64,000 nt of DNA from Desulfobacterales bacterium (GTDB taxonomy: Bacteria; Desulfobacterota; Desulfobacteria; Desulfobacterales; UBA5852): contig CAXXVS010000001.1 of assembly GCA_963674755.2 (NCBI GenBank), forward strand, positions 768,001-832,000. Direction: 5' to 3'. Of this stretch, positions 1-64,000 are shown one piece after another. The notes beneath the pieces are model-generated. The model was not told the DNA's origin. It searched no databases and saw nothing but the letters and a program-made list of their open reading frames with translations. Position 1 is the first letter of the stretch, and every line of letters begins with the position of its first letter. Both the position numbers and the translations under genes were made by a program.

Positions 1-1
1 G

Positions 2-76
2 GCTTACGAGCAGGTGGACGCGCGGCCGGGGGAGACCTTGCAGGTGCTCCTTACCTATGGGAAGCTTTCAGGGTGA
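2..76 (+). CDS. 3' end of a gene, probably a zinc-binding alcohol dehydrogenase-family oxidoreductase (partial)
   Basis: Frame 2 reads AYEQVDARPGETLQVLLTYGKLSG* (TGA 74-76). This resembles C-termini of MDR oxidoreductases that often precede PTPS + glycosyltransferase genes. Confidence 0.45.
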   Translation, partial: AYEQVDARPGETLQVLLTYGKLSG

Positions 77-146
77 TGATCCCGTGTGGTTTGCTTGCGG
101 TTTGGTCAATGAAATTATCATTCAATATCCTAAAGTGTTAAAGCCG

Positions 147-357
147 TTCCTTTTCTTGGATGCGCAAGAAAAGGAACCAAAAGAACGCACCCTGTCACGA
201 GCCCTTCGGGTTCGCCTGCGCGTCGAGGCCGGACCCGGACGCGCCGGAACTCGCCCGCCTTCGCTTTGGCGACGGCGGACTCAGACAGCCGCCGCGTCTT
301 TATCGGCTCCAGCCTTGATGCTCGGCCTCGTGACAATGGGAATCGGAAACCAACACC
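147..357. repeat. Structured dispersed repeat, family R1 (diverged copy)
   Basis: Shares ordered motifs TTTTCTTG..CAAGAAAA, CCTGCGCGTCG, AACTCGC..CTCAGACAG, GATGCTCGGC and ACAATGGGAA with the copies at 23.5, 36.8 and 37.3 kb. Confidence 0.75.
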
Positions 358-418
358 AATTAGGAAATGCTTCTTCGGCCTATAGTCATTTCAATCCTAC
401 AACATCTAAAGACATTCT

Positions 419-1087
419 ATGGATAGCCTTCCGATAGCTTCGACGGCCCTGCGTTGGCTAGCAGGGGCGACGATTATCTTCCAGCTTGGCCTTATGGCGG
501 CCATGCCCCTTCCCAGTCCGGTGGCCATCCGGCGGATGTGGACCCGCCACGGAAGAGATGAATCATCTTCCGGGAACATGGGACCAAGCGATCCTGTTGC
601 GGCACGCCTGCTGCCAGTGGTGGCCCTGGTCGGGCTGCTGGCGGTTATTGCGGCCGTCATTTGGTCCGGGAGCATTGCGACGTTGCTTCTGCCCGCGGGC
701 ACCCGATTCCCTGGCTGGTTGGCCCCGGCCGGCGGCTTGTGTATTCTGGCGGGCAATGCCTTGATCGGCTCGGCCATATCGGCTTTAAGGCGCCATACCC
801 GCTTCGACGCTGTCGGGCAGAGCCGTCAACTTGTAACCGGGGGTGTCTTCGCTCTCATCCAGCATCCCATCGCGGGCGGTACGGGAATGATCTATCTGGG
901 ATTCTTTCTGATCCTGCCAAGCCCCCTGGTGCTGGCGGGACTGGGGTGCTACGGATGGCACCAGAAGCGCCGGCTGGCCTCTGAAGAAGTTCTCCTGTCC
1001 GAAAAATTCGGGCCGTCCTACCAGAATTACCGGTGCCGGGTGGGGCGGTTTTGGCCGCGCTGGCCCGGCGGCGCCGGAAACGTTTAA
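419..1087 (+). CDS. Isoprenylcysteine carboxyl methyltransferase / PEMT-family membrane protein
   Basis: TM helices; LVTGGVFALIQHP and EEVLLSEKFGPSYQNYRCRVGRFWP match ICMT-family C-terminal motifs. Confidence 0.75.
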   Translation: MDSLPIASTALRWLAGATIIFQLGLMAAMPLPSPVAIRRMWTRHGRDESSSGNMGPSDPVAARLLPVVALVGLLAVIAAVIWSGSIATLLLPAGTRFPGWLAPAGGLCILAGNALIGSAISALRRHTRFDAVGQSRQLVTGGVFALIQHPIAGGTGMIYLGFFLILPSPLVLAGLGCYGWHQKRRLASEEVLLSEKFGPSYQNYRCRVGRFWPRWPGGAGNV

Positions 1088-1112
1088 ACCATTGTCATAA
1101 GGGGGTACGCTT

Positions 1113-1493
1113 ATGTACACACTCGGGCTGAGCCGCGATTTTAAAGCACGTCATTTCCTGGTGGGCGGCGACTGGGGCCCGGAAAACGATCCCCACGAGC
1201 ACGCCTATCGCGTGGAAATCCGTCTGGCGTCGGAGGCGCTCGACCAGCACGGCTATATTGTGGACCTGGACGATCTCAACCCCCTCCTGGACCGGGTGGT
1301 CGACCGCTACCAGGATCGGCTGCTGAATGACCTGCCCGAATTCGCAGGCCTCAATCCCAGCATCGAACACCTGAGCCGGTTTTTCTTCCAGCGGCTGGCA
1401 GATGGCCTGGAAGGACAAGACGTCAAATTGATCGAGGTGCGCATCTGGGAGACGGACAAGGCTTGGGCTTCCTACCGGGAACGCTTCCGGTGA
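1113..1493 (+). CDS. 6-pyruvoyl/6-carboxy-tetrahydropterin synthase (QueD/PTPS) family protein
   Basis: FKARHFL, HEHAYRVE, LNDLPEF, NPSIEHL and VRIWET..AWASY motifs. Confidence 0.85.
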   Translation: MYTLGLSRDFKARHFLVGGDWGPENDPHEHAYRVEIRLASEALDQHGYIVDLDDLNPLLDRVVDRYQDRLLNDLPEFAGLNPSIEHLSRFFFQRLADGLEGQDVKLIEVRIWETDKAWASYRERFR

Positions 1494-2569
1494 ACATCGG
1501 GCTTGTGATCTACGGCCCCCTGGATACCCTCACCGGCGGTTATCTTTACGATCGGGAGATGGTGACGGCCCTGGAGAAAAGGGGGCACCGGGTGGCGGTG
1601 GCGAGCCTGCCCATGGTGCCTTATCCGCTGCGGCTGGCCTTCAACGGGCGGCAGCGCAGGCTGACCGCCCGGATGCCGGGCGGGCTGGACGTTCTCATCC
1701 AGGACGAACTCTGTCACCCCTCCCTGATCCGCCTGAACGCCCGGCGGCACGGCCGCCCCTGCCCGGTCGTCGCCCTGGTGCACCAGGTGTTGTGTGACGA
1801 ACCCCGCGCGCCCTGGCGGAATCGCCTGCTGCGCCAGGTGGAGAAGCGTTACCTGGACGGGGTGGACGCTTTCATCTTCAATTCCCGCACCACCCGGGAC
1901 ACGGTCTGGCGCCTGACCCCCGGGGATCGTCCGCATGTGGTGGCCCCTCCCGGGGGCGATCGTCCGGGACCCCGCCCGACGCCCAAGACCATTGCGCTCC
2001 GGGACCAGAACAGCGGGCCGCTACGCCTGTTGTTTCTGGGCAACCTCATCCCCCGCAAGGGGCTGCTGCCCCTGATCGAGGCCTTGGCAGGCCTGCCGCG
2101 GGACATCTGGACTTTGCGCGTGGCGGGCCGTCTGGACATGGACCGCACTCATGTCCGCCGGGTGCGGCGCCTCCTCCGGCATTGGGGTTTGATGGACCGG
2201 GTGCGTTTGCTCGGCCCGCGGGAAGGGTCCCTGCTGGCAGACGAACTGGCCCGGGCCCAGGTACTCTGCATGCCCTATGCCTACGAGGGCTTCGGCATGG
2301 CCACCCTGGAGGCCCAGGGCTTCGGTCTGCCGGTGATCGGAAGCCGGGCGGGCGCCACCCGGGAGCTGGTGGAGAGCGGTGTGAACGGCTATCTGGTGCA
2401 GCCCGGGGATCATGCCGCCGTACGGAGGACCGTTGTCGATCTTCATCAGGACCGGCCCGCTCTGGCCAGGATGAGCCTGGCCGCCCGCCGGCGGTTCGAC
2501 GCGCATCCCACCTGGGAGGGCTCCATGGGGCTCCTGGCCTCCTTTTTGGAACATCTTGTCGCCCCGTGA
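1490..2569 (+). CDS. Glycosyltransferase family 4
   Basis: TGGYLYDR, GNLIPRKG and YEGFGMATLEAQGFGLPVI motifs. The GTG start overlaps the PTPS stop (GTGA). Confidence 0.9.
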   Translation: MNIGLVIYGPLDTLTGGYLYDREMVTALEKRGHRVAVASLPMVPYPLRLAFNGRQRRLTARMPGGLDVLIQDELCHPSLIRLNARRHGRPCPVVALVHQVLCDEPRAPWRNRLLRQVEKRYLDGVDAFIFNSRTTRDTVWRLTPGDRPHVVAPPGGDRPGPRPTPKTIALRDQNSGPLRLLFLGNLIPRKGLLPLIEALAGLPRDIWTLRVAGRLDMDRTHVRRVRRLLRHWGLMDRVRLLGPREGSLLADELARAQVLCMPYAYEGFGMATLEAQGFGLPVIGSRAGATRELVESGVNGYLVQPGDHAAVRRTVVDLHQDRPALARMSLAARRRFDAHPTWEGSMGLLASFLEHLVAP

Positions 2570-3047
2570 TCCGTTGCCGCCAATACCGATACGACGATCC
2601 GCCCTCCTTTTTCCGGACCCGGGCTTTCTTGACATCCATGGGGGCATCATTAAGGTTCGGTGAATAAGACCCTTAACGCCGTTTTACCGCTGCCAAACAC
2701 GAGGGCGTGTATTACGGGGAGGAAAAAATTCCTTAGGCTGACGCCGTTATTCCTTACGCGACCGCAAATCCCATCTCACCGCACGGTGCTCCGCCCATCT
2801 CTCCAAGTCTTATGCTTTTTTGCCGGCCTAGGCCCAAGTCAGGCGAACGCGGTCGTTGGTATCCTCGATCGTCTTAGCGTTTCGTTCCCAGTATGGCCAA
2901 CGCCTGTTCCGCTCGTTTCGAAGGGGGCAGGTGAGCGAAGCGTCCGCCGACCGCAAGCCCGGCGCACAATCGACCCAATCGTTCATTGGAACCGCCGTCG
3001 ACGCCGCGTCTGCCGTCGACATAGGATTTCACCCAAAGGAGGCTGCC

Positions 3048-4658
<1,611 letters not shown>

Positions 4659-4885
4659 GCCTTCCCCACGGAACGCCGCGATGGGCGCCGATCACATCCC
4701 TGGCCGCGGGCCGGCCTTTGCAGGACGGCCCGCATCCGGGATGCATCGATGAAGGGGCGGGCAGAAGGGCTGGCCGGTCGCCCATCGGCGCCGTCCGGAA
4801 CATCGTCGCCATGAGCGCCGACCCGCTGTGCTCCTTCCCGCAATGCGCCTTTCCACCCTTTTCCGACCGGCATCGAGGTAACGCT

Positions 4886-5587
4886 ATGAAAACGTTGCTA
4901 GCATTGACCATCTTCGGTTTGCTTTCGGTTTCGGTCCCGGCCGATGTCGCCGAGCCGGTTTACGTGGTGCGGTTCGACGACTACCGGGTGGGATCCGTGG
5001 AGGATTGGCTGCGCGGCAAAGGATTCCAGTTCGAGCAGGATGCCAAGCGGCGCGAGCGCATCGGCCTGGAGGCCGAAAAGGGCCGCCTGACTGTCGAAGC
5101 CAGGCGGCCCGCTTTCGGGATCATGCCCGACGAGGCCGCCAACGTTCCGGAGTTCACGTATGTGGAGATCGATTGGGGGGTCGACAAATTTCCCGCCGGG
5201 GCTTCCTACGAGCAGGGAGTGCGCAACGAGGCGCTTATCGTCATGGTCTTTTTGGGCGATGAACGCCAGCCCAGCGGCGCTTTTTTCATCCCCGACAGCC
5301 CTTATTTCATTGCCCTTTTCCTCTGCCACGGCGATGACCGCGTCGATCACCCCTACGTCGGGTCCTACTTCAAGAAGAGCGGCCGCTACGTTTGCGCCGC
5401 GCAGCCCAAGCCGGGCGAAGTGGTGACCACCCGCTTCAATCTGTTGCAGGCCTATCGGTCCTACTTCGACAAGGAGGGCGACGACGATCCGGCCGTCTCC
5501 GGAATTGCCCTGGCCCTGGACACCAAGAAGGCGGGCGACGGGGGCCGGGCATCCGCTTTTATCCGGGAGATTCGTTTTTTCAATTGA
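4886..5587 (+). CDS. Secreted hypothetical protein (possibly DUF3047-like)
   Basis: MKTLLALTIFGLL signal peptide after a GAGG RBS. This is the coding part of ORF 4148..5587. Confidence 0.6.
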   Translation: MKTLLALTIFGLLSVSVPADVAEPVYVVRFDDYRVGSVEDWLRGKGFQFEQDAKRRERIGLEAEKGRLTVEARRPAFGIMPDEAANVPEFTYVEIDWGVDKFPAGASYEQGVRNEALIVMVFLGDERQPSGAFFIPDSPYFIALFLCHGDDRVDHPYVGSYFKKSGRYVCAAQPKPGEVVTTRFNLLQAYRSYFDKEGDDDPAVSGIALALDTKKAGDGGRASAFIREIRFFN

Positions 5588-5742
5588 GGCCTGCGGCTCC
5601 CCCCCCCCGCCTTGCCATCACCCGCCGCCGGAATCATGCATTGTCAAAATCAATCGCTACCCTCTGTTGGCATCGAATTTAAAAATTTGATCCAGCCCTC
5701 CAGGTTCTGTATTTAAGTCCATATATTGGTCATTTGCTCATT

Positions 5743-5887
5743 AGTGTCCATCCATAAATGGCATCTTTCGGCCCCTGGCGGCGTTCTCGCCTCCTGTCGG
5801 TCCTCGGCGTAGCCGGGCTACGCCTGCGGGCGTCCGTCGGCTGCGGCCTTGCCAGCAACCAAAATCTACCATTTATGGATGGACACT
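5743..5887. mobile_element. MITE-like element, family R2
   Basis: Perfect 19-bp terminal inverted repeats AGTGTCCATCCATAAATGG / CCATTTATGGATGGACACT. CATT is directly repeated on both flanks (5739-5742, 5888-5891). Internal hairpins; non-coding. Confidence 0.75.
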
Positions 5888-5947
5888 CATTAAGAAAAAC
5901 TCCCCGGGCGGAGAGAATTGCCGTGGGAGACCTTGGGAGCGCCTTGC

Positions 5948-6151
5948 ATGAAGCTCATCTTTGTCTGCCCCGAGCACAACAAGGTGTTTGAAAGTGCGCA
6001 ATACCGGGTGCTGGAAAACAAGGGCGTGGTGTGTGATGCGGCCGGCAACCGCTCATTGGATGCCAAAGTTGCGCCGGAGACCCCCTGCCCCTTCTGCGGG
6101 AAAATGCATGTCTATCATGCCAGCGAGCTATCGTGTCCGTTCGGTGGCTAA
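5948..6151 (+). CDS. Small Zn-ribbon-like hypothetical protein
   Basis: MKLIFVCPEH...CPFCGKMH...LSCPF; GGGAG RBS; lies just upstream of yedE. Confidence 0.6.
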   Translation: MKLIFVCPEHNKVFESAQYRVLENKGVVCDAAGNRSLDAKVAPETPCPFCGKMHVYHASELSCPFGG

Positions 6152-6184
6152 GTCAGCAGCGAATTTTCAGAGAGGAGGAGGGAG

Positions 6185-7279
6185 TTGATGCAAGGGAAAA
6201 ACATTTTTGCGACACGCGGGGGTATCATCGGCGTGGGCGCCCTGATCGGTGTTCTGGCGCCTGTGCTGCAGAAACTCGGCAATCCCGGTAATATGGGGAT
6301 CTGCGTGGCCTGCTTCGAGCGGGACATTGCCGGTGCCGTGGGGCTCCACCGGGCGGCGGTGGTGCAGTACGTGCGCCCCGAGATCATCGGTTTCGTGCTC
6401 GGTGCGATGGCGGCCGCCTACCTTTTCAAAGAATTCCGGCCCCGGGTGGGCTCGGCCCCCATCGTGCGGTTTGTTCTGGGGGCCTTTGCCATGATCGGTG
6501 CCCTGGTTTTTCTGGGCTGCCCCTGGCGGGCCGTGCTGCGGCTGGCCGGTGGTGACGGCAATGCCATTGCAGGGATCTTGGGCCTGACCTTCGGCATCTG
6601 GATCGGTACCCTGTTTCTCAAAAAGGGCTACAACCTGGGGCGCACCCAGGCGACGCACGCCACGGTGGGGTGGATGCTGCCGCTGTTGATGGTGGGGCTG
6701 CTCGCCCTGATGGTTATGTTCCCCCAAGTCGAGGGGCAGGACAAAAGCGGGATTTTGTTCTATAGCCTCAAGGGGCCCGGCGCCATGCATGCCCCGCTGG
6801 TCGTCTCGCTGGTCGTGGGGCTGGGCATCGGTTTTCTGGCCCAGCGCAGCCGGTTCTGCACCATGGGCGCCATCCGGGACACGGTCCTCTTCGGTCAGAC
6901 CCATCTGCTGAGCGGTTTCATCAGTCTGGCCGTGGTGGCCTTTGTGACCAATCTTGTGCTCGGTCAATTCAACCCCGGATTTGCCGGGGAACCCGTGGCC
7001 CATACCATGCAGGTCTGGAATTTCGCAGGCATGGCCCTGGCCGGGTTGGCCTTCGCCCTGGCCGGCGGCTGTCCCGGGCGCCAGCTCTTTCTCTCCGGTG
7101 AGGGGGACGGTGATGCGGCCGTGTTTGTCCTGGGGATGATCGTCGGGGCGGGCTTTGCCCACAACTTCGGTCTGGCCAGTTCGCCCAAAGGGGTCGGTCC
7201 CCACGGCATTGCCGCGGTGGCCGTGGGGTTTGCGGTCTGTCTGTTCATCGGGTTCACCATGCGCCGCAAAGCGGTTTGA
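6185..7279 (+). CDS. yedE: YedE-family putative selenium transporter (YeeE/YedE)
   Basis: GNPGNMGICVACFERD, FLGCPWR, QRSRFCTMG and GGCPGRQL motifs; multi-TM; selD context. Confidence 0.9.
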   Translation: MMQGKNIFATRGGIIGVGALIGVLAPVLQKLGNPGNMGICVACFERDIAGAVGLHRAAVVQYVRPEIIGFVLGAMAAAYLFKEFRPRVGSAPIVRFVLGAFAMIGALVFLGCPWRAVLRLAGGDGNAIAGILGLTFGIWIGTLFLKKGYNLGRTQATHATVGWMLPLLMVGLLALMVMFPQVEGQDKSGILFYSLKGPGAMHAPLVVSLVVGLGIGFLAQRSRFCTMGAIRDTVLFGQTHLLSGFISLAVVAFVTNLVLGQFNPGFAGEPVAHTMQVWNFAGMALAGLAFALAGGCPGRQLFLSGEGDGDAAVFVLGMIVGAGFAHNFGLASSPKGVGPHGIAAVAVGFAVCLFIGFTMRRKAV

Positions 7280-7289
7280 GGAGGTCGCC

Positions 7290-7508
7290 ATGACAGCAAC
7301 AGTGGATGCACGGGGATTGTCCTGCCCCCAGCCGGTCATCATGACCCTGGATGAAATCAAGCAGGGGCAGGAAAATGAGATCATCGTTCTGGTGGATACG
7401 GATACGTCCAAGGAGAACGTCATACGGGCGGCCGAAAGCCAGGCCTGCCGGGTCACGGATGTGGCGCCGGAGGGCGAGGGCTATCGGATCACCCTCGCCA
7501 GGGGGTAG
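7290..7508 (+). CDS. TusA/SirA-family sulfur/selenium carrier
   Basis: VDARGLSCPQPV motif; GAGGAGG RBS. Confidence 0.9.
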   Translation: MTATVDARGLSCPQPVIMTLDEIKQGQENEIIVLVDTDTSKENVIRAAESQACRVTDVAPEGEGYRITLARG

Positions 7509-7511
7509 CTG

Positions 7512-8057
7512 GTGTTCGGTTTCCGGAAAAAGAAGAACAAGGCCAGCCCGGACCATTCCCAGGCCGCGGTGAGTCGCGGCCTGCTGGTTTTCGAGAATAC
7601 GAGCGAGGTCATCCAGGCCGAAAACCTTCTCAAAAAGGCGGGCTGGTCGGTCAGTGTCATGGGCCCGCCCCCGGAGATTCGCACGGGCTGCGATCTGGTG
7701 ATCGTCTTTCCCCTCATGGAGGAGCTGCATATCCTGCGGGAGCTGCGCCGGAAAGCCCTTGAACCCCTGCAGGTGGTGCCGGTTTCGGCCCCCCTGCTGG
7801 CGCCGGTGGACTTGTTTCAAACCAAGGATTTCGGGGACTATCTGATGGTGCGTGCGGCCAACATGAAAATCACGATCGCCAAGGGCAGCCGGCAGATCGT
7901 CAACATCTCCGGGGGCGGCTGCCCGGACGTGCCTTATCTGGCCCAGGCCATGATCGGCCAATCCCTGGCGGCGGCGCCGCGCCCCCGGGACTTGGGGCAT
8001 ACCCTCTGCGGGTATGCCCTGGAGTTGGCCTACCAGGAATTGCTGCGGCAATGTTAG
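7512..8057 (+). CDS. DUF3343 domain protein (putative Se/S carrier) with C-terminal extension
   Basis: FENTSEVIQAENLLK...PPPEIRTGCDL, plus GGGCPDVP and GHTLCG. Confidence 0.75.
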   Translation: MFGFRKKKNKASPDHSQAAVSRGLLVFENTSEVIQAENLLKKAGWSVSVMGPPPEIRTGCDLVIVFPLMEELHILRELRRKALEPLQVVPVSAPLLAPVDLFQTKDFGDYLMVRAANMKITIAKGSRQIVNISGGGCPDVPYLAQAMIGQSLAAAPRPRDLGHTLCGYALELAYQELLRQC

Positions 8058-8941
8058 GCATCGTCGGCACGGTTCCGGATCTGCAATTCCCGCTGGTCCA
8101 TGGCAAGGTCCGCTGGCAGGGCCGTCAGATCCGGATCGAGGGTCACACCATCCCGGTGAACCGGGGCACGCCGGCGCTTATCGCCGCTTCCTTAAGGGCC
8201 TGCGAATGTGCCGGCGGTCCGGAAGTCTACGCCTTCCTGGTGGGCGACACCGGTGTCGGCGAGGGCAGCCGCCGGTTGTATGATTTCCTGGCCAGGCATC
8301 TTCCCGAATTCGATTTACAGGTCTTGACCTTTCACTATCTGCAGCCGGATGTGGACTGGCACGGGCGGGTGCTGCCGGCCGTGCAGACCATGGCCCGGCG
8401 GCCGATCCTGATTGCCGATGCCGGCTTCATGTATGCCGCCAAAATGAGCGGCCAGGCCAGGCACTACGATTTCTTTACGCCGGATGTGGGCGAACTGGCC
8501 TTTCTGGCCGATGACCAGGCGCCCCATCCTTTTTACACCCGGGGTTTTATTCTGCACCAGGAGCACCAAGTGCCCGATCTTATCCGGCAGGCCTACGGAC
8601 ACGGCAATGCCGCCGCCTGCCTGGTGGTCAAAGGATCGACGGACTATATCGTCCATGATGGGAGCATCGCGGCCACCGTGGAGGCGCCCTCCTGCGACGC
8701 CATGGAAGCCATCGGCGGTACGGGCGACACCTTGACCGGCCTGTTGAGCGCTTTTTGCGGGGCGGGGTTCGATCGGATCGAGGCCGCGGTCCTGGCGGCC
8801 CGGGCCAATCGCTGGACCGGCGCTCTGGCCGACCCGACGCCCGCCACTCAGGTGCCGGAACTGATTGACAAGATTCCCGAGGCTGTGTCACATCTGCTGG
8901 ATCACAAGGATTACAGGAGCACACCGCATGGCGGAGCATGA
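8051..8941 (+). CDS. Ribokinase-fold YjeF-C / NAD(P)H-hydrate dehydratase-like protein
   Basis: LIADAG, FTPDVGEL, VKGSTD and AIGGTGDTLTG motifs. Confidence 0.7.
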   Translation: MLGIVGTVPDLQFPLVHGKVRWQGRQIRIEGHTIPVNRGTPALIAASLRACECAGGPEVYAFLVGDTGVGEGSRRLYDFLARHLPEFDLQVLTFHYLQPDVDWHGRVLPAVQTMARRPILIADAGFMYAAKMSGQARHYDFFTPDVGELAFLADDQAPHPFYTRGFILHQEHQVPDLIRQAYGHGNAAACLVVKGSTDYIVHDGSIAATVEAPSCDAMEAIGGTGDTLTGLLSAFCGAGFDRIEAAVLAARANRWTGALADPTPATQVPELIDKIPEAVSHLLDHKDYRSTPHGGA

Positions 8942-9977
8942 ACCCATTCGCCTGACCCAAAGCGTGGCCGGGGCCGGCTGAGCGTCCAAACTGGCGCCAG
9001 GGGACCTGGACCGAGCACTTTGTGGCCTGACGTTTCCCACCGACGGGAACGTCCTGGTGGGGCTGGACCGGGCCGACGACGCCGGGGTCTACCAAGTCTC
9101 CGAAGAGCTGGCCCTTATCCAGACCGTGGACTTCTTCACGCCCATTGTGGATGATCCTTATATGTTCGGGCAGATCGCCGCGGCCAACGCCCTCAGCGAT
9201 GTCTACGCCATGGGGGGCGTGCCCAAAACCGCCATGAACCTGGTGGCCTTCCCGGCCAAAGACATGGATTTGAGTGTGCTGCGCGGGATCATCCAGGGCG
9301 GAATCGACAAGCTGGTGGAGGCCGAGGTCGTCCTCTTGGGCGGGCACAGCGTCGAGGACAAGGAGTTGAAGTACGGCTTGTCGGTGACGGGTTTTGTGCA
9401 CCCGGACCGGGTGCTCACCAAGCAGAATCTGCAGCCGGGCGACCGGCTGGTGCTCACCAAACCGCTGGGCACGGGCATCGTCAATACCGCGATCAAAGCG
9501 GGCATGGCCTCGCCGGCCCTCACGGAAACGGTGACCCGCCTGATGGCGGCCTTGAATCGCGAGGCCGCCCGTATTATGGCGCGTTTCGCGGTGAACGCCT
9601 GCACCGATGTGACCGGTTTCGGCCTGATGGGCCACCTGGCGGAAATGGTGGCCGGCTCGGGCTGGAGTGTGCGGATCCTGGCCGCACAAGTTCCGTTCAT
9701 CGAAGGGGCCCTGACCTTTGCGGAAATGGGCCTGATTCCGGCGGGTGCCTACCGGAACCGCGAGTTCCGGGCGGCCATGATCGCCGTCGCGGACGACGTA
9801 CCGCGGGGGCGGCAGGATTTTCTCTTCGACCCCCAGACCTCGGGCGGGCTGCTGATCAGCGTGAAGGGGAACCAGGCCGACACCCTTGTGAACGCCTTGC
9901 AGGCGGCCGGAATGGCCGAAGCCGCTCTCATCGGCGAGGTGCTCGACGCGCCGGACGAGAAGATCTATGTTGTCTAG
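8928..9977 (+). CDS. selD: Selenide, water dikinase (selenophosphate synthetase), itself a selenoprotein
   Basis: ATG 8928 gives MAEHEPIRLTQSVAGAG-U(TGA 8979-8981)-ASKL, in frame with ORF 9057..9977. DDAGVY, TVDFFTP, ANALSDVYAMGG and DPQTSGGLL motifs. Confidence 0.96.
8997..9009 (+). promoter_or_regulatory. Candidate bacterial SECIS apical hairpin in selD
   Basis: CCAGG-GGA-CCTGG begins 15 nt after the in-frame UGA, with G in the loop. Confidence 0.65.
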
Positions 9978-10377
9978 ACGCCACCACATGTCCATCCAGA
10001 AATGACATCTTTCGACCCCTGGCCCACCGCCGATGGACCGGGTCCCCGAATGGGGATAAATCAACTTGATCCCGCCCTGCCATCCCGCGCGGGAAACCAT
10101 CGATAGAAAATACCAATCGGGCGCTATTCGGCCATTTCTATTATCGATTTGACTTATCGCCTGTTTCCATCAAAGATACCGGCCACTATTTCCTCGAAGG
10201 GCCTTTCATGACGTACGTTTTCGGATTCACATGAGCGCCTCAGCCGCAAGCCAACCGTGTTTGTTCGGCAGGAATGTGAACTGAAATCGGCCAACCGCCG
10301 ACATCCTCTTCGTTGCATGTCATTCATGCGTCTTGGGCGCTGCGTCGCTTAAAGACCTATTTTTTCAGGAGGTGGGT

Positions 10378-11655
10378 ATGAGTGAAGACTATCGCGCCAT
10401 GTGGGAACAATTGGGGCTTGATCTCGAGGCCCATGACGGCCTGCTGGGGGTTTTAAACCAGGCCTATCAGGATATTTACCTGGCCCAGGCCGACCGGCCG
10501 GAAGGTATGGGCTATTTCGACTTTGTCATGAGCGAGGTGCATGGGCTGCGCATCAAGGAACTGCTGGATGAAAAGGCCGCGGGCCGCAAGATTATCGGCT
10601 CCTATTGTGTCTTCGTGCCCGAAGAGATCGTCCTGGCGGCCAATGCCACCCTGGTGGGCCTTTGTTCGGGAGCCGATTTCGCCATGGAAGAAGTGGAAAA
10701 GCTCCTGCCGCGCAATACCTGCGCTTTGATCAAGTCCTCCTTCGGTTTCAAACTGGGCAAGGTGTGTCCCTACCTGGAAAGCGCCGACATGATCGTGGGT
10801 GAGAACACCTGCGACGGAAAGAAAAAGGCCTATGAGTCCCTGGGACCGCTGGTTAACCAACTCTATGTAATGGATCTGCCCCAAGTGAAGTCCGATCAGG
10901 GGAAGGCCCTGCTGCGGGCCGAATACGACCGCTTCAAGACCGCGGTTGAACAATTGACCGGGGTGACGGTCACGGCCGAATCCCTGCGGGCCGGCATCGA
11001 GGCGGTCAATGCCAAACGGGCCGCCATGCACCGTCTGGCCGTCCTGCGCCAGGCCGATCCGGCGCCCATTTCCGGGCTGGATGCCCTCCTGGCCAACCAG
11101 GTCTTCTTCTATGACAATCCGGCCCGCTTCACCGCCTCGGTGAACAAGATCTGCGACGAACTGGAGCAGCGCATTGCGAACAAGGTGGGGGCTTTCAACG
11201 CCGGGACGCCGCGTGTGCTTGTCGCCGGCTGCCCCCAGGCGGTGCCCAACTGGAAGCTGCCCTGGATCATCGAAACCTCCGGGGCGGTGATCGTGGGTGA
11301 GGAATCCTGTGTGGGCGAACGGGGCACCCGCAACTTCACCAAGACGACGGGCGACACCGTCGAGGAAATGATGGCGGCCATCGTGGACCGCTATTTTGAG
11401 GTGGACTGCGCCATCTTCACCCCCAATCCCCAGCGCCTGACCCACATCGAGAATATGGTGGCCGACTACCGGGCCGACGGCGTGATTCATTACGGCCTCC
11501 AGTTCTGCCAGCCCTACCTCATGGAGTCGATGCCGGTGGAAAAGGCCTTGGAAGACAAGAATATTCCCTGCTTGAGAATCGAAACCGACTACAGCATGGA
11601 AGATGTGGGCCAGTTGAAGACCCGTATAGAAGCCTTTATCGAGCAGCTGCGCTAA
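10378..11655 (+). CDS. Double-cubane [8Fe-9S] cluster protein (2-hydroxyacyl-CoA dehydratase family, YjiM-like)
   Basis: N-terminal WxxLGLDLExHD..RPEGMGYFD. Cys motifs YCVFVP, GLCSG, RNTCAL, NTCDGKK, AGCP, EESCVG, DCAIF and QFCQPY. Confidence 0.85.
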   Translation: MSEDYRAMWEQLGLDLEAHDGLLGVLNQAYQDIYLAQADRPEGMGYFDFVMSEVHGLRIKELLDEKAAGRKIIGSYCVFVPEEIVLAANATLVGLCSGADFAMEEVEKLLPRNTCALIKSSFGFKLGKVCPYLESADMIVGENTCDGKKKAYESLGPLVNQLYVMDLPQVKSDQGKALLRAEYDRFKTAVEQLTGVTVTAESLRAGIEAVNAKRAAMHRLAVLRQADPAPISGLDALLANQVFFYDNPARFTASVNKICDELEQRIANKVGAFNAGTPRVLVAGCPQAVPNWKLPWIIETSGAVIVGEESCVGERGTRNFTKTTGDTVEEMMAAIVDRYFEVDCAIFTPNPQRLTHIENMVADYRADGVIHYGLQFCQPYLMESMPVEKALEDKNIPCLRIETDYSMEDVGQLKTRIEAFIEQLR

Positions 11656-11737
11656 CAGGCCGTGGATAAACGGCGCCTCAGACCAGAATGCGGCATTGTA
11701 CCGCGTTGCGGGAGTTCTTATCGGATCATTTGGGCTA

Positions 11738-11820
11738 GGGTGAGTCCCGTCCTCGCGAAACCGCCGCAGCAACCCTGATGGTTGCTGCGTATTTCGCATC
11801 GGGTGGCCGTCCTTTCACCC
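11738..11820. repeat. REP-like hairpin repeat (second copy at about 30590-30660)
   Basis: CCGTCCTCGCGAAAC..AACCCT(G)ATGG(T/C)TGC(T/G)GCGTAT..CGC.TCGG is shared between the two sites. Confidence 0.6.
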
Positions 11821-11864
11821 CGTTGGTTATACGCGATCTGTTAATGCGGCAGGGAAGGATTAAA

Positions 11865-12620
11865 ATGCGGTTTGCAGGTATCGATATCGGTTCGCGCGCC
11901 ATTAAACTGGCGGTGGTGGATGAAGCCGGCAAGGTACTGAAAAGGTCCCGCAGCGATACCGGGTTCGATCCCATGGCGGCGGCCGGGAAGTTGGTCGACG
12001 GAGTGGCTTTCGACCGCATCCTGGCGACGGGCTACGGCCGCAGCCTGTTCGAGATCGCCAGGGAAGCCCCCACGGTGACCGAGATCAAGGCCCATGCCAC
12101 AGGCGCCCGGGCCTGTTTCCCGGAAGCCCGGGCCGTGCTGGACATCGGCGGGCAGGACAGCAAGGCCATCGCCCTGTTCGAGAACGGGAAGGTAAAGAAA
12201 TTCGAGATGAACGACCGCTGTGCGGCCGGCACCGGCAAATTCCTCGAAATCATGGCCCGCACCCTTGGGTTCGGCATCGCGGATTTCGGGCGGGAGGCCC
12301 TGGCGGCCGACGAGGAGCTCAACATCTCCAGCATGTGCACGGTCTTTGCCGAATCCGAGGTCACTTCCCTGATCGCCAAGGGACAGAACCGGCGGGCCAT
12401 CGCCCGGGGCCTCCATGCCAGTGTCATCCGCCGGGCCGCGGGCATGATCAACCGGGTATCGTCAGAGGGCGCTATCGTGTTCACCGGCGGGGTGGCCCAA
12501 AATCCCTGCATGCGAAAGCTGCTGGCGGACAAATTGCACCGCAGGATCCTTGCACCGGACGACCCGCAGATGGTAGGGGCGTTAGGTGCGGCTTTGCTGG
12601 CCGCGGAAGCGGCTCCCTGA
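11865..12620 (+). CDS. ATP-dependent activase/reductase (HgdC/BadFG ASKHA family, DCCP-R-like)
   Basis: GIDIGS, ATGYGR, DIGGQDSK, NDRCAAGTG and SSMCTVFAESE motifs. Confidence 0.92.
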   Translation: MRFAGIDIGSRAIKLAVVDEAGKVLKRSRSDTGFDPMAAAGKLVDGVAFDRILATGYGRSLFEIAREAPTVTEIKAHATGARACFPEARAVLDIGGQDSKAIALFENGKVKKFEMNDRCAAGTGKFLEIMARTLGFGIADFGREALAADEELNISSMCTVFAESEVTSLIAKGQNRRAIARGLHASVIRRAAGMINRVSSEGAIVFTGGVAQNPCMRKLLADKLHRRILAPDDPQMVGALGAALLAAEAAP

Positions 12621-12668
12621 GCGACCGATAACGGCGGTTCAATCGTTTTATGACAGCGAGGTGGAATC

Positions 12669-13265
12669 ATGAAAGAAATCGACGCCCGCGGGCTGGCCTG
12701 TCCGGGGCCTGTGCTGCAAACCAAGGCGGCCCTGGATGAGGGCCAATTGCAGGGGGTGACCGTACTGGTGGACAATGCGGCCTCCCAGCAGAACGTGCAA
12801 CGTTTCCTGGAGTCCCAGGGCTTCGAGACCCGGATCGAGCAGGACGGTGAGGACTACCGGATCATCGGCAGCGGCGCGGCCGCGCCGGCCGACCAGCCTG
12901 AGCCCGGCCCCGCGCCCCAGACCGAAGCCAAGAAAATCATGGTGATGTGCGCCACCGACCGTATGGGGTTCGGGGACGACGAGCTGGGGTTGAAACTGAT
13001 GGTCAATTTTGTACGCACCCTGAAAGAAATGGGCCCCGAGCTCTGGCGGCTGGTTTTCGTGAACAATGGGGTCAAACTCGCCATCGATGGCTCCGCGGTG
13101 CTCGAAGATCTGCAGGCCTTTGAGGAAGACGGCCTGAAGATCTTGGTCTGCGGGACCTGTCTGGATCATTTCGCGCTGCTGGAACGCAAACAGGTGGGCG
13201 AGACCACCAACATGCTGGACATCGTCACGGCCATGCAGCTGGCCGACAAAGTGGTCAGCATCTGA
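12669..13265 (+). CDS. yedF: Sulfurtransferase-like selenium metabolism protein YedF (SirA + DsrE-like domains)
   Basis: IDARGLACPGPV; MGFGDDELG, NNGVKL, CGTCLDHF and TNMLDIV motifs. Confidence 0.9.
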   Translation: MKEIDARGLACPGPVLQTKAALDEGQLQGVTVLVDNAASQQNVQRFLESQGFETRIEQDGEDYRIIGSGAAAPADQPEPGPAPQTEAKKIMVMCATDRMGFGDDELGLKLMVNFVRTLKEMGPELWRLVFVNNGVKLAIDGSAVLEDLQAFEEDGLKILVCGTCLDHFALLERKQVGETTNMLDIVTAMQLADKVVSI

Positions 13266-13394
13266 GGCGGCTAAGGGCGGAATAAAGGATCGGGCCGACT
13301 GGTCTGCCATCGGGAATCCCGCGGGCGACATACCGAAGACACATGGTGGGGGAAGGCTTATCCCTGACTTCGCCCCCCATTGCGAACATGGGAT

Positions 13395-13772
13395 TCAACG
13401 GGCGCGGTGTTTGCCCTGTCTGGCTTTGATGACTTGAATCACTTCGCGGTTGAAGGCGCATTCGCAAAACGCGTCGCAGCGATCGAGCTGATCTTTTTCC
13501 AGACAATAACCGGGGCAGCCTTCCTTGCCGGTCCGCCGCTCGGTATATGTTGTCCCGTTATACAGGCTTATGAATTGTCCTGCGAAAATCGTGAGCGTCG
13601 TGTGGCAGTCCTCTGCCCGGTGATTGAAAAAAAACAGCCCCCTTTCGAGCTTTCCAAAGTCTGCCATATAGCCGCATATCTCAAGGGACGGGTCGTCCAG
13701 GAATTCATCGAGATCAGCCCATTGGGTGCCGCACATCGGGCATGTCTTGAATGGTTTTTTCCCCTGCATCAT
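13395..13772 (-). CDS. Cys-rich hypothetical protein
   Basis: CPMC, H...C, CPGYC and CDAFCEC motifs; GGAG RBS. Confidence 0.65.
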   Translation of the reverse strand: MMQGKKPFKTCPMCGTQWADLDEFLDDPSLEICGYMADFGKLERGLFFFNHRAEDCHTTLTIFAGQFISLYNGTTYTERRTGKEGCPGYCLEKDQLDRCDAFCECAFNREVIQVIKARQGKHRAR

Positions 13773-14028
13773 GGGGGCTCCCGGTCTAAAACAAGAGCGA
13801 TTACCGATTGTCGCCGTGCAACGAACACATCAGCCCATTGACGGCGGCGCCCGGCAGGCATATTTTCAATCAATACATGGAACACGGTAGCAGACTCGCT
13901 CCCGGAAAATCAACATGATTCCTGCCCCAGACGTTGACAAGACCCTGGGCGTGCTGTTAGTAAGCATCCCAATACGGCCTATCTGAAGATAGGTTCATGT
14001 AACACCCAATGTATCCATGATTTCCGAT

Positions 14029-14084
14029 AGCCACGAAGGCGACGGCTTCCCCCGAGGGGATTCCGGCCTTTGTGGTTTTTTTTT
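14029..14084 (+). terminator. Intrinsic-terminator-like hairpin in the leader of DUF3842-cooT
   Basis: AGCCACGAAGGC (14029-14040) pairs with GCCTTTGTGGTT (14066-14077), with inner stem TCCCC/GGGGA and a T9 run. TTGACA lies at 13934. Confidence 0.7.
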
Positions 14085-14102
14085 GAGGGGAGAAGAGCGC
14101 GG

Positions 14103-14522
14103 TTGAGACGCATTTGTGTGATGGACGGCCAGGGCGGGGGGATCGGCGCGACCTTGATCCAGTATCTGAAAGCCCAATTGGGCGAGACGGTGGAGCTGGT
14201 GGCGCTGGGCACCAACGCCATTGCCACCGCCCGGATGTTGAAAGCCGGGGCCAACAAGGGCGCTTCCGGTGAAAACGCCATCTGCCGGACGGTAGCCCGG
14301 GCGGACTGCATCGTGGGTCCGGTGGCCGTCACCTGGGCCAACGCCATGCTGGGAGAGGTAACCCCCCGGATGGCCGAGGCGGTCATGTCCAGCGCGGCCC
14401 CCAAGATTATTCTACCCCTTTCCCAGGAAAATGCGGAATTTGTCGGTCTGACCAAAGAACCGCTCCCCCACCTCGTGGAGGCGGCGGTTGTCAAAATAAA
14501 GGAGGTGATGAGGCATGTGTGA
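14103..14522 (+). CDS. DUF3842 family protein
   Basis: ICVMDGQGGGIG, ALGTNAIAT, GASGENAI and NAMLGEVTP motifs; TTG start after GAGGGG. Confidence 0.85.
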   Translation: MRRICVMDGQGGGIGATLIQYLKAQLGETVELVALGTNAIATARMLKAGANKGASGENAICRTVARADCIVGPVAVTWANAMLGEVTPRMAEAVMSSAAPKIILPLSQENAEFVGLTKEPLPHLVEAAVVKIKEVMRHV

Positions 14523-14712
14523 AGCCAACGCCTATTGGACCCGCGAAAGCGGTGAAGAACTGATCATGGAGGCTGTGGATACCATCGAACCGGAAGGCGA
14601 TGGAAACTGGCGGCTGGTGGGTATTTTCGGCGACCAGAAGAGCATTCGGGGTCGGATCAAGGGCATGCACCTGGTGGATCATAAGATCCTTTTCGAGGTG
14701 CCGGCCGACTGA
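14515..14712 (+). CDS. CooT-family nickel-binding protein
   Basis: MCEANAY...IFGDQK...LVDHKI; AAGGAGG RBS. Confidence 0.85.
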   Translation: MCEANAYWTRESGEELIMEAVDTIEPEGDGNWRLVGIFGDQKSIRGRIKGMHLVDHKILFEVPAD

Positions 14713-14775
14713 GGCACCTATCCCGCCGTCCGGCGAGGGGCCGTTCCGGCATCAGCGCAGAACGGCCCCCGGCGG

Positions 14776-15126
14776 CTATTTGTCGCTGTCACTCTTGCCT
14801 TGCAGGGATTGCTTTTTTTCACGCTTGGCCTTGCGGTGGGACTCGCCCTGGGTGCTCTTTTTGGCCCTGTGATGGATCTCCTTGGGAGCGTTGCGCTTTT
14901 GTTCCCGGGCTTCGGCCTTCCTCTGGTCCAATTCTTCCATTTCGGCAATGCGGTCCATCTGGCGCTTGGCCTGCCGGATGGCGGCCTTGATCTGCCGGAC
15001 AGCCGCATCTTTATGGATCGTGCGTTCGTCTACGCCCTGGGCTTTTAAGGCCTCCAGACGGATGGCCAGCTTCCGGGCGGCCGCCTCTCTTTTGTTTTCA
15101 ATGTCGGGTTTCCTGCGGAGTGTCAT
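14776..15126 (-). CDS. Basic, Lys/Arg-rich coiled-coil hypothetical protein
   Basis: Open frame with GAAGGG RBS; no recognised motif. Confidence 0.55.
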   Translation of the reverse strand: MTLRRKPDIENKREAAARKLAIRLEALKAQGVDERTIHKDAAVRQIKAAIRQAKRQMDRIAEMEELDQRKAEAREQKRNAPKEIHHRAKKSTQGESHRKAKREKKQSLQGKSDSDK

Positions 15127-15576
15127 GTATTGTTTTCCCTTCTAACCGGTCTTCGTTAATACCGCCGGCGGGTCACAAGGGAAGAGGGTGTGTGCTTTTT
15201 CGCGTCCGCCGCAACCCGTGCCCGCCACTTTGCATGTCCATCCAAGCGCGCCAATTGCAATCCATGTGCCGGATAGCGCAGGATCGGCATTGCCGCGGAC
15301 AGCCCCCGGGTCTGACATTCCGCAGTCATCGCGCAGTCGTTGCAATGCCCCGATCCTGATCCTGCTGTCTGACCAAATGCCATTATAACACTTTGGTATA
15401 GTGGGAGAATCCGTCTTCAGTCCGGATTCGGCCGGCCGTTGATTGGCCATTCGGCGGAGACGGTGTTTGGGGCCTCGTGATTTGCCGGGCGCCGGCCAGG
15501 CATGACGACCGAACATGATTGAGACCTGGCGATTCCGATTCCCCGGCCGGATCAGAAATGCGGAGACTGTCTTTTG

Positions 15577-16713
15577 TTAGCCCAGCTGGGCCCGCAATAC
15601 CTGAAAAAGGCGCTCGACGTCCGCATCGGTATTGTAGAGGTGGGGAGCGATCCGGATCGAGTCGCCCCGGGCACTGGCGAAGACATTGGCTTCGGCCAGC
15701 CGGGCGGGGAGATCGGAGGGGAACCCACGGGGGTGCCGCAGTCCGATCAGGTGGGGGGCCCGGTAGGCGGCCGGGGCGACCTCCAGCCCCAGGCCGGCGG
15801 CGCGCTCCGCGATGGCATCGGTGCGGGCCCTCAGGGTTTCGGCGATGGCCACCACCCCCCAGGAGAGAATCTGGCGTAGCGCTTCGCCGGCGATGGGGGC
15901 CAGGTTGAAATTGCTGGCCTCGCCGGCATCGAAGCGTTTGGCCCCGTCCTGGTAGGCTTCCCGGTAGTCCACCAGGCGCGCAAAATCTTCGGCGCCTGCG
16001 CGATTCAACCAGTTCTCCTCCAAAGGATGGCCGTCCTGCCAGCGGGGGGCGATGTAGCAGAACCCGTAGCTGTAAGGGCCCAGGAGCCATTTGTGGGCGG
16101 TGGTGACGAGGAAGTCCGGCTGAATTTGGGACACTGAAAAGGGCATGGCGCCCAGGGACTGGGTGCCGTCCACCACCAGGGCGCTCTGGCAGGCACGGCA
16201 GTGTCGGCCCACGGCGACCAGATCGATGAGGGTGCCGTCCGTCCAGTGACAGTGGGGCAGGGCGGCGACGGCCGTCCGGGGTGTAATGGCGGTCAGCACA
16301 GCCGAAGTCCAGTTGCCGTCTGCCGGCCGCGGCACGCGCACGATGTCAGCCCCGCAGTCCCGCGCCAGGCGGTGCCAGGAATAGATATTGGAAGGGAACT
16401 GGTCCTGGAGGACAACGATGGTCTGGCCCGCTTCGACCGGAAGATTGCGGGCGGCCAACGCGATGCCGTAGGATACCGAGGGGATGATGGCCACATCCTC
16501 CGGTGAAGCTTCCACCAGGGCTGCAAAAAGCCTCCGGTTGGCATTGAGATCGCTGAAGAAGAAGTCGGTGGTCAAGGCCCAGGGCGCTGACTTGCGGGTC
16601 AGCGCGTGTTGTCCGATCGCGGCGGCCGATTTGAGCAGCGGCGAGGTATAGGCGCAATTGAAATAAGCCACGTTCTCCGGTATGGTAAATAATTCACGTT
16701 GGCAGGGAATCAT
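15577..16713 (-). CDS. Aminotransferase class V PLP enzyme
   Basis: YFNCAYTSP, VDGTQSLG, AHKWLLGP (PLP Lys) and IRIAPHLYN motifs. Confidence 0.88.
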   Translation of the reverse strand: MIPCQRELFTIPENVAYFNCAYTSPLLKSAAAIGQHALTRKSAPWALTTDFFFSDLNANRRLFAALVEASPEDVAIIPSVSYGIALAARNLPVEAGQTIVVLQDQFPSNIYSWHRLARDCGADIVRVPRPADGNWTSAVLTAITPRTAVAALPHCHWTDGTLIDLVAVGRHCRACQSALVVDGTQSLGAMPFSVSQIQPDFLVTTAHKWLLGPYSYGFCYIAPRWQDGHPLEENWLNRAGAEDFARLVDYREAYQDGAKRFDAGEASNFNLAPIAGEALRQILSWGVVAIAETLRARTDAIAERAAGLGLEVAPAAYRAPHLIGLRHPRGFPSDLPARLAEANVFASARGDSIRIAPHLYNTDADVERLFQVLRAQLG

Positions 16714-16800
16714 TGCTTCCTCCGATCACATCCTTGATCTTTCGTTTGACGATTTATCGGGTGATGCCTACCTTGGCGGCACCAACGATTCAACCATGGG

Positions 16801-17616
16801 ATGACCATGCACGCTTTGGACAACGTCACAAAACAGGGCCGCCGTTTGCACGGCCGGCTAATCTGGCTTACGGCTGCTTGGGCGATGTTTTTTATTTCGG
16901 CAGGCTGTGCGGCTTCCGGACGGACCGCCCGGCCCGTTGCCCCCCCGATAGGGATGGTGGTCCATGAAAACCAACGGATCGAAGTTCAGCCCTGGATCAA
17001 GGATGAGATCCGGCAGTTTCTCGGCCAGGACGAGGTGCGGGACGCACTGGGCTTCGACCCGCTGTCCTACGAATCCCCCTTCACCGTAACATTGCTCGAG
17101 CAGCGCTTGTCCGATCGGGGCATTTTCCGCATGTTCGGCCGGGCGGCCAACCAGGATGTATTCATCCAGGCCCGTCTTTTCGTGAATCCCGGCCGCCCGG
17201 AAACCGGTTCCGACGCAGCGCAGACCTTGGATCCGGATACCGCGCGCAAGGTGAATATGCTCCGTATCCTCGCCGCCGATCCGGAAATGCTGGTGCTTTA
17301 CCGCAATCTGCTGATCTGCCACGAAGTGGCCCACGTGGGGGAATGGTATGCCCTCACCCAGCGCGGCGCCCTGGTACGCTACACTGGCCATGGCGTCAGC
17401 AACCGGGCGGAGATTCGGATCCTGACGCAGCTGTTGCAGGCCGGCAAGGTACGCCCGGCGGTTTTCACCAAACTCTACCTTTTCTATGCCACCTTCATGA
17501 ACCAGGAGGCCGAACCCGAGGAAGACCTGGCCCGAACCTACCGCCAGGCTCTCGAACCCCCGGGCGCCCTGGCGGGAAGCCGTGACCGGGGTGCGCCCTT
17601 GACGGTCGTGGAGTGA
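16801..17616 (+). CDS. Putative lipoprotein with HExxH motif
   Basis: Hydrophobic stretch ending ISAGC (lipobox-like); ICHEVAH. Confidence 0.55.
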   Translation: MTMHALDNVTKQGRRLHGRLIWLTAAWAMFFISAGCAASGRTARPVAPPIGMVVHENQRIEVQPWIKDEIRQFLGQDEVRDALGFDPLSYESPFTVTLLEQRLSDRGIFRMFGRAANQDVFIQARLFVNPGRPETGSDAAQTLDPDTARKVNMLRILAADPEMLVLYRNLLICHEVAHVGEWYALTQRGALVRYTGHGVSNRAEIRILTQLLQAGKVRPAVFTKLYLFYATFMNQEAEPEEDLARTYRQALEPPGALAGSRDRGAPLTVVE

Positions 17617-17731
17617 CGCCGATCCGTCTTCTACCTTAGGCCCCGGCCCTTCGTACAAAAACGCTTTCGACCGCCACCGCCGCGGCCCTCCTGGACATGC
17701 CTAACGACCGACACCGCCCGAGCCACATAGG

Positions 17732-18646
17732 TCACACCAGCCCCAGCGCGCGGGCCTGTTCCCAGACCCGCCGGGCCAGGCCCACGGTGGCCTGATCCAC
17801 CATACGGCCGTCCACGGCCACGGCGCCTTGTCCGCCGGCGCGGGCTGCCTCGGCCGCCGCCAGCACCTTGCCGGCCCGTTCGATGTCTTCCGCCGAAGGG
17901 ATGAACACGCGGTTGATGGTGTCGATTTGGTCGGGATGAATGGCCCATTTCCCGTCGCATCCCAGGGCACAGGCCATCTGGGCGGAATGTTCGAGCCCGG
18001 CGGCATCCCTGAAATAGCCGTAAGGCGCATCGATGGCCTGGATGCCCCGGGCCTTGGCGGCCATCACGATCCGGCTCATGGCAAAATGCCAGCGGTGTCC
18101 GGGATAGATGGCCTCTTCCTTTTCCCCATGGCCGGAAAGCGACACCAGACGGGCGCCCACCGAGGCGCTGTAGTCGGCGATGCCGAACACCAGGCTTTGC
18201 ACGCGGCGACCGGCCCGGGCGATCTTTTTGACCCGTTCGAGCCCTTGGGCGCTTTCGATGGAAGCTTCGATGCCGATGGGCAGGGGGCGGCCCAGACCCA
18301 GTTCGATGCCGTCCAGCAGGCGTTCCGCAAAATGGATGTCCCCCGGGTGATTGACCTTGGGGATCACCACCGTGGCGAGGTGCTCGCCGGCCGCTTCCGC
18401 CACTTCCAGCAGATCGCGGTAGCCGAAAGGCGTGTCCAGGGCATTGATACGAAAGGACAGCCGGGATGCCGCCTCACCCGCGGTTTGCAGGGTTTCGATG
18501 ACCTGGCGGCGGGCATCCGCTTTCATCTCCAGGGGGACGCTATCTTCCAGGTCGAGGAGGATGTTGTCCGCGTTGGTGGCCAGGGCCTTGGCATGCATTT
18601 TGGCCCTGTGGCCGGGAACCGAGAGGATCGAACGACGGGGCAGCAT
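17732..18646 (-). CDS. CitE/malyl-CoA lyase (HpcH/HpaI aldolase-citrate lyase family)
   Basis: RRSILSVPG, LDLEDSV, FGIADYS, GKWAIHPDQI and DGRMVD motifs. Confidence 0.9.
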   Translation of the reverse strand: MLPRRSILSVPGHRAKMHAKALATNADNILLDLEDSVPLEMKADARRQVIETLQTAGEAASRLSFRINALDTPFGYRDLLEVAEAAGEHLATVVIPKVNHPGDIHFAERLLDGIELGLGRPLPIGIEASIESAQGLERVKKIARAGRRVQSLVFGIADYSASVGARLVSLSGHGEKEEAIYPGHRWHFAMSRIVMAAKARGIQAIDAPYGYFRDAAGLEHSAQMACALGCDGKWAIHPDQIDTINRVFIPSAEDIERAGKVLAAAEAARAGGQGAVAVDGRMVDQATVGLARRVWEQARALGLV

Positions 18647-18889
18647 GGGGTTTGCTCCATTTGCTTCTGGGGTTGCAACGTGGCGGATCCGGGATCCGGA
18701 ACGAGGGCACCATAGCATAGGCGGGAGGTAAACCCTATGGGTTTCTTGCGAGCTTAAATAAGGGTGGACCCGGCCCGCAAAATCGTTTACATCCCAAAGC
18801 CTGCAAAAGACGCTGGCAGCCGGCGGTATCGGCAATGGTGGCGCTCTCGCGTTTCTTCACGTGCAAAGGGAAAAGAGGTATCACGCATC

Positions 18890-19738
18890 ATGATCGGTAC
18901 GGAACTATGGGCCCTGTTATGCGGCCTGGGGTCGGCGGCGGCCTGGGGGGCGGGGGATTTCAGCGGCGGACTGGCCTCCCGGCGCAGCGACGTCTATACG
19001 GTGGTCGTGGTGGCCGAGGCGGTGGGCATTATCCCGCTGTTGGTGTTTGCCCTGATGTGGGGCGGGCCCTTGCCGCCCGTCAGCTACATCCTATGGGCCG
19101 GCCTCGGGGGTGTCGTGGGGGTGGTGGGGCTGCTGGCCTTATACCGGGCCCTCTCGGTCGGGCATATGGGCGTCGTGGCACCGGTGACTTCGGTGGTGGC
19201 GGCGGTTTTGCCCCTGCTGCTGGGCAGTTTCTGGGACGGTCTGCCCACCTTTCTGCAAATGGCCGGCATCCTTGTGGCGCTGGGGGCGGTGTGGCTGCTT
19301 TCCCGTACGGAGGCCGAGCAGCGGTTCGCCTTCGCCGACCTTGGCCTGCCGATCCTGGCCGGGACCGCCTTCGGCCTCTATTTTGTTTGCATCGACCTGG
19401 CGATCGAGGAGACCCTGGTCTGGCCTCTCGTGATTGCCCGTCTGGCGGCCGTCGCCGTCTTGCTGGTGTATCTGGCCGTGGGCCCGCGGCGGGCGATGCC
19501 CTCCCGGAACCTGTTGCCCTTGTTGGTCATGGCCGGGCTGTGCGATGTGGCCGGCAACGCCTTCTTTGCCCTGGCGACCCAGATCGGACGCCTGGACGTC
19601 GCAGCCGTGCTGGCCTCTTTCTATCCCGGAACCACGGCTATTCTGGCCTGGATCGTTCTGAAGGAGCGGCTCAACCGTACCCAGTGGATGGGGGTCTCGG
19701 CAGCATTGGCGGCGCTCATCCTCATTGCCCTCCCCTAA
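18890..19738 (+). CDS. DMT/EamA family transporter
   Basis: About 10 TM helices; WGAGDFSGG and LKERL motifs. Confidence 0.88.
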   Translation: MIGTELWALLCGLGSAAAWGAGDFSGGLASRRSDVYTVVVVAEAVGIIPLLVFALMWGGPLPPVSYILWAGLGGVVGVVGLLALYRALSVGHMGVVAPVTSVVAAVLPLLLGSFWDGLPTFLQMAGILVALGAVWLLSRTEAEQRFAFADLGLPILAGTAFGLYFVCIDLAIEETLVWPLVIARLAAVAVLLVYLAVGPRRAMPSRNLLPLLVMAGLCDVAGNAFFALATQIGRLDVAAVLASFYPGTTAILAWIVLKERLNRTQWMGVSAALAALILIALP

Positions 19739-19857
19739 GCGATTCCCCTGCAAGGTCGGTTGCCCCAATCGTTTCATCGCAGCAACCCTATATAGCCTCC
19801 CCGGTGGACATGACCGCAGCATGTTGTGACCGCCGGGTGGACATGCCGCCGTCTGGT

Positions 19858-21333
19858 TCAGGATGATGTTTTGGCAGAGGTTACACGCCCCTTCCGTTTC
19901 CCCTGGCGCCAAACGGTGGCGTGGTCGTGATCCCGGAGACGAACGCCGTCCTCCTCCAGACGTCTTCGCAAGCGATCGGCCGTGCGCCAATCGCCGGCCT
20001 GCCGGGCCGACTGGCGACGGGCCACCAGGCGTTCGACAACCGGACGCGGGAGTTCAGGAGCGCAGGTGCTGGGGGGCAGACGGCGATAGCCCTCCAGCGG
20101 CGTCTGCAAGAGCCCGAGCACATGCCGCGTCAAGTAGATGAAATCGGTCGCCGTATCCGCCACCGTGCGCCGGAAGGTGTTGCAGCGCATCGGTCCCGCC
20201 GCATCCAGGGCCCGGTTGATTTCCCGCATGGTTTCGAAGACCACCGCCAGGCCACCGGGCACATTGTCGTCCAGGGCCAGTTGGCCGCTGAAGCGCTGCC
20301 AGAGACGGCTTCCACAGGGCACCGACGGATCGCATGCCCCCATCCAGGCCTGCAAGCGCCCCGCCAGGGTATAAAAACGGTCCAACTGACGTGCGGCTTG
20401 CCCCAGCGCGTTTGCGCTGAAGGGGAGATCGCGTCGATAATGGCGTGACAGGAGAAAAAGACGCACCGCCTCGGGATGATAAGCGGCCAGAAGATCTTCC
20501 AGCGGCGGGGCATTGCCTTTGGACTTGGCCATTTTGACGTGTCCCACCGTAACCATGCCGTGATGGAGCCAGATATCGGCCGGCGGTTGGCCGAAGGCGG
20601 CGCGGGATTGAAGGATTTCATTGGCGTGGTGGGGGAATCGCAGATCGCAGCCCCCGCCGTGGATGTCGAAGGGGATGTCCAGCAGGGTGTGGCTCATGGC
20701 CGTGCACTCGATGTGCCAGCCGGGGCGGCCCGGTCCCCAGGGGCTCTCCCAGAAGGGCTCCCCGTTCTGGCGCCCCTTCCAGAGGGCGAAGTCGTGCGGG
20801 TGACGTTTGTCCACGTCGACCGGCGGGCCGCTATTCACCGGACGGGCATCTGCTTCCGGTTGCCAGGCGATCGGGCCGGAGTCTCCAAGGCTGTGGGACG
20901 AAAAATAGATTGACCCGCCACGGCGGTAGGCATGGCCGCGCTGCAAGATGCGGGCGATGACCGCCTGGCAGGCGCCGACATAATCGGTTGCCCGGGGGGC
21001 GGCATGGGGCGGCCGTACGTTCAGGGCGGCCATGGCCGTGTCGTATTCGCGGCCATAGCGCTCGGCCACGCGGCGGTAGTCCTGGTCGCCCTCCCGGGCG
21101 CGCCGCAGAATCTTGTCGTCGATATCGGTGATATTGCGCACCAGGGTGACATCGTATCCGACGGCTTCCCAAAAGCGGCGGAAGACGTCGAAGATTACCG
21201 CCGAACGGGCGTGACCGAGGTGGGGTGCCGCATAGACCGTCGGTCCGCAGACATAGATCCCCAGATGCCGGGCTTTGCGGGGCCGCAGGTCCTCCATTTC
21301 CCGGGAGAAGGAATTATAGAACCGCAGGTTCAC
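19858..21333 (-). CDS. cysS: Cysteine--tRNA ligase paralogue (CysRS*-like)
   Basis: YVCGPTVY, HLGH, NITDIDDK, DFALWK, GRPGWHIEC, FPHHANE and KMAKS motifs; diverged. The GTG start overlaps the selB 3' end. Confidence 0.92.
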   Translation of the reverse strand: MNLRFYNSFSREMEDLRPRKARHLGIYVCGPTVYAAPHLGHARSAVIFDVFRRFWEAVGYDVTLVRNITDIDDKILRRAREGDQDYRRVAERYGREYDTAMAALNVRPPHAAPRATDYVGACQAVIARILQRGHAYRRGGSIYFSSHSLGDSGPIAWQPEADARPVNSGPPVDVDKRHPHDFALWKGRQNGEPFWESPWGPGRPGWHIECTAMSHTLLDIPFDIHGGGCDLRFPHHANEILQSRAAFGQPPADIWLHHGMVTVGHVKMAKSKGNAPPLEDLLAAYHPEAVRLFLLSRHYRRDLPFSANALGQAARQLDRFYTLAGRLQAWMGACDPSVPCGSRLWQRFSGQLALDDNVPGGLAVVFETMREINRALDAAGPMRCNTFRRTVADTATDFIYLTRHVLGLLQTPLEGYRRLPPSTCAPELPRPVVERLVARRQSARQAGDWRTADRLRRRLEEDGVRLRDHDHATVWRQGKRKGRVTSAKTSS

Positions 21334-23254
21334 CGTTGGTCTTCTCCTTCAATACCCGTTCGTTGCCCTGACGGATGGTGAAGCCGACCTGGTCCAGATA
21401 TTCAAACACGGGCACCGCGCCCATACGGCCATATCCCAGCAGCCCTTTGCTATCGGCAAGACGAAGACCGCCCTGGTGGCGGATTTGATGCCGGATGCGC
21501 GCCTTGATCGTCTCCAGGGCGGCCGGCGTGAGAAACCGTCCGTTGTTCAGACGAATCATTTTCTGCTGGCGCACAAGATAGGAAAGGACCTTTTGCAGCT
21601 CGGCTTTGGCGATCGCCACGGTACACGCCCTGAGAAGGGTCGCTTCGCTGAACGGACAGAGGCCGATGCCCTCGGCGGCCGCCAGAGCGTGATCCAGGAG
21701 GTGGGTCCGGCGGGCGTCGGACACGGCCAGGGATGCAGTCAGACGGTAGTGGCCGTCGCTTTTTTCGAGCTTGCCGCTTCGCACCAGATCGGCAAGGAGG
21801 CTGCCCAGCAGCACGGGATCCATTCCGGGGGGCAGGCCGTCTTTGATTTCAGCGGCTGCCAGCCCCCGATGGAAGGGGTCTTGTTCCAGGGCGGAGGCGA
21901 CGTTGGCCAGGATGACGTCGCGATGACGGTCATAGTGATCCTTCCGGATGGCACCGTGGCCCTTAACGTAGACGAGATCGCCGCGATGGACCCGGGCATT
22001 GACTTCAGCCTCCAGAGGACCGCCGGGCAGGCCGGTGGCGTCGGCCAGATCCTGGGCGGACAGAAGACGATGCGCGTTTTTTTGCAAAAGAACATCGGCA
22101 CAGGCCGGGATATCACGCGCTTCCAGCGCCTCCAGAAAGGGAACGACGGCGTCGTGTTTGGCGGGCCGGTATTTCTGCCGTGTCCGTTCCAGCAGAATCC
22201 CGCCGCCCAAAACCTGGTTGCGGTTCAGGAGGGCGATGACGAAGGCCTCGCCTAAAGCAGCGTTCAACGGTTCGGCAAGACGAAACTGTACCAGACCCTT
22301 TTGACCTGCCCGCAGGTGCACCCGGCCCATCAGATGGGTCGTGGCCTGGTGAACGGCCGTGCCCACATAGAGTTTGACCCTTTGACCGTGCTTCAAAACG
22401 CCCTGGGGGGCGGATCGCATGCGCAGGGCGGCATTGTAGAGACGGCTGCCGGGGTGCGCGCCCGGAGAGGCCAGCAGCATGCCCCGGGCGATGGCGGCGA
22501 GCGGAATTTTGGGCAGGTTGATGCCCACCCGCTGGCCGCCTACCGCCGAGGTGACCCGGCCGCCGTGGCATTCCATGGAACGGACCCTGGCCGGGATCCC
22601 GGCGGGCAGGATTTCGAGTTCCTGGCCTTCATGAACGCCGCCCCCGGCCACGGTGCCGCTGACCACGGTACCGATCCCGGCCAGCTGCCGCACCTGATCG
22701 ATCCAGAGCCGGAAGGGGCCCGGATGAGAATCCCGGGGCAGGCGTGCGATTTCTTCCCTGAGGGCGTGGGTGATGATGTCGATGTCCGGAGGCTGGCGGT
22801 TCGAAAATGACAGCATCGGTTTGCCCGCGAGAAACGTCCCCTCAAGCAGGTCTTCCAGCTCAAGCTTGGCAATTTCGACGGTTTCCGGGTCCACTAGGTC
22901 GGTTTTGCTGAGGACGACCAGCCCGCCCCGGGTTCCGAAATACTGGAGAATGTCCAGGTGCTCCCGGGTCTGGGGCATGACCCCGTCATCGGCGGCGACC
23001 ACCAGCAGGGCCAGATCCACCCTGTGCAAGCCGCGGATGGCGTTTTTCAGAAAATCCACATGGCCCGGGACATCAACCAGGGCCAGGCCCACATCGGCGA
23101 AAACCGACCAGGCCGCGATGCCGGCTTCGATGGACAGGCCGCGGCGTTTCTCCTCCGGATTGCGGTCCGTATCGATGCCGGTAAGGTGTTTGACGAGGGT
23201 CGTTTTGCCGTGATCCACATGTCCGGCCACACCGATCGTAAGGTAGTGTCTCAT
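21314..23254 (-). CDS. selB: SelB-family elongation factor, diverged (SelB*-like)
   Basis: GHVDHGKT, EEKRRGLSI, DVPGH, DDGVMPQTREHL and C-terminal winged helix VFEYLDQVGFTIRQGNER. Confidence 0.93.
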   Translation of the reverse strand: MRHYLTIGVAGHVDHGKTTLVKHLTGIDTDRNPEEKRRGLSIEAGIAAWSVFADVGLALVDVPGHVDFLKNAIRGLHRVDLALLVVAADDGVMPQTREHLDILQYFGTRGGLVVLSKTDLVDPETVEIAKLELEDLLEGTFLAGKPMLSFSNRQPPDIDIITHALREEIARLPRDSHPGPFRLWIDQVRQLAGIGTVVSGTVAGGGVHEGQELEILPAGIPARVRSMECHGGRVTSAVGGQRVGINLPKIPLAAIARGMLLASPGAHPGSRLYNAALRMRSAPQGVLKHGQRVKLYVGTAVHQATTHLMGRVHLRAGQKGLVQFRLAEPLNAALGEAFVIALLNRNQVLGGGILLERTRQKYRPAKHDAVVPFLEALEARDIPACADVLLQKNAHRLLSAQDLADATGLPGGPLEAEVNARVHRGDLVYVKGHGAIRKDHYDRHRDVILANVASALEQDPFHRGLAAAEIKDGLPPGMDPVLLGSLLADLVRSGKLEKSDGHYRLTASLAVSDARRTHLLDHALAAAEGIGLCPFSEATLLRACTVAIAKAELQKVLSYLVRQQKMIRLNNGRFLTPAALETIKARIRHQIRHQGGLRLADSKGLLGYGRMGAVPVFEYLDQVGFTIRQGNERVLKEKTNGEPAVL

Positions 23255-23273
23255 GGGTTCCGTGGCATCGGGA

Positions 23274-23365
23274 TGGAAGGGGCAAGGGGAATCGAACCTC
23301 CTCCTCGTTGTTCAGACGAGGCCGACGGTTTTGAAGACCGCGGGGTGCCCAGCACCATTGCCCCT
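23274..23365 (-). tRNA. Non-canonical UCA-anticodon tRNA with Cys identity (selC*-type tRNA-Cys(UCA))
   Basis: Minus strand reads AGGGGCAATGGTGCTGGGCACCCCGCGGTCTTCAAAACCGTCGGCCTCGTCTGAACAACGAGGAGGAGGTTCGATTCCCCTTGCCCCTTCCA. It folds into an 8-bp acceptor stem (A1:U72), D-arm GGTGC/GCACC, anticodon loop CT-TCA-AA, variable arm CCTCGT/ACGAGG and T-stem GG(A)GG/CCCC. Discriminator is U, and CCA is encoded. Confidence 0.9.
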
Positions 23366-23543
23366 TCAAGGGAAGATAAAAAGATGAGGACCGGCAGGGG
23401 GTGAATCTATACCCATATGCGGTGAAGCATCTTCCATACCGATCCGCACGCGCTACTCACACGGGAAGCGTAGGTGTGGGGCGCTCAGGTGAAGCCGGTA
23501 TGGAGATACATAAGATGCTCCGACGAGTGCAGACTATTTAGTA

Positions 23544-23890
23544 TTAATCTAAACCCTCCACCTATGGTGGAGGCCCCGGAGAGGTTTTGCCGATCCAGGG
23601 TGGCTTTACATCAATGGGAGCCTTCATTTTCTTTCTCGTGAAAGAAAACGGAAGCAATCACGCCTCGGCGTGACAGGCTTCAAACGCCCGTGTCCCGCTT
23701 AACCCTGCGCGTCGTCGACACGGCCGGAGCGCGCGGAAACTCGCTTCGCTCAGACAGTCCGCGCGCTTTTATCCGGCCGCATCGCCGATGCTCGGCGCGG
23801 GACAAAGGGAAATTCAAAACCAAAACCTCAAAGACTGTTTTCAAGCCCCCTTCGGGGGGCTTCCTGAGGCCTCCCACTAGGCGGGAGGAT
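23544..23890. repeat. Structured dispersed repeat, family R1
   Basis: TTAATCTAAACCCTCCACCTAT.GTGGAGG...AACTCGCTTCGCTCAGACAGTCCGCGCGCTTT... is colinear with 36791-37141. Confidence 0.85.
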
Positions 23891-23906
23891 AACCACCGTT
23901 GGCGGA

Positions 23907-24052
23907 AAGCGGCGTTTTCGCCTCCTGTCGGTCTTCGGCGCAGCCGGGCTGCGCCTGTGGGCACCCACAGTTGAAGAATCAATCAGATGGGAAGCCCAGC
24001 ACTGTGCGGCGGGACCAGAAACCAAAATCTGCCACTTCTGGATGGACACTAG
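23907..24052. repeat. Truncated R2-family element
   Basis: Shares CGCCTCCTGTCGGTC.TCGGCG.AGCCGGGCT.CGCCTG and the right end TGGATGGACACT with 5743-5887. Shares AGAATCAATCAGATGGGAAG with 41119-41311. Confidence 0.7.
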
Positions 24053-24183
24053 TTTGCATTGTAGAAGAGCGTACATCAATGCGTCAAACAGATTATTCCG
24101 ATCCATCTGCCTGTTCCAATAGACAAAATGGATGGAGCCAGGCGCGGGCCTTGCCTGCGGATCAGGCAAGGCGGCGCACCGAC

Positions 24184-25020
24184 TCAGAATTCGAACCGGC
24201 TGCCGGCCGAGGCCTGCCGGAAACGCTGGCCGAAATGGCGGGCCAGGATCATTCCGGCCTGGGGGCCGGTGCAGTGGGAGACGCCCACCAGTTCGACCTT
24301 GAAATCCTCGAAGGCCGCGATAACGTCCTGGATCTGCTCCGGCGCGTAGAACATGAGGTGGGTGCCCCCCAGGACGGCATGCAGCCGGTCGATGCCGAAT
24401 TTCTCCTTCACGTGGTCGAGGATGTTGAGCACCCCGCCGTGGGCGCATCCCAGGACCAGGACCGCTCCTGAGGGGGTTTCCAGCAGGAGGTTGGCATCCT
24501 CGGCGATGGGGTCCGGCACAAGGTCTTCGCCCTGGGCCAGCAGCAGCTGGCGGTCGCCGGGGGTTTTCTCCGGATGGCGGGTATACCCGGTGAGGAAATG
24601 AAACCCCGGCGCAATGGGGCCGGTGGCCTCCCGGAATTCGAATTCAGCCCCGGCCGCTTCCAGTTCCTCCCGGCTCTCGGGCGGTCCGATGAAGCGGGGG
24701 GCCACGGCCGGGTCCGGCGACAGGCGCGCCATGTGCCGGGCGAAGACCGACGGGTGGGCGATGATCTTCCTGGGGCCGGTTTGTTCCAGCACCCAGGCCA
24801 GTCCGCCCGTATGGTCGAAATGGCCGTGGCTCAACAGGATGGCGGCGATGTCGGCCAGCGGGATGCCGCCGCTGCGGACATTGTGCGGCAGGGTATGGCC
24901 CTGGCCGGTGTCGAAAAGGAACGTTTGGCCGTCGTGCTCGATGAGGGCGGCAAAGCCGTGTTCCCCCAGAAAGTCCATCCGGCCGATGTTGTTGTCACAC
25001 AGGATTTGAACGGTGGTCAT
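24184..25020 (-). CDS. MBL-fold metallo-hydrolase (MJ0448-like)
   Basis: GEHGFA, LFDTG, SHGHFDHTGG, GCAHGG, GGTHL and SHCTG motifs. Confidence 0.88.
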   Translation of the reverse strand: MTTVQILCDNNIGRMDFLGEHGFAALIEHDGQTFLFDTGQGHTLPHNVRSGGIPLADIAAILLSHGHFDHTGGLAWVLEQTGPRKIIAHPSVFARHMARLSPDPAVAPRFIGPPESREELEAAGAEFEFREATGPIAPGFHFLTGYTRHPEKTPGDRQLLLAQGEDLVPDPIAEDANLLLETPSGAVLVLGCAHGGVLNILDHVKEKFGIDRLHAVLGGTHLMFYAPEQIQDVIAAFEDFKVELVGVSHCTGPQAGMILARHFGQRFRQASAGSRFEF

Positions 25021-25351
25021 GTCGGCCTCCCTTGAGCTGGCATCCACGCCGGCATCGGGGCTTTGATAAAACCGGTTGCCCTGGAACTGCCCGTGCCGTT
25101 TGATGCCGCAGTTGAAAGTCCATGGGAATGAATGAGATATAGTTCGATTCAGCGAACGGCGTCAACGGGTATTCGCAATCCGGCGATATCCCCGGCACCT
25201 GGCGTCCATGACTTGCAAAATACTTCCGCTATGACTAAGCTTGATGAACGCGTAAAGCACTCAAGATCAACGCTTGCGATGCCAATCCATCCGACGGCGG
25301 TTGCCTGCCGGCTTTACCGCGGTGTGGCCTAATCCATAATAAAGGAGATCC

Positions 25352-26743
25352 ATGGTGAAGACATATGACGTGGTGGTCGTGGGAACCGGCTCGGGCGGAC
25401 AGACGGCCGCCTACACGCTGATGGAATACGGGCTGTCCGTGGCCGTGGTCGAGGACAGCCCGACCCCGGGCGGCATCTGCGCCCTGGCCGGCTGCCAGGC
25501 CAAGAAATGGTATTATGAAGCCACCGAACTCATGGCCCGGGCCCGGCACCTGGAAGGCAAGGGGCTGGTCCGCCCGCCGGAAATGGACTGGGCGGCCATC
25601 CGCAGGGAGAAACGCGCCTTCACCGACCCGATCCCCGCTGCCACCCGCAAGGGTTTGGAGGGGGCGGGCATCGATTTTATCACCGGCACGGCCGCTTTCA
25701 GCGGGCCGGATACCCTCGCCGTAAACGGGGATTCGGTGCAGGGGAAGTACTTCGTCCTGGCCACCGGGGCCCATCCCATGCCGCTGCCCTTCCCGGGCGC
25801 CGGGCACCTGATCACCAGCAGCGATTTCCTGGAGCTCGAGCGCCTGCCACCCCGTCTGGTGTTTGTGGGCGGGGGCTTTATCTCCTTCGAGTTTGCCCAT
25901 TTTGCGGCGCGCCTGGGCCCGGCGGAACGGGTCGTGATCCTGGAAGCGGCGCCGCGTCCCCTGGGGCCCTTCGATGCCGAGATGGTGGCGCACCTAGTGG
26001 CCGCCTCCCGGGCCGAGGGGATCGAAATCCACACCGATGTGCAGCTGACCGAGGTGGAAAAAAACGGCGACGGATTTGTGGTGCGGACCGAAGGCGGTGA
26101 CGTTTTCGAGGCCGACCTGGTGGTGCACGGGGCCGGCCGGGTGCCCTCAATCGAGCGTTTGCATCTGGAAAAGGCCCAGGTGGATTACAGCAAGCGCGGC
26201 ATTTGCGTAGACAGCGCAATGCGAACCGCCAACCCTCGGGTTTTCGCCGTGGGCGACTGTGCGGCAACCATCCAGTTGGCGCGGGTGGCGGACTACGAAG
26301 CCTATGTGGCCGTCAAGAATATTCTAGCGGAAGTGGAAGGTGGGGCCGGCGCTAAAGTGGATTACCGGAACGTGCCGACCGTTCTGTTTAGCTACCCCCA
26401 GTATGCCATGGTGGGGGCCACCGAAGCGACCCTGCAAGATGACGGCATCCGCTATTATAAGAACGCGGACTTCAATCTGGGGTGGCCGACCTATCGGCGG
26501 GTGGGGATGACACAGGCCGCCTACAAAGTGATGGTGGACGACGACAACCGTATTTTGGGCGCCCACATCATCTCCGACAACGCTTCCGGCCTGATCAATA
26601 GTTTCAAACAGGCCATGCACGATCATCGCAGCGTGGAAGATCTCTACTGGGAGCATGTGATGACACCCTATCCCTCGCGGGAGAGCGACATCATCTACAT
26701 GTTGAAGCCATTTTTCGAGGACGATCTGCTGGCCGGTCTATGA
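25352..26743 (+). CDS. Pyridine nucleotide-disulfide oxidoreductase (glutathione reductase-like)
   Basis: GTGSGG, GGICALAGCQAKK (CxxxxC), GGGFIS and VFAVGD motifs. Confidence 0.9.
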   Translation: MVKTYDVVVVGTGSGGQTAAYTLMEYGLSVAVVEDSPTPGGICALAGCQAKKWYYEATELMARARHLEGKGLVRPPEMDWAAIRREKRAFTDPIPAATRKGLEGAGIDFITGTAAFSGPDTLAVNGDSVQGKYFVLATGAHPMPLPFPGAGHLITSSDFLELERLPPRLVFVGGGFISFEFAHFAARLGPAERVVILEAAPRPLGPFDAEMVAHLVAASRAEGIEIHTDVQLTEVEKNGDGFVVRTEGGDVFEADLVVHGAGRVPSIERLHLEKAQVDYSKRGICVDSAMRTANPRVFAVGDCAATIQLARVADYEAYVAVKNILAEVEGGAGAKVDYRNVPTVLFSYPQYAMVGATEATLQDDGIRYYKNADFNLGWPTYRRVGMTQAAYKVMVDDDNRILGAHIISDNASGLINSFKQAMHDHRSVEDLYWEHVMTPYPSRESDIIYMLKPFFEDDLLAGL

Positions 26744-26795
26744 ACCCCGACGTTGTCTGCAAAGGGTCTAACAACCCAAAGAAAGGTTCCCTTCT

Positions 26796-28886
26796 GTGAA
26801 GCGAAGCTGCCGCCTTATTACCGCAATGATCCTCCTGGTGGCGCTGTTCTGCCCGGTCGTGCTGTCGGCGGACAAGCCCGAGGCGGCGCCCGCCAAAAAA
26901 CCGGCCATCGGCATCGCCGATTCCATGGGCGATGCCATGCTGAAACAGGCGACCGAGGTGCAGGCGGATATCGCCCGGGAAGCCCGCTCGCTTTTTGAGC
27001 GACAGCCGCTGGGATGGGATCTGAAGACCCTTGGCACCATTTACCATTGGGCCCTCGATCTTCCGCCGCATATTCCCGACTTCATTGCGCTGGTGATCCA
27101 GCACAGCCGGTTGCTGGGGGTGGCCGGCTCCCTGATCATGCTGGTGTTTATCGTGGCCGTGTTCTACAGCCTGATCGGCCAGCGCCGCGTGCTGCGGCGC
27201 ATCGAACGCCGGGTGGAACCCTGGCGGGGCAAAATCCCGGAAAAGGTATATCCCTTTGTCCTATCGGGGCTGCGAACCATCGTGGCCGCCCTGATCCCCC
27301 TGATGCTGCTGGCCGCCTACAGCCTGGTCAATGCCCTCGTTCACTATGAGGCCGTGTGGTTCATCGTTCTCGGACGTCTCTTCATCCTATGGGCGGCCGG
27401 GGCCCTGGTGCTCAACCTGCTGCGGGAATCCCTCACACGGGACCTGTTCGCGGTTACCCGGGAATACGGCCGCTCCGTTTATCGACTGGTGCGGCTGGTG
27501 CTGTTCTACTCCCTGGCGGGGAGCGCCATCTTCTGGTGCGCCAAGGCATTCCGGCTGCCGGACGATGTGCTGGCGTTCGCACGCTTTGTGATCGCCCTGT
27601 CGATCGTCTTCCTCCTGTTTCTGCTGCACCTCAAGAAGAAGGCCCTGCTTTCCTTCCTGCCCAGTTTCCCCTATCCTTTCTATCGGGCCTTCCAACGCTT
27701 CCTCCAGCGCTACTATTACGCCATCGTGGGGGTGATGCTCCTGGCGGCCCTGCTGTGGTGCTTCGGCTACGTGAACCTGGGCCGCGTGGTCATCGTCAAG
27801 GTCTGGTCTTCAGGCGTCGCTTTTGTCCTGATTATGCTGGCCTACCATGGCCTCCGCACGGCCTTGCAGCACCGCACCCAAAGGCTGCCGCATCGCGACG
27901 AGGCCGGCCATGCCCTGCTGCGCTCCCTGAACAATCTGCTGCTCTACGCCACAGTGCTGTCCACGCTGTTCGTGGTGCTGAACCTTTTGGGGCTTCTATC
28001 GATTCTGCAACTGGCCATGTCGATTCCGGTGCTCGTCCTGGCCGGGGCCACCATTACCTTCTGGACCATTGTGAGCGTCGTCGTCATATTGATGGCGTTC
28101 TTTTATGCCTCCCGGCTCCTGCGGGCCTACCTGGACTACCGGGTTTACCCCCAACTGGGCATCGACCAGGGGCTGGGCTACGTGCTCAACACCTTGCTCA
28201 ACTATGTGTTTCTGGGCATCGGGCTCCTGATCTCCCTGCGGCTCGTGGGGCTCGATCTGCGGCTGCTGCTGGTTTTCGCCGGCGCCGTCGGTATCGGGGT
28301 CGGGCTGGGGCTGCAAAGCCTGGCGGCCAACATCATCAGCGGCTTCATCATCATTTTCGGCGGCAAGGTCCGCAAGGGCGACTGGATCGAGGTGGGCGGC
28401 ACGCTGGGGGAGGTGACCGACATCTATTTGGGAACGGCCAAAATCCGCACACGGGACAATGTCGAATATTTGATCCCCAATGCCCAGCTGGTGACCAGCA
28501 CCATCATCAACTACTCCCTTTCCTCGGCGTTCATCAGGATGGATCTGGCCGTGGGCGTCAGCTATAGCGCCGATCCCCGGCAGGTGGAGAAAATTTTGGT
28601 GGATGCGGCCGCCCGGGACCCCCTGGTATCGGATTACCGCACCCCCAGCGTGCGCTTCGTGGGGTACGGCGACAACAGCATCAACTTCGAGCTGCTCTTC
28701 TGGATCGATGTGCGCCATACGGCCCGGCGCCTGGTGCGCAGCGATCTCTATTTTGCGGTATTCGAAGCGCTCCAGGCCGCCGGCATCGAAATCCCCTTTC
28801 CCCAGCGGGATCTGCACATCCGCAGCGGGCTGGACATGGCGAAGCCGACGCCGGGCAGTGACACGGCTGGGAAGCCGGAAGAATGA
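26796..28886 (+). CDS. Mechanosensitive channel, MscS family (large)
   Basis: GIGVGLGLQSLAANIISG, GDWIEV, IPNAQL and GIEIPFPQRDLH motifs. Confidence 0.92.
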   Translation: MKRSCRLITAMILLVALFCPVVLSADKPEAAPAKKPAIGIADSMGDAMLKQATEVQADIAREARSLFERQPLGWDLKTLGTIYHWALDLPPHIPDFIALVIQHSRLLGVAGSLIMLVFIVAVFYSLIGQRRVLRRIERRVEPWRGKIPEKVYPFVLSGLRTIVAALIPLMLLAAYSLVNALVHYEAVWFIVLGRLFILWAAGALVLNLLRESLTRDLFAVTREYGRSVYRLVRLVLFYSLAGSAIFWCAKAFRLPDDVLAFARFVIALSIVFLLFLLHLKKKALLSFLPSFPYPFYRAFQRFLQRYYYAIVGVMLLAALLWCFGYVNLGRVVIVKVWSSGVAFVLIMLAYHGLRTALQHRTQRLPHRDEAGHALLRSLNNLLLYATVLSTLFVVLNLLGLLSILQLAMSIPVLVLAGATITFWTIVSVVVILMAFFYASRLLRAYLDYRVYPQLGIDQGLGYVLNTLLNYVFLGIGLLISLRLVGLDLRLLLVFAGAVGIGVGLGLQSLAANIISGFIIIFGGKVRKGDWIEVGGTLGEVTDIYLGTAKIRTRDNVEYLIPNAQLVTSTIINYSLSSAFIRMDLAVGVSYSADPRQVEKILVDAAARDPLVSDYRTPSVRFVGYGDNSINFELLFWIDVRHTARRLVRSDLYFAVFEALQAAGIEIPFPQRDLHIRSGLDMAKPTPGSDTAGKPEE

Positions 28887-29039
28887 GATCAGCCCCGCGG
28901 CCGCCCAAATCTGAGGGATGAGGCCACTTCCCAATCCAGGGTCATGGCGCCTTCTCAGGATGGCTTGGAAGAGGATTGCTGCATGCAAATCTAACCGGTT
29001 GGCAATGCGGTCTTAACAGGCGGTCCCTATTTTCCGCAT

Positions 29040-29711
29040 ATGCTTACCGCCGTCGATCATACGCCTGATTGGAATCCGCGTACCGGCCAGCGCCCCGCGC
29101 TGGGGGCAACACCCTGCATCCACCCCACGGCCACGGTGCGTGACAGCCGGATCGGCGCCTGGACCGAAATCGGCGCCTACACCACGCTGCTCGAATCGGA
29201 GGTCGGCGACTACAGCTATCTGGCCGGATGCCACAGCCAGGTGTGGTGCACCGCGATCGGCAAATTCACCTCCATCGCAGCCGCCGTGCGCATCAATCCG
29301 CCCAACCATCCCATGCAGCGGGTCACCCAGCACCACTGCACCTACCGCCGTCGCCAGTATGGGTTTGACAGCGCCGACGATGAGGCTGTCTTTGCCTGGC
29401 GCCGGTCCCGGAAGGTCGTCATCGGGCACGATGTCTGGATCGGACACGGCGCCGTGATTCTGCCCGGGGTTACGGTGGGCACCGGCGCCGTGGTGGGGGC
29501 CGGGGCCGTAGTGAGCAAGGCCGTGGCGCCTTATGATATCGTGGCCGGTGTCCCGGCCCGCCGGCTGCGGGCGCGGTTCGCGCCCCATGTGATCGAGACC
29601 CTGCTGGCCATCGCCTGGTGGGACTGGGATCAGGAAACCCTCTGCCGCCGGTTCAAAGATCTGCTGGATATCGAGCAATTCGTGGCCCGCTATGCCGATT
29701 GCGCCAACTGA
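29040..29711 (+). CDS. Phosphonate-associated hexapeptide-repeat acetyltransferase
   Basis: IGKFTSIA, INPPNHPMQR..HHCTYR, IGHDVWIGHGA and IAWWDW motifs; adjacent to phn genes. Confidence 0.85.
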   Translation: MLTAVDHTPDWNPRTGQRPALGATPCIHPTATVRDSRIGAWTEIGAYTTLLESEVGDYSYLAGCHSQVWCTAIGKFTSIAAAVRINPPNHPMQRVTQHHCTYRRRQYGFDSADDEAVFAWRRSRKVVIGHDVWIGHGAVILPGVTVGTGAVVGAGAVVSKAVAPYDIVAGVPARRLRARFAPHVIETLLAIAWWDWDQETLCRRFKDLLDIEQFVARYADCAN

Positions 29712-30570
29712 TCCCAACCGTTCGCCGGCGCAGCACGCCTCCCGCGAAGATACCATTGCGCTCCGCCGGATTCATACGGTGGCCCGGGAAGCGGCCCGGG
29801 CGGCCGGAAAGGTGTTGATGGCGGCCTTCGGCCGGCCCCAGGCCGTGGACAAGCGGTCGGCCCACGATCTCAAACTGGCCGCCGACCGCCGCAGCGAGGC
29901 GGCCGCCCTGACGATTCTGCAGGCGCACTTCCCGGATCATGAAATCGTTTCCGAAGAAAAAGGCCTGCTGAACCCCGGCAGCGAATTTCGCTGGTATCTG
30001 GATCCGTTGGACGGTACGGTCAACTACTTCATGGGGCAGGCCTATTTTTGCACCTGCCTGGCCTGCTACCACTCCCCGCCGGAGGCCGGCACCGCCAATG
30101 CCAATCCGTTGGGACAGCCGCTGACAGGCGTTGTCTACGCGCCGGCCCTGGACAGGCTCTTCGAAGCGGTACCCGGCGGACCGGCCCTGTGCAACGGCCG
30201 CCTCGTGCGGCCCGGACCGGAGAAACGCCTTTCCGAGGCGGTCATCGGCTTCAGCTATGGCAGCGATCCGGACACCATGCAGCGCATGCAGAGGGTCGCC
30301 CAGGCGCTCGTGCCGCGGGCCCGCAAAGTGCGCATCTTCGGTGCCACCGGCCTCGATCTGGCCCATGTGGCCTGCGGGGGGTTGTCCGGACTGGTGCAGG
30401 GAAACGTCAAGGCATGGGATTTTGCCGCGGCCAAAGTGATCATCGAGGCCGCGGGCGGGTATTGCCGGGCCGATCCATTGGACAACGGCGGCGGCTGGCG
30501 GATTACGGCGGCGGCACCGGGTATCGCGTTGCCGCTTTGTCAGTTAGTGGAGCGCCTGACGGACCGTTGA
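29692..30570 (+). CDS. Inositol monophosphatase family protein
   Basis: VSEE, LDPLDGTVNY and AWDFAAA motifs. The exact start is uncertain. Confidence 0.88.
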   Translation: MPIAPTDPNRSPAQHASREDTIALRRIHTVAREAARAAGKVLMAAFGRPQAVDKRSAHDLKLAADRRSEAAALTILQAHFPDHEIVSEEKGLLNPGSEFRWYLDPLDGTVNYFMGQAYFCTCLACYHSPPEAGTANANPLGQPLTGVVYAPALDRLFEAVPGGPALCNGRLVRPGPEKRLSEAVIGFSYGSDPDTMQRMQRVAQALVPRARKVRIFGATGLDLAHVACGGLSGLVQGNVKAWDFAAAKVIIEAAGGYCRADPLDNGGGWRITAAAPGIALPLCQLVERLTDR

Positions 30571-30713
30571 AAAAGGGCACCTCCGGCCGGAAGGCCGTCC
30601 GTCCTCGCGAAACGGCGGTAACCCTATGGCTGCGGCGTATGGCGCTTCGGCCCTGCCTTCCGTCCCGATGCTTGTTCCTCCAAGGCCTGCTCGAGGTGGC
30701 CTGATCCGAAAGA

Positions 30714-31952
30714 TCACTTTGCTTCCCGCCGTCTTCCGGAATATGCCGGGCCGTTGCCCGGGAGACCTTTGTCGCTAACCGATGGCATGCGCTGGCCGGA
30801 CCGGTAGACGCAACGCCCCCCTACCCAGGTCTGGACCACGCGTTTCCAGGCGCCCGATGTTTCGACCACCACCAGGTCGGCCGGCTCGCCGGGCGTCAGG
30901 CCGCCGCTGGTGACACCGTCCCGGAGAAAGGCCGCCGGTCCCGCGGACACCAAACGTAACGCTTTCTCGATGCTCACAGACAGCGTATCATGGGCCATAA
31001 AGGGCGTTTGCACCAGGCACTCGGGATAGTAGTCGCTGATCAAGCCGTTGCAAAGGCCCCGGTTCACGGCTTCAGCGGCCTTCAAATGTCCATTGGTAGA
31101 AGCGCCCCGCACCAGGTTGGGGGCGCCCATGAAGACCTGCATCCCGGCCTCGCGGGCGGCCGCCGCCGCATCCAGGGCAATCGGGAATTCGCAGCCACCG
31201 GCATGCAGACGCCGCACCAGGTCCACCTTGCCCGGCGTGTCGTCGTCATGGCTCAATATCGGAAGGCCGGCGCCCCGGGCCTTGGCCGCCAGGCGGGTGG
31301 CCTGCTCCCAGGCCCGGTTGCGGTCGGTCTTCTTGCGGTCCACCATGGAAATGACCTCGGCTTCGGCCACCTGGTAGTTGCGGGTGTAAAAGTCGAGAAA
31401 GGATTGCAGCGTTTTAAACTGGCCCTGGCCCGGGGTGTGATCCATGAAGGAGAGCAGGTCCACCTGACCGGCCGCGATCAGGCGATGGATGATTTGTGCG
31501 CTGCGCTCGGACCCGATCTCATAGCGGGCATGAATGCGATGGCGCACGGCGCAGCGCCCGCTGCCGTCGTGCTGGTGAATGCGGGCCACCAGTTTTTCGG
31601 CTTCCTCGGGAGCCCGCAACCCCAGTTCGTTGTCGGCGAAACACAGGGCATGGCAGAAGGTGGTGATGCCGCAGGCGGCCACTCGCTGATCCAGATTCTG
31701 GAAAGCGAAATCGGTCTCGAAGAGCACTCCGGGACGCATCTCGAGGCATTTTTCCATGGCATCGCAGTGCAGATCCACCAGGCCCGGCATGATCAGACGG
31801 TCGCCCACGTCGATGACCGGCGAAGCACGCGAAGGAACGTGTCCGGTCTTCACGGCGGCAATCCTGTCGCCGTCGATCAGTACGGAGGCGTCGGTTACGA
31901 GACGGCGCCCGTCGAAGACAAGGCCGGCCTTCAGGCAGATCGTCGGGGTCAT
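30714..31952 (-). CDS. phnM: Alpha-D-ribose 1-methylphosphonate 5-triphosphate diphosphatase (copy 1)
   Basis: PGLVDLHCD, SFMDHTPGQGQF, SHDDDT, MGAPNLVRG and SDYYP motifs. Confidence 0.93.
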   Translation of the reverse strand: MTPTICLKAGLVFDGRRLVTDASVLIDGDRIAAVKTGHVPSRASPVIDVGDRLIMPGLVDLHCDAMEKCLEMRPGVLFETDFAFQNLDQRVAACGITTFCHALCFADNELGLRAPEEAEKLVARIHQHDGSGRCAVRHRIHARYEIGSERSAQIIHRLIAAGQVDLLSFMDHTPGQGQFKTLQSFLDFYTRNYQVAEAEVISMVDRKKTDRNRAWEQATRLAAKARGAGLPILSHDDDTPGKVDLVRRLHAGGCEFPIALDAAAAAREAGMQVFMGAPNLVRGASTNGHLKAAEAVNRGLCNGLISDYYPECLVQTPFMAHDTLSVSIEKALRLVSAGPAAFLRDGVTSGGLTPGEPADLVVVETSGAWKRVVQTWVGGRCVYRSGQRMPSVSDKGLPGNGPAYSGRRREAK

Positions 31953-32107
31953 GGGGTACGGCCCTCGCTGTTGCGGATGTCTTCCAAATTGTTGCGTATC
32001 GCTGCCGACAGCAGGTCGGCATCGGGAAGCGTTGGGACGGTTCCGCGCAGTCCCACCATCAGGGGTAGAAGAAAACCGCTGAACACCACTAAACGGAGTG
32101 TGGACAT
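31949..32107 (-). CDS. 52-aa ORF between phnL and phnM (possible phnE 3' remnant)
   Basis: MSTLRLVVFSGFLLPLMVGLRGTVPTLPDADLLSAAIRNNLEDIRNSEGRTP*; the stop overlaps the phnM ATG (ATGA). Confidence 0.3.
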   Translation of the reverse strand: MSTLRLVVFSGFLLPLMVGLRGTVPTLPDADLLSAAIRNNLEDIRNSEGRTP

Positions 32108-32132
32108 GGAAACAACTTTCTATGGAGGGGCA

Positions 32133-32876
32133 CTATTCAGCCTGTGATGCAGATCGCACTTCGCTCCGTGAGGATTGCTCGGCCGCTTCCGGGGTCATCG
32201 CCAGGTCGATGGTGCGCCCGGTGGTCGCCCGGCGGTCACCGGCATCATGGAAAATGGACAGAATGGCCGCTCCCTGCTGCCGGGCGGCGGAAATCAGGTC
32301 CAGCACGGTCCGCCGGTTGACCGGATCGAGGGAGGCGGTGGGCTCGTCCAGCAGCATGAGCGGATAAAAGGCGGCAAAGCCCCGGGCAATATTGATACGC
32401 TGCTGCTCGCCGCCCGAAAAGGTCGTGGGGGACAACGACCACAGGCGCTCGGGAATCCGCAGCTGATCCAGAAGACTTTCCGCCCGCCGGCGCGCTTCGG
32501 CCGGGCCGGTTCCGCGCCGGCACAACGGCTCCATGACGATATCCAGGGCCGGCACCCGGGGAATCACCCGCAGGAATTGACTCACATAGCCCACGGTCCA
32601 GCGCCGCAGGTCGAGGATCACGTCGCTGGAGGCTTCGGCCAGGTTGACCACCCCATCGCGGTGGCGCACCCGGATCGCACCGGCACCGATGCGGTAGTTG
32701 CCGTAGACCAGGCGCAGCAGGGAACTTTTGCCGGCTCCCGACGGCCCGCACACAGCCGCACTCTCGCCCGGACAGAGCTCCAGGTTCAGCGCGTCGAAAA
32801 CCGGGATACGGATGCCGCCCTGGGTGTGCAGGCGAAAATGTTTGGCGAGCTCTTCGACTTTCAGGATCCAGTCCAT
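32133..32876 (-). CDS. phnL: C-P lyase system ATPase PhnL
   Basis: FRLHTQGG, GPSGAGKS, YVSQFLRVIPRV and PTTFSGGEQQRINIARG motifs. Confidence 0.95.
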   Translation of the reverse strand: MDWILKVEELAKHFRLHTQGGIRIPVFDALNLELCPGESAAVCGPSGAGKSSLLRLVYGNYRIGAGAIRVRHRDGVVNLAEASSDVILDLRRWTVGYVSQFLRVIPRVPALDIVMEPLCRRGTGPAEARRRAESLLDQLRIPERLWSLSPTTFSGGEQQRINIARGFAAFYPLMLLDEPTASLDPVNRRTVLDLISAARQQGAAILSIFHDAGDRRATTGRTIDLAMTPEAAEQSSRSEVRSASQAE

Positions 32877-32897
32877 GTTTTTCTTTCTATTTGGACT

Positions 32898-33677
32898 TCA
32901 GTTGCGCAGGATCGAAGACACCAGCAACTGGGTGTAGGGATGCTGGGGATCATCCAGGACCTGGTCGGTCAGGCCCGTCTCGATCACGCGCCCCCGCTGC
33001 ATCACCATCATGCGGTGGGCCAGAAGCCGCGCCACACCCAGGTCGTGGGTCACGAAAATGAGCGACAGGGACAGTTCGCCCACCAGGCGCCGCAGGACAT
33101 CCAACAGGCGGGCCTGCACCGATACGTCCAGGCCGCTGGTGGGCTCGTCCATAAAGACCAGCCGCGGGCGCGTGACCAGGCTGCGGGCCACCTGGAGGCG
33201 CTGCTGCATGCCGCCCGAGAAGGTTTGGGGCAGGTCGTCCATGCGGGCGGCATCGATTTCCACCCGTTCGATCCACCGCAGGGCGGCCTCCCGGATGCGC
33301 CCGTAGTGGCGCCAGCCGTTGGCCATCAGCCGCTCGCCGATATTGCCGCCGGCGCTGATGTTCAGCCGCAGGCCGTCCCGGGGGTTCTGATGCACGATAC
33401 CCATTTCGGAGCGCAGGATCAGCCGCCGGCGCACCTCACTGCAGCGGCATAGATCCACCGGCCCCTCGCTGCTGTCGAACACCACCCGGCCGCTGCTGGG
33501 CGATGTCAGACCGGCCACGCATCCCAGGAGGGTGCTCTTGCCCGAGCCGGACTCGCCCACCACGGCCAGGACTTCCCCGGGGTTCAGATCGAAGGCCACC
33601 TCCCGGCAGCCGACATAACGGCCGTAATATTTGGACAGATTGCGGACCGCCAGCAGCGGCGCAGCATCCCGGGTCAT
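32898..33677 (-). CDS. phnK: C-P lyase system ATPase PhnK
   Basis: GESGSGKS, HQNPRDGL, RHYGRIR and GLTDQVLDDPQHPYTQLLVSS motifs; ATG overlaps the phnJ stop. Confidence 0.95.
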   Translation of the reverse strand: MTRDAAPLLAVRNLSKYYGRYVGCREVAFDLNPGEVLAVVGESGSGKSTLLGCVAGLTSPSSGRVVFDSSEGPVDLCRCSEVRRRLILRSEMGIVHQNPRDGLRLNISAGGNIGERLMANGWRHYGRIREAALRWIERVEIDAARMDDLPQTFSGGMQQRLQVARSLVTRPRLVFMDEPTSGLDVSVQARLLDVLRRLVGELSLSLIFVTHDLGVARLLAHRMMVMQRGRVIETGLTDQVLDDPQHPYTQLLVSSILRN

Positions 33678-34579
33678 CCGCAACACCTCCTGTGATCGGC
33701 CGCCGGCGCCGCATCCCGGGCTTGCCGACGGCGCGCGCAGTGATCCGTGTCCGAACAGATGAACATGCGGCCGCCCTTGTCGTCGACGATGACTTCATCC
33801 AGAAAACTGTCCCGGCTGCCGCACAGTTCGCAGGCGTGCTCCCAGGTCTCGACCTGGAAGGGATGATCCTCGAAATCCAGCGATCGTACCGGCGTATAAG
33901 GGGGCACGGCATAAATGCGCTTTTCACGTCCGGCACCGAAAAGCTGCAAGGCCGGCAGCCGATCCATTTTGGGGTTGTCGAATTTGGGGATCGGTGAAGG
34001 GCTCATGATATAGCGGCCGGCGACGTTGACCGGGTAGTCGAACCCGGTGGCAATGCGCCCGTGGCGGGCCAGGTCCTCGTAGAGTTTGACGTACATGGCC
34101 CCGTACTCCTCGAGGGCATGCATTTTGCGCGCTTCCCCGCGGTTGGGTTCGATGAACTGGAGCGGTTCGGGAATCGGCACCTGGAAGACGATGATCTGGT
34201 CTTTCCGCAGCGTCGTTTCCGGGATCCGGTGGCGGGTCTGGATCAGGGTGGCCTCCGCGGTGTGCGTGGTGGTGGCGACCCCGGCCGTGCGCTGGAAGAA
34301 GCGGCGGATGCTCACGGCATTGGTGGTGTCGTCGGCCCCCTGGTCGATCACCTTGAGGACGTCCCGGGGGCCGATGAGGGCGGCGGTTACCTGAATCCCC
34401 CCCGTGCCCCAGCCGTAGGGCAGGGGCATCTCGCGGCTGCCGAAGGGCACCTGATGCCCGGGAATGGCCACGGCCTTGAGGATGGCGCGGCGCACCATGC
34501 GTTTGGTCTGCTCGTCGAGATAGGCGAAGTTATAGGGGCTGTCCTGCCCGGCGGCCGTGGAAGAAGATGATGACGTCAC
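33674..34579 (-). CDS. phnJ: C-P lyase PhnJ (radical SAM)
   Basis: YNFAYLDEQTKR, PYGWGTGG and CELCG...CSDTDHC motifs. Confidence 0.97.
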   Translation of the reverse strand: MTSSSSSTAAGQDSPYNFAYLDEQTKRMVRRAILKAVAIPGHQVPFGSREMPLPYGWGTGGIQVTAALIGPRDVLKVIDQGADDTTNAVSIRRFFQRTAGVATTTHTAEATLIQTRHRIPETTLRKDQIIVFQVPIPEPLQFIEPNRGEARKMHALEEYGAMYVKLYEDLARHGRIATGFDYPVNVAGRYIMSPSPIPKFDNPKMDRLPALQLFGAGREKRIYAVPPYTPVRSLDFEDHPFQVETWEHACELCGSRDSFLDEVIVDDKGGRMFICSDTDHCARRRQARDAAPAADHRRCCG

Positions 34580-35706
34580 GTGGATTGCCCTTTTTTACCG
34601 GTGGTCAGGGCCTCTTTGGCCAGTTTGTCGGCGTAGTCGGCCTGCAGGCGCCGCAGCAGCACCAGCTCGGACTGGAAATCGACGTAGTGGGGCAGCTTGA
34701 GGTGCTGAACAAAGCCCGAAGCCTCCACATTGTCGCTGTGGAAGAGAACGAACTCTTCGTGCTGGGCCGGATGGGCCGGCGTTTCCCCCATCTCGCGCCA
34801 GCGCAGGGCGCGGTCCACCAGGGCCATGGCCATGGCCTTGCGTTCGCAATGGCCGAAGGTCAGCCCGTAGCCCTGGATGAAGCGGGGGGCGCGTTCCGGG
34901 GAGCCGTTGAAACGGTTGAGCATGACGCACTCGGTGACGCCGATCACGCCGATCTCGATCTCGAAATCGAGTTCCGGCGGTGCCATGACCACGGCCACCT
35001 CTCCCATACGGATTTCCCCTAGGAAGGGATGATGGGCGGCGCCAAACCCCCGTTGCAGGGAATAGGCCATGGCCAGCAGAAACCCTTCATCGCCCCGGGC
35101 CAGGTTTTGCAGGCGCATGTTCCGCGCGGCCGGCACCTGCAAGGGCTGGCGGGTCAGGTCACCGGTCGCGCTCGGACCGCCGGCCGGGGATTCGGTTTCC
35201 ACCAGGCCGTCGCGGGCCAGGAGATCGGCGATGCGCGGCATGGCCTGGGACCCGCTGTCCATGTGATCGTCTCCGGTGAAGGAGCCCTCGACGGTATCGT
35301 CTGCCATCAGCGCAAAATCCAGCAGGCGGTGGGTGTAATCGTAGGTCGGTCCCAGCACCTGCCCGCCGGGAAGGTCCTTGAAGGTTGCCGAAACACGGCG
35401 GCGGATCGTCATGGTATCGGTCTGAAGCGGTTGGCTGTAACCGAAGCGCGGCAGGGTCGTGCGAAAGGCCCGCAGAAGAAAAATGGCTTCCACCAGATCC
35501 CCCTGGGCCTGCTTGATGGCCAGGGCAGCCAGTTCGCGGTCGTATAGGGATCCCTCGGTCATCACCCGGTCGACGGCCAGCCCCAACTGCTGCTCGATCT
35601 GGCTGACGGAAAGGGCCGCCTGGCTCCGGTCGCCGCGCCTGTCCGCGGCGAGAAGCTGATGGGCGTTGTCGATGGCGCGCTCGCCGCCTTTGACAGCAAC
35701 ATACAT
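34576..35706 (-). CDS. phnI: C-P lyase complex subunit PhnI
   Basis: MYVAVKGGE and HSDNVEASGFVQHLKLPHYVDFQ motifs. Confidence 0.97.
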   Translation of the reverse strand: MYVAVKGGERAIDNAHQLLAADRRGDRSQAALSVSQIEQQLGLAVDRVMTEGSLYDRELAALAIKQAQGDLVEAIFLLRAFRTTLPRFGYSQPLQTDTMTIRRRVSATFKDLPGGQVLGPTYDYTHRLLDFALMADDTVEGSFTGDDHMDSGSQAMPRIADLLARDGLVETESPAGGPSATGDLTRQPLQVPAARNMRLQNLARGDEGFLLAMAYSLQRGFGAAHHPFLGEIRMGEVAVVMAPPELDFEIEIGVIGVTECVMLNRFNGSPERAPRFIQGYGLTFGHCERKAMAMALVDRALRWREMGETPAHPAQHEEFVLFHSDNVEASGFVQHLKLPHYVDFQSELVLLRRLQADYADKLAKEALTTGKKGQST

Positions 35707-35709
35707 GGC

Positions 35710-36312
35710 TCAGACGTCCACCCGGGTTGAGCGGGGCAGGGCTGCCAGCCGTGCTCCGCAGACAAAGATAAACTCCAGTCCCAAAGGAAAGGCCTTGCCA
35801 AGCAGGCGGCGCTGGTCCCAAAAGCCGGGGGGCAGCCCCACGGCCTCCAGGCGGCGGTCGTCCTGTAGACCGGGGCCACTTAGCCTGCATGGGCCGCCGG
35901 CGGATAGGGCTTCGACCTGGAGGATCAAGGTGGCGGCCGTCTCCGGGGCTTCGTCGGTGCCCGGGCGGAAGGCCTCCAGCGCCGGCAGCCGGACGGCCTC
36001 GGTCGCCAGAGCAAAGTGCGCCCGGCCGGCATCTTCGGCAAGAGGACAGCCGCAGTGAAACCGCAGCCAGGGCCGAACCGGCGAGGCATTGTCCAGGTCG
36101 GTCCAGAGGGGCGTGTCGCTGTCCAGCAAGGTCAGACAGACGGCGGCCGCGGCCGGACCCAGGCCCGGCGGCGGCGTATCGATTACGGGCGGCACACGGA
36201 ATATCCGCCCGGGATAGCTCATGCCGTTCAACAGCACGCGGAAAACCGCTTGGGCGTCTAAGGTCGGGTTCTGAAAACCCGGCAATAGGTGTTGGCTGGC
36301 AGCGGGTATCAT
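35710..36312 (-). CDS. phnH: C-P lyase subunit PhnH
   Basis: AQAVFR...MSYPG, LTLLD, WLRFHCG, FPLG and ALPRST motifs. Confidence 0.95.
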   Translation of the reverse strand: MIPAASQHLLPGFQNPTLDAQAVFRVLLNGMSYPGRIFRVPPVIDTPPPGLGPAAAAVCLTLLDSDTPLWTDLDNASPVRPWLRFHCGCPLAEDAGRAHFALATEAVRLPALEAFRPGTDEAPETAATLILQVEALSAGGPCRLSGPGLQDDRRLEAVGLPPGFWDQRRLLGKAFPLGLEFIFVCGARLAALPRSTRVDV

Positions 36313-36318
36313 CTCGGC

Positions 36319-36768
36319 TCAGTCTCCCCGTGCCATGGTGAAAAATTCCACTTTGGTGGCCGCGGTTTTCCGGGCCTGTTCGGCGGCGCGGGTGCGCAGG
36401 ATGGCGGCCAGCGGCCGAACCACGGTGGACATGATCCGGGGCTGACGTTCGGGATCGAGCAGCAGGGCATCCAGCAGGGCCGCCAATTCCGCATGGTGCC
36501 GGTCGCGCCCCAGCACATAGGCCGTGCCGGCCGCGCCTTGCGCCACTTGCAAGGTGCAGCGCGTAACGGTGGCCTCCCCCAGGTTGAAAGGCGCCCCCAC
36601 GCCGCCGGTGCGGCCCTGCACCATCACCATGCCGATCTCCGGTCCGCGAACCAGACGATAGTCCGGAAAGGGCGTCAGGCGTCGGCAGGCCGCTTCAATG
36701 TCGCTTCGCTTGGAGAGCGCCAGAATCCGCATCCAATCGCGGCGGCTCATTTGTTCGGCAACGCTCAT
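36319..36768 (-). CDS. phnG: C-P lyase subunit PhnG
   Basis: PEIGMVMVQGRTGG..PFNLGEATVTR and ATKVEFFTMARG motifs. Confidence 0.96.
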   Translation of the reverse strand: MSVAEQMSRRDWMRILALSKRSDIEAACRRLTPFPDYRLVRGPEIGMVMVQGRTGGVGAPFNLGEATVTRCTLQVAQGAAGTAYVLGRDRHHAELAALLDALLLDPERQPRIMSTVVRPLAAILRTRAAEQARKTAATKVEFFTMARGD

Positions 36769-36790
36769 TGTCGTCTCAAGTCCTTTAGTT

Positions 36791-37141
36791 TTAATCTAAA
36801 CCCTCCACCTATAGTGGAGGGTCCGGAGAGGTTCGACCGATCCGGGGGCGTTTCTGTAAGCGGATTCTTCATTTTCTTGCACGTGCAAGAAAACGGAAGC
36901 AAAAGAAAACGCCCGTGTCCCGCTTGATCCTGCGCGTCGTCGCGTCGGCCGGAGCACGCGGAAACTCGCCCCGCCTACGCTAAAGCTACGGCGGGACTCA
37001 GACAGTCCGCGCGCTTTAATCCGTCCGCCCCGCCGATGCTCGGCGCGGAACAATGGGAAACCTGAAAACCAAAGACCAAAACTTCATTCTTGAAGCCTCC
37101 TTTTAGGAGACTACCTGATGCCTTCCGCTATGCGGGAGGAG
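36791..37141. repeat. Structured dispersed repeat, family R1
   Basis: Colinear with 23544-23890. Confidence 0.85.
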
Positions 37142-37282
37142 ACTCTCTCTTCGCGGACCGCATGGGGATTTCGATTTCTGCCCATCACGACCATGCGGTG
37201 CCGATTGCTGTGAAGGTCTTTGAATGCGGCCTTTGGCTTAGGCGCCGATGAGGATCAGGTTAGGATTTGATAAGCGGCCGGC

Positions 37283-37630
37283 CATTTTCTTTCACGAGAA
37301 AGAAAATGGAAGCAATCACGCCTCGGCGTGACAGGTTTCAAACGCCTGTGTGCGCGTATCCTGCGCGTCGTCCAACCGGCCGATGACGCGGCGCATCGTG
37401 CCGCCGTGCTGCGTTGTCAGGCTAACTCGGGCGCTCATCCCGCCATCGGCGGGACTGAGCGCCTCGCTTCACCTGACGCCTTGCCCGGCAGCACGATGCT
37501 TGCTTCATTGACCGGTTGAAGCGGCCGTAGCGCGCGGAAACTCGCTTCGCTCAGACAGTCCGCGCGCTTTAATCCGTCCGCCGCGCCGATGCTCGGCGCG
37601 GGACAAAGGGAAACATGAAAGCCAAAAACC
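37283..37630. repeat. Family R1 repeat with a nested 150-bp palindromic insertion (37371-37520)
   Basis: Flanks match 23626-23827. The insert is CAACCGG..ATGA...TCAT..CCGGTTG with an internal GCGTTG/CCTTGC pair. Confidence 0.8.
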
Positions 37631-37830
37631 TTAGCCCCCTTTCAAACATTTCTGCAAAGCTTCCTGAGCATCCACTATTTTCATTAAGATGTTTTTCGTT
37701 ATTTTCCGTCCGCCAGGGCGGAAAATTCTCGCTGGGAAAAGTCTAACCGGATTCTCATCAAATCTTTGCAGCCGTCCGCTTTCTTGTGCGGCGCGGATCA
37801 TTTCACCAACGCCGAGCAAGGAGATACCCC

Positions 37831-39024
37831 ATGACCCAAGCCGCACCCGCCCTGATGTTTCGCGATCGCCGGGCCGCCTGTTTCCAGATCGTCAACAGCA
37901 CCCTGGTAACCCCTGAAAAGGTCATCCCCGAAGGATGTCTTCAGGTGGAGGAGGGGCGCATCGTGCGTTTGCAGGAAGGCCCTTTCAAAGGCGCAGGGCA
38001 GGTTATCGACGCCGCTGGGGCCCTGCTGCTGCCCGGATGGGTGGACATTCACAGCGACGCCAACGAAAAAGCGATTCAGCCGCGGCCGGGCGCCCGGTTT
38101 CCGGTCGCCCTGGCGCTGCAGGAGCTGGACAAGACTTTGGCCGCTTGCGGGGTGACCACCATCTTTCACTGCGTGGCCTTCTCCAACGGACAGAAGGGGC
38201 TGCGGGCCACGCGGGAAGCCCAGGCCTTGATGCAATCGATGGACAAATGCCGGGACCATCTGCTGTGTGCCACCCGCATTCACCTGCGCTACGATGTCAC
38301 CCTCACGGAAGCGCTGCCGATTATGGCGCGCCTGATCGATGACGGTGCTGCGGATCTTTTTTCTTTCATGGACCACACCCCCGGGCAGGGCCAGTTCGCG
38401 ACCTACCAGGCCTTCCAAAACTACCTGGGGCGTCATCACCATTACGCGGAAGACGAAATCCGGGCCGTGGTGGAAAAACGGATGGCCGACCGGCGGGACG
38501 TCAACGAGGACGCCCTGGGCGACCTGGCGCAACTCTGCCGGTCCCGCGGCATCCCCATGGCCTCCCATGACGACGACACGGCGCACAAAGTGGTCCGGAT
38601 GCACGACATGGGGGTGGCCATCTCCGAATTTCCGGTCACCCTGGAGGCGGCCCGGACGGCCAAAGCCTTGGGGATGCAGGTCGCCATGGGGGCGCCCAAC
38701 CTCCTGATGGGCAAGTCCACCAATAACAACCTGACCGCCATGGACGTGGCCGGAGCCGGGCTGCTGGACATCGTCTGCAGTGACTACGCCCCCATGACCC
38801 TGCTGCATGCGGCCCTGACCCTGTCCCGGGCCGGCTTCATGTCGCTGCCCCAGGCTGTGGCCTGCTTCACCTTGAATCCGGCCCGGGCCGCGGGCATCGA
38901 CCACGAGACCGGGTCGCTGACCGAAGGCAAGCGGGCCGACCTGGTCCTCGTCGATCGCGGCGGCCCGGTGCCGCGGGTGCGCCGGACTTTCGTAGGCGGC
39001 CGGCAGGTGTATGCCTGTGGCTGA
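37831..39024 (+). CDS. phnM: Alpha-D-ribose 1-methylphosphonate 5-triphosphate diphosphatase (copy 2)
   Basis: PGWVDIHSD, SFMDHTPGQGQF, SHDDDT, MGAPN and CSDYAP motifs; AAGGAG RBS. Confidence 0.93.
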   Translation: MTQAAPALMFRDRRAACFQIVNSTLVTPEKVIPEGCLQVEEGRIVRLQEGPFKGAGQVIDAAGALLLPGWVDIHSDANEKAIQPRPGARFPVALALQELDKTLAACGVTTIFHCVAFSNGQKGLRATREAQALMQSMDKCRDHLLCATRIHLRYDVTLTEALPIMARLIDDGAADLFSFMDHTPGQGQFATYQAFQNYLGRHHHYAEDEIRAVVEKRMADRRDVNEDALGDLAQLCRSRGIPMASHDDDTAHKVVRMHDMGVAISEFPVTLEAARTAKALGMQVAMGAPNLLMGKSTNNNLTAMDVAGAGLLDIVCSDYAPMTLLHAALTLSRAGFMSLPQAVACFTLNPARAAGIDHETGSLTEGKRADLVLVDRGGPVPRVRRTFVGGRQVYACG

Positions 39025-39261
39025 CCCGAGCGTGGTTGAAAAAAGAGGGGGCGGGCGATGGTAGCGCCGGCGGCTGGAAGCTTTCACGGACAAGACGGTC
39101 ACGGAAGTTGACCGCTAATACAATCCTGACAGCGCGGTAACATCACATGAATATTGCCGCAGCATAGTCTGAGGCCACAGCGGGCGACGAGCCCGCGACA
39201 CCCCGCGCGGCGCCTTAGCGATCCGCGGACAGCACTTACCAGAAGATCCGGGAGGGAGAGC

Positions 39262-40077
39262 ATGCCAGCGGCAGCCGTTCAGATCCAGCATGTCTACAAG
39301 TCGTTTCAGGCCGGAAAACCGGTATTGAAGGATATCAACCTGTCGGTCGCGCCGGGGGAGATGGTGGGGTTGATCGGTGCCTCGGGCTCCGGCAAATCGA
39401 CCCTGATCCGTATGATCAGCGGCCTGGAGACCATGGACCGCCGCGGCGGGCAGATCGCCCTTTTCGGCAAGGCGACCCAGGCCGCCGGCCGGCGCACGGC
39501 CGAACTGCGGCGTCTGCGGAGCAATGTCGGCGTCATCTTCCAGCAATTCAACCTCGTGGGGCGCTTATCACTTCTGAAGAACGTCCTGATCGGCAGCCTG
39601 GCCCATATCCCGAGCTGGAAAGGTCTGTTGAGTCTTTTCCCCCACCGGCAGAAGATCAAGGCGTTGCAGGCCCTGGAGCGCGTCAACATGGTCGAATATG
39701 CCCACCAGCGGGCCTCGACCCTTTCGGGGGGGCAGCAGCAGCGGGGCGCCATTGCGCGCGCCCTGACCCAGGAGGCCAAACTGATTCTGGCCGATGAGCC
39801 GATCGCCTCCCTGGACCCCGCTTCCTCCGATCTGGTCATGGACCTTTTAAGCGACATCAACCGCCAGGACCAAACGACCGTCGTCGTCTCCCTGCATCAA
39901 TTCGAGGTGGCGCGTGAGCGCTGCCGGCGGATCGTGGCCCTGCAGGAGGGACGGATCATCTACGACGGCCCTTCGGAAGGCCTCTGCGAGGACGATATTG
40001 CCGAGCTGTACGGCGTCGAAGCCACCAAGGCGGTCCGGGTCCCGAAAGAGTCGATCTATTTCCGGAAAGCCATCTAA
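39262..40077 (+). CDS. phnC: Phosphonate ABC transporter ATPase
   Basis: GASGSGKST, IFQQFNLVGRL, LSGGQQQR and ADEPIASLDP motifs. Confidence 0.95.
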   Translation: MPAAAVQIQHVYKSFQAGKPVLKDINLSVAPGEMVGLIGASGSGKSTLIRMISGLETMDRRGGQIALFGKATQAAGRRTAELRRLRSNVGVIFQQFNLVGRLSLLKNVLIGSLAHIPSWKGLLSLFPHRQKIKALQALERVNMVEYAHQRASTLSGGQQQRGAIARALTQEAKLILADEPIASLDPASSDLVMDLLSDINRQDQTTVVVSLHQFEVARERCRRIVALQEGRIIYDGPSEGLCEDDIAELYGVEATKAVRVPKESIYFRKAI

Positions 40078-40122
40078 TACCGATAGCCTTCCCCTATACC
40101 CCCTAACTGATCCATAAGGAGA

Positions 40123-41121
40123 GTGAAGATGGTGAAAAAGGTTTTCTATTTGGCGTTCATCGTACTGCTGCTTTGCGGCACGGCCCAAGCGGAGATGCCT
40201 GCGCGGATCAACTTCGGCATCATTTCGACGGAATCCACGACCGCCCTGGAACAAAGCTTCGGCCCTTTTATGGAGGACATGGCTGCCTACCTGGGTGTCC
40301 CGGTCAAAGCGTTTTTTGCCTCCGACTATGCCGGTGTGATCGAAGGCATGCGCTTCAAGAAGGTGGATGTGGCCTGGTACGGCAACAAATCGGCCATCGA
40401 AGCGGTGGATCGCGCCGGCGGGGAAGTGTTTGCCCAGACCATCAAGGACGACGGCTCACGCGGCTATTATTCCCTGCTGATCACGCAAAAGGATTCCGAT
40501 CTCAATTCCCTGGAAGACGTCCTGAAATGCGACGGGACCAAAACTTTCGGCAACGGCGATCCCAACTCCACGTCAGGCTTCGCCATTCCCGGCTACTACG
40601 TATGGGCCCTGCACAACCAGACGCCGGAGAAATGCTTCAAACGGGTGGTCAGCTCAAACCACGAAGGCAACGCCATTGCCGTGGCCACCGGAAAGGTCGA
40701 TGTGGCCACGAACAACACCGAATCGCTCTATGACCGTCTGGCGAAGACCCAGCCCAAAATGGCCGCCAATATCAAGGAGATCTGGCGCTCGCCCATGATC
40801 CCCTCCGATCCGATGGTCTGGCGCAAAGACCTTCCGGAAGATGCGAAGCAGAAGATTCTGTATTTCTTCATTCAGTACGGCCGCTTCGGTGATATGGCCA
40901 AAGTCGCCCGTGAGCGCAAGATCCTGGCCAACATGTCCGACGGCTGGGGCCCCTTCCTGGCCTCCTCCAACGCGCAACTGCTCGAAGTACGCCAGATCGA
41001 AGCGTTCAAGAAAAAGCTCAAGGCCGAGGCCAAGGGTGATGCGGCCGGCGTGAAGGCGGCGGAGGCTGATTTGGCGAAGCTGCAGAAAATGAGCGCCATC
41101 GTGGGCCAGGGCGGGTACTAG
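40123..41121 (+). CDS. phnD: Phosphonate ABC transporter substrate-binding protein
   Basis: NFGIISTES, DYAGVIEGMRF, GDPNSTSG, NHE and ATNNTE motifs. Confidence 0.95.
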   Translation: MKMVKKVFYLAFIVLLLCGTAQAEMPARINFGIISTESTTALEQSFGPFMEDMAAYLGVPVKAFFASDYAGVIEGMRFKKVDVAWYGNKSAIEAVDRAGGEVFAQTIKDDGSRGYYSLLITQKDSDLNSLEDVLKCDGTKTFGNGDPNSTSGFAIPGYYVWALHNQTPEKCFKRVVSSNHEGNAIAVATGKVDVATNNTESLYDRLAKTQPKMAANIKEIWRSPMIPSDPMVWRKDLPEDAKQKILYFFIQYGRFGDMAKVARERKILANMSDGWGPFLASSNAQLLEVRQIEAFKKKLKAEAKGDAAGVKAAEADLAKLQKMSAIVGQGGY

Positions 41122-41311
41122 AAGCTATCTCAAAAAAGTCTTTTGGCCCCATATCGGCGTTGGACGCTCGTTTTATGTCCTCGAAATACCGATGTATTCC
41201 TGCGGACACCCACCGCTGTAGAATCAATCAGATGGGAAGTCCCGCTCTGAGTGATAAAACTCGCGTCCGCCTTGATATGAAACCAAAATCCTAATTTTGA
41301 GATGGCTTCTA
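41119..41311. mobile_element. MITE-like element, family R2
   Basis: Terminal inverted repeats TAGAAGCTATCTCAAAA / TTTTGAGATGGCTTCTA; a shorter sibling lies at 45967-46054. Confidence 0.8.
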
Positions 41312-41541
41312 ATAAAAGAGGATTTGTATAACCGTCCGCCGGATGGCCCGAATCACCCCGGCGGCTTCCGGTAAGCGTGCCCGGCAGGAGGGCGGGGCTC
41401 CGGCCTCCCGCTCCTGCCTCCACCTTATGTAAGGAAACGCGTTCTTATCCGATGGGCATACGCCGCCGTCATCGCCAAACGGAATGCCGAATTGTCATCC
41501 CCATGCGCCTTAACGTCTACCCCATGCGAAACAGTGGTCCC

Positions 41542-42360
41542 ATGAATCGTGAACCCCACGAGCGACTATCGCCGGCTGTCCGAGCCCAACTGAAACCGCG
41601 CTGGTCCGGCACCCTGGTCAATGGCACCATGGCCTTGATCCTGGCGACCCTGCTCGGGTTGTCCTACTACCCGGCCGAAATGAACAACTGGACCATGCTG
41701 TTTACGGATGCGGGCAACATGGCCGTGTTCATAGCCGACTTTCTGAAGCCCGACTTCAGCGACATCCGGATGTTTGTGGCCAAAATGCTCGAAACGGTCG
41801 AGATGGCGCTCTGGGGGACATTTCTCTCGACGCTTTGCGGGATCCCCTTTGCGCTGCTTTCTTCCAGCAACATCGCCCCCTTCTGGATCGTGCAGCCGGC
41901 GCGCCGCCTGATGGATGCGGCCCGCGCCATCAATGAACTGGTGTTTGCGATCCTGTTCGTGGCGGCGGTGGGATTGGGGCCCCTGGCCGGGGTCATGGCC
42001 CTGTTCGTCCATAACCTGGGTATCATCAGCAAATTGTTTTCCGAGGCCGTGGAGGCCATCGACCAGCGCCCCGTGGAAGGCATCCGTTCCACCGGCGCCG
42101 GCTATTTGCACGAAATCATCTACGGCGTCATCCCGCAGGTTCTTCCCCTCTGGACCAGCCTGACCCTCTACCGCTTCGAAACCAACGTCCGTTCGGCCAC
42201 CGTGCTGGGCATCGTCGGGGCCGGCGGCATCGGTTTCACCTTCTACGAGTCCTTCCGTGCCTTTCAATACCCCCGGGCCTCGGCGATCATCCTGGTCATC
42301 GTGGTTGCCGTAAGCCTGATCGACCTGCTCTCCGCCCGTCTGCGCAGGCGTTTGATTTAA
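41542..42360 (+). CDS. phnE: Phosphonate ABC transporter permease
   Basis: RAINELVFA, GLGPLAG, KLFSEAVEAID and FETNVRSATVLGIVGAGGIG motifs. The start is uncertain (41503/41524/41542). Confidence 0.93.
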   Translation: MNREPHERLSPAVRAQLKPRWSGTLVNGTMALILATLLGLSYYPAEMNNWTMLFTDAGNMAVFIADFLKPDFSDIRMFVAKMLETVEMALWGTFLSTLCGIPFALLSSSNIAPFWIVQPARRLMDAARAINELVFAILFVAAVGLGPLAGVMALFVHNLGIISKLFSEAVEAIDQRPVEGIRSTGAGYLHEIIYGVIPQVLPLWTSLTLYRFETNVRSATVLGIVGAGGIGFTFYESFRAFQYPRASAIILVIVVAVSLIDLLSARLRRRLI

Positions 42361-42367
42361 AGCTTAG

Positions 42368-42526
42368 TGGCTCTATTTACAAATACGCTGACATTCAGCC
42401 GTCAATTCATCCTGCCGTACGGTGTTGCGCAAACACAGCCTATTCCGGATAGGCTTTAGTTTGCGCGCCTTGTCCGCCAGGCGACTTGACGACCTCATGA
42501 CGTCACCGTATTCACGAACAGGACCA
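42368..42526. repeat. Degenerate long palindromic element (R2-like) between convergent genes
   Basis: Imperfect terminal inverted repeats (TGG...AATACG / CGTATT...CCA), inner GCGCAAAC.AGCCTAT/ATAGGCT.GTTTGCGC, and GTGTTG/CCTTG motif. Confidence 0.6.
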
Positions 42527-44659
42527 TTTAGGCCCGCTTTCAAACAGGGCATCCACCACCACCGGCCGGCCATCACAGATGAGAATGGGGTTCAGGTCGA
42601 CGGCGGCGATTTGCGGAAAGTCCAGGGCCAGTTGCCCCAGGTTGACCAGGATGTCTGCCAAGGCCCGGCGGTCGACCGCGGGGCGGCCGCGGTGGGCCTC
42701 AAGGAGGGTCTGGGCGCGGATCGAGTCGATCTGGTCGAGGGCTTCGGATAGGGTGATGGGGGCCAAGCGCATGGCGGTATCCTGCAGGGCTTCGGCCCAG
42801 ATGCCGCCTAAACCGAACAGGAGACAGGGGGGGAACCCCGGTTGGCGGTGGATGCCGGCGATGAATTCCCGGTCGCCGGCTACCATTTCGCAGACCAGAA
42901 AGGCAGCGTCGGTCGTTTGCATTTGGATGGCGCGGCAGGCTTCCGCCACTTCTGCGGCCGTTGCCAGATTCAGGTGGACCAGTCCGTGTTCGGTTTTATG
43001 GGTCAGGTCCGGGTGGCAGCCTTTGAGCACGACGGGGTATCCCATGGCTTCGGCCGCGGCAACGGCATCCCCAGGCGATTCGGCCAGGGTTTCGCGGCAG
43101 GTCGGAATCCCGTAGGCCCGTAATACTGCTTTGGCCCGGAATTCATCCCATCCTGTCTCAAGAGCGTCATCCACCAGGCGCTGCGCCGCAGCAGGGATAG
43201 CTGTCGCTGTGACGATCGCGTCGTCAGCCCGCGACGCTATGGTGCGGTACCGCTGGAGGGTCGCCATGGCGGCCGCGACTTTTTCGGGGCTGTTAAAAAC
43301 CGGAATGCCCCCGTCCTGAAGCCGGCGGGCGGCCCGATCGTCTCGCCCGAAAAAAGAAGACGCGATGACCGGCTTGTTGAAACGCGCCGGCATTTGGATA
43401 AGATCGGCCACGTCGGCCTTCACGTTTTTGCGGAAATCCTCCTGGCTGATGTCGAAGATATTCTTGAACACCGGGTAGGCCAGGTCCGCCCAGCCGGTGT
43501 CCATGATGCCGTGAATCAGGAGGGCATCCACTTCATCCGAGGCGAGCAGGGCTTCGGGCAGGGTTCGGGTCATCAGGGTCATGTCCACATGGAAGGTCAG
43601 ATCCACCGGATTGGCCGTACTGGCATGCCCCGGCAGCAGGGCCTGGAGTTTCTCCTGCAGGGTGGCGCTAAAGGTCGGCACCGTCATACCCATGCGGTCC
43701 AGCGTATCGGCCATGGCCGTACCGGGGCCGCCGGAATTGGTCAGGATGGCAACCCGCTTGCCGGCCGGCAGGGGCTGGGTCGCCAGGACCTGTCCGAAAC
43801 GGTAGACATCTTCGATGGATTGGACCCGGATCACACCGGCCTGCCGGAAAAGCCCGTCGTAGATCTCATCCGATCCGGCCAGGGCGCCGGTGTGGCTGGA
43901 TCCCGAACGGGCGCCGGCGTCACTTCCGCCGACGTATTGGGCAATGATGGGTTTGCGGCGTGTAATGCGGCGGGCCGCTTCAAGAAAACGCGCGGGCCGT
44001 CGAATGCATTCGATGTACATCCCGATGGCCTTGGTATCCGGGTCATCGGCCATATAGTCAAGGACATCCACCAGATCGATGCTGGCTTCGTTGCCGACAC
44101 TCACGGCCTTGTCGAGGCGTACGCCCCGTTCGTGGAGATAGCGCAGGGTCTGGGTGATATAGGTGCCGCTCTGGGAGATCAGGCTGAGGCCGCCAGGGGG
44201 CGATACCAGGGGCGCGGCCGTCACATTCAGGGGCAGGCGGGTGTTGACCAGTCCCATGCAGTTGGGGCCCAGGAAGCGCAGTCCATGGGCGTCGGCGGCC
44301 TCCATGAGCGCGGCCTCCCGGGCTTGCCCGTCTTGGCCGGTCTCCTTGAACCCGGCCGTGATGATCACGGCGTGGCGGGTGCCCAAGGCTCCGAAGCGTG
44401 CGATCATGTCCGGCACCAGGCGACCGGGCACCACCAGCATGGCCAGATCGGGAACTTCCGGCAGATCTTCGATACGCGGGTAGGCTTGGGTGCCGAAAAC
44501 GTGGCTCTCGGTGGGATGGATAGGGTAGATCGGACCGGGAAAACCGCTGTGGCGCAGGTTGAGGAACTGGATCGTGCCCATTTTGAAGGGATTGTTGCTG
44601 GCGCCTGCGATGGCGATGGAACGGGGGCACATGATGGTCCGGAGAGGATTGGTCGGCAT
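42512..44659 (-). CDS. Acetate/acyl--CoA ligase (ADP-forming) family, alpha-beta fusion
   Basis: GPNCMG, SQSG, GNEA, SHTGALAG, NSGGPG, NPVD, HKTE and DLNP motifs. Confidence 0.92.
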   Translation of the reverse strand: MPTNPLRTIMCPRSIAIAGASNNPFKMGTIQFLNLRHSGFPGPIYPIHPTESHVFGTQAYPRIEDLPEVPDLAMLVVPGRLVPDMIARFGALGTRHAVIITAGFKETGQDGQAREAALMEAADAHGLRFLGPNCMGLVNTRLPLNVTAAPLVSPPGGLSLISQSGTYITQTLRYLHERGVRLDKAVSVGNEASIDLVDVLDYMADDPDTKAIGMYIECIRRPARFLEAARRITRRKPIIAQYVGGSDAGARSGSSHTGALAGSDEIYDGLFRQAGVIRVQSIEDVYRFGQVLATQPLPAGKRVAILTNSGGPGTAMADTLDRMGMTVPTFSATLQEKLQALLPGHASTANPVDLTFHVDMTLMTRTLPEALLASDEVDALLIHGIMDTGWADLAYPVFKNIFDISQEDFRKNVKADVADLIQMPARFNKPVIASSFFGRDDRAARRLQDGGIPVFNSPEKVAAAMATLQRYRTIASRADDAIVTATAIPAAAQRLVDDALETGWDEFRAKAVLRAYGIPTCRETLAESPGDAVAAAEAMGYPVVLKGCHPDLTHKTEHGLVHLNLATAAEVAEACRAIQMQTTDAAFLVCEMVAGDREFIAGIHRQPGFPPCLLFGLGGIWAEALQDTAMRLAPITLSEALDQIDSIRAQTLLEAHRGRPAVDRRALADILVNLGQLALDFPQIAAVDLNPILICDGRPVVVDALFESGPKWSCS

Positions 44660-44693
44660 ATCTCGTCCTTTAGTCCTTTAATGGAAAGCATTT

Positions 44694-45026
44694 CGCCGCA
44701 GATGGGTACCGATAAAATGCTTAAGACATTTCACCACGAAGATCACGAAGATCAAGAGGAAATGATTAGTGGGCATTAATGAATACAAATGACGCAGATA
44801 AATGTGAACTAACCAAAAAGCATTTACCATGAAGGGCATGAAGGTTATGAAGATATCAATTTGTCGGGGACAAATTAATAAAAGATAATTCTATTAGTGA
44901 TATCTTCGTGTCCATTGCGGTCTTCTTCGTGGTGATTTTTTAAGCTATGTTTCGCTTTCATGTCCTTCATGAACTTCATGGTAGAAGGAGTTTCTGAAGT
45001 AACCTGCGCCTATCCGCGTCGATCTG
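44694..45026. repeat. Composite 9-mer inverted-repeat module (family R3)
   Basis: ACCACGAAG-n, ACCATGAAG-n, palindrome ATCAATTTGTC..GACAAATT, CTTCGTG..GGT and CTTCATG..GGT. Confidence 0.85.
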
Positions 45027-45034
45027 TTTTCCTG

Positions 45035-45751
45035 TTATAAGATTCCCTTGCCGTTACGGGTTGAAGCAGGATCCAGGCGATGGTAGGCCATTACGAATTC
45101 CACCACGAAATCGGCATACTGATCCACTTCCGTGTGGTGTTTGGCATATTTCCAGCGCTTGACATACCAGTCCTGCAGGAGCGCCTTGATGCCGCTGGCG
45201 CTCTGCCGGGGATCGCGGGGTGCAAAGCGCCGGGCCTCCTGACCCTCCTTAAGGATGTCGGCCAGGAGTTGATCGGTATAGAGTTCGCTGGCAATGGTCT
45301 TCTCTTTTTCCTTGGGGCTCATGTTTTTGGCTTCCATGAAGGAAAAATAAAACCAGGGCTGCAGGGCTTCGCTGAGATAGATGTGGACCCGGATGGCGGT
45401 TTCCAGTTTGGCGACCGGATCGCTGATGGGGTGGATATGCTCCTCGAGTAAGCGCTGCACCAGGCGTCGCCCCTGCCGCAGGATCATGTCCAGCAACTCG
45501 TCTTTGCTGGCGAAATAGGAATACAGGGCCCCCATGCTGAGGCCGGTTTCTTTGCTGAAATCCCGCATGCTCATGGCCTGAAACCCTTTTTCGTTGCTGA
45601 TTTTCAGGGCGGCATCAAAGATGCGGGCCAGGTTGCGGATGACGGTTGCTTCCTTCTTGACCTGAATCCGGTCCCGGTAGGCCTGGTAGATCTCCTGGTA
45701 GAGATGCTCCCTGGAGATGGCGATGGTTTGCTGAAATTCCCGGTAGTTCAT
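45035..45751 (-). CDS. TetR/AcrR family regulator
   Basis: KGFQAMSMRDFSKETGLSMGALYSYFASKDEL helix-turn-helix. Confidence 0.93.
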   Translation of the reverse strand: MNYREFQQTIAISREHLYQEIYQAYRDRIQVKKEATVIRNLARIFDAALKISNEKGFQAMSMRDFSKETGLSMGALYSYFASKDELLDMILRQGRRLVQRLLEEHIHPISDPVAKLETAIRVHIYLSEALQPWFYFSFMEAKNMSPKEKEKTIASELYTDQLLADILKEGQEARRFAPRDPRQSASGIKALLQDWYVKRWKYAKHHTEVDQYADFVVEFVMAYHRLDPASTRNGKGIL

Positions 45752-45763
45752 AAAAACCTTTGA

Positions 45764-46190
45764 TCCACTACAGATGCATATCGATTGGGCCTGCTAAAAA
45801 GCTGTTCACCACGAAGAGCACGAAGGGTACGAAGAAAAGCCAAATAGAGCACAGATTGAAACGGTTGACACAGATAAATGGGAAACCAAAAGACCATTTA
45901 CCATGAAGAGCATGACGGTCATGAAGATATCAATTTGTCAGGGGAAAATTGATAAATAAATTCTTTTAGAACCTATCTCAAAATTAGGATTTTCGTTTGA
46001 GACAAGGCTTCAACGCCGATATCGGGCGAAAAAACTTTTTTGAGATGGCTTCTAATGAAATCTTCGTGTCCCTCGTGCTCTTCGTGGTGATCGGTCCTTC
46101 TCTTTGGTTTTACCCTTCAGGCCCTTCATGAACTTCATGGTAGAAAGGGTTTTTACCTTTATCTGTGTTCATCTGCGTGCTTCATGGTAA
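45764..46190. repeat. Composite R3 module containing an R2 MITE
   Basis: Same block order as 44694-45026, with an 88-bp TIR element inserted after the central palindrome. Confidence 0.85.
45967..46054. mobile_element. Short MITE, family R2 (inverted, internally deleted relative to 41119-41311)
   Basis: TAGAACCTATCTCAAAA ... TTTTGAGATGGCTTCTA. Confidence 0.8.
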
Positions 46191-46196
46191 TAAGGG

Positions 46197-48011
46197 TTAT
46201 CCGCCAAACGCTGCGTCTTCCATCGCCACCGCCGCATCCGAACAATCTTCGATGGCAGCCATTTTCCCGAGCGTTACCGGCAAAATGGTGCGGATGAAAA
46301 ATTCGGCGGTCTTGATTTGCCCCTCGTAGAAAGGCTGATCCTTTTTCTTGGCCTGCGCGAGGTTTTGCGCGGCCACGGTGGCGCGCCACAGAAGCATCCA
46401 GGCCATGATCACATCCCCCATGACCTCAAGGAATGGCACCGAATGGGAAAAGGCCGCCTTGATCTTGGGCGACATGGCGGTTTGCCCCAGGTGAAAGGCG
46501 ACCTGGCCGAGCCGGTCCACGGCCGCGTCAAAGCGCCCGGCCATGTCCGCGGTGGCTTCCTGGGCCTTGGCGACCTCGGCGGCTTTTTTCATCCGGCCCA
46601 GGAAGTCCATGTAAACCGTGCCCTTTTTCTGGCCCAGCTTGCGCCCCAGCAGATCGAGGGCCTGGATGCCGGTGCAGCCCTCGTAGATGGTGGTAATTTT
46701 GCAGTCCCGGGCAATGGCCTCCATGGGGTAGTCTTTGGTATAGCCGGCCCCTCCGAATACCTGAATGCCCTGCACGCAAACCTCGTAGCCGCGCTCGCTG
46801 CCATAGCCCTTGATGATGGGCGTCAGCAACCCCAGCAGGTCCATCAAGCGGGTCTGCTCTTCTTCGGAATCGGCCACTTTGGCCCGATCGGTCAGGTTCC
46901 AACAGTAGTAGATCAGCGCCCGCAGTCCTTCCACATGGGCTTTCATCCACAGGAGGCTGCGGCGGATGTCGGGGTGACGGATAATGGCCACAGACTGGGC
47001 GTCGCGATTCTTGAAATCGTCCAGATCGCGGCCTTGGATGCGTTTGCGGGCATAGTCCAGCGCATAGCAATAGGAGGTGGAGGCATAGGCCAGGGCTTGC
47101 AGGCCGGTTCCCAGGCGGGCGCCGTTCATCATCTGGAACATGATTTCCATGCCCTGGCGCTCCGATCCAAGGAGGTAGCCGATGCATTGGCCCTTGGTTC
47201 CCAGGGCCATGCTGCAAGTGGCGCTGGCGTGGATGCCGTGCTTTTCTTCCACACCGGTACAGACGATATCGTTGCGTTCCCCCAGACTGCCGTCCGGGTT
47301 GACCATAAACTTGGGGACGATGAAGATGGAGATGCCCTTGGTGCCCTTGGGGTCGCCCTCGATACGGGCCAGCACCGGGTGGATGATGTTTTCCACAAGG
47401 TCATGTTCGCCGTTGGTGATGAAGATTTTGTTGCCGGTCAGGGAATAGGTGCCGTCCGGGTTGCGGGCGGCAGTGGTGGTGAGAGCCCCCACGTCCGAGC
47501 CGGCGTCCGATTCGGTGAGCAGCATGGTGCCCCCCCATTTTCCGGTGTAAAGATTTTTGAGGTAGGTCTTTTTCTGTTCTTCAGTGCCGTAGTTCTCGAT
47601 CATGTAGCCGGTGCCGACCCCCATGGAGCCATAGGAGCTGATGGCCCAGTTGGCGCCCATGAGATATTCGTCCACAGCGACCGCCAACGAATGGGGCAAG
47701 CCCTGGCCGCCGTATTCGGTATCCATGGCCGGGGCCGTCCATTCGCTCTCCAGATAAAGTTGATGTACCCGGTGGAAGCTTTCCGGCACCTTGACGGTGC
47801 CGTTGCCCTCGTAACGCACACCGATGCGGTCGCCCTCCTCGTAGGTCGGCAGCATTTCCTTGATGGCAAACCGCCGGCCTTCGCTGAGGATCAGGTCGAA
47901 GGTTTTGCGGTTGAATTCCTTGAAGAGGTCCGCCTGGGTCAGGTTTTCGATGTCAAGCAGCTCGTAGAGGACGAAGTCGATGTCCCGTCGGTCGGCGATG
48001 AGTTGGGCCAT
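46197..48011 (-). CDS. Acyl-CoA dehydrogenase (long, about 600 aa type)
   Basis: GTMLLTESDAGSDVG, GNKIFITNGEHD, QVFGGAGY and IYEGCTGIQALDL motifs. Confidence 0.95.
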   Translation of the reverse strand: MAQLIADRRDIDFVLYELLDIENLTQADLFKEFNRKTFDLILSEGRRFAIKEMLPTYEEGDRIGVRYEGNGTVKVPESFHRVHQLYLESEWTAPAMDTEYGGQGLPHSLAVAVDEYLMGANWAISSYGSMGVGTGYMIENYGTEEQKKTYLKNLYTGKWGGTMLLTESDAGSDVGALTTTAARNPDGTYSLTGNKIFITNGEHDLVENIIHPVLARIEGDPKGTKGISIFIVPKFMVNPDGSLGERNDIVCTGVEEKHGIHASATCSMALGTKGQCIGYLLGSERQGMEIMFQMMNGARLGTGLQALAYASTSYCYALDYARKRIQGRDLDDFKNRDAQSVAIIRHPDIRRSLLWMKAHVEGLRALIYYCWNLTDRAKVADSEEEQTRLMDLLGLLTPIIKGYGSERGYEVCVQGIQVFGGAGYTKDYPMEAIARDCKITTIYEGCTGIQALDLLGRKLGQKKGTVYMDFLGRMKKAAEVAKAQEATADMAGRFDAAVDRLGQVAFHLGQTAMSPKIKAAFSHSVPFLEVMGDVIMAWMLLWRATVAAQNLAQAKKKDQPFYEGQIKTAEFFIRTILPVTLGKMAAIEDCSDAAVAMEDAAFGG

Positions 48012-48049
48012 TGTAATAATTCCTTTTCTGTTAAAATTCAAACGGCAGT

Positions 48050-48464
48050 TACCACGAATATCACGAAGTAAACCGATTTTTTAGTTAGAGATTAAAGCTG
48101 ATAGGCAGAGAAAAAGCGATTACCATGAAGGTCATGAAGAAATCAATTTGTCTGCAACAAATTGATTAAATTACGTTGTGTCCCTTTGTGCTTATCGCGG
48201 TGAATAACTATTTTAATTGGTTTTTACCTTCATGTTCTTCATGTACTTCATGGTAAACATCTTTAGATTTACATCTTTTGATCTTCTTCGTGTACTTCGT
48301 GCTCTTCGTGGTGAATAACTATTTTAATTCGTTTTTCCTTCATGTTCTTCATGCACTTCATGGTAAACATCTTTAGATTTACATCTTTCGACCTTCTTCG
48401 TGTACTTCGTGCTCTTCGTGGTGAAATATTTTTTTAATGGTTTTCCCTACATTTTCTTCACGGT
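48050..48464. repeat. R3 module with internal tandem duplication of about 110 bp (48199-48425)
   Basis: GGTGAATAACTATTTTAATT...CTTCATGGTAAACATCTTTAGATTTACATCTTT..CTTCGTGTACTTCGTGCTCTTCGT occurs twice. Confidence 0.85.
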
Positions 48465-48487
48465 AGACAACTTTTAGTTTTCTTCTT

Positions 48488-49198
48488 TCAACGATAGGTC
48501 AGCAACGTCGGGTCGCCCTGGAGTTCAAGCCCCGCCACGTCGTTGAAGCCCACCAAGGTCATTTCCCTCGTGTTGTAGCGAAAGCGGGTCACCGAGGCAT
48601 TCATGACCTGCCAGGAAAGGCTGATGCAGCGGTCATCGGGCATGCCGGTGGCCAATTGCACGGCCACGGCGATCGGACCGGCCGAAGAGAAGAGCATCAC
48701 GTTTTTGCCCGAGCCTTCCTGGTGCATGATGTGGTTCAAGCCATTGATGATGCGGGTGCGGAAGGCCTGCCAGGATTCGATGTCCGATTGGTTGTATTCG
48801 CCTTTGACCCAACGGTGAACGATGCGGGCAAATACTTTCTGGAATGCTTTCGGATCTTGTACCAGACGGCTTTCATCCAGGTCCGGTTGTTCGTTTTCCC
48901 GCGCCATTTGTGGGAAAAACCGCTGCCACACCCCTTCGGAGTCGTATTCGTTGAGAGCCGCAGTTGCGATGGGTGCCGGAAGGTGCCGATGGCTATCCGC
49001 AAACACATCTGCCATGGCTTGGAAGGTTTGTTTCTGGCGGTCCATTGCACCGGTATAAGCGGCATCAAAGCCGATTCCCAACCCCTTCAAGTGCCGGGCA
49101 ACCATACGGGCCTGGCGATAGCCGGTAGGCGAAAGTTGATCATAGTTTTCGCGGCCGAAAGAAGCTTGGCCGTGGCGGATGATATAGAGGGTGCTCAT
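48488..49198 (-). CDS. Histidine phosphatase family protein
   Basis: IIRHGQASFG..YDQLS, LNEYD and NASVT motifs. Confidence 0.9.
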   Translation of the reverse strand: MSTLYIIRHGQASFGRENYDQLSPTGYRQARMVARHLKGLGIGFDAAYTGAMDRQKQTFQAMADVFADSHRHLPAPIATAALNEYDSEGVWQRFFPQMARENEQPDLDESRLVQDPKAFQKVFARIVHRWVKGEYNQSDIESWQAFRTRIINGLNHIMHQEGSGKNVMLFSSAGPIAVAVQLATGMPDDRCISLSWQVMNASVTRFRYNTREMTLVGFNDVAGLELQGDPTLLTYR

Positions 49199-49338
49199 GA
49201 CTGTCCGGGGAAGCCTTTGGCGGGACGATGTTGCTTCCGGGCTTCCGGTTTGGCTTCGTTTAAAGTTGAATTTATCGCGCTTTAAGCGGGCGTCTGCCGC
49301 TGCCACGTTCAATGAGATATGGCAGAACCCCATCACGG

Positions 49339-49378
49339 TGTCAATATAAAACGAACGCTCGTTCTATAAAGATTGACA
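49339..49378. promoter_or_regulatory. Back-to-back TTGACA boxes with a palindromic operator between them
   Basis: TGTCAA 49339-49344 (minus-strand -35), GAACG-CT-CGTTC 49353-49364, TTGACA 49373-49378. Confidence 0.55.
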
Positions 49379-49419
49379 TCAAACGATGTTTTGGTCTATC
49401 CAACAAATAACAGATAGTT

Positions 49420-49566
49420 CACCATGAAGGACATGAAGATCATGAAGTGTAGCCAAAAAACCAAATGACTATCCACTCGAAAATGAGGTCCAGACTGGTT
49501 TCTGATTAAATTTTTCAATTTGTCTAAGACAAATTGAAATCTTCATGACCTTCATGCTCTTCATGG
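49420..49566. repeat. R3 module
   Basis: CACCATGAAGGACATGAAGATCATGAAG ... TCAATTTGTCTAAGACAAATTGA ... CTTCATGACCTTCATGCTCTTCATGG. Confidence 0.85.
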
Positions 49567-49603
49567 AAGCTTTATTATTGTTGAGGTTTTCTAAAGACGC
49601 CCT

Positions 49604-50689
49604 ATGCACACTTATGAGAACAGCTTTGTCATCAAGGCCGGGCCCAGGGCTCTGGCCCTGATCCGCGACGAGGGGCTGCGGCCGGAACGCGTCCGGGTAT
49701 TGGCCGGGGCGGCCGGCGGTCCCAAATGGCTGGTGCTCTATCACCTGGACCGCCTGTTGTTTGCACACTTTTTCCAAGTGCGCCGCAACCCGCTGCATCT
49801 GATCGGCTCCTCCATCGGTGCCTGGCGGTTTGCGGCCCTCAGCCAGAAGGATCCCCTGGCGGCCCTGGATCGTTTCAAGGACGCCTATATCCACCAGACC
49901 TACGCCACCGCGCCCACCGCGGCCGAGGTCACGGCGGAAAGCCGCAAGGTGATGGACGGCTATCTCCCCGATGAGGTGATTCCTGAGATTCTTCGTCATC
50001 CCTGGTGCCGTATCAATATGGTAACAGTGCGCTGCCGCCACTTGGTCGCCCTGGAGAACAAGCCCGGCATGGCGGTGGGGCTCGCCGGCGCCGTGATGGC
50101 CAATCTGATCGCCAGGCGGCATCTGGACCTTTTCTTTGAAAGGACCCTGTTCCATGATCCGCGGGATCTACCGCCGATAGCAGAGCGCGATACGATTCCC
50201 TTTGTACACAATCCCCTGCGTGCGGAAAATTTCAAGGATGCTCTCCTGGCATCCGGTTCCATTCCGCTCGTGATGTCCGGTGTTTCCCATATTGAGGGAG
50301 CACGCCCGGGTATCTATCGGGACGGCGGCATGATCGATTATCACATGGATTTGCCCTATCGCTTGCCCGACGACGAGATCGTGCTGATGCCCCACTATAC
50401 CGACCGCATCGTCCCCGGCTGGCTCGACAAACAACTCAGCTGGCGCAAACCCGCTGCCGATCATATGGCCAACGTGGTCATGGTGGCGCCCACAAAAGCA
50501 TTCGTCCAGCAATTGCCCAATGCCAAGATTCCGGACCGGACGGATTTCAAACTCTATTTTAAAAAAGACCGGGAGCGGTTTGAAGCCTGGGATAAAACGG
50601 TTGAAATGTGCCGTCCGCCGGCCGAGGCCTTCATGGAGCTGGTCGCCTCCGGGCGCATCAAAGAAAAGGTGCAACCGATGGAATTTTAA
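49604..50689 (+). CDS. Patatin-like phospholipase family protein
   Basis: GAAGGPKW, GSSIG, ASGSIP and DGG motifs. Confidence 0.85.
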   Translation: MHTYENSFVIKAGPRALALIRDEGLRPERVRVLAGAAGGPKWLVLYHLDRLLFAHFFQVRRNPLHLIGSSIGAWRFAALSQKDPLAALDRFKDAYIHQTYATAPTAAEVTAESRKVMDGYLPDEVIPEILRHPWCRINMVTVRCRHLVALENKPGMAVGLAGAVMANLIARRHLDLFFERTLFHDPRDLPPIAERDTIPFVHNPLRAENFKDALLASGSIPLVMSGVSHIEGARPGIYRDGGMIDYHMDLPYRLPDDEIVLMPHYTDRIVPGWLDKQLSWRKPAADHMANVVMVAPTKAFVQQLPNAKIPDRTDFKLYFKKDRERFEAWDKTVEMCRPPAEAFMELVASGRIKEKVQPMEF

Positions 50690-50696
50690 AAGAATT

Positions 50697-50890
50697 CACC
50701 ACGAAGAGCACGAAGAACACGAAGAGTTCAACAGCCGAAAAGCAAGAAAGACATCGATCCACCATGAAGGACATGAAGCACATGAAGGGGAGAAGTCAAA
50801 AACAAAAATTTGAAAGCAGTGATTTTGCATAATCAGTGATCCTCTGTGAGAATCTGTGACTAAAGGAGCTTCACCGCGAAGGTCACGAAA
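50697..50890. repeat. R3 arrays upstream of the GxxExxY gene
   Basis: CACCACGAAGAGCACGAAGAACACGAAG; CACCATGAAGGACATGAAGCACATGAAG; CACCGCGAAGGTCACGAA. Confidence 0.85.
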
Positions 50891-50902
50891 AATGCGAATG
50901 AT

Positions 50903-51289
50903 ATGAGTGATAAATATCTAAAATTCAGTGAATTATCATATCGGGTCATAGGATGTGCCATGGAGGTGCACCGTGTTCTCGGGCCGGGTCTCTTGGAATC
51001 GGCATATCAACGATGTTTAGCGTACGAATTCGATAACCGGGGGATTGCATACAAAGCAGAATATCCGCTGCCTGTATCATATAAGGCCATCGATCTTGAT
51101 TGTGGGTATCGCTTGGATTTTTTTGTTGAGGACCGCATTGTTCTGGAACTTAAAAGTGTTGAAAAGCTGTTGCCGATCCATGAAGCACAGTTATTGACCT
51201 ACATGAAACTGATTAGCGTTAAGGAAGGCTTATTGCTAAATTTCAATGCCTTACGCCTAAAAAGCGGATTGAAACACTTTGTATTATAA
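50903..51289 (+). CDS. GxxExxY protein (PD-(D/E)XK nuclease-like)
   Basis: LGPGLLESAY, YRLDFFVEDRIVLELKS, HEAQLLTY and GLLLNF motifs; visibly AT-richer than its neighbours. Confidence 0.93.
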   Translation: MSDKYLKFSELSYRVIGCAMEVHRVLGPGLLESAYQRCLAYEFDNRGIAYKAEYPLPVSYKAIDLDCGYRLDFFVEDRIVLELKSVEKLLPIHEAQLLTYMKLISVKEGLLLNFNALRLKSGLKHFVL

Positions 51290-51300
51290 ATATATTTTTT

Positions 51301-51328
51301 CTTCGTGACCTTCGTGTTCTTCGTGGTT
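51301..51328. repeat. Inverted R3 array downstream of the GxxExxY gene
   Basis: CTTCGTGACCTTCGTGTTCTTCGTGGTT is the reverse complement of the upstream CACGAAG arrays. Confidence 0.85.
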
Positions 51329-51354
51329 CAATCTTTTTCTTAGAAGAGGCCCTT

Positions 51355-52677
51355 ATGAATCGTTCACTCGTCGCCATCGTCTGTTATGAAAAGCCCTACG
51401 ACTCCGTCCGGAAAGCGGTCGAACTGGCCGGCGGTTTGTCACACTTGAAACCTTCCGACCATGTTTTCATCAAGCCCAATATCGTTTTCTGGACTTCCAA
51501 GGCCGTGCTGCCCAAATGGGGCGTCATTACCACCTCCCGGGTGGTGGAGGACATGGTGCGCCTGCTCAAAGATCTTGGCGTTCAGCACATCACCATCGGC
51601 GAGGGGTCGGTGACGGCGAATCCCAAGGACAAGGAGACCCAATTCCACGCCTATGAGACCCTTGGCTACAATACGCTCGCCAAACGCTACGGGGTGAAAT
51701 GCGTCAATATCCTGGCGCGTCCTTTTACCAAAGTCGACCTCGGGGACAACATGACGCTGAGCTTCAGCACGGATGTGCTGGAAAGTGATGCCGTGATCGA
51801 CCTGCCGGTCTTGAAGACCCATGCCCAAACCACGGTCAGCCTGGGTATCAAAAATCTCAAAGGCACCATCAGCATCCCATCGCGCAAGCGGTGCCACAAT
51901 GCCGACCCAGCGATGCCGCTCCATCGCTGGGTGGCCCGTCTGGCCGACCCCATGCCGCCGGTGTTTACGCTCATTGACGGTATTTACAGCAACGAGCGCG
52001 GCCCGAGTTTTGACGGACGCATCCGGCGCAGCAATCTGCTGCTTGCATCAAATGACATATTCGCAGTCGATAAAGCGGCAGCCCGTGTCCTGGGTTATGA
52101 AACCGCCGATGTACCCCATCTGAAGCTTTACGCCGAACATCATCGGAGGCCGCTTGATTTGTCGGATGTGGAGATAATGGGCGAGCTTATTGAAAATGTG
52201 GCCGATTCTTACCAGTATGATTTTAAATACAATGAAGATGGCACGTTACCCCGCCCCATGGCCAAGATGGGTATCCAGGGTGTATCCTACTACAAATATG
52301 ATCTTTCCATGTGCACCTATTGTTCCGGCATCACCGGCGCCGTGCTGACGGCCATCGCCATGGCCTGGAAGGGTCAGCCCTGGGACGACGTGGAAGTCCT
52401 CACCGGCAAGCAAATGACGCCTCGCCCCGGAAAGAGGAAAACCATCCTGCTTGGCCAGTGCATGTGCAAGCGACACAAGGACAACCCCGCCATTCAGGAG
52501 GCTATTCTCGTAGACGGTTGTCCCCCCAGCCCCAAATCCATCGTGGCCGCCTTCCACAAAGCCGGCATCATGATCGATTCGAACCTTATCGAAAACTACG
52601 AGCAGCTTCCGGGATTCCTGATGGCGCGCTACAAAGACAAGCCGGAGTTCGAAGAGGGCTTTTTCAAAATCGAGTGA
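51355..52677 (+). CDS. DUF362 domain Fe-S protein
   Basis: IKPN, PVLKTH..TVSLGIKNLKG and LIDG motifs; C-terminal CTYC, GQCMC and GCPP. Confidence 0.85.
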   Translation: MNRSLVAIVCYEKPYDSVRKAVELAGGLSHLKPSDHVFIKPNIVFWTSKAVLPKWGVITTSRVVEDMVRLLKDLGVQHITIGEGSVTANPKDKETQFHAYETLGYNTLAKRYGVKCVNILARPFTKVDLGDNMTLSFSTDVLESDAVIDLPVLKTHAQTTVSLGIKNLKGTISIPSRKRCHNADPAMPLHRWVARLADPMPPVFTLIDGIYSNERGPSFDGRIRRSNLLLASNDIFAVDKAAARVLGYETADVPHLKLYAEHHRRPLDLSDVEIMGELIENVADSYQYDFKYNEDGTLPRPMAKMGIQGVSYYKYDLSMCTYCSGITGAVLTAIAMAWKGQPWDDVEVLTGKQMTPRPGKRKTILLGQCMCKRHKDNPAIQEAILVDGCPPSPKSIVAAFHKAGIMIDSNLIENYEQLPGFLMARYKDKPEFEEGFFKIE

Positions 52678-52685
52678 GAGATTGA

Positions 52686-52952
52686 ACCACGAAGATCACG
52701 AAGGACGCGAAGAAAGCCAGAATGGGGCACGGATGAACACAGATCTTGGACTAAAAGCAATTTACCATGAAGGCCATGAAGAAATCAATTTGTCGGTGAC
52801 AAATTGATTGAAAGTAAAACAAACGATAAATTGTCGCAAATGACAGCCTGTCATCCACCGACCACCCACCACCCCCAACCGACGGTTTCCCCCAACTCAA
52901 CAAACCCAACGAACCCAATGAACTCAACAAACCCAATAAACTCAATAAACTC
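52686..52952. repeat. R3 blocks plus 7-mer and 9-mer tandem arrays
   Basis: ACCACGAAG-n, ACCATGAAG-n, AATCAATTTGTCGGTGACAAATTGATT, and AAC(T/C)CAA(C/T)(A/G) about 6 times at 52894-52952. Confidence 0.8.
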
Positions 52953-52954
52953 AC

Positions 52955-54228
52955 CTACACCTTGGGCGCCTGAAACAGACGATGGGAGGGCACGGCAAAA
53001 ATATCCGGATCACCGAGAGGTTTGATCTCGCTTCCAGAATAAACGACCATCCCGCCGCACCAGCTCTGCCCCAGTTTTTCGGCGACCATTCTTAGCGGAC
53101 GAAAGTCCTTGGGGCTCTGCGTGGCTCGGGATTTGATTTCGATGCCGATGATACCGGAAGAGGTTTCCAGCAGAAGATCCACTTCGTTTCCGGATCGTGT
53201 CCGATAAAAATAGATGTTTACATCGCGTTGGCAAGTGCGGATCCATTTGACGATTTCAGCCACCACCATGGTTTCGTACAACTGGCCTGACAAAGCGCCG
53301 CGAAAACCCGTCAAATGGCGCCATATGCCGATATCCAACCAGTAGAGTTTGGGCGTTTTAACCACTGAGCTTGTCAAATTGCGGTAATAGGGCTGCAGCA
53401 AAATCGTTTGGTATGAGAGCTTGAGGTATTCCATATAGCGACGGGCGGTGTCGACGCTTATACCGCTGTCGCGCGCTATCTCGGAATAGTTCAGCAATTG
53501 GGCGGATCGTAGTGCCGAGAGCTGCTGAAATTGACGAAACGGCATGAGATCGTCCAGCTTGGCAAGATCGGCCAGGTCTCTTTCCAGGTAGGTGTATTCA
53601 TAATTTTTCAGCCACAGCCAGCGGTCCTCGTCGGAAAGATTAAGCAATGCAGGCATGCCGCCCCATTTGATGATGTGCTGTTCAGCTGCCTGGCAGCGAT
53701 GAGCGGCAGGCCCTATGAGCATTGGTGCCGTATCCGCTAATGCATTGGCGACAGATGCGCCTGTTAGCATACTGTCCAGCAGCGGCGGCCTTCCTTCGGC
53801 GCAGGACGGGTTTAATTCACATTGCATCAACGGCCAAAGCTCGTAAAAAAGGCTCTCCCGGCGAGGGACTCTCTGATTTGTTTTAGCAACAGGATTTGGC
53901 TCGAGCCGGTGAGTACGGTAAAAGTGATGCCGCCGTCGTCATATGCGTATTTAATTTTTTCGAAAACCGAAGGCGCTTTCTGGGCCTCGTCGATTACGGC
54001 AGTGCCAACCGTTTTGGACCATGCAAAGGTACTGAGCTCCCGAACGGTATCCCTATTTTCCGGTGCATCCAGATTGATGTAGGTGAGGTCGGGATAAAGA
54101 TCCTTGACCAGCGTGGTTTTGCCGGTTTGACGCGCGCCTGTTAGCACCACGATTCGTCGGTGGTTGGCATCTGGTAACCGACTCGACATCATGCGATTAA
54201 CATGTAAATTAGCAGACATAAACATCAA
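52955..54228 (-). pseudogene. AAA_14 ATPase + DUF4143 protein split by a frameshift
   Basis: N-part has GARQTGKTT, IDEAQ and LTGSS..ESLAGR. C-part has GGMP, TYLERD, KTPKLYWLDIG and EVDL..EIK. The break lies at the A6 run 53845-53850. Confidence 0.85.
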
Positions 54229-54501
54229 ATAAGCTGTATATCATACGATTGTCAACGAAAATTTACAGTAAAAATCTATAGAGGCAGGGAAAGATAGGCT
54301 GTAGGAAAAAGCGGTGGGTAGTAGGTCGGAGGTCGTGGGTTGAAACAGAAAAAGACAGAGGGTTTGTGGTAAATTCACTTGCCCTGATCAATCACGGATT
54401 GATAAGTTGATTTCCAGTTGCTACATCGGTGAACATCCGTGCAAATCAGTGGCGATTTATTGGGTTTTCTGGCCGAAACGGCCATCGGAAAGGAAGCGGA
54501 G

Positions 54502-55569
54502 ATGAAACTACTGGTAACCGGGGGGGCGGGATTCATCGGCACAAATTTCGTCCGTACTGTCTTTGAAAAAAGGCCTGGGTGGGAGGTAGTAAACTTGGAC
54601 CTTCTGACGTATGCCGGCAATCCGAAAAACCTGCTGGATATCGAAAAAGAGCATCCCGAACAGTATCGCTTCGTCCAGGGGGATATCAAAGACAGCGAAT
54701 TGCTGAAGCGCCTGTTTGAAGCAGAAGGGTTTGATGCTGTTGTCCATTTTGCGGCCGAATCCCATGTCGATCGGTCTATTTATGGACCTGGCGCATTTAT
54801 CGAAACCAACATTGTCGGTACCTATCAACTCCTGGAGGCCGCCCGGGGATACTGGACATCCGGAAAGGCACCGGAGGGCTTCAGGTTTCTGCATATCTCC
54901 ACGGACGAGGTTTACGGCAGCCTTGGACATGAAGGATATTTCACGGAAAGGACCCCCTACGACCCTTCGAGCCCCTATTCGGCGTCCAAGGCCGGCTCGG
55001 ATCATCTGGCCAAGGCGTATCACCGGACTTACGGTTTGCCCACGGTCGTTACAAATTGTTCCAACAATTACGGGCCCTACCAATTCCCCGAAAAGCTCAT
55101 ACCCCTGATGATCCTGAACATTCAGGAGGAAAAACCCCTGCCGGTATACGGAGACGGCAAAAATGTGCGCGACTGGCTGTTCGTGCTTGATCACTGCGAC
55201 GCGTTGCTGACGGTTCTAACGGAGGGGAAAATCGGTGAGACTTACAACATCGGCGGCGGGGCGGAGATGCAGAATATCGATGTGGTGAACCTGCTCTGCG
55301 ATTTGCTCGATGAAAAGCTGGGACGGCAGGGGGAGACCTCGAGCTCCCGCCTGATCCATTTCGTCAAAGACCGGCCCGGCCATGACAGGCGCTATGCCAT
55401 CGATTCCACCAAAATCCGCACGGAGCTGGGCTGGGCCCCTAAACACGATTTCAAGGCGGCCCTCGCCAAAACCGTGGACTGGTATTTCGACAACCAGGAT
55501 TGGGTCGAAAGCATCCGGACCGGTGAATATTTGACATGGATCGATCGGAACTACGGTGGGAGAGCCTGA
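54502..55569 (+). CDS. rfbB: dTDP-glucose 4,6-dehydratase
   Basis: [28 protein letters not shown] and DRPGHDRRY motifs. Confidence 0.96.
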
Positions 55570-55964
55570 CGTGGCTCACCAATGCATCCGTGTTGTGAGT
55601 GGGAGATTCAATGCCAGGCTTTGAGGTGATGCGGGGCTGTGCCTTAAGGGTTCAAGGGCCCGAGGGGCCGAGGCGTCAAGGGAGGGGTTCCCTTAGCGCC
55701 TGATTTGTATCATCGGCGCCAAAGTAACTTGGGTTTGACTTTCAATCAATTTGTCGCCGACAAATTGATTTCTCCATGGACTTCATGCCCCTCATGGTGA
55801 ACAGCTTTATTCTTTAATCAGTGTCTATCCGTGCCCATCTGTGTCCCATTTGGTCTTCTTCCTGGTAATGCTTTTTTACGTTTATCCGTTTTTATCAGCC
55901 TTGGCCTGCATCCCATCGGTTAACCTTCTATGGCCGGTGGTCCCTATGACGGCGATTCTTTCCA

Positions 55965-56525
55965 TCACGGCTCCTCGTAGGGCGGCAAATCCTCATCCGA
56001 AAGGTCCGCAAGAAGAGGATAGTCCGCATCCTTTTTCGATAGAATCGGGACGCCTTCAGGCCAAGCAATGGCTATCTCCGGGTCGGAATAAAGGATGCCT
56101 TTTTCCGTGGCGGGATTGTAGTAGTCCGAACACTTGTACATAAACAGGGCGGTTTCGCTGAACACAAAGAAGCCGTGGGCGAACCCTGCCGGGATGAACA
56201 GCTGGTGCTTGTTGGCGGAAGATAAAACCTGGTTGACGCTCTCCCCGAAGGTGGGGGAGCCCCGACGGATATCGACGGCCACATCTAGCACTTCCCCTTC
56301 CAATACTTGCACAAGCTTGGCCTGGGGGTGGGGCCACTGGTAGTGCAGCCCTCTCAGGACATTTCTTTGGGAATTAGACAGGTTGTCCTGCACAAAGTCA
56401 GCCGCAATGCCGCTTTCGTGATAGCGGCTTCCGTGGTAGGTTTCCAGAAAGAAACCGCGCTCGTCGCCGAATATGGCCGGTTCAATCAACAGAACATCCG
56501 GAATTTTAGTAGGGATCACTTTCAT
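55965..56525 (-). CDS. rfbC: dTDP-4-dehydrorhamnose 3,5-epimerase
   Basis: FGDERGFF, QDNLS, LRGLHYQ and GFAHGF motifs; GGAG RBS before ATG 56525. Confidence 0.95.
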   Translation of the reverse strand: MKVIPTKIPDVLLIEPAIFGDERGFFLETYHGSRYHESGIAADFVQDNLSNSQRNVLRGLHYQWPHPQAKLVQVLEGEVLDVAVDIRRGSPTFGESVNQVLSSANKHQLFIPAGFAHGFFVFSETALFMYKCSDYYNPATEKGILYSDPEIAIAWPEGVPILSKKDADYPLLADLSDEDLPPYEEP

Positions 56526-56549
56526 GTGGCGCTCCTGGTCGTCCGAAAA

Positions 56550-56955
56550 AAGGGTCCAAGGATCCAAGGGGTCGAGGGAAAAAGAAAAGGCGATTATCCG
56601 AAAAGGACAGGATTGGCTAAGTGCAACAGCTTGAACTAGGAAGGGAATGAAGGAAACCGAATAGGACGCTGATGAACGCAGATGTGCGCGGATGTTAAAC
56701 CAGAAGCCATTTACCATGAAGATCATGAAGGACATGAAGGTAAAGAAACTGCGGCTGCAGGCTATTGGTTTTGGGGGGTTCCGCGATAGCGGAACAACCC
56801 TGTGTGCATCCGTGTTTATCTGTGGCGAAACGGTTTTTTTGACCACGAAGGCCACAAAGGGATTCATCTGCTCTTGATGGGTTTTCTTCGTGTTCTTCGT
56901 GGTAAATTCTTGTCGACGGGAGCATTTCTTTGACCCCTCGGATCCACGAACCCTT
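56550..56955. repeat. 8-mer arrays and R3 blocks between rfbA and rfbC
   Basis: AAGGGTCCAAGGATCCAAGGGGTCGAGG with an inverted partner at 56930-56955; ACCATGAAG-n; ACCACGAAG/CTTCGTGGT. Confidence 0.75.
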
Positions 56956-57039
56956 AAATAATCCATCTCACAGTACATTAGCGGAATAGATTCTGGCGCA
57001 GCCTTCACAATAGATGAGATGCTTTCGAGAGGAGGCTTT

Positions 57040-57921
57040 TTATGGCATCCCGTTGGCCAACTCATACAGATACTTCCCATAATCGTTTTTCATGAAGGGT
57101 CCCGCCAGCTCAAGGAGCCGGGTCCGGTCGATGAAGCCCTTGCGAAAGGCCACCTCCTCGATGCATCCGATTTTTTGGCCCTGGCGTTTCTGGATGGTCT
57201 CGATGAAATTGGCCGCGTCCAGCAGCGACTCGTGGGTTCCGGCATCCAGCCAGGCGTAGCCGCGCCCCATGGTTTCCACGCGCAGCTCTCCCAGTTTGAG
57301 ATAGGCGTCGATCACTTCGGTGATTTCCAGCTCGCCGCGCGCCGAAGGCTTGACTCCGGCGGCAATCTCGGCCACGCGGTTGTCGAAGAAATACAGACCT
57401 GGCACGGCATAGTTGGATTTGGGCTGTTGCGGTTTTTCCTCGATGCTGAGCACTTTGCCTTCCTGGTCGAATTCGACCACGCCGTAGCGCTCCGGGTCCC
57501 TTACCCAATAGCCGAAAACCAGGCCGCCGGTGTCCATTTGGGCTGCGCGTTCCAGAATTGCGGAAAAGCCGTATCCAAAGAAAATGTTGTCCCCCAGAAT
57601 CAGGCAGGCATTGTCGTCGCCGATGTGCTCGCGGCCGATGATAAAGGCCTGGGCGAGCCCTTCCGGTCGGGGTTGCTCGGCATAGGAAATCTGCATGCCG
57701 AACCTGGATCCGTCGCCAAAAAGGGCCTGGTATTTGGGTTTGTCCTCGGGGGTGGAAATGATCAGGATGTCACGGATGCCGGCCAGCATGAGCACCGACA
57801 GGGGATAATAGATCATGGGTTTGTCGTAGACCGGCAAGAGCTGCTTGCAGACCACGCTCGTAATCGGAAACAAGCGGGTACCGGACCCGCCTGCCAGGAT
57901 AATTCCTTTGTATTTCTTCAT
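57040..57921 (-). CDS. rfbA: Glucose-1-phosphate thymidylyltransferase
   Basis: [34 protein letters not shown] and WLDAGT motifs. Confidence 0.97.
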
Positions 57922-58121
57922 TTAACCCTCCATGTCAAAAAGGCATTTTCGCCACTGATAAACACAGATCATTATAGATCAGACTGTAGGCGATTAGCCT
58001 ATAGGCTGAAAGCAAATCAAATAATCTGGAGTTGTTATGCCCCCAATGAATCCGATAAATTAAATAACCTTGCGGTTTTTCTACAGCCTACAAGCCTCAA
58101 AAGCTTAATAACCAGCGCTTC

Positions 58122-58475
58122 TCACTCCGTGGTCAACCCCACAGGTGGTATGGGCGGTGTATTATCCCCTGGCGTGAACACGACCGGGGCGCAAGGCTGG
58201 CTTTCGCCCACTGCGTTGTAAGCCGATACTGAGAGGTAATAGGTCACCCCCTCTGACAATGGCAAGTTATTCAAATCATATTGCAAAATGTTGCCAACAT
58301 CAGTCGAGTTGGACCGGTCGGTAGAATTGGTACCCCAATAAACCTTATACCCGTCCACGGTCCCGGAACTGGTATCCCAGACGAGCGTTTCCGCTGCAGT
58401 TGAAGCAGGGGTGAAAAAAAAGGCTGCCAAAGCCCATATCAAGCCAACGGCCATCATTCCTAGGTTTTTTCCCAT
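58122..58475 (-). CDS. Small secreted fibronectin type III domain protein
   Basis: Signal peptide; LVWD..GYKVYWG...YYLSVSAYNAVGES. Confidence 0.8.
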   Translation of the reverse strand: MGKNLGMMAVGLIWALAAFFFTPASTAAETLVWDTSSGTVDGYKVYWGTNSTDRSNSTDVGNILQYDLNNLPLSEGVTYYLSVSAYNAVGESQPCAPVVFTPGDNTPPIPPVGLTTE

Positions 58476-58853
58476 GCCCGTTCCCTTCAGAAAACCAAAA
58501 TTTTTTTAATCGGATTGGTGAAATTAGGATTACCCTCAGCGGCAAACGGCGGTATTTGATTATCATTTGTATACACTGATTTCCATAATGTTGACAACCG
58601 ACAATCTGATCAGAAAAGCGGAGCGGGACGCAAATGAACACAGATTGTCACGGGTCAGGCTGTAGGGGATTGGGCTACAGGCTGAAGGGTAAGCAGAAGA
58701 CTTATAGGACAGTGGGTTTTTCCCTTTCAGCTTGATACTTCGGTTTTCCTTCGTGCCTTTTCGTGTCCTTCGCGGTGAAATTATTTCGATCTTGATTTTA
58801 CCCCTTCAAGTTCTTCATGCTCTTCATGGTAAATTTTGTGTATTACTGAGCAT

Positions 58854-58885
58854 AAAAAAAGGCGACAGTCGCAAACTGTCGCCTT
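58854..58885 (-). terminator. Intrinsic terminator after the FN3/Ig operon
   Basis: AAGGCGACAGT-CGCAA-ACTGTCGCCTT preceded by an A-run (U-tract on the minus strand). Confidence 0.75.
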
Positions 58886-58962
58886 AGAGTCATAGTTATG
58901 CTCAGCCTATTTCGTAATTGCTGAGCAAATATAACCGCTTAGATTTATGTCAATTTCTATTG

Positions 58963-59304
58963 TTATTGCGCCTCCAAACCGACCGGTGGCTGCGGTGGCG
59001 TCGTGTCAGCCGGGGTATAGGCGACAGGGGCGCAGGGGGCGCTCTCACCAGCGGTATTGTAGGCCGAAACGCAGAAGTAATACTGGACATTTTCAGATAA
59101 CGGCAACGAATCGATGGAATATTGGGTAACATCCCCGACATTGACGGATTCAGATGGATTGGTCGCACTGGTGCCATAGTAAACATTGTATCCATCCACC
59201 GTTCCAGTGCTTGCATCCCAGACCAAGGTCGCCGCCGAGCCAACCGTAATTGTGGTAAAAACCGTGATCAACATCAAGATGATTATTTTGGTGTATATTT
59301 TCAT
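58963..59304 (-). CDS. Small secreted fibronectin type III domain protein (paralogue of 58122..58475)
   Basis: AGGAGG RBS; LVWDAS.GTVDGYNVYYG...VSAYNTAGESAPCAPV. Confidence 0.82.
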   Translation of the reverse strand: MKIYTKIIILMLITVFTTITVGSAATLVWDASTGTVDGYNVYYGTSATNPSESVNVGDVTQYSIDSLPLSENVQYYFCVSAYNTAGESAPCAPVAYTPADTTPPQPPVGLEAQ

Positions 59305-59360
59305 ACTATCCTCCTGCAATATTCGTAAGATTTTGTATCAGATTTCTAAATTGGCGAATC

Positions 59361-61802
59361 CTATTTCCACAGGAATACAGCCAGTGATTGCTCGCTGGTA
59401 TTTCCCGCGTCATCAATTGCCGTAACAGTGATGGTGTTCCACCAGCGGCTAAGTTCAATGCCGCTGGCTTCCCAGTTGTCGGTTCCAACACATGTACCGC
59501 TTTCTCCACGGCTGTTGCGCCATATTACTTTAGCAAGACCGACATCGTCAGAGGCATTGCCTCCGATTGTCACAGTAGCTGTCCTTGAGAAATAGGACTT
59601 TTTGGTTGTCGGTGACGTTATTTGCACTGTCGGCTTAGTCGTATCGGTTGCATTATAGATAACCGTTAGCACATCGGTTGATTTGTTGCCGGAACTGTCC
59701 ACAGCTGTCACGGTTATCGTGTTGGTACCCAATGCAAGATTGATGCCTGGAATTGACCAACTGAGGGTGCCGTTGGCGATCCCGCCAGCACCTGTCGAAC
59801 TGCTCCAGGTAACTTGCTTGAGGCTTTGGTCATCATCAGCGGTGCCAGACAAGCTGGCTTGGCTTGAGTTCGTTGTAAAGGTTCCGTTATCGGTAGGCGT
59901 GGTGATCGTGATAACGGGGGCCTGGGTGTCGGGTGCCGTAAAAGATACGGCAATAGTATCGGAGGCCTGATTGCCGCTGGCATCGACTGCTGTCACAGTG
60001 ATGATGTTTTGGCCTTCAGCCAGAGCGATGCCGTCGATGGACCAGTTGGTCGTGCCCGAAGCCGTTCCATTGCCACCGGTTGAGCAGGTCCAGGTGACCT
60101 GTTGTAGGCTATTGTTATCACTGGCTGTACCTGCCAGCGAGATCGTTGCCGTGTTCGTTGAGTGGGAATCCGCCGATACCGGTGACGTAATAGCCACTTC
60201 AGGGTTGGTGGTGTCAGGGGCCGTGTACGTTACGGTCAATGTGTCCGTGCCTTCATTGCCGGCGGCATCCACAGCCGTTACGGTGATCGTGTTGACGCCC
60301 TCCTGTAAAGCGATCGCATTTATTGCCCAATTTGTCGTACCGGTGGCGGTGCCGCTTTGACCGGCGGAACTTGCCCACCGAACTTCGGTGAGCCCGCTGT
60401 CATCCTGGGCCGATCCGGAAATGGCAAGGGTTGCCTTGTCGGTCGGGTAGCTGCCGCTAGTGGTCGGGCTGAGAATGGACACGATGGGCGCCGTTTCATC
60501 GGGAGAGGTGGCGGCGACCCCGAAGATATCGACTTCAGTAATGCTGTTCCAATCATTGTTAAGGTTGCCGTAGCCGACGATGCGAACGTAGCGACCAACT
60601 GCATTGGAGATTTGGTAGCTTTCCTGCTGCAGCGTTGTCCCACTGCTTTGCCCTTTGAAAACACTGCTCCATGAACTCGCATTGTTGGATACAAAGATTT
60701 CGAACTCAGAATTGACGTTTATTGTATCGGCCCAAGCGTAGGCGATCAGAATTTTAGAAAGGTCAAAGGAGGCCCCTAGATCATATTGAATCCACTGACC
60801 GTCACCATATGCAGACCATCTGGTCGACAGGTCATTGTCAATGGTATTCGCAGCGGTGTTGCCGTCGTCGCTGCTAGAGGTTACAGAGACCACGGGCAGA
60901 CCCTCGACAACCGCAAAATAGCTGATCGTAATGGCATCGGTAGCCTGATTACCGCTGGCATCGGTGGCTGTCACGGTGATCGTGTTGACGCCCTCCTGTA
61001 AAGCGATCGCATTTATTGTCCAATCTGTCGTACCGGTGGCGGTGCCGCTTTGACCGGTTGAGCAGGTCCAGGTGACCTGTTGTAGGCTATTGTTATCACT
61101 GGCTGTACCTGCCAGCGAGATCGTTGCCGTGTTCGTTGAGTGGGAATCCGCCGATACCGGTGACGTAATAGCCACTTCAGGGTTGGTGGTGTCAGGGGCC
61201 GTGTACGTTACGGTCAATGTGTCCGTGCCTTCATTGCCGGCGGCATCCACAGCCGTTACGGTGATGACATTTTGTCCTTCGGTAAGCTCGATGGCTCCCG
61301 TGGCCCAGGAGTCGGTTCCGGAGGCCGTGCCGCTGGCGCCGCTGGAACTCTGCCAGGTGATCTGCTGGAGATCGTGATCGTCAGTGGCCGAACCGGAAAG
61401 GGTCACCGCCGGATCTAAAGAGGTGTAGGTATCCGCCTCCACTGGTGATAAAATTGATACACTCGGGGCGATATTATCTAGGGTTGAAAACTGTTTGCTG
61501 ATCTCCGAGGAGAATCCGCTTTCGTTGCCTGCATTATCCAAAGCGGAAACAGCAAAATAGTAGGTTTCGCCTTCTACCAAGCCTTGGATTTCATATAGGT
61601 TGACGTTCCCAACAGGAATGGGCGGCCCATAGGATCGAGGTTGGGTGCCAAAGTATACATTATATCCCTGTAAATCGAGCTCGGTGTTCGGCTGCCAAGA
61701 CAAGCGAACCGTAGCGGCAGTAGAGATTTGCGGTATGAAAAGGATAAGTGCGGTTGGAAAAATGAGCAACCAGAGACTGATTTTACGTGTTATATCTTTC
61801 AT
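59361..61802 (-). CDS. Secreted FN3 + multiple Ig-like repeats + F5/8-type carbohydrate-binding domain protein
   Basis: Signal peptide, FN3, about six repeats of P.V.I.SP...G.A.DD...G.N.ITVTA.D..GN, and TIDNDLSTRWS..GRYVRI..SITEV. Confidence 0.85.
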   Translation of the reverse strand: MKDITRKISLWLLIFPTALILFIPQISTAATVRLSWQPNTELDLQGYNVYFGTQPRSYGPPIPVGNVNLYEIQGLVEGETYYFAVSALDNAGNESGFSSEISKQFSTLDNIAPSVSILSPVEADTYTSLDPAVTLSGSATDDHDLQQITWQSSSGASGTASGTDSWATGAIELTEGQNVITVTAVDAAGNEGTDTLTVTYTAPDTTNPEVAITSPVSADSHSTNTATISLAGTASDNNSLQQVTWTCSTGQSGTATGTTDWTINAIALQEGVNTITVTATDASGNQATDAITISYFAVVEGLPVVSVTSSSDDGNTAANTIDNDLSTRWSAYGDGQWIQYDLGASFDLSKILIAYAWADTINVNSEFEIFVSNNASSWSSVFKGQSSGTTLQQESYQISNAVGRYVRIVGYGNLNNDWNSITEVDIFGVAATSPDETAPIVSILSPTTSGSYPTDKATLAISGSAQDDSGLTEVRWASSAGQSGTATGTTNWAINAIALQEGVNTITVTAVDAAGNEGTDTLTVTYTAPDTTNPEVAITSPVSADSHSTNTATISLAGTASDNNSLQQVTWTCSTGGNGTASGTTNWSIDGIALAEGQNIITVTAVDASGNQASDTIAVSFTAPDTQAPVITITTPTDNGTFTTNSSQASLSGTADDDQSLKQVTWSSSTGAGGIANGTLSWSIPGINLALGTNTITVTAVDSSGNKSTDVLTVIYNATDTTKPTVQITSPTTKKSYFSRTATVTIGGNASDDVGLAKVIWRNSRGESGTCVGTDNWEASGIELSRWWNTITVTAIDDAGNTSEQSLAVFLWK

Positions 61803-61849
61803 TAAATACCTCTCACGGGAAAAAATTCTATTGTTGGGTGAGGGGTATC

Positions 61850-61866
61850 TGCAAATGTTGAGCCAG
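61850..61866 (-). promoter_or_regulatory. Sigma54 (-24/-12) promoter
   Basis: Minus strand CTGGCTCAACATTTGCA = TGGC-N7-TTGCA, 48 bp upstream of ATG 61802, with AT-rich DNA further upstream. Confidence 0.65.
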
Positions 61867-62261
61867 AAAGCAAAGAGAAGAATTTAAAAGAAATTGTTTG
61901 TTATCAAGGATAAATTTGTTTTTATCGGCAGCTTTTCGGAAGGACTTTAGATGAAAAAATAATTTTCATCTAAATAATTGAATATTATATTGAAATTAAT
62001 ATTACGATATTCATTTTCGGCTGAAACTCTGTGAAGAAAAATTAGCAAATAGAATCATGGCGCGAGAGAAAACGTCAGATAAATGTGCACAATAATTTAC
62101 AGGCTGGAAATAGAAAACGCCAAGCAAATGCTTGGCGTTCTGTACCGGATTTCGAAAATTTTTAAAGGGAGTTGAAGCGAAGATGTCTTTCTGTTTGCCC
62201 CTTTGTCAATGGGAATGAAAATTGTACCATTTTCGGGAAACGAAAAGTGTACCACTCCCGC

Positions 62262-63050
62262 TCAGTTAAGGGTTTCGGTTGCTGCAGCTGGTGAAGCCGG
62301 CGCGGTGTTAAATTCGTTCTTTGACAAAGTGTGCTTTCTGAGCCGGTAGCTATGGCCCTTGATGTTGACCACCCGACAGTGGTGCAGCAGCCGGTCGAGG
62401 ATCGCGGTGGCAATGACCTGATCGCCGAACAGCTCCTGCCAGTCCCCGAAGCTCTTGTTGGAGGTGATGATGGTGGAGCTTCGTTCGTAGCGGTAGCTGA
62501 TGAACTGGAAGAACAGGTAGGCTTCCTTGCTGTCGATGGGCAGATAGCCCACCTCATCGACCACCACCAGACTGGAGGTCAGATAGGCCTTGTGCCGGGA
62601 CTGGGACTGCTCCTTAAGTTTTCGCATCAGGGCGTCCATGGTCATGAAATAGACCTTGAAGCCGTGATGACAGGCCTTGGTGGCCAATGCGATCGCCAGA
62701 TGGGTTTTGCCCACCCCCGGAGGCCCCAGGAAGATCACGTTCTCGTGCTTGGGGATGAAGTCCAGATCGAAGAGCGCCATGACGTCTTTCTTATTGAGAT
62801 CCGGGTGGAACGAGAAGTCGTAGGCATCGATGGTTTTGGCCGCCGGAAGGCCCGCGGTCTTCATGGCGGTCTCCACCCGCCGCTTTTCCTTGGCGCCGAC
62901 TTCCTCCTCCAGCAGGTGATCCAGGAAAGCCATATATGAGCTCTTGTCGGTTTCGGCCTGCAAAAGGACAGTGTCGAGCACGGCGGCAGCCTGGGTGAGC
63001 TTTAGCCGCTGAAGATTGTCCCGAAGGCGGTCTGTAATCAGTTGATCCAT
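62262..63050 (-). CDS. istB: IS21 helper ATPase IstB
   Basis: GPPGVGKTHLA, VDEVGY, RYERSS.IITSN and AILDRLLHH..IKGHSYR motifs. Confidence 0.96.
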   Translation of the reverse strand: MDQLITDRLRDNLQRLKLTQAAAVLDTVLLQAETDKSSYMAFLDHLLEEEVGAKEKRRVETAMKTAGLPAAKTIDAYDFSFHPDLNKKDVMALFDLDFIPKHENVIFLGPPGVGKTHLAIALATKACHHGFKVYFMTMDALMRKLKEQSQSRHKAYLTSSLVVVDEVGYLPIDSKEAYLFFQFISYRYERSSTIITSNKSFGDWQELFGDQVIATAILDRLLHHCRVVNIKGHSYRLRKHTLSKNEFNTAPASPAAATETLN

Positions 63051-64000
63051 ACCCCACCTCCTTTCTGGGCCGCCTGTTCGTAGACGGACAGCGGCCTGTA
63101 GAGCACTTGGGGAAACAGGCTGCCGTTGACCAGACCCCGCGTGGCCTTGCCCTTGCGGCGGCCGTAGGGTGGTGTCTTCGGCGGCTGTTCGCGGCGCAGC
63201 TTGAGGATCTCCTCGATGATGGCCGGATCGGTGATCATCCGCCCCTTCTCCGGACTCTCGGCATGGGTGATCAGCAGCCGGTCATCGTCGTAAATGCGGA
63301 TGACGCCGTCCTTGATCCTCAGCAGCACTTTTTTGCCGACGGCCTCCGGCGGCACCTGGTAACGGCTGGCGTTGTAGGAGATCAGACAGTCTTTGTAGAC
63401 CTTCCGGTAGACCTTGATGGCGGTGTCGTAGTCTCTGGGCACCGGGCCGAGACTGCGGACTTCCTGCTGCCAGCGCAAGTCAACGAGCTGGCGGTGGGTA
63501 CGGTGCTGGCGCCGGTTGGCGGTCTCCGACAGCCAGTGGAGCAGATCCGCATTGGCCTTCTCCAAACTCTCGAACGCATAGCCCCGCCAGAAGGCCTCCC
63601 GAATGTAATCGATGGGGCGTTCCACCTTGCCTTTGGTCCAGGGGCTATAGGGGGCGCACAGCACCGGCTTGAAGCCGCAGTGGTCAGCGAAATCGGTGAA
63701 CTCGACATTGATCCGCGTTCGCCCATCACGGCGGCCGGCGAACACATGGCGCATGTTGTCATAGAGCAGTTCGAAAGGCACGCCCCCGAGATACTTGAAG
63801 GCCCTCAGGTGGGCGTCCATAAACGCCGCCAGAGTGCAGCGGGTGACGAACTCGGCGTACATGGCCCGGGAAAATCCGAGAACGAGAAGGAACAGATACA
63901 CGGTGATGTCGGCGACACCGGCAGCGGCGATCTTAAAGTCGGCCCAGTCCATCTGGCCTTGCAGGCCAGGAACCGTCTCGAATCGCAGGAAGGCTTGACG
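63038..64000 (-). CDS. istA: IS21 transposase IstA (5' part outside the window)
   Basis: RFETVPGLQGQMDW, LYDNM and TKGKVER (DDE) motifs. Confidence 0.95.
   Translation of the reverse strand, partial: RQAFLRFETVPGLQGQMDWADFKIAAAGVADITVYLFLLVLGFSRAMYAEFVTRCTLAAFMDAHLRAFKYLGGVPFELLYDNMRHVFAGRRDGRTRINVEFTDFADHCGFKPVLCAPYSPWTKGKVERPIDYIREAFWRGYAFESLEKANADLLHWLSETANRRQHRTHRQLVDLRWQQEVRSLGPVPRDYDTAIKVYRKVYKDCLISYNASRYQVPPEAVGKKVLLRIKDGVIRIYDDDRLLITHAESPEKGRMITDPAIIEEILKLRREQPPKTPPYGRRKGKATRGLVNGSLFPQVLYRPLSVYEQAAQKGGGVWIN

Follow-up and report, generated by a model that had tools for sequence, protein, structure and literature searches.

Double-cubane cluster proteins (DCCPs) and their reductases (DCCP-R) are known from Carboxydothermus hydrogenoformans (CHY_0487/0488; PDB 6ENO, 7YYL; Jeoung, Martins, Dobbek, PMC7317905, PMC9351452), where the known DCCP is defined by an [8Fe-9S] cofactor and by ATP-dependent reduction of acetylene, azide or hydrazine. 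Its physiological function is listed as unknown by the authors of the structure. The main texts of both papers contain no match to 'selen', whereas the pair reported here, which is alike in length class, N-terminal extension, seven cysteines and adjacent ASKHA-type reductase, lies between selD and yedF. A genomic connection to selenium is already published: in the available part of their preprint, Haft and Gwadz (bioRxiv 10.1101/2022.07.06.499078) place 955 of 970 strong NF040772 matches in SelD genomes and propose that DCCP processes selenium compounds or has a Se-bridged cluster, so that the DCCP-SelD link and both ideas (selenium processing, Se-bridged client) date from 2022. The main text in that part reports adjacency to SAO loci only and does not name YedE, YedF or DUF3343; our analysis adds the YedF dependence and the counts of adjacency to selD, yedF and selB. 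The YedE/YedF/DUF3343/LysR_Se neighbourhood of Lin et al. 2015 (PMC5322559) holds the same carrier and transporter genes, and in the available sections a dehydratase subunit and an activase appear only in the STRING table, under old names and for one organism (Slackia), as partners of YedE, YedF, LysR and DUF3343. Type 1 mlp methyl-selenide clusters (Kountz and Balskus preprint, PMC10418091) differ from the cluster presented here, which has no corrinoid or methyltransferase gene. Finally, 2-hydroxyacyl-CoA dehydratases and class I benzoyl-CoA reductases share the fold family PF06050 and the ATPase type with DCCP but are heterodimers acting on CoA esters.

The locus belongs to a sulfate-reducer-type Desulfobacterales bacterium (GCA_963674755.2, contig CAXXVS010000001.1, 768,001-832,000), and the window is this whole 64,000-nt stretch, to which the following coordinates refer.

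5736..5895, no strand: palindromic dispersed repeat preceding the cluster (255 BLASTN pieces genome-wide; long hairpin; not cluster-specific)
5948..6151, +: 67-aa Cys/His protein, first gene of the cluster (ORF)
6188..7279, +: YedE, putative selenium transporter (TIGR04112, 481.6 bits, cut-off 200)
7290..7508, +: SirA/TusA-type carrier, 72 aa (PF01206, E 3.8e-18)
7512..8057, +: DUF3343 Se/S carrier-like protein, long form (PF11823, E 4.6e-21)
8051..8941, +: ribokinase-fold (Carb_kinase) protein (PF01256, 38 bits)
8928..9977, +: SelD selenophosphate synthetase, itself a selenoprotein (TIGR00476, 377.6)
9978..10377, no strand: selD-DCCP gap of 400 bp (dispersed repeat of ~80 bp, then unique DNA)
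10378..11655, +: DCCP, class I by sequence, 425 aa (NF040772, 468.4 bits, cut-off 350)
11656..11864, no strand: DCCP-activase gap of 209 bp, taken up by another dispersed repeat (31 BLASTN pieces genome-wide)
11865..12620, +: DCCP-R, ASKHA-type ATP-dependent reductase, 251 aa (TIGR00241, 214.9; PF01869)
12669..13265, +: YedF, TusA and DsrE domains (TIGR03527, 213.8 bits, cut-off 110)
21314..23254, -: SelB elongation factor, nearby separate unit (TIGR00475, 279.5 bits, cut-off 242.25)
23274..23365, -: tRNA-Sec, nearby separate unit (ARAGORN)

The order yedE-sirA-DUF3343-kinase-selD-DCCP-DCCP-R-yedF, read in the first-pass annotation from the letters alone, was recovered in full (8/8 genes, all on the + strand), its family assignments agree with profile searches (Pfam/NCBIfam), and Se/S carrier genes do stand on both sides of the pair, sirA/tusA and DUF3343 before it and yedF after. 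The YedE/YedF/DUF3343/SelD set is complete (TIGR04112, TIGR03527, PF11823 and TIGR00476 all above cut-off), and the selB and tRNA-Sec genes lie on the opposite strand, 8-10 kb downstream of the cluster. LysR_Se and Sec-lyase-like genes are both missing from the cluster, with candidates on another contig, and no sao genes were found among the annotated genes flanking DCCP (nine-gene sao cassette within 5 kb). In selD, the in-frame TGA is codon 18 (8979-8981) and is followed by a hairpin; in YedF, Cys11, Cys161 and Cys164 are invariant in an alignment of 43 sequences. The kinase-like protein matches PF01256 only and scores 35.6 with TIGR00196 (NAD(P)HX dehydratase) against a cut-off of 129.85.

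The first six genes are closely spaced (gaps of 36, 10, 3, -7 and -14 bp). Both gaps flanking DCCP contain genome-wide dispersed repeats, and a single transcript for the whole cluster is therefore only putative; the unique DNA in the 400-bp gap could provide room for a separate promoter. A sigma-70 consensus scan gave no + strand match before DCCP, and a motif search in 70 of 116 DCCP upstream regions yielded weak palindromes that differed with each seed (information of 8.8-12.6 bits versus 9.1 for shuffled sequences). A regulatory reading of the sequence common to the yedE and DCCP upstream regions was rejected, as this sequence is a genome-wide repeat. The gene order is no assembly artefact, because contigs from a second public study bridge both the selD-DCCP junction (9185-10541, 5 differences) and the activase-yedF junction (12070-14000).

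The alignment of the DCCP to PDB 6ENO/7YYL spans residues 4-424 (E 2.9e-136) and pairs each of its seven cysteines (77, 96, 115, 145, 311, 344 and 377) with a cysteine of the solved protein. Their gaps (18/18/29/165/32/32) are one residue below the printed formula at two places, which is why the strict seven-Cys pattern missed it. Judging from its 425 aa (class criterion ~420) and an alignment from residue 4 that covers the N-terminal extension predicted to close the CoA channel, this DCCP is assigned to class I. The adjacent ASKHA-type [4Fe-4S] reductase (TIGR00241, 214.9 bits) matches PDB 7YYL chain E (E 7.2e-48) and holds Cys119 and Cys158. No Sec-like in-frame TGA extension was seen among 125 family ORFs; splits in two of them (L265 and L267) were considered as Sec sites and rejected, as they are frame changes.

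How specific is the association with selenium genes? The first-pass annotation had proposed neighbourhood statistics as a check, and they came out in favour of its idea: a selenium marker lies within 5 kb of 39/121 DCCP genes (37/108 genomes, 27/59 families; 36 genes within 1.5 kb), against 0/20 loci of the dehydratase and benzoyl-CoA reductase paralogues and 2.2% of random positions, a contrast that shows the link not to be due to chance. The neighbouring genes serve selenium supply and control: yedF (26), selD (15), DUF3343 (14), selB (10), LysR_Se (9), Sec-lyase-like (8), yedE (8) and tRNA-Sec (5), and at two loci no selenium gene other than the Se-type LysR lies beside DCCP. The pairing takes many gene orders, involves both DCCP classes with 27 label changes on a FastTree tree, and extends to Bacteroidota, Myxococcota, Actinomycetota, Cloacimonadota, Bacillota and a bathyarchaeon.

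The phyletic profile points the same way. SelD is nearly universal in DCCP genomes (106/107 in Bacillota), while in the bacterium's own phylum its profile (111/115 versus 170/186, p 0.10) is uninformative because 281 of the 301 genomes have SelD. Beyond SelD, DCCP genomes carry YedF in 106/111 cases versus 93/170 and in 101/106 versus 84/126; YedF is the closest partner of DCCP, and the profile is nested (SelD > YedF > DCCP) in two phyla. Three genomes combine DCCP, SelD and SelU without SelA/SelB over cut-off, and DCCP tracks SelD rather than Sec.

The pair is nevertheless optional and performs no required step of selenium use, since the same operon operates in three complete congeners that have no such pair, DCCP is absent from most SelD genomes, and thioredoxin can reduce selenite, as stated in the available part of PMC8538045. 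A fourth congener has a broken copy, and natural with/without comparisons are thus available inside one genus. The idea that DCCP-R-yedF arrived as a foreign cassette was dropped, because both yedF and selD cluster within the genus, beside those of genome G004.

Our best reading, to which we give even chances, is that DCCP/DCCP-R is an accessory, optional selenium-scavenging reductase feeding YedF and SelD. By homology, DCCP-R would use ATP hydrolysis to deliver electrons of very low potential to the double-cubane cluster of its partner, and the genomic data show that the pair co-occurs with SelD and YedF. These electrons may free selenide from small, poorly available selenium species, most likely zero-valent or sulfur-bound forms such as Se(0), selenosulfide, polyselenide or selenosulfate, as formed in sulfidic habitats. 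Selenium would perhaps pass via the bridging sulfide site of the cluster, for which nitrogenase offers a chemical precedent, as it turns over selenocyanate and places Se in a bridging sulfur site (PMC4755756). YedF would then take the selenium on a cysteine and pass it to SelD, which would make selenophosphate for whatever selenium trait the cell has; in such a scheme, the pair would broaden the range, or lower the threshold, of usable selenium and would constitute no core step. The earlier suggestion that the pair reduces a Se/S species to selenide for SelD thus survives as a supply-side role, which the YedF dependence and published data on starvation favour; its carrier-bound form fares worse, as the narrow channels described for class I enzymes would hardly accommodate a perselenide bound to a protein.

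These starvation data come from Methanococcus maripaludis, in which the HgdB-like MMJJ_07100 rises 57-fold on selenium depletion (Table S3) together with pstS, yedE, tusA/tusD, DUF3343, modA and sdmABC, while the expression of selenoprotein genes drops 10- to 150-fold (PMC11097638); pstS-type genes also recur beside DCCP in the present survey (see below). MMJJ_07100 may be a DCCP: its primer reads GLFCTFVP and fits the first-Cys motif, which is not DCCP-specific as a similar motif occurs in dehydratase controls, and two primer scans of metagenome contigs gave no match. Strain JpST2, which lacks MMJJ_07100 and pstS, would then already be a DCCP knock-out; it still used selenocyanate, dimethylselenide, selenomethionine, selenate, methylselenocysteine, methylseleninate and 1 uM selenite, and selenocystine alone gave a small rise (0.13 versus 0.02) common to three other mutants (PMC11097638). 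This continued use counts against a scavenging role, as do the sufficiency of thioredoxin for selenite, the congeners with a missing or broken DCCP, a class II DCCP clade in Methanosarcina-type methanogens (no SelD over cut-off in the one such genome tested) and the 82/121 DCCP genes without a selenium marker within 5 kb (46/73 among those with full flanks). Tentatively, and with the chances rather against it, the scavenging reading might be extended to DCCPs as a nitrogenase-like, ATP-driven selenium-mobilising system of anaerobes, bacteria and archaea alike, switched on by selenium starvation, in which selenide freed from zero-valent or sulfur-bound Se via the [8Fe-9S] bridging site is handed to YedF and SelD. 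If true, this would give the family a physiological function and supply a missing reductive step of selenium assimilation.

The nested profile fits equally well a model in which DCCP is itself a selenium client: SelD and YedF would help to insert the bridging Se of its native 8Fe-8S-1Se cofactor, and the enzyme would reduce a substrate that has nothing to do with selenium. DCCP indeed needs SelD and YedF while the reverse does not hold, the bridging sulfur of nitrogenase is replaceable by Se (PMC4755756), and Haft and Gwadz raise the formal possibility in the available part of their preprint. The bathyarchaeon, in which LysR, tusA-like, DCCP and selD genes stand together, is also in keeping with a client, since no SelA/SelB, SelU or YqeB was found there with bacterial-type models. 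We nevertheless consider this explanation doubtful: the all-sulfur enzyme produced in E. coli is active, DCCP without SelD is found in methanogens, and MMJJ_07100, if a DCCP, rises without selenium while true clients fall.

It is unlikely that DCCP is regulated by selenium without acting on it, whether as a Se-free back-up for a selenoenzyme or as a reductase of sulfur analogues (persulfide, polysulfide, small sulfur compounds) using the same carriers. Cys isoforms and Hmd are likewise induced by selenium depletion in Methanococcus (PMC11097638), the TusA, DsrE, YedE and desulfurase folds serve sulfur too, HdrD-like, HdrA and MvhD genes flank 7-10 DCCP loci, and both the SelD-less methanogens and the lack of a JpST2 phenotype on selenium sources would be accounted for. 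However, a back-up role would not explain why DCCP is placed between selD and yedF, or next to selB and tRNA-Sec, in so many independent gene orders, and the neighbouring carriers belong to Se-specific subfamilies (TIGR03527, TIGR04112, NF040786).

A protective role, in which DCCP would reductively clear or recycle a product of the selenium pathway that is toxic or a dead end, appears improbable. Candidate products are over-oxidised carrier-bound Se, a metal selenide or an oxyanion co-imported by PstS/ModA-type transporters. Genes of the pstS type flank 10 DCCP loci in 7 families, TOBE genes 8 and ModA genes 2, SAO-adjacent DCCP copies are reported in the available part of the Haft and Gwadz preprint, and the pair is dispensable in congeners, but the Methanococcus gene, if a DCCP, is induced by selenium starvation and not by excess.

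That the position is incidental, the pair being a mobile two-gene unit or an ordinary 2-hydroxyacyl-CoA dehydratase subunit, is very improbable and largely refuted by recurrence across phyla: the repeats in both flanking gaps and the absence of the pair at this spot in congeners would suit it, but the neighbourhood enrichment and the Bacillota profile speak against it, as do dehydratase and reductase models far below cut-off (NF052456, 109.3 versus 700; TIGR03190, 77.7 versus 453.8; TIGR02263, 63 versus 421.15) and a single subunit gene with no second homologous dehydratase subunit encoded.

Complex prediction for DCCP with YedF scored 0.00 in both runs, a score that counts neither for nor against an interaction. 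The 67-aa Cys/His protein at the head of the cluster matches no Pfam or NCBIfam family, only unnamed Atlas clusters; its gene is retained in congeners and elsewhere also adjoins DCCP.

The link between the double-cubane cluster protein (DCCP) of the window and selenium metabolism is well supported, real and testable. The 425-aa protein belongs to a known family, scoring 468.4 bits on NF040772 (cut-off 350) with seven of seven family cysteines, and is the only DCCP above cut-off in its genome (G000); dehydratase and benzoyl-CoA reductase models, tried as alternatives, score far under cut-off. Since its residues 4 to 424 align to the Carboxydothermus DCCP, the class I extension is present. The partner of this DCCP, DCCP-R (251 aa), belongs to the ASKHA activases and has two conserved cysteines. 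The one-strand gene order claimed in the first-pass annotation was recovered: the + strand carries, behind a 67-aa gene, yedE, sirA/tusA, DUF3343, a ribokinase-fold (kinase-like) gene, selD, DCCP, DCCP-R and yedF. In selD, codon 18 is an in-frame TGA followed by a hairpin, and selA is ~170 kb distant from the cluster. Two features beyond the first-pass order are:

5948-6151, + strand, gene for a 67-aa Cys/His protein that heads the cluster, no family assigned
21314-23365, minus strand, selB and tRNA-Sec

The first six genes almost abut, while spacers of 400 bp and 209 bp, both containing genome-scattered repeats, lie 5' of DCCP and DCCP-R, respectively. The selD-DCCP and DCCP-R-yedF junctions are each spanned by contigs of a separate study, and close homologues bearing names are of Desulfobacterales type. 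Dispersed intergenic repeats of two families occur at 5736-5895, 9988-10065 and 11656-11830, one family being a long palindrome that BLASTN recovers in 255 pieces across the genome.

Regions of ~9 kb either side of 14 close orthologues and one broken congener copy were fetched, together with 100 regions surrounding matches from 301 evenly sampled genomes of the phylum. ORF calling, which gave no ORF from the broken copy and overlooked at least one class II paralogue (L113), returned 125 family members, of which four without the seven cysteines were excluded. Among the remaining 121 genes, a selenium marker (family assignment verified on NCBIfam for 58 ORFs) lies within 1.5 kb in 36, 5 kb in 39 and 9 kb in 48; selB, selC or selD is within 5 kb of 25. 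Marker-positive shares are 27/73 for genes with complete flanks, 37/108 for genomes and 27/59 for families, and the 16 remaining over-cut-off matches, fetched afterwards, added four positives. The enrichment beside selenium genes that the first-pass annotation proposed to check is thus borne out, with 39/121 DCCP genes against none of 20 dehydratase/benzoyl-CoA-reductase paralogue loci across the entire region in an order-level sample (Fisher p 0.001) and 2.2% of random positions within 5 kb of a marker in the same genome. Gene orders vary widely between loci, and on a FastTree phylogeny the marker-adjacent label takes 27 changes across both DCCP classes, at least 20 of them forced by well-supported branches, a count inflated by short contigs scored as negative. 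Outside the phylum, 37 of 80 named-genome loci were positive (22 of the 80 are Actinomycetota, mainly near-identical Collinsella), with one positive locus each in Myxococcota, Bacteroidota, Cloacimonadota and Bacillota; nine further phylum labels of 1-3 loci each gave no positives. Of the 107 DCCP genomes in a Bacillota sample, 13 have yedF no more than 5 kb away from DCCP, counting one match under cut-off.

Genome profiles extend this coupling to YedF. In the phylum, selD occurs in 281 of 301 genomes, yedF in 202 and DCCP in 115 at E 1e-80 (112 above cut-off); SelD, found in 111/115 DCCP genomes versus 170/186 others, is too widespread to be informative. Among SelD genomes, YedF accompanies DCCP in 106/111 cases versus 93/170 without it. 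In 331 Bacillota genomes, SelD is present in 106/107 with DCCP versus 126/224 without; among the 232 with SelD, YedF is found in 101/106 versus 84/126, in a search confined to genomes with DCCP or SelD (98 of the 331 have neither) and in which some matches span the DsrE half only. As related genomes are not independent, p values of such profiles overstate significance. SelD was also present in 23 of 26 DCCP genomes chosen from the named-genome set; of five examined for selenium traits, three have SelU with no SelA/SelB above cut-off, one has SelA, and in the fifth, a bathyarchaeon, bacterial models find no SelA, SelB, SelU or YqeB. In this bathyarchaeon, one unit (L275, G374:C7:193654-197784) carries LysR, a tusA-like gene, class I DCCP and selD consecutively, with no adjacent reductase. 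Archaeal data speak against an absolute DCCP-SelD tie: DCCP occurs in 8/76 genomes of an archaeal sample, one DCCP clade bears the names of Methanosarcina, Methanolobus and kin, and no SelD above cut-off was found in the single Methanosarcina-type DCCP genome examined.

Within the genus, the DCCP/DCCP-R pair is optional in the operon. A protein search found no intact class I DCCP in any of 12 congeners; three of them, 97-99% complete, carry the same operon without the pair, yedF following selD by 62-84 bp, and a fourth (G004) has kept DCCP-R beside a DCCP broken by a frame change and a ~900 bp deletion (L045:9211-9571). In the yedF and selD trees the window adjoins this fourth congener inside the genus, so that gain in these two and loss in the others fit equally. 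Broken DCCP genes with intact selenium genes alongside are seen in G004, L265 and L267, the latter two through frame changes that may be sequencing errors.

By themselves, profile and neighbourhood fit a supplier and a consumer of selenium alike. A DCCP with a selenium-bridged cluster would be a consumer. In nitrogenase, selenium from selenocyanate enters a bridging site (PMC4755756). The balance tips to supply, because the genes around DCCP serve uptake, carriage, lyase action, regulation and decoding, because the all-sulfur enzyme is active, and because a probable Methanococcus member tracks scavenging genes, opposite to selenium clients. In the supplement of a study on Methanococcus maripaludis, selenium depletion raises MMJJ_07100 ('HgdB'), probably a DCCP, 57-fold, along with pstS (6.6), tusD/tusA (24/22), yedE (39/42), DUF3343 (4.9), modA (55), sdmABC (48-223) and a TIM-barrel gene, while selenoprotein genes drop; the main text, as far as available, does not mention MMJJ_07100 (PMC11097638). 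A deletion spanning it had no defect on SeCN, dimethylselenide, dimethyldiselenide, selenomethionine, selenate, methylselenocysteine, methylseleninate or 1 uM selenite, and a slight increase on selenocystine; its no-selenium signal was reduced (0.79 versus 2.87), leaving the source test a smaller span (PMC11097638).

On the established footing of family, cofactor ligands, genomic coupling and dispensability, supply by DCCP would consist in reducing a selenium species, with selenium possibly handed over to YedF and expression perhaps regulated by selenium status. Sulfide and selenite yield Se(0) together with mixed S-Se species, and of the reduction steps that from Se(0) to selenide has the lowest potential. 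On this chemistry, these species are the best candidate substrates, and they differ from the sources on which the Methanococcus mutant was tried. The class I extension of the solved Carboxydothermus structure leaves narrow channels only (Jeoung et al. 2020, 2022; PMC7317905, PMC9351452), favouring small species over protein-bound perselenide. The mutant data, and the thioredoxin route by which selenite is reduced for selenoprotein synthesis (PMC8538045), make it unlikely that selenite or common organoselenium compounds are the sole substrates.

The selenium link of this neighbourhood is already in print. Haft and Gwadz (bioRxiv 10.1101/2022.07.06.499078) reported the phylogenetic profile linking DCCP with SelD and put forward the two main hypotheses; relative to their main text, YedF dependence in two phyla is added here, though their supplements may include YedF among the matches. 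A dehydratase subunit and activase were tabulated beside YedE, YedF, LysR and DUF3343 in Slackia (Lin et al. 2015, PMC5322559), an mlp preprint terms DCCP provisionally selenium-linked (PMC10418091), and a LysR gene forms one unit with DCCP and DCCP-R, the pair decreasing under CO (PMC7306483). The structural papers give the function as unknown (PMC7317905, PMC9351452), a term search of PMC12176620 gives only a reference, and 'cubane' does not occur in PMC13188914. In the literature covered, with few subscription journals, we found no experimental test and no counts of DCCP beside yedF or selD. Our work adds such adjacency counts with controls, a natural with/without series inside one genus, and a pointer to the published Methanococcus starvation data and an existing mutant.

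Other genes recur within 5 kb of DCCP: PstS-type ABC genes at 10 loci of seven families (L032, L037, L055, L057, L060, L061, L067, L099, L138, L139), TOBE proteins at eight, HdrD-like CCG proteins at 10, a TIM-barrel protein at four and an unnamed 160-200 aa protein at eight. pstS and TIM-barrel genes are common to these neighbourhoods and the Methanococcus starvation set, which also holds modA. Genes for an NMT1-type binding protein, a SaoP-like permease and an ATPase directly flank DCCP at L031, L078, L129, L133 and L140, two of which also have a corrinoid protein gene. Class I and II genes are often in tandem (L041, L048, L051, L097, L128, L170, L174, L181, L192, L195, L227-L249), in some loci with one reductase common to both, a possible sign of heterodimers or of two substrates. 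Representatives of 700-870 aa (P0245, P0257, P0268, P0271) either carry the DCCP-like domain twice or have a reductase fused N-terminal to DCCP.

The 67-aa Cys/His gene, possibly encoding a metal or selenium carrier, is first in the operon of every congener checked and adjoins DCCP or DCCP-R at L032, L035, L039, L041 and L043, loci without yedE. yedE, the long DUF3343 and the ribokinase-fold gene (6188-8941) move as a block in all nine kinase-bearing loci of the first sample. DUF3842 and CooT genes (14070-14712) come after the cluster, a position kept in congeners; a class V PLP enzyme gene below every desulfurase cut-off lies at 15577-16713, a cysteinyl-tRNA synthetase gene (19858-21333) immediately 3' of selB, and a gene for an 813-aa protein with Ig-like repeats and an F5/8 domain adjoins IS21-type transposase genes (59361-63952). 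Finally, G000 holds a second, Sec-containing selD (C3:2083613-2084611), a second tRNA-Sec (C2:1226048-1226145) and a divergent selB-like gene (C2:1902839-1904752), selA being single-copy despite these duplicates.
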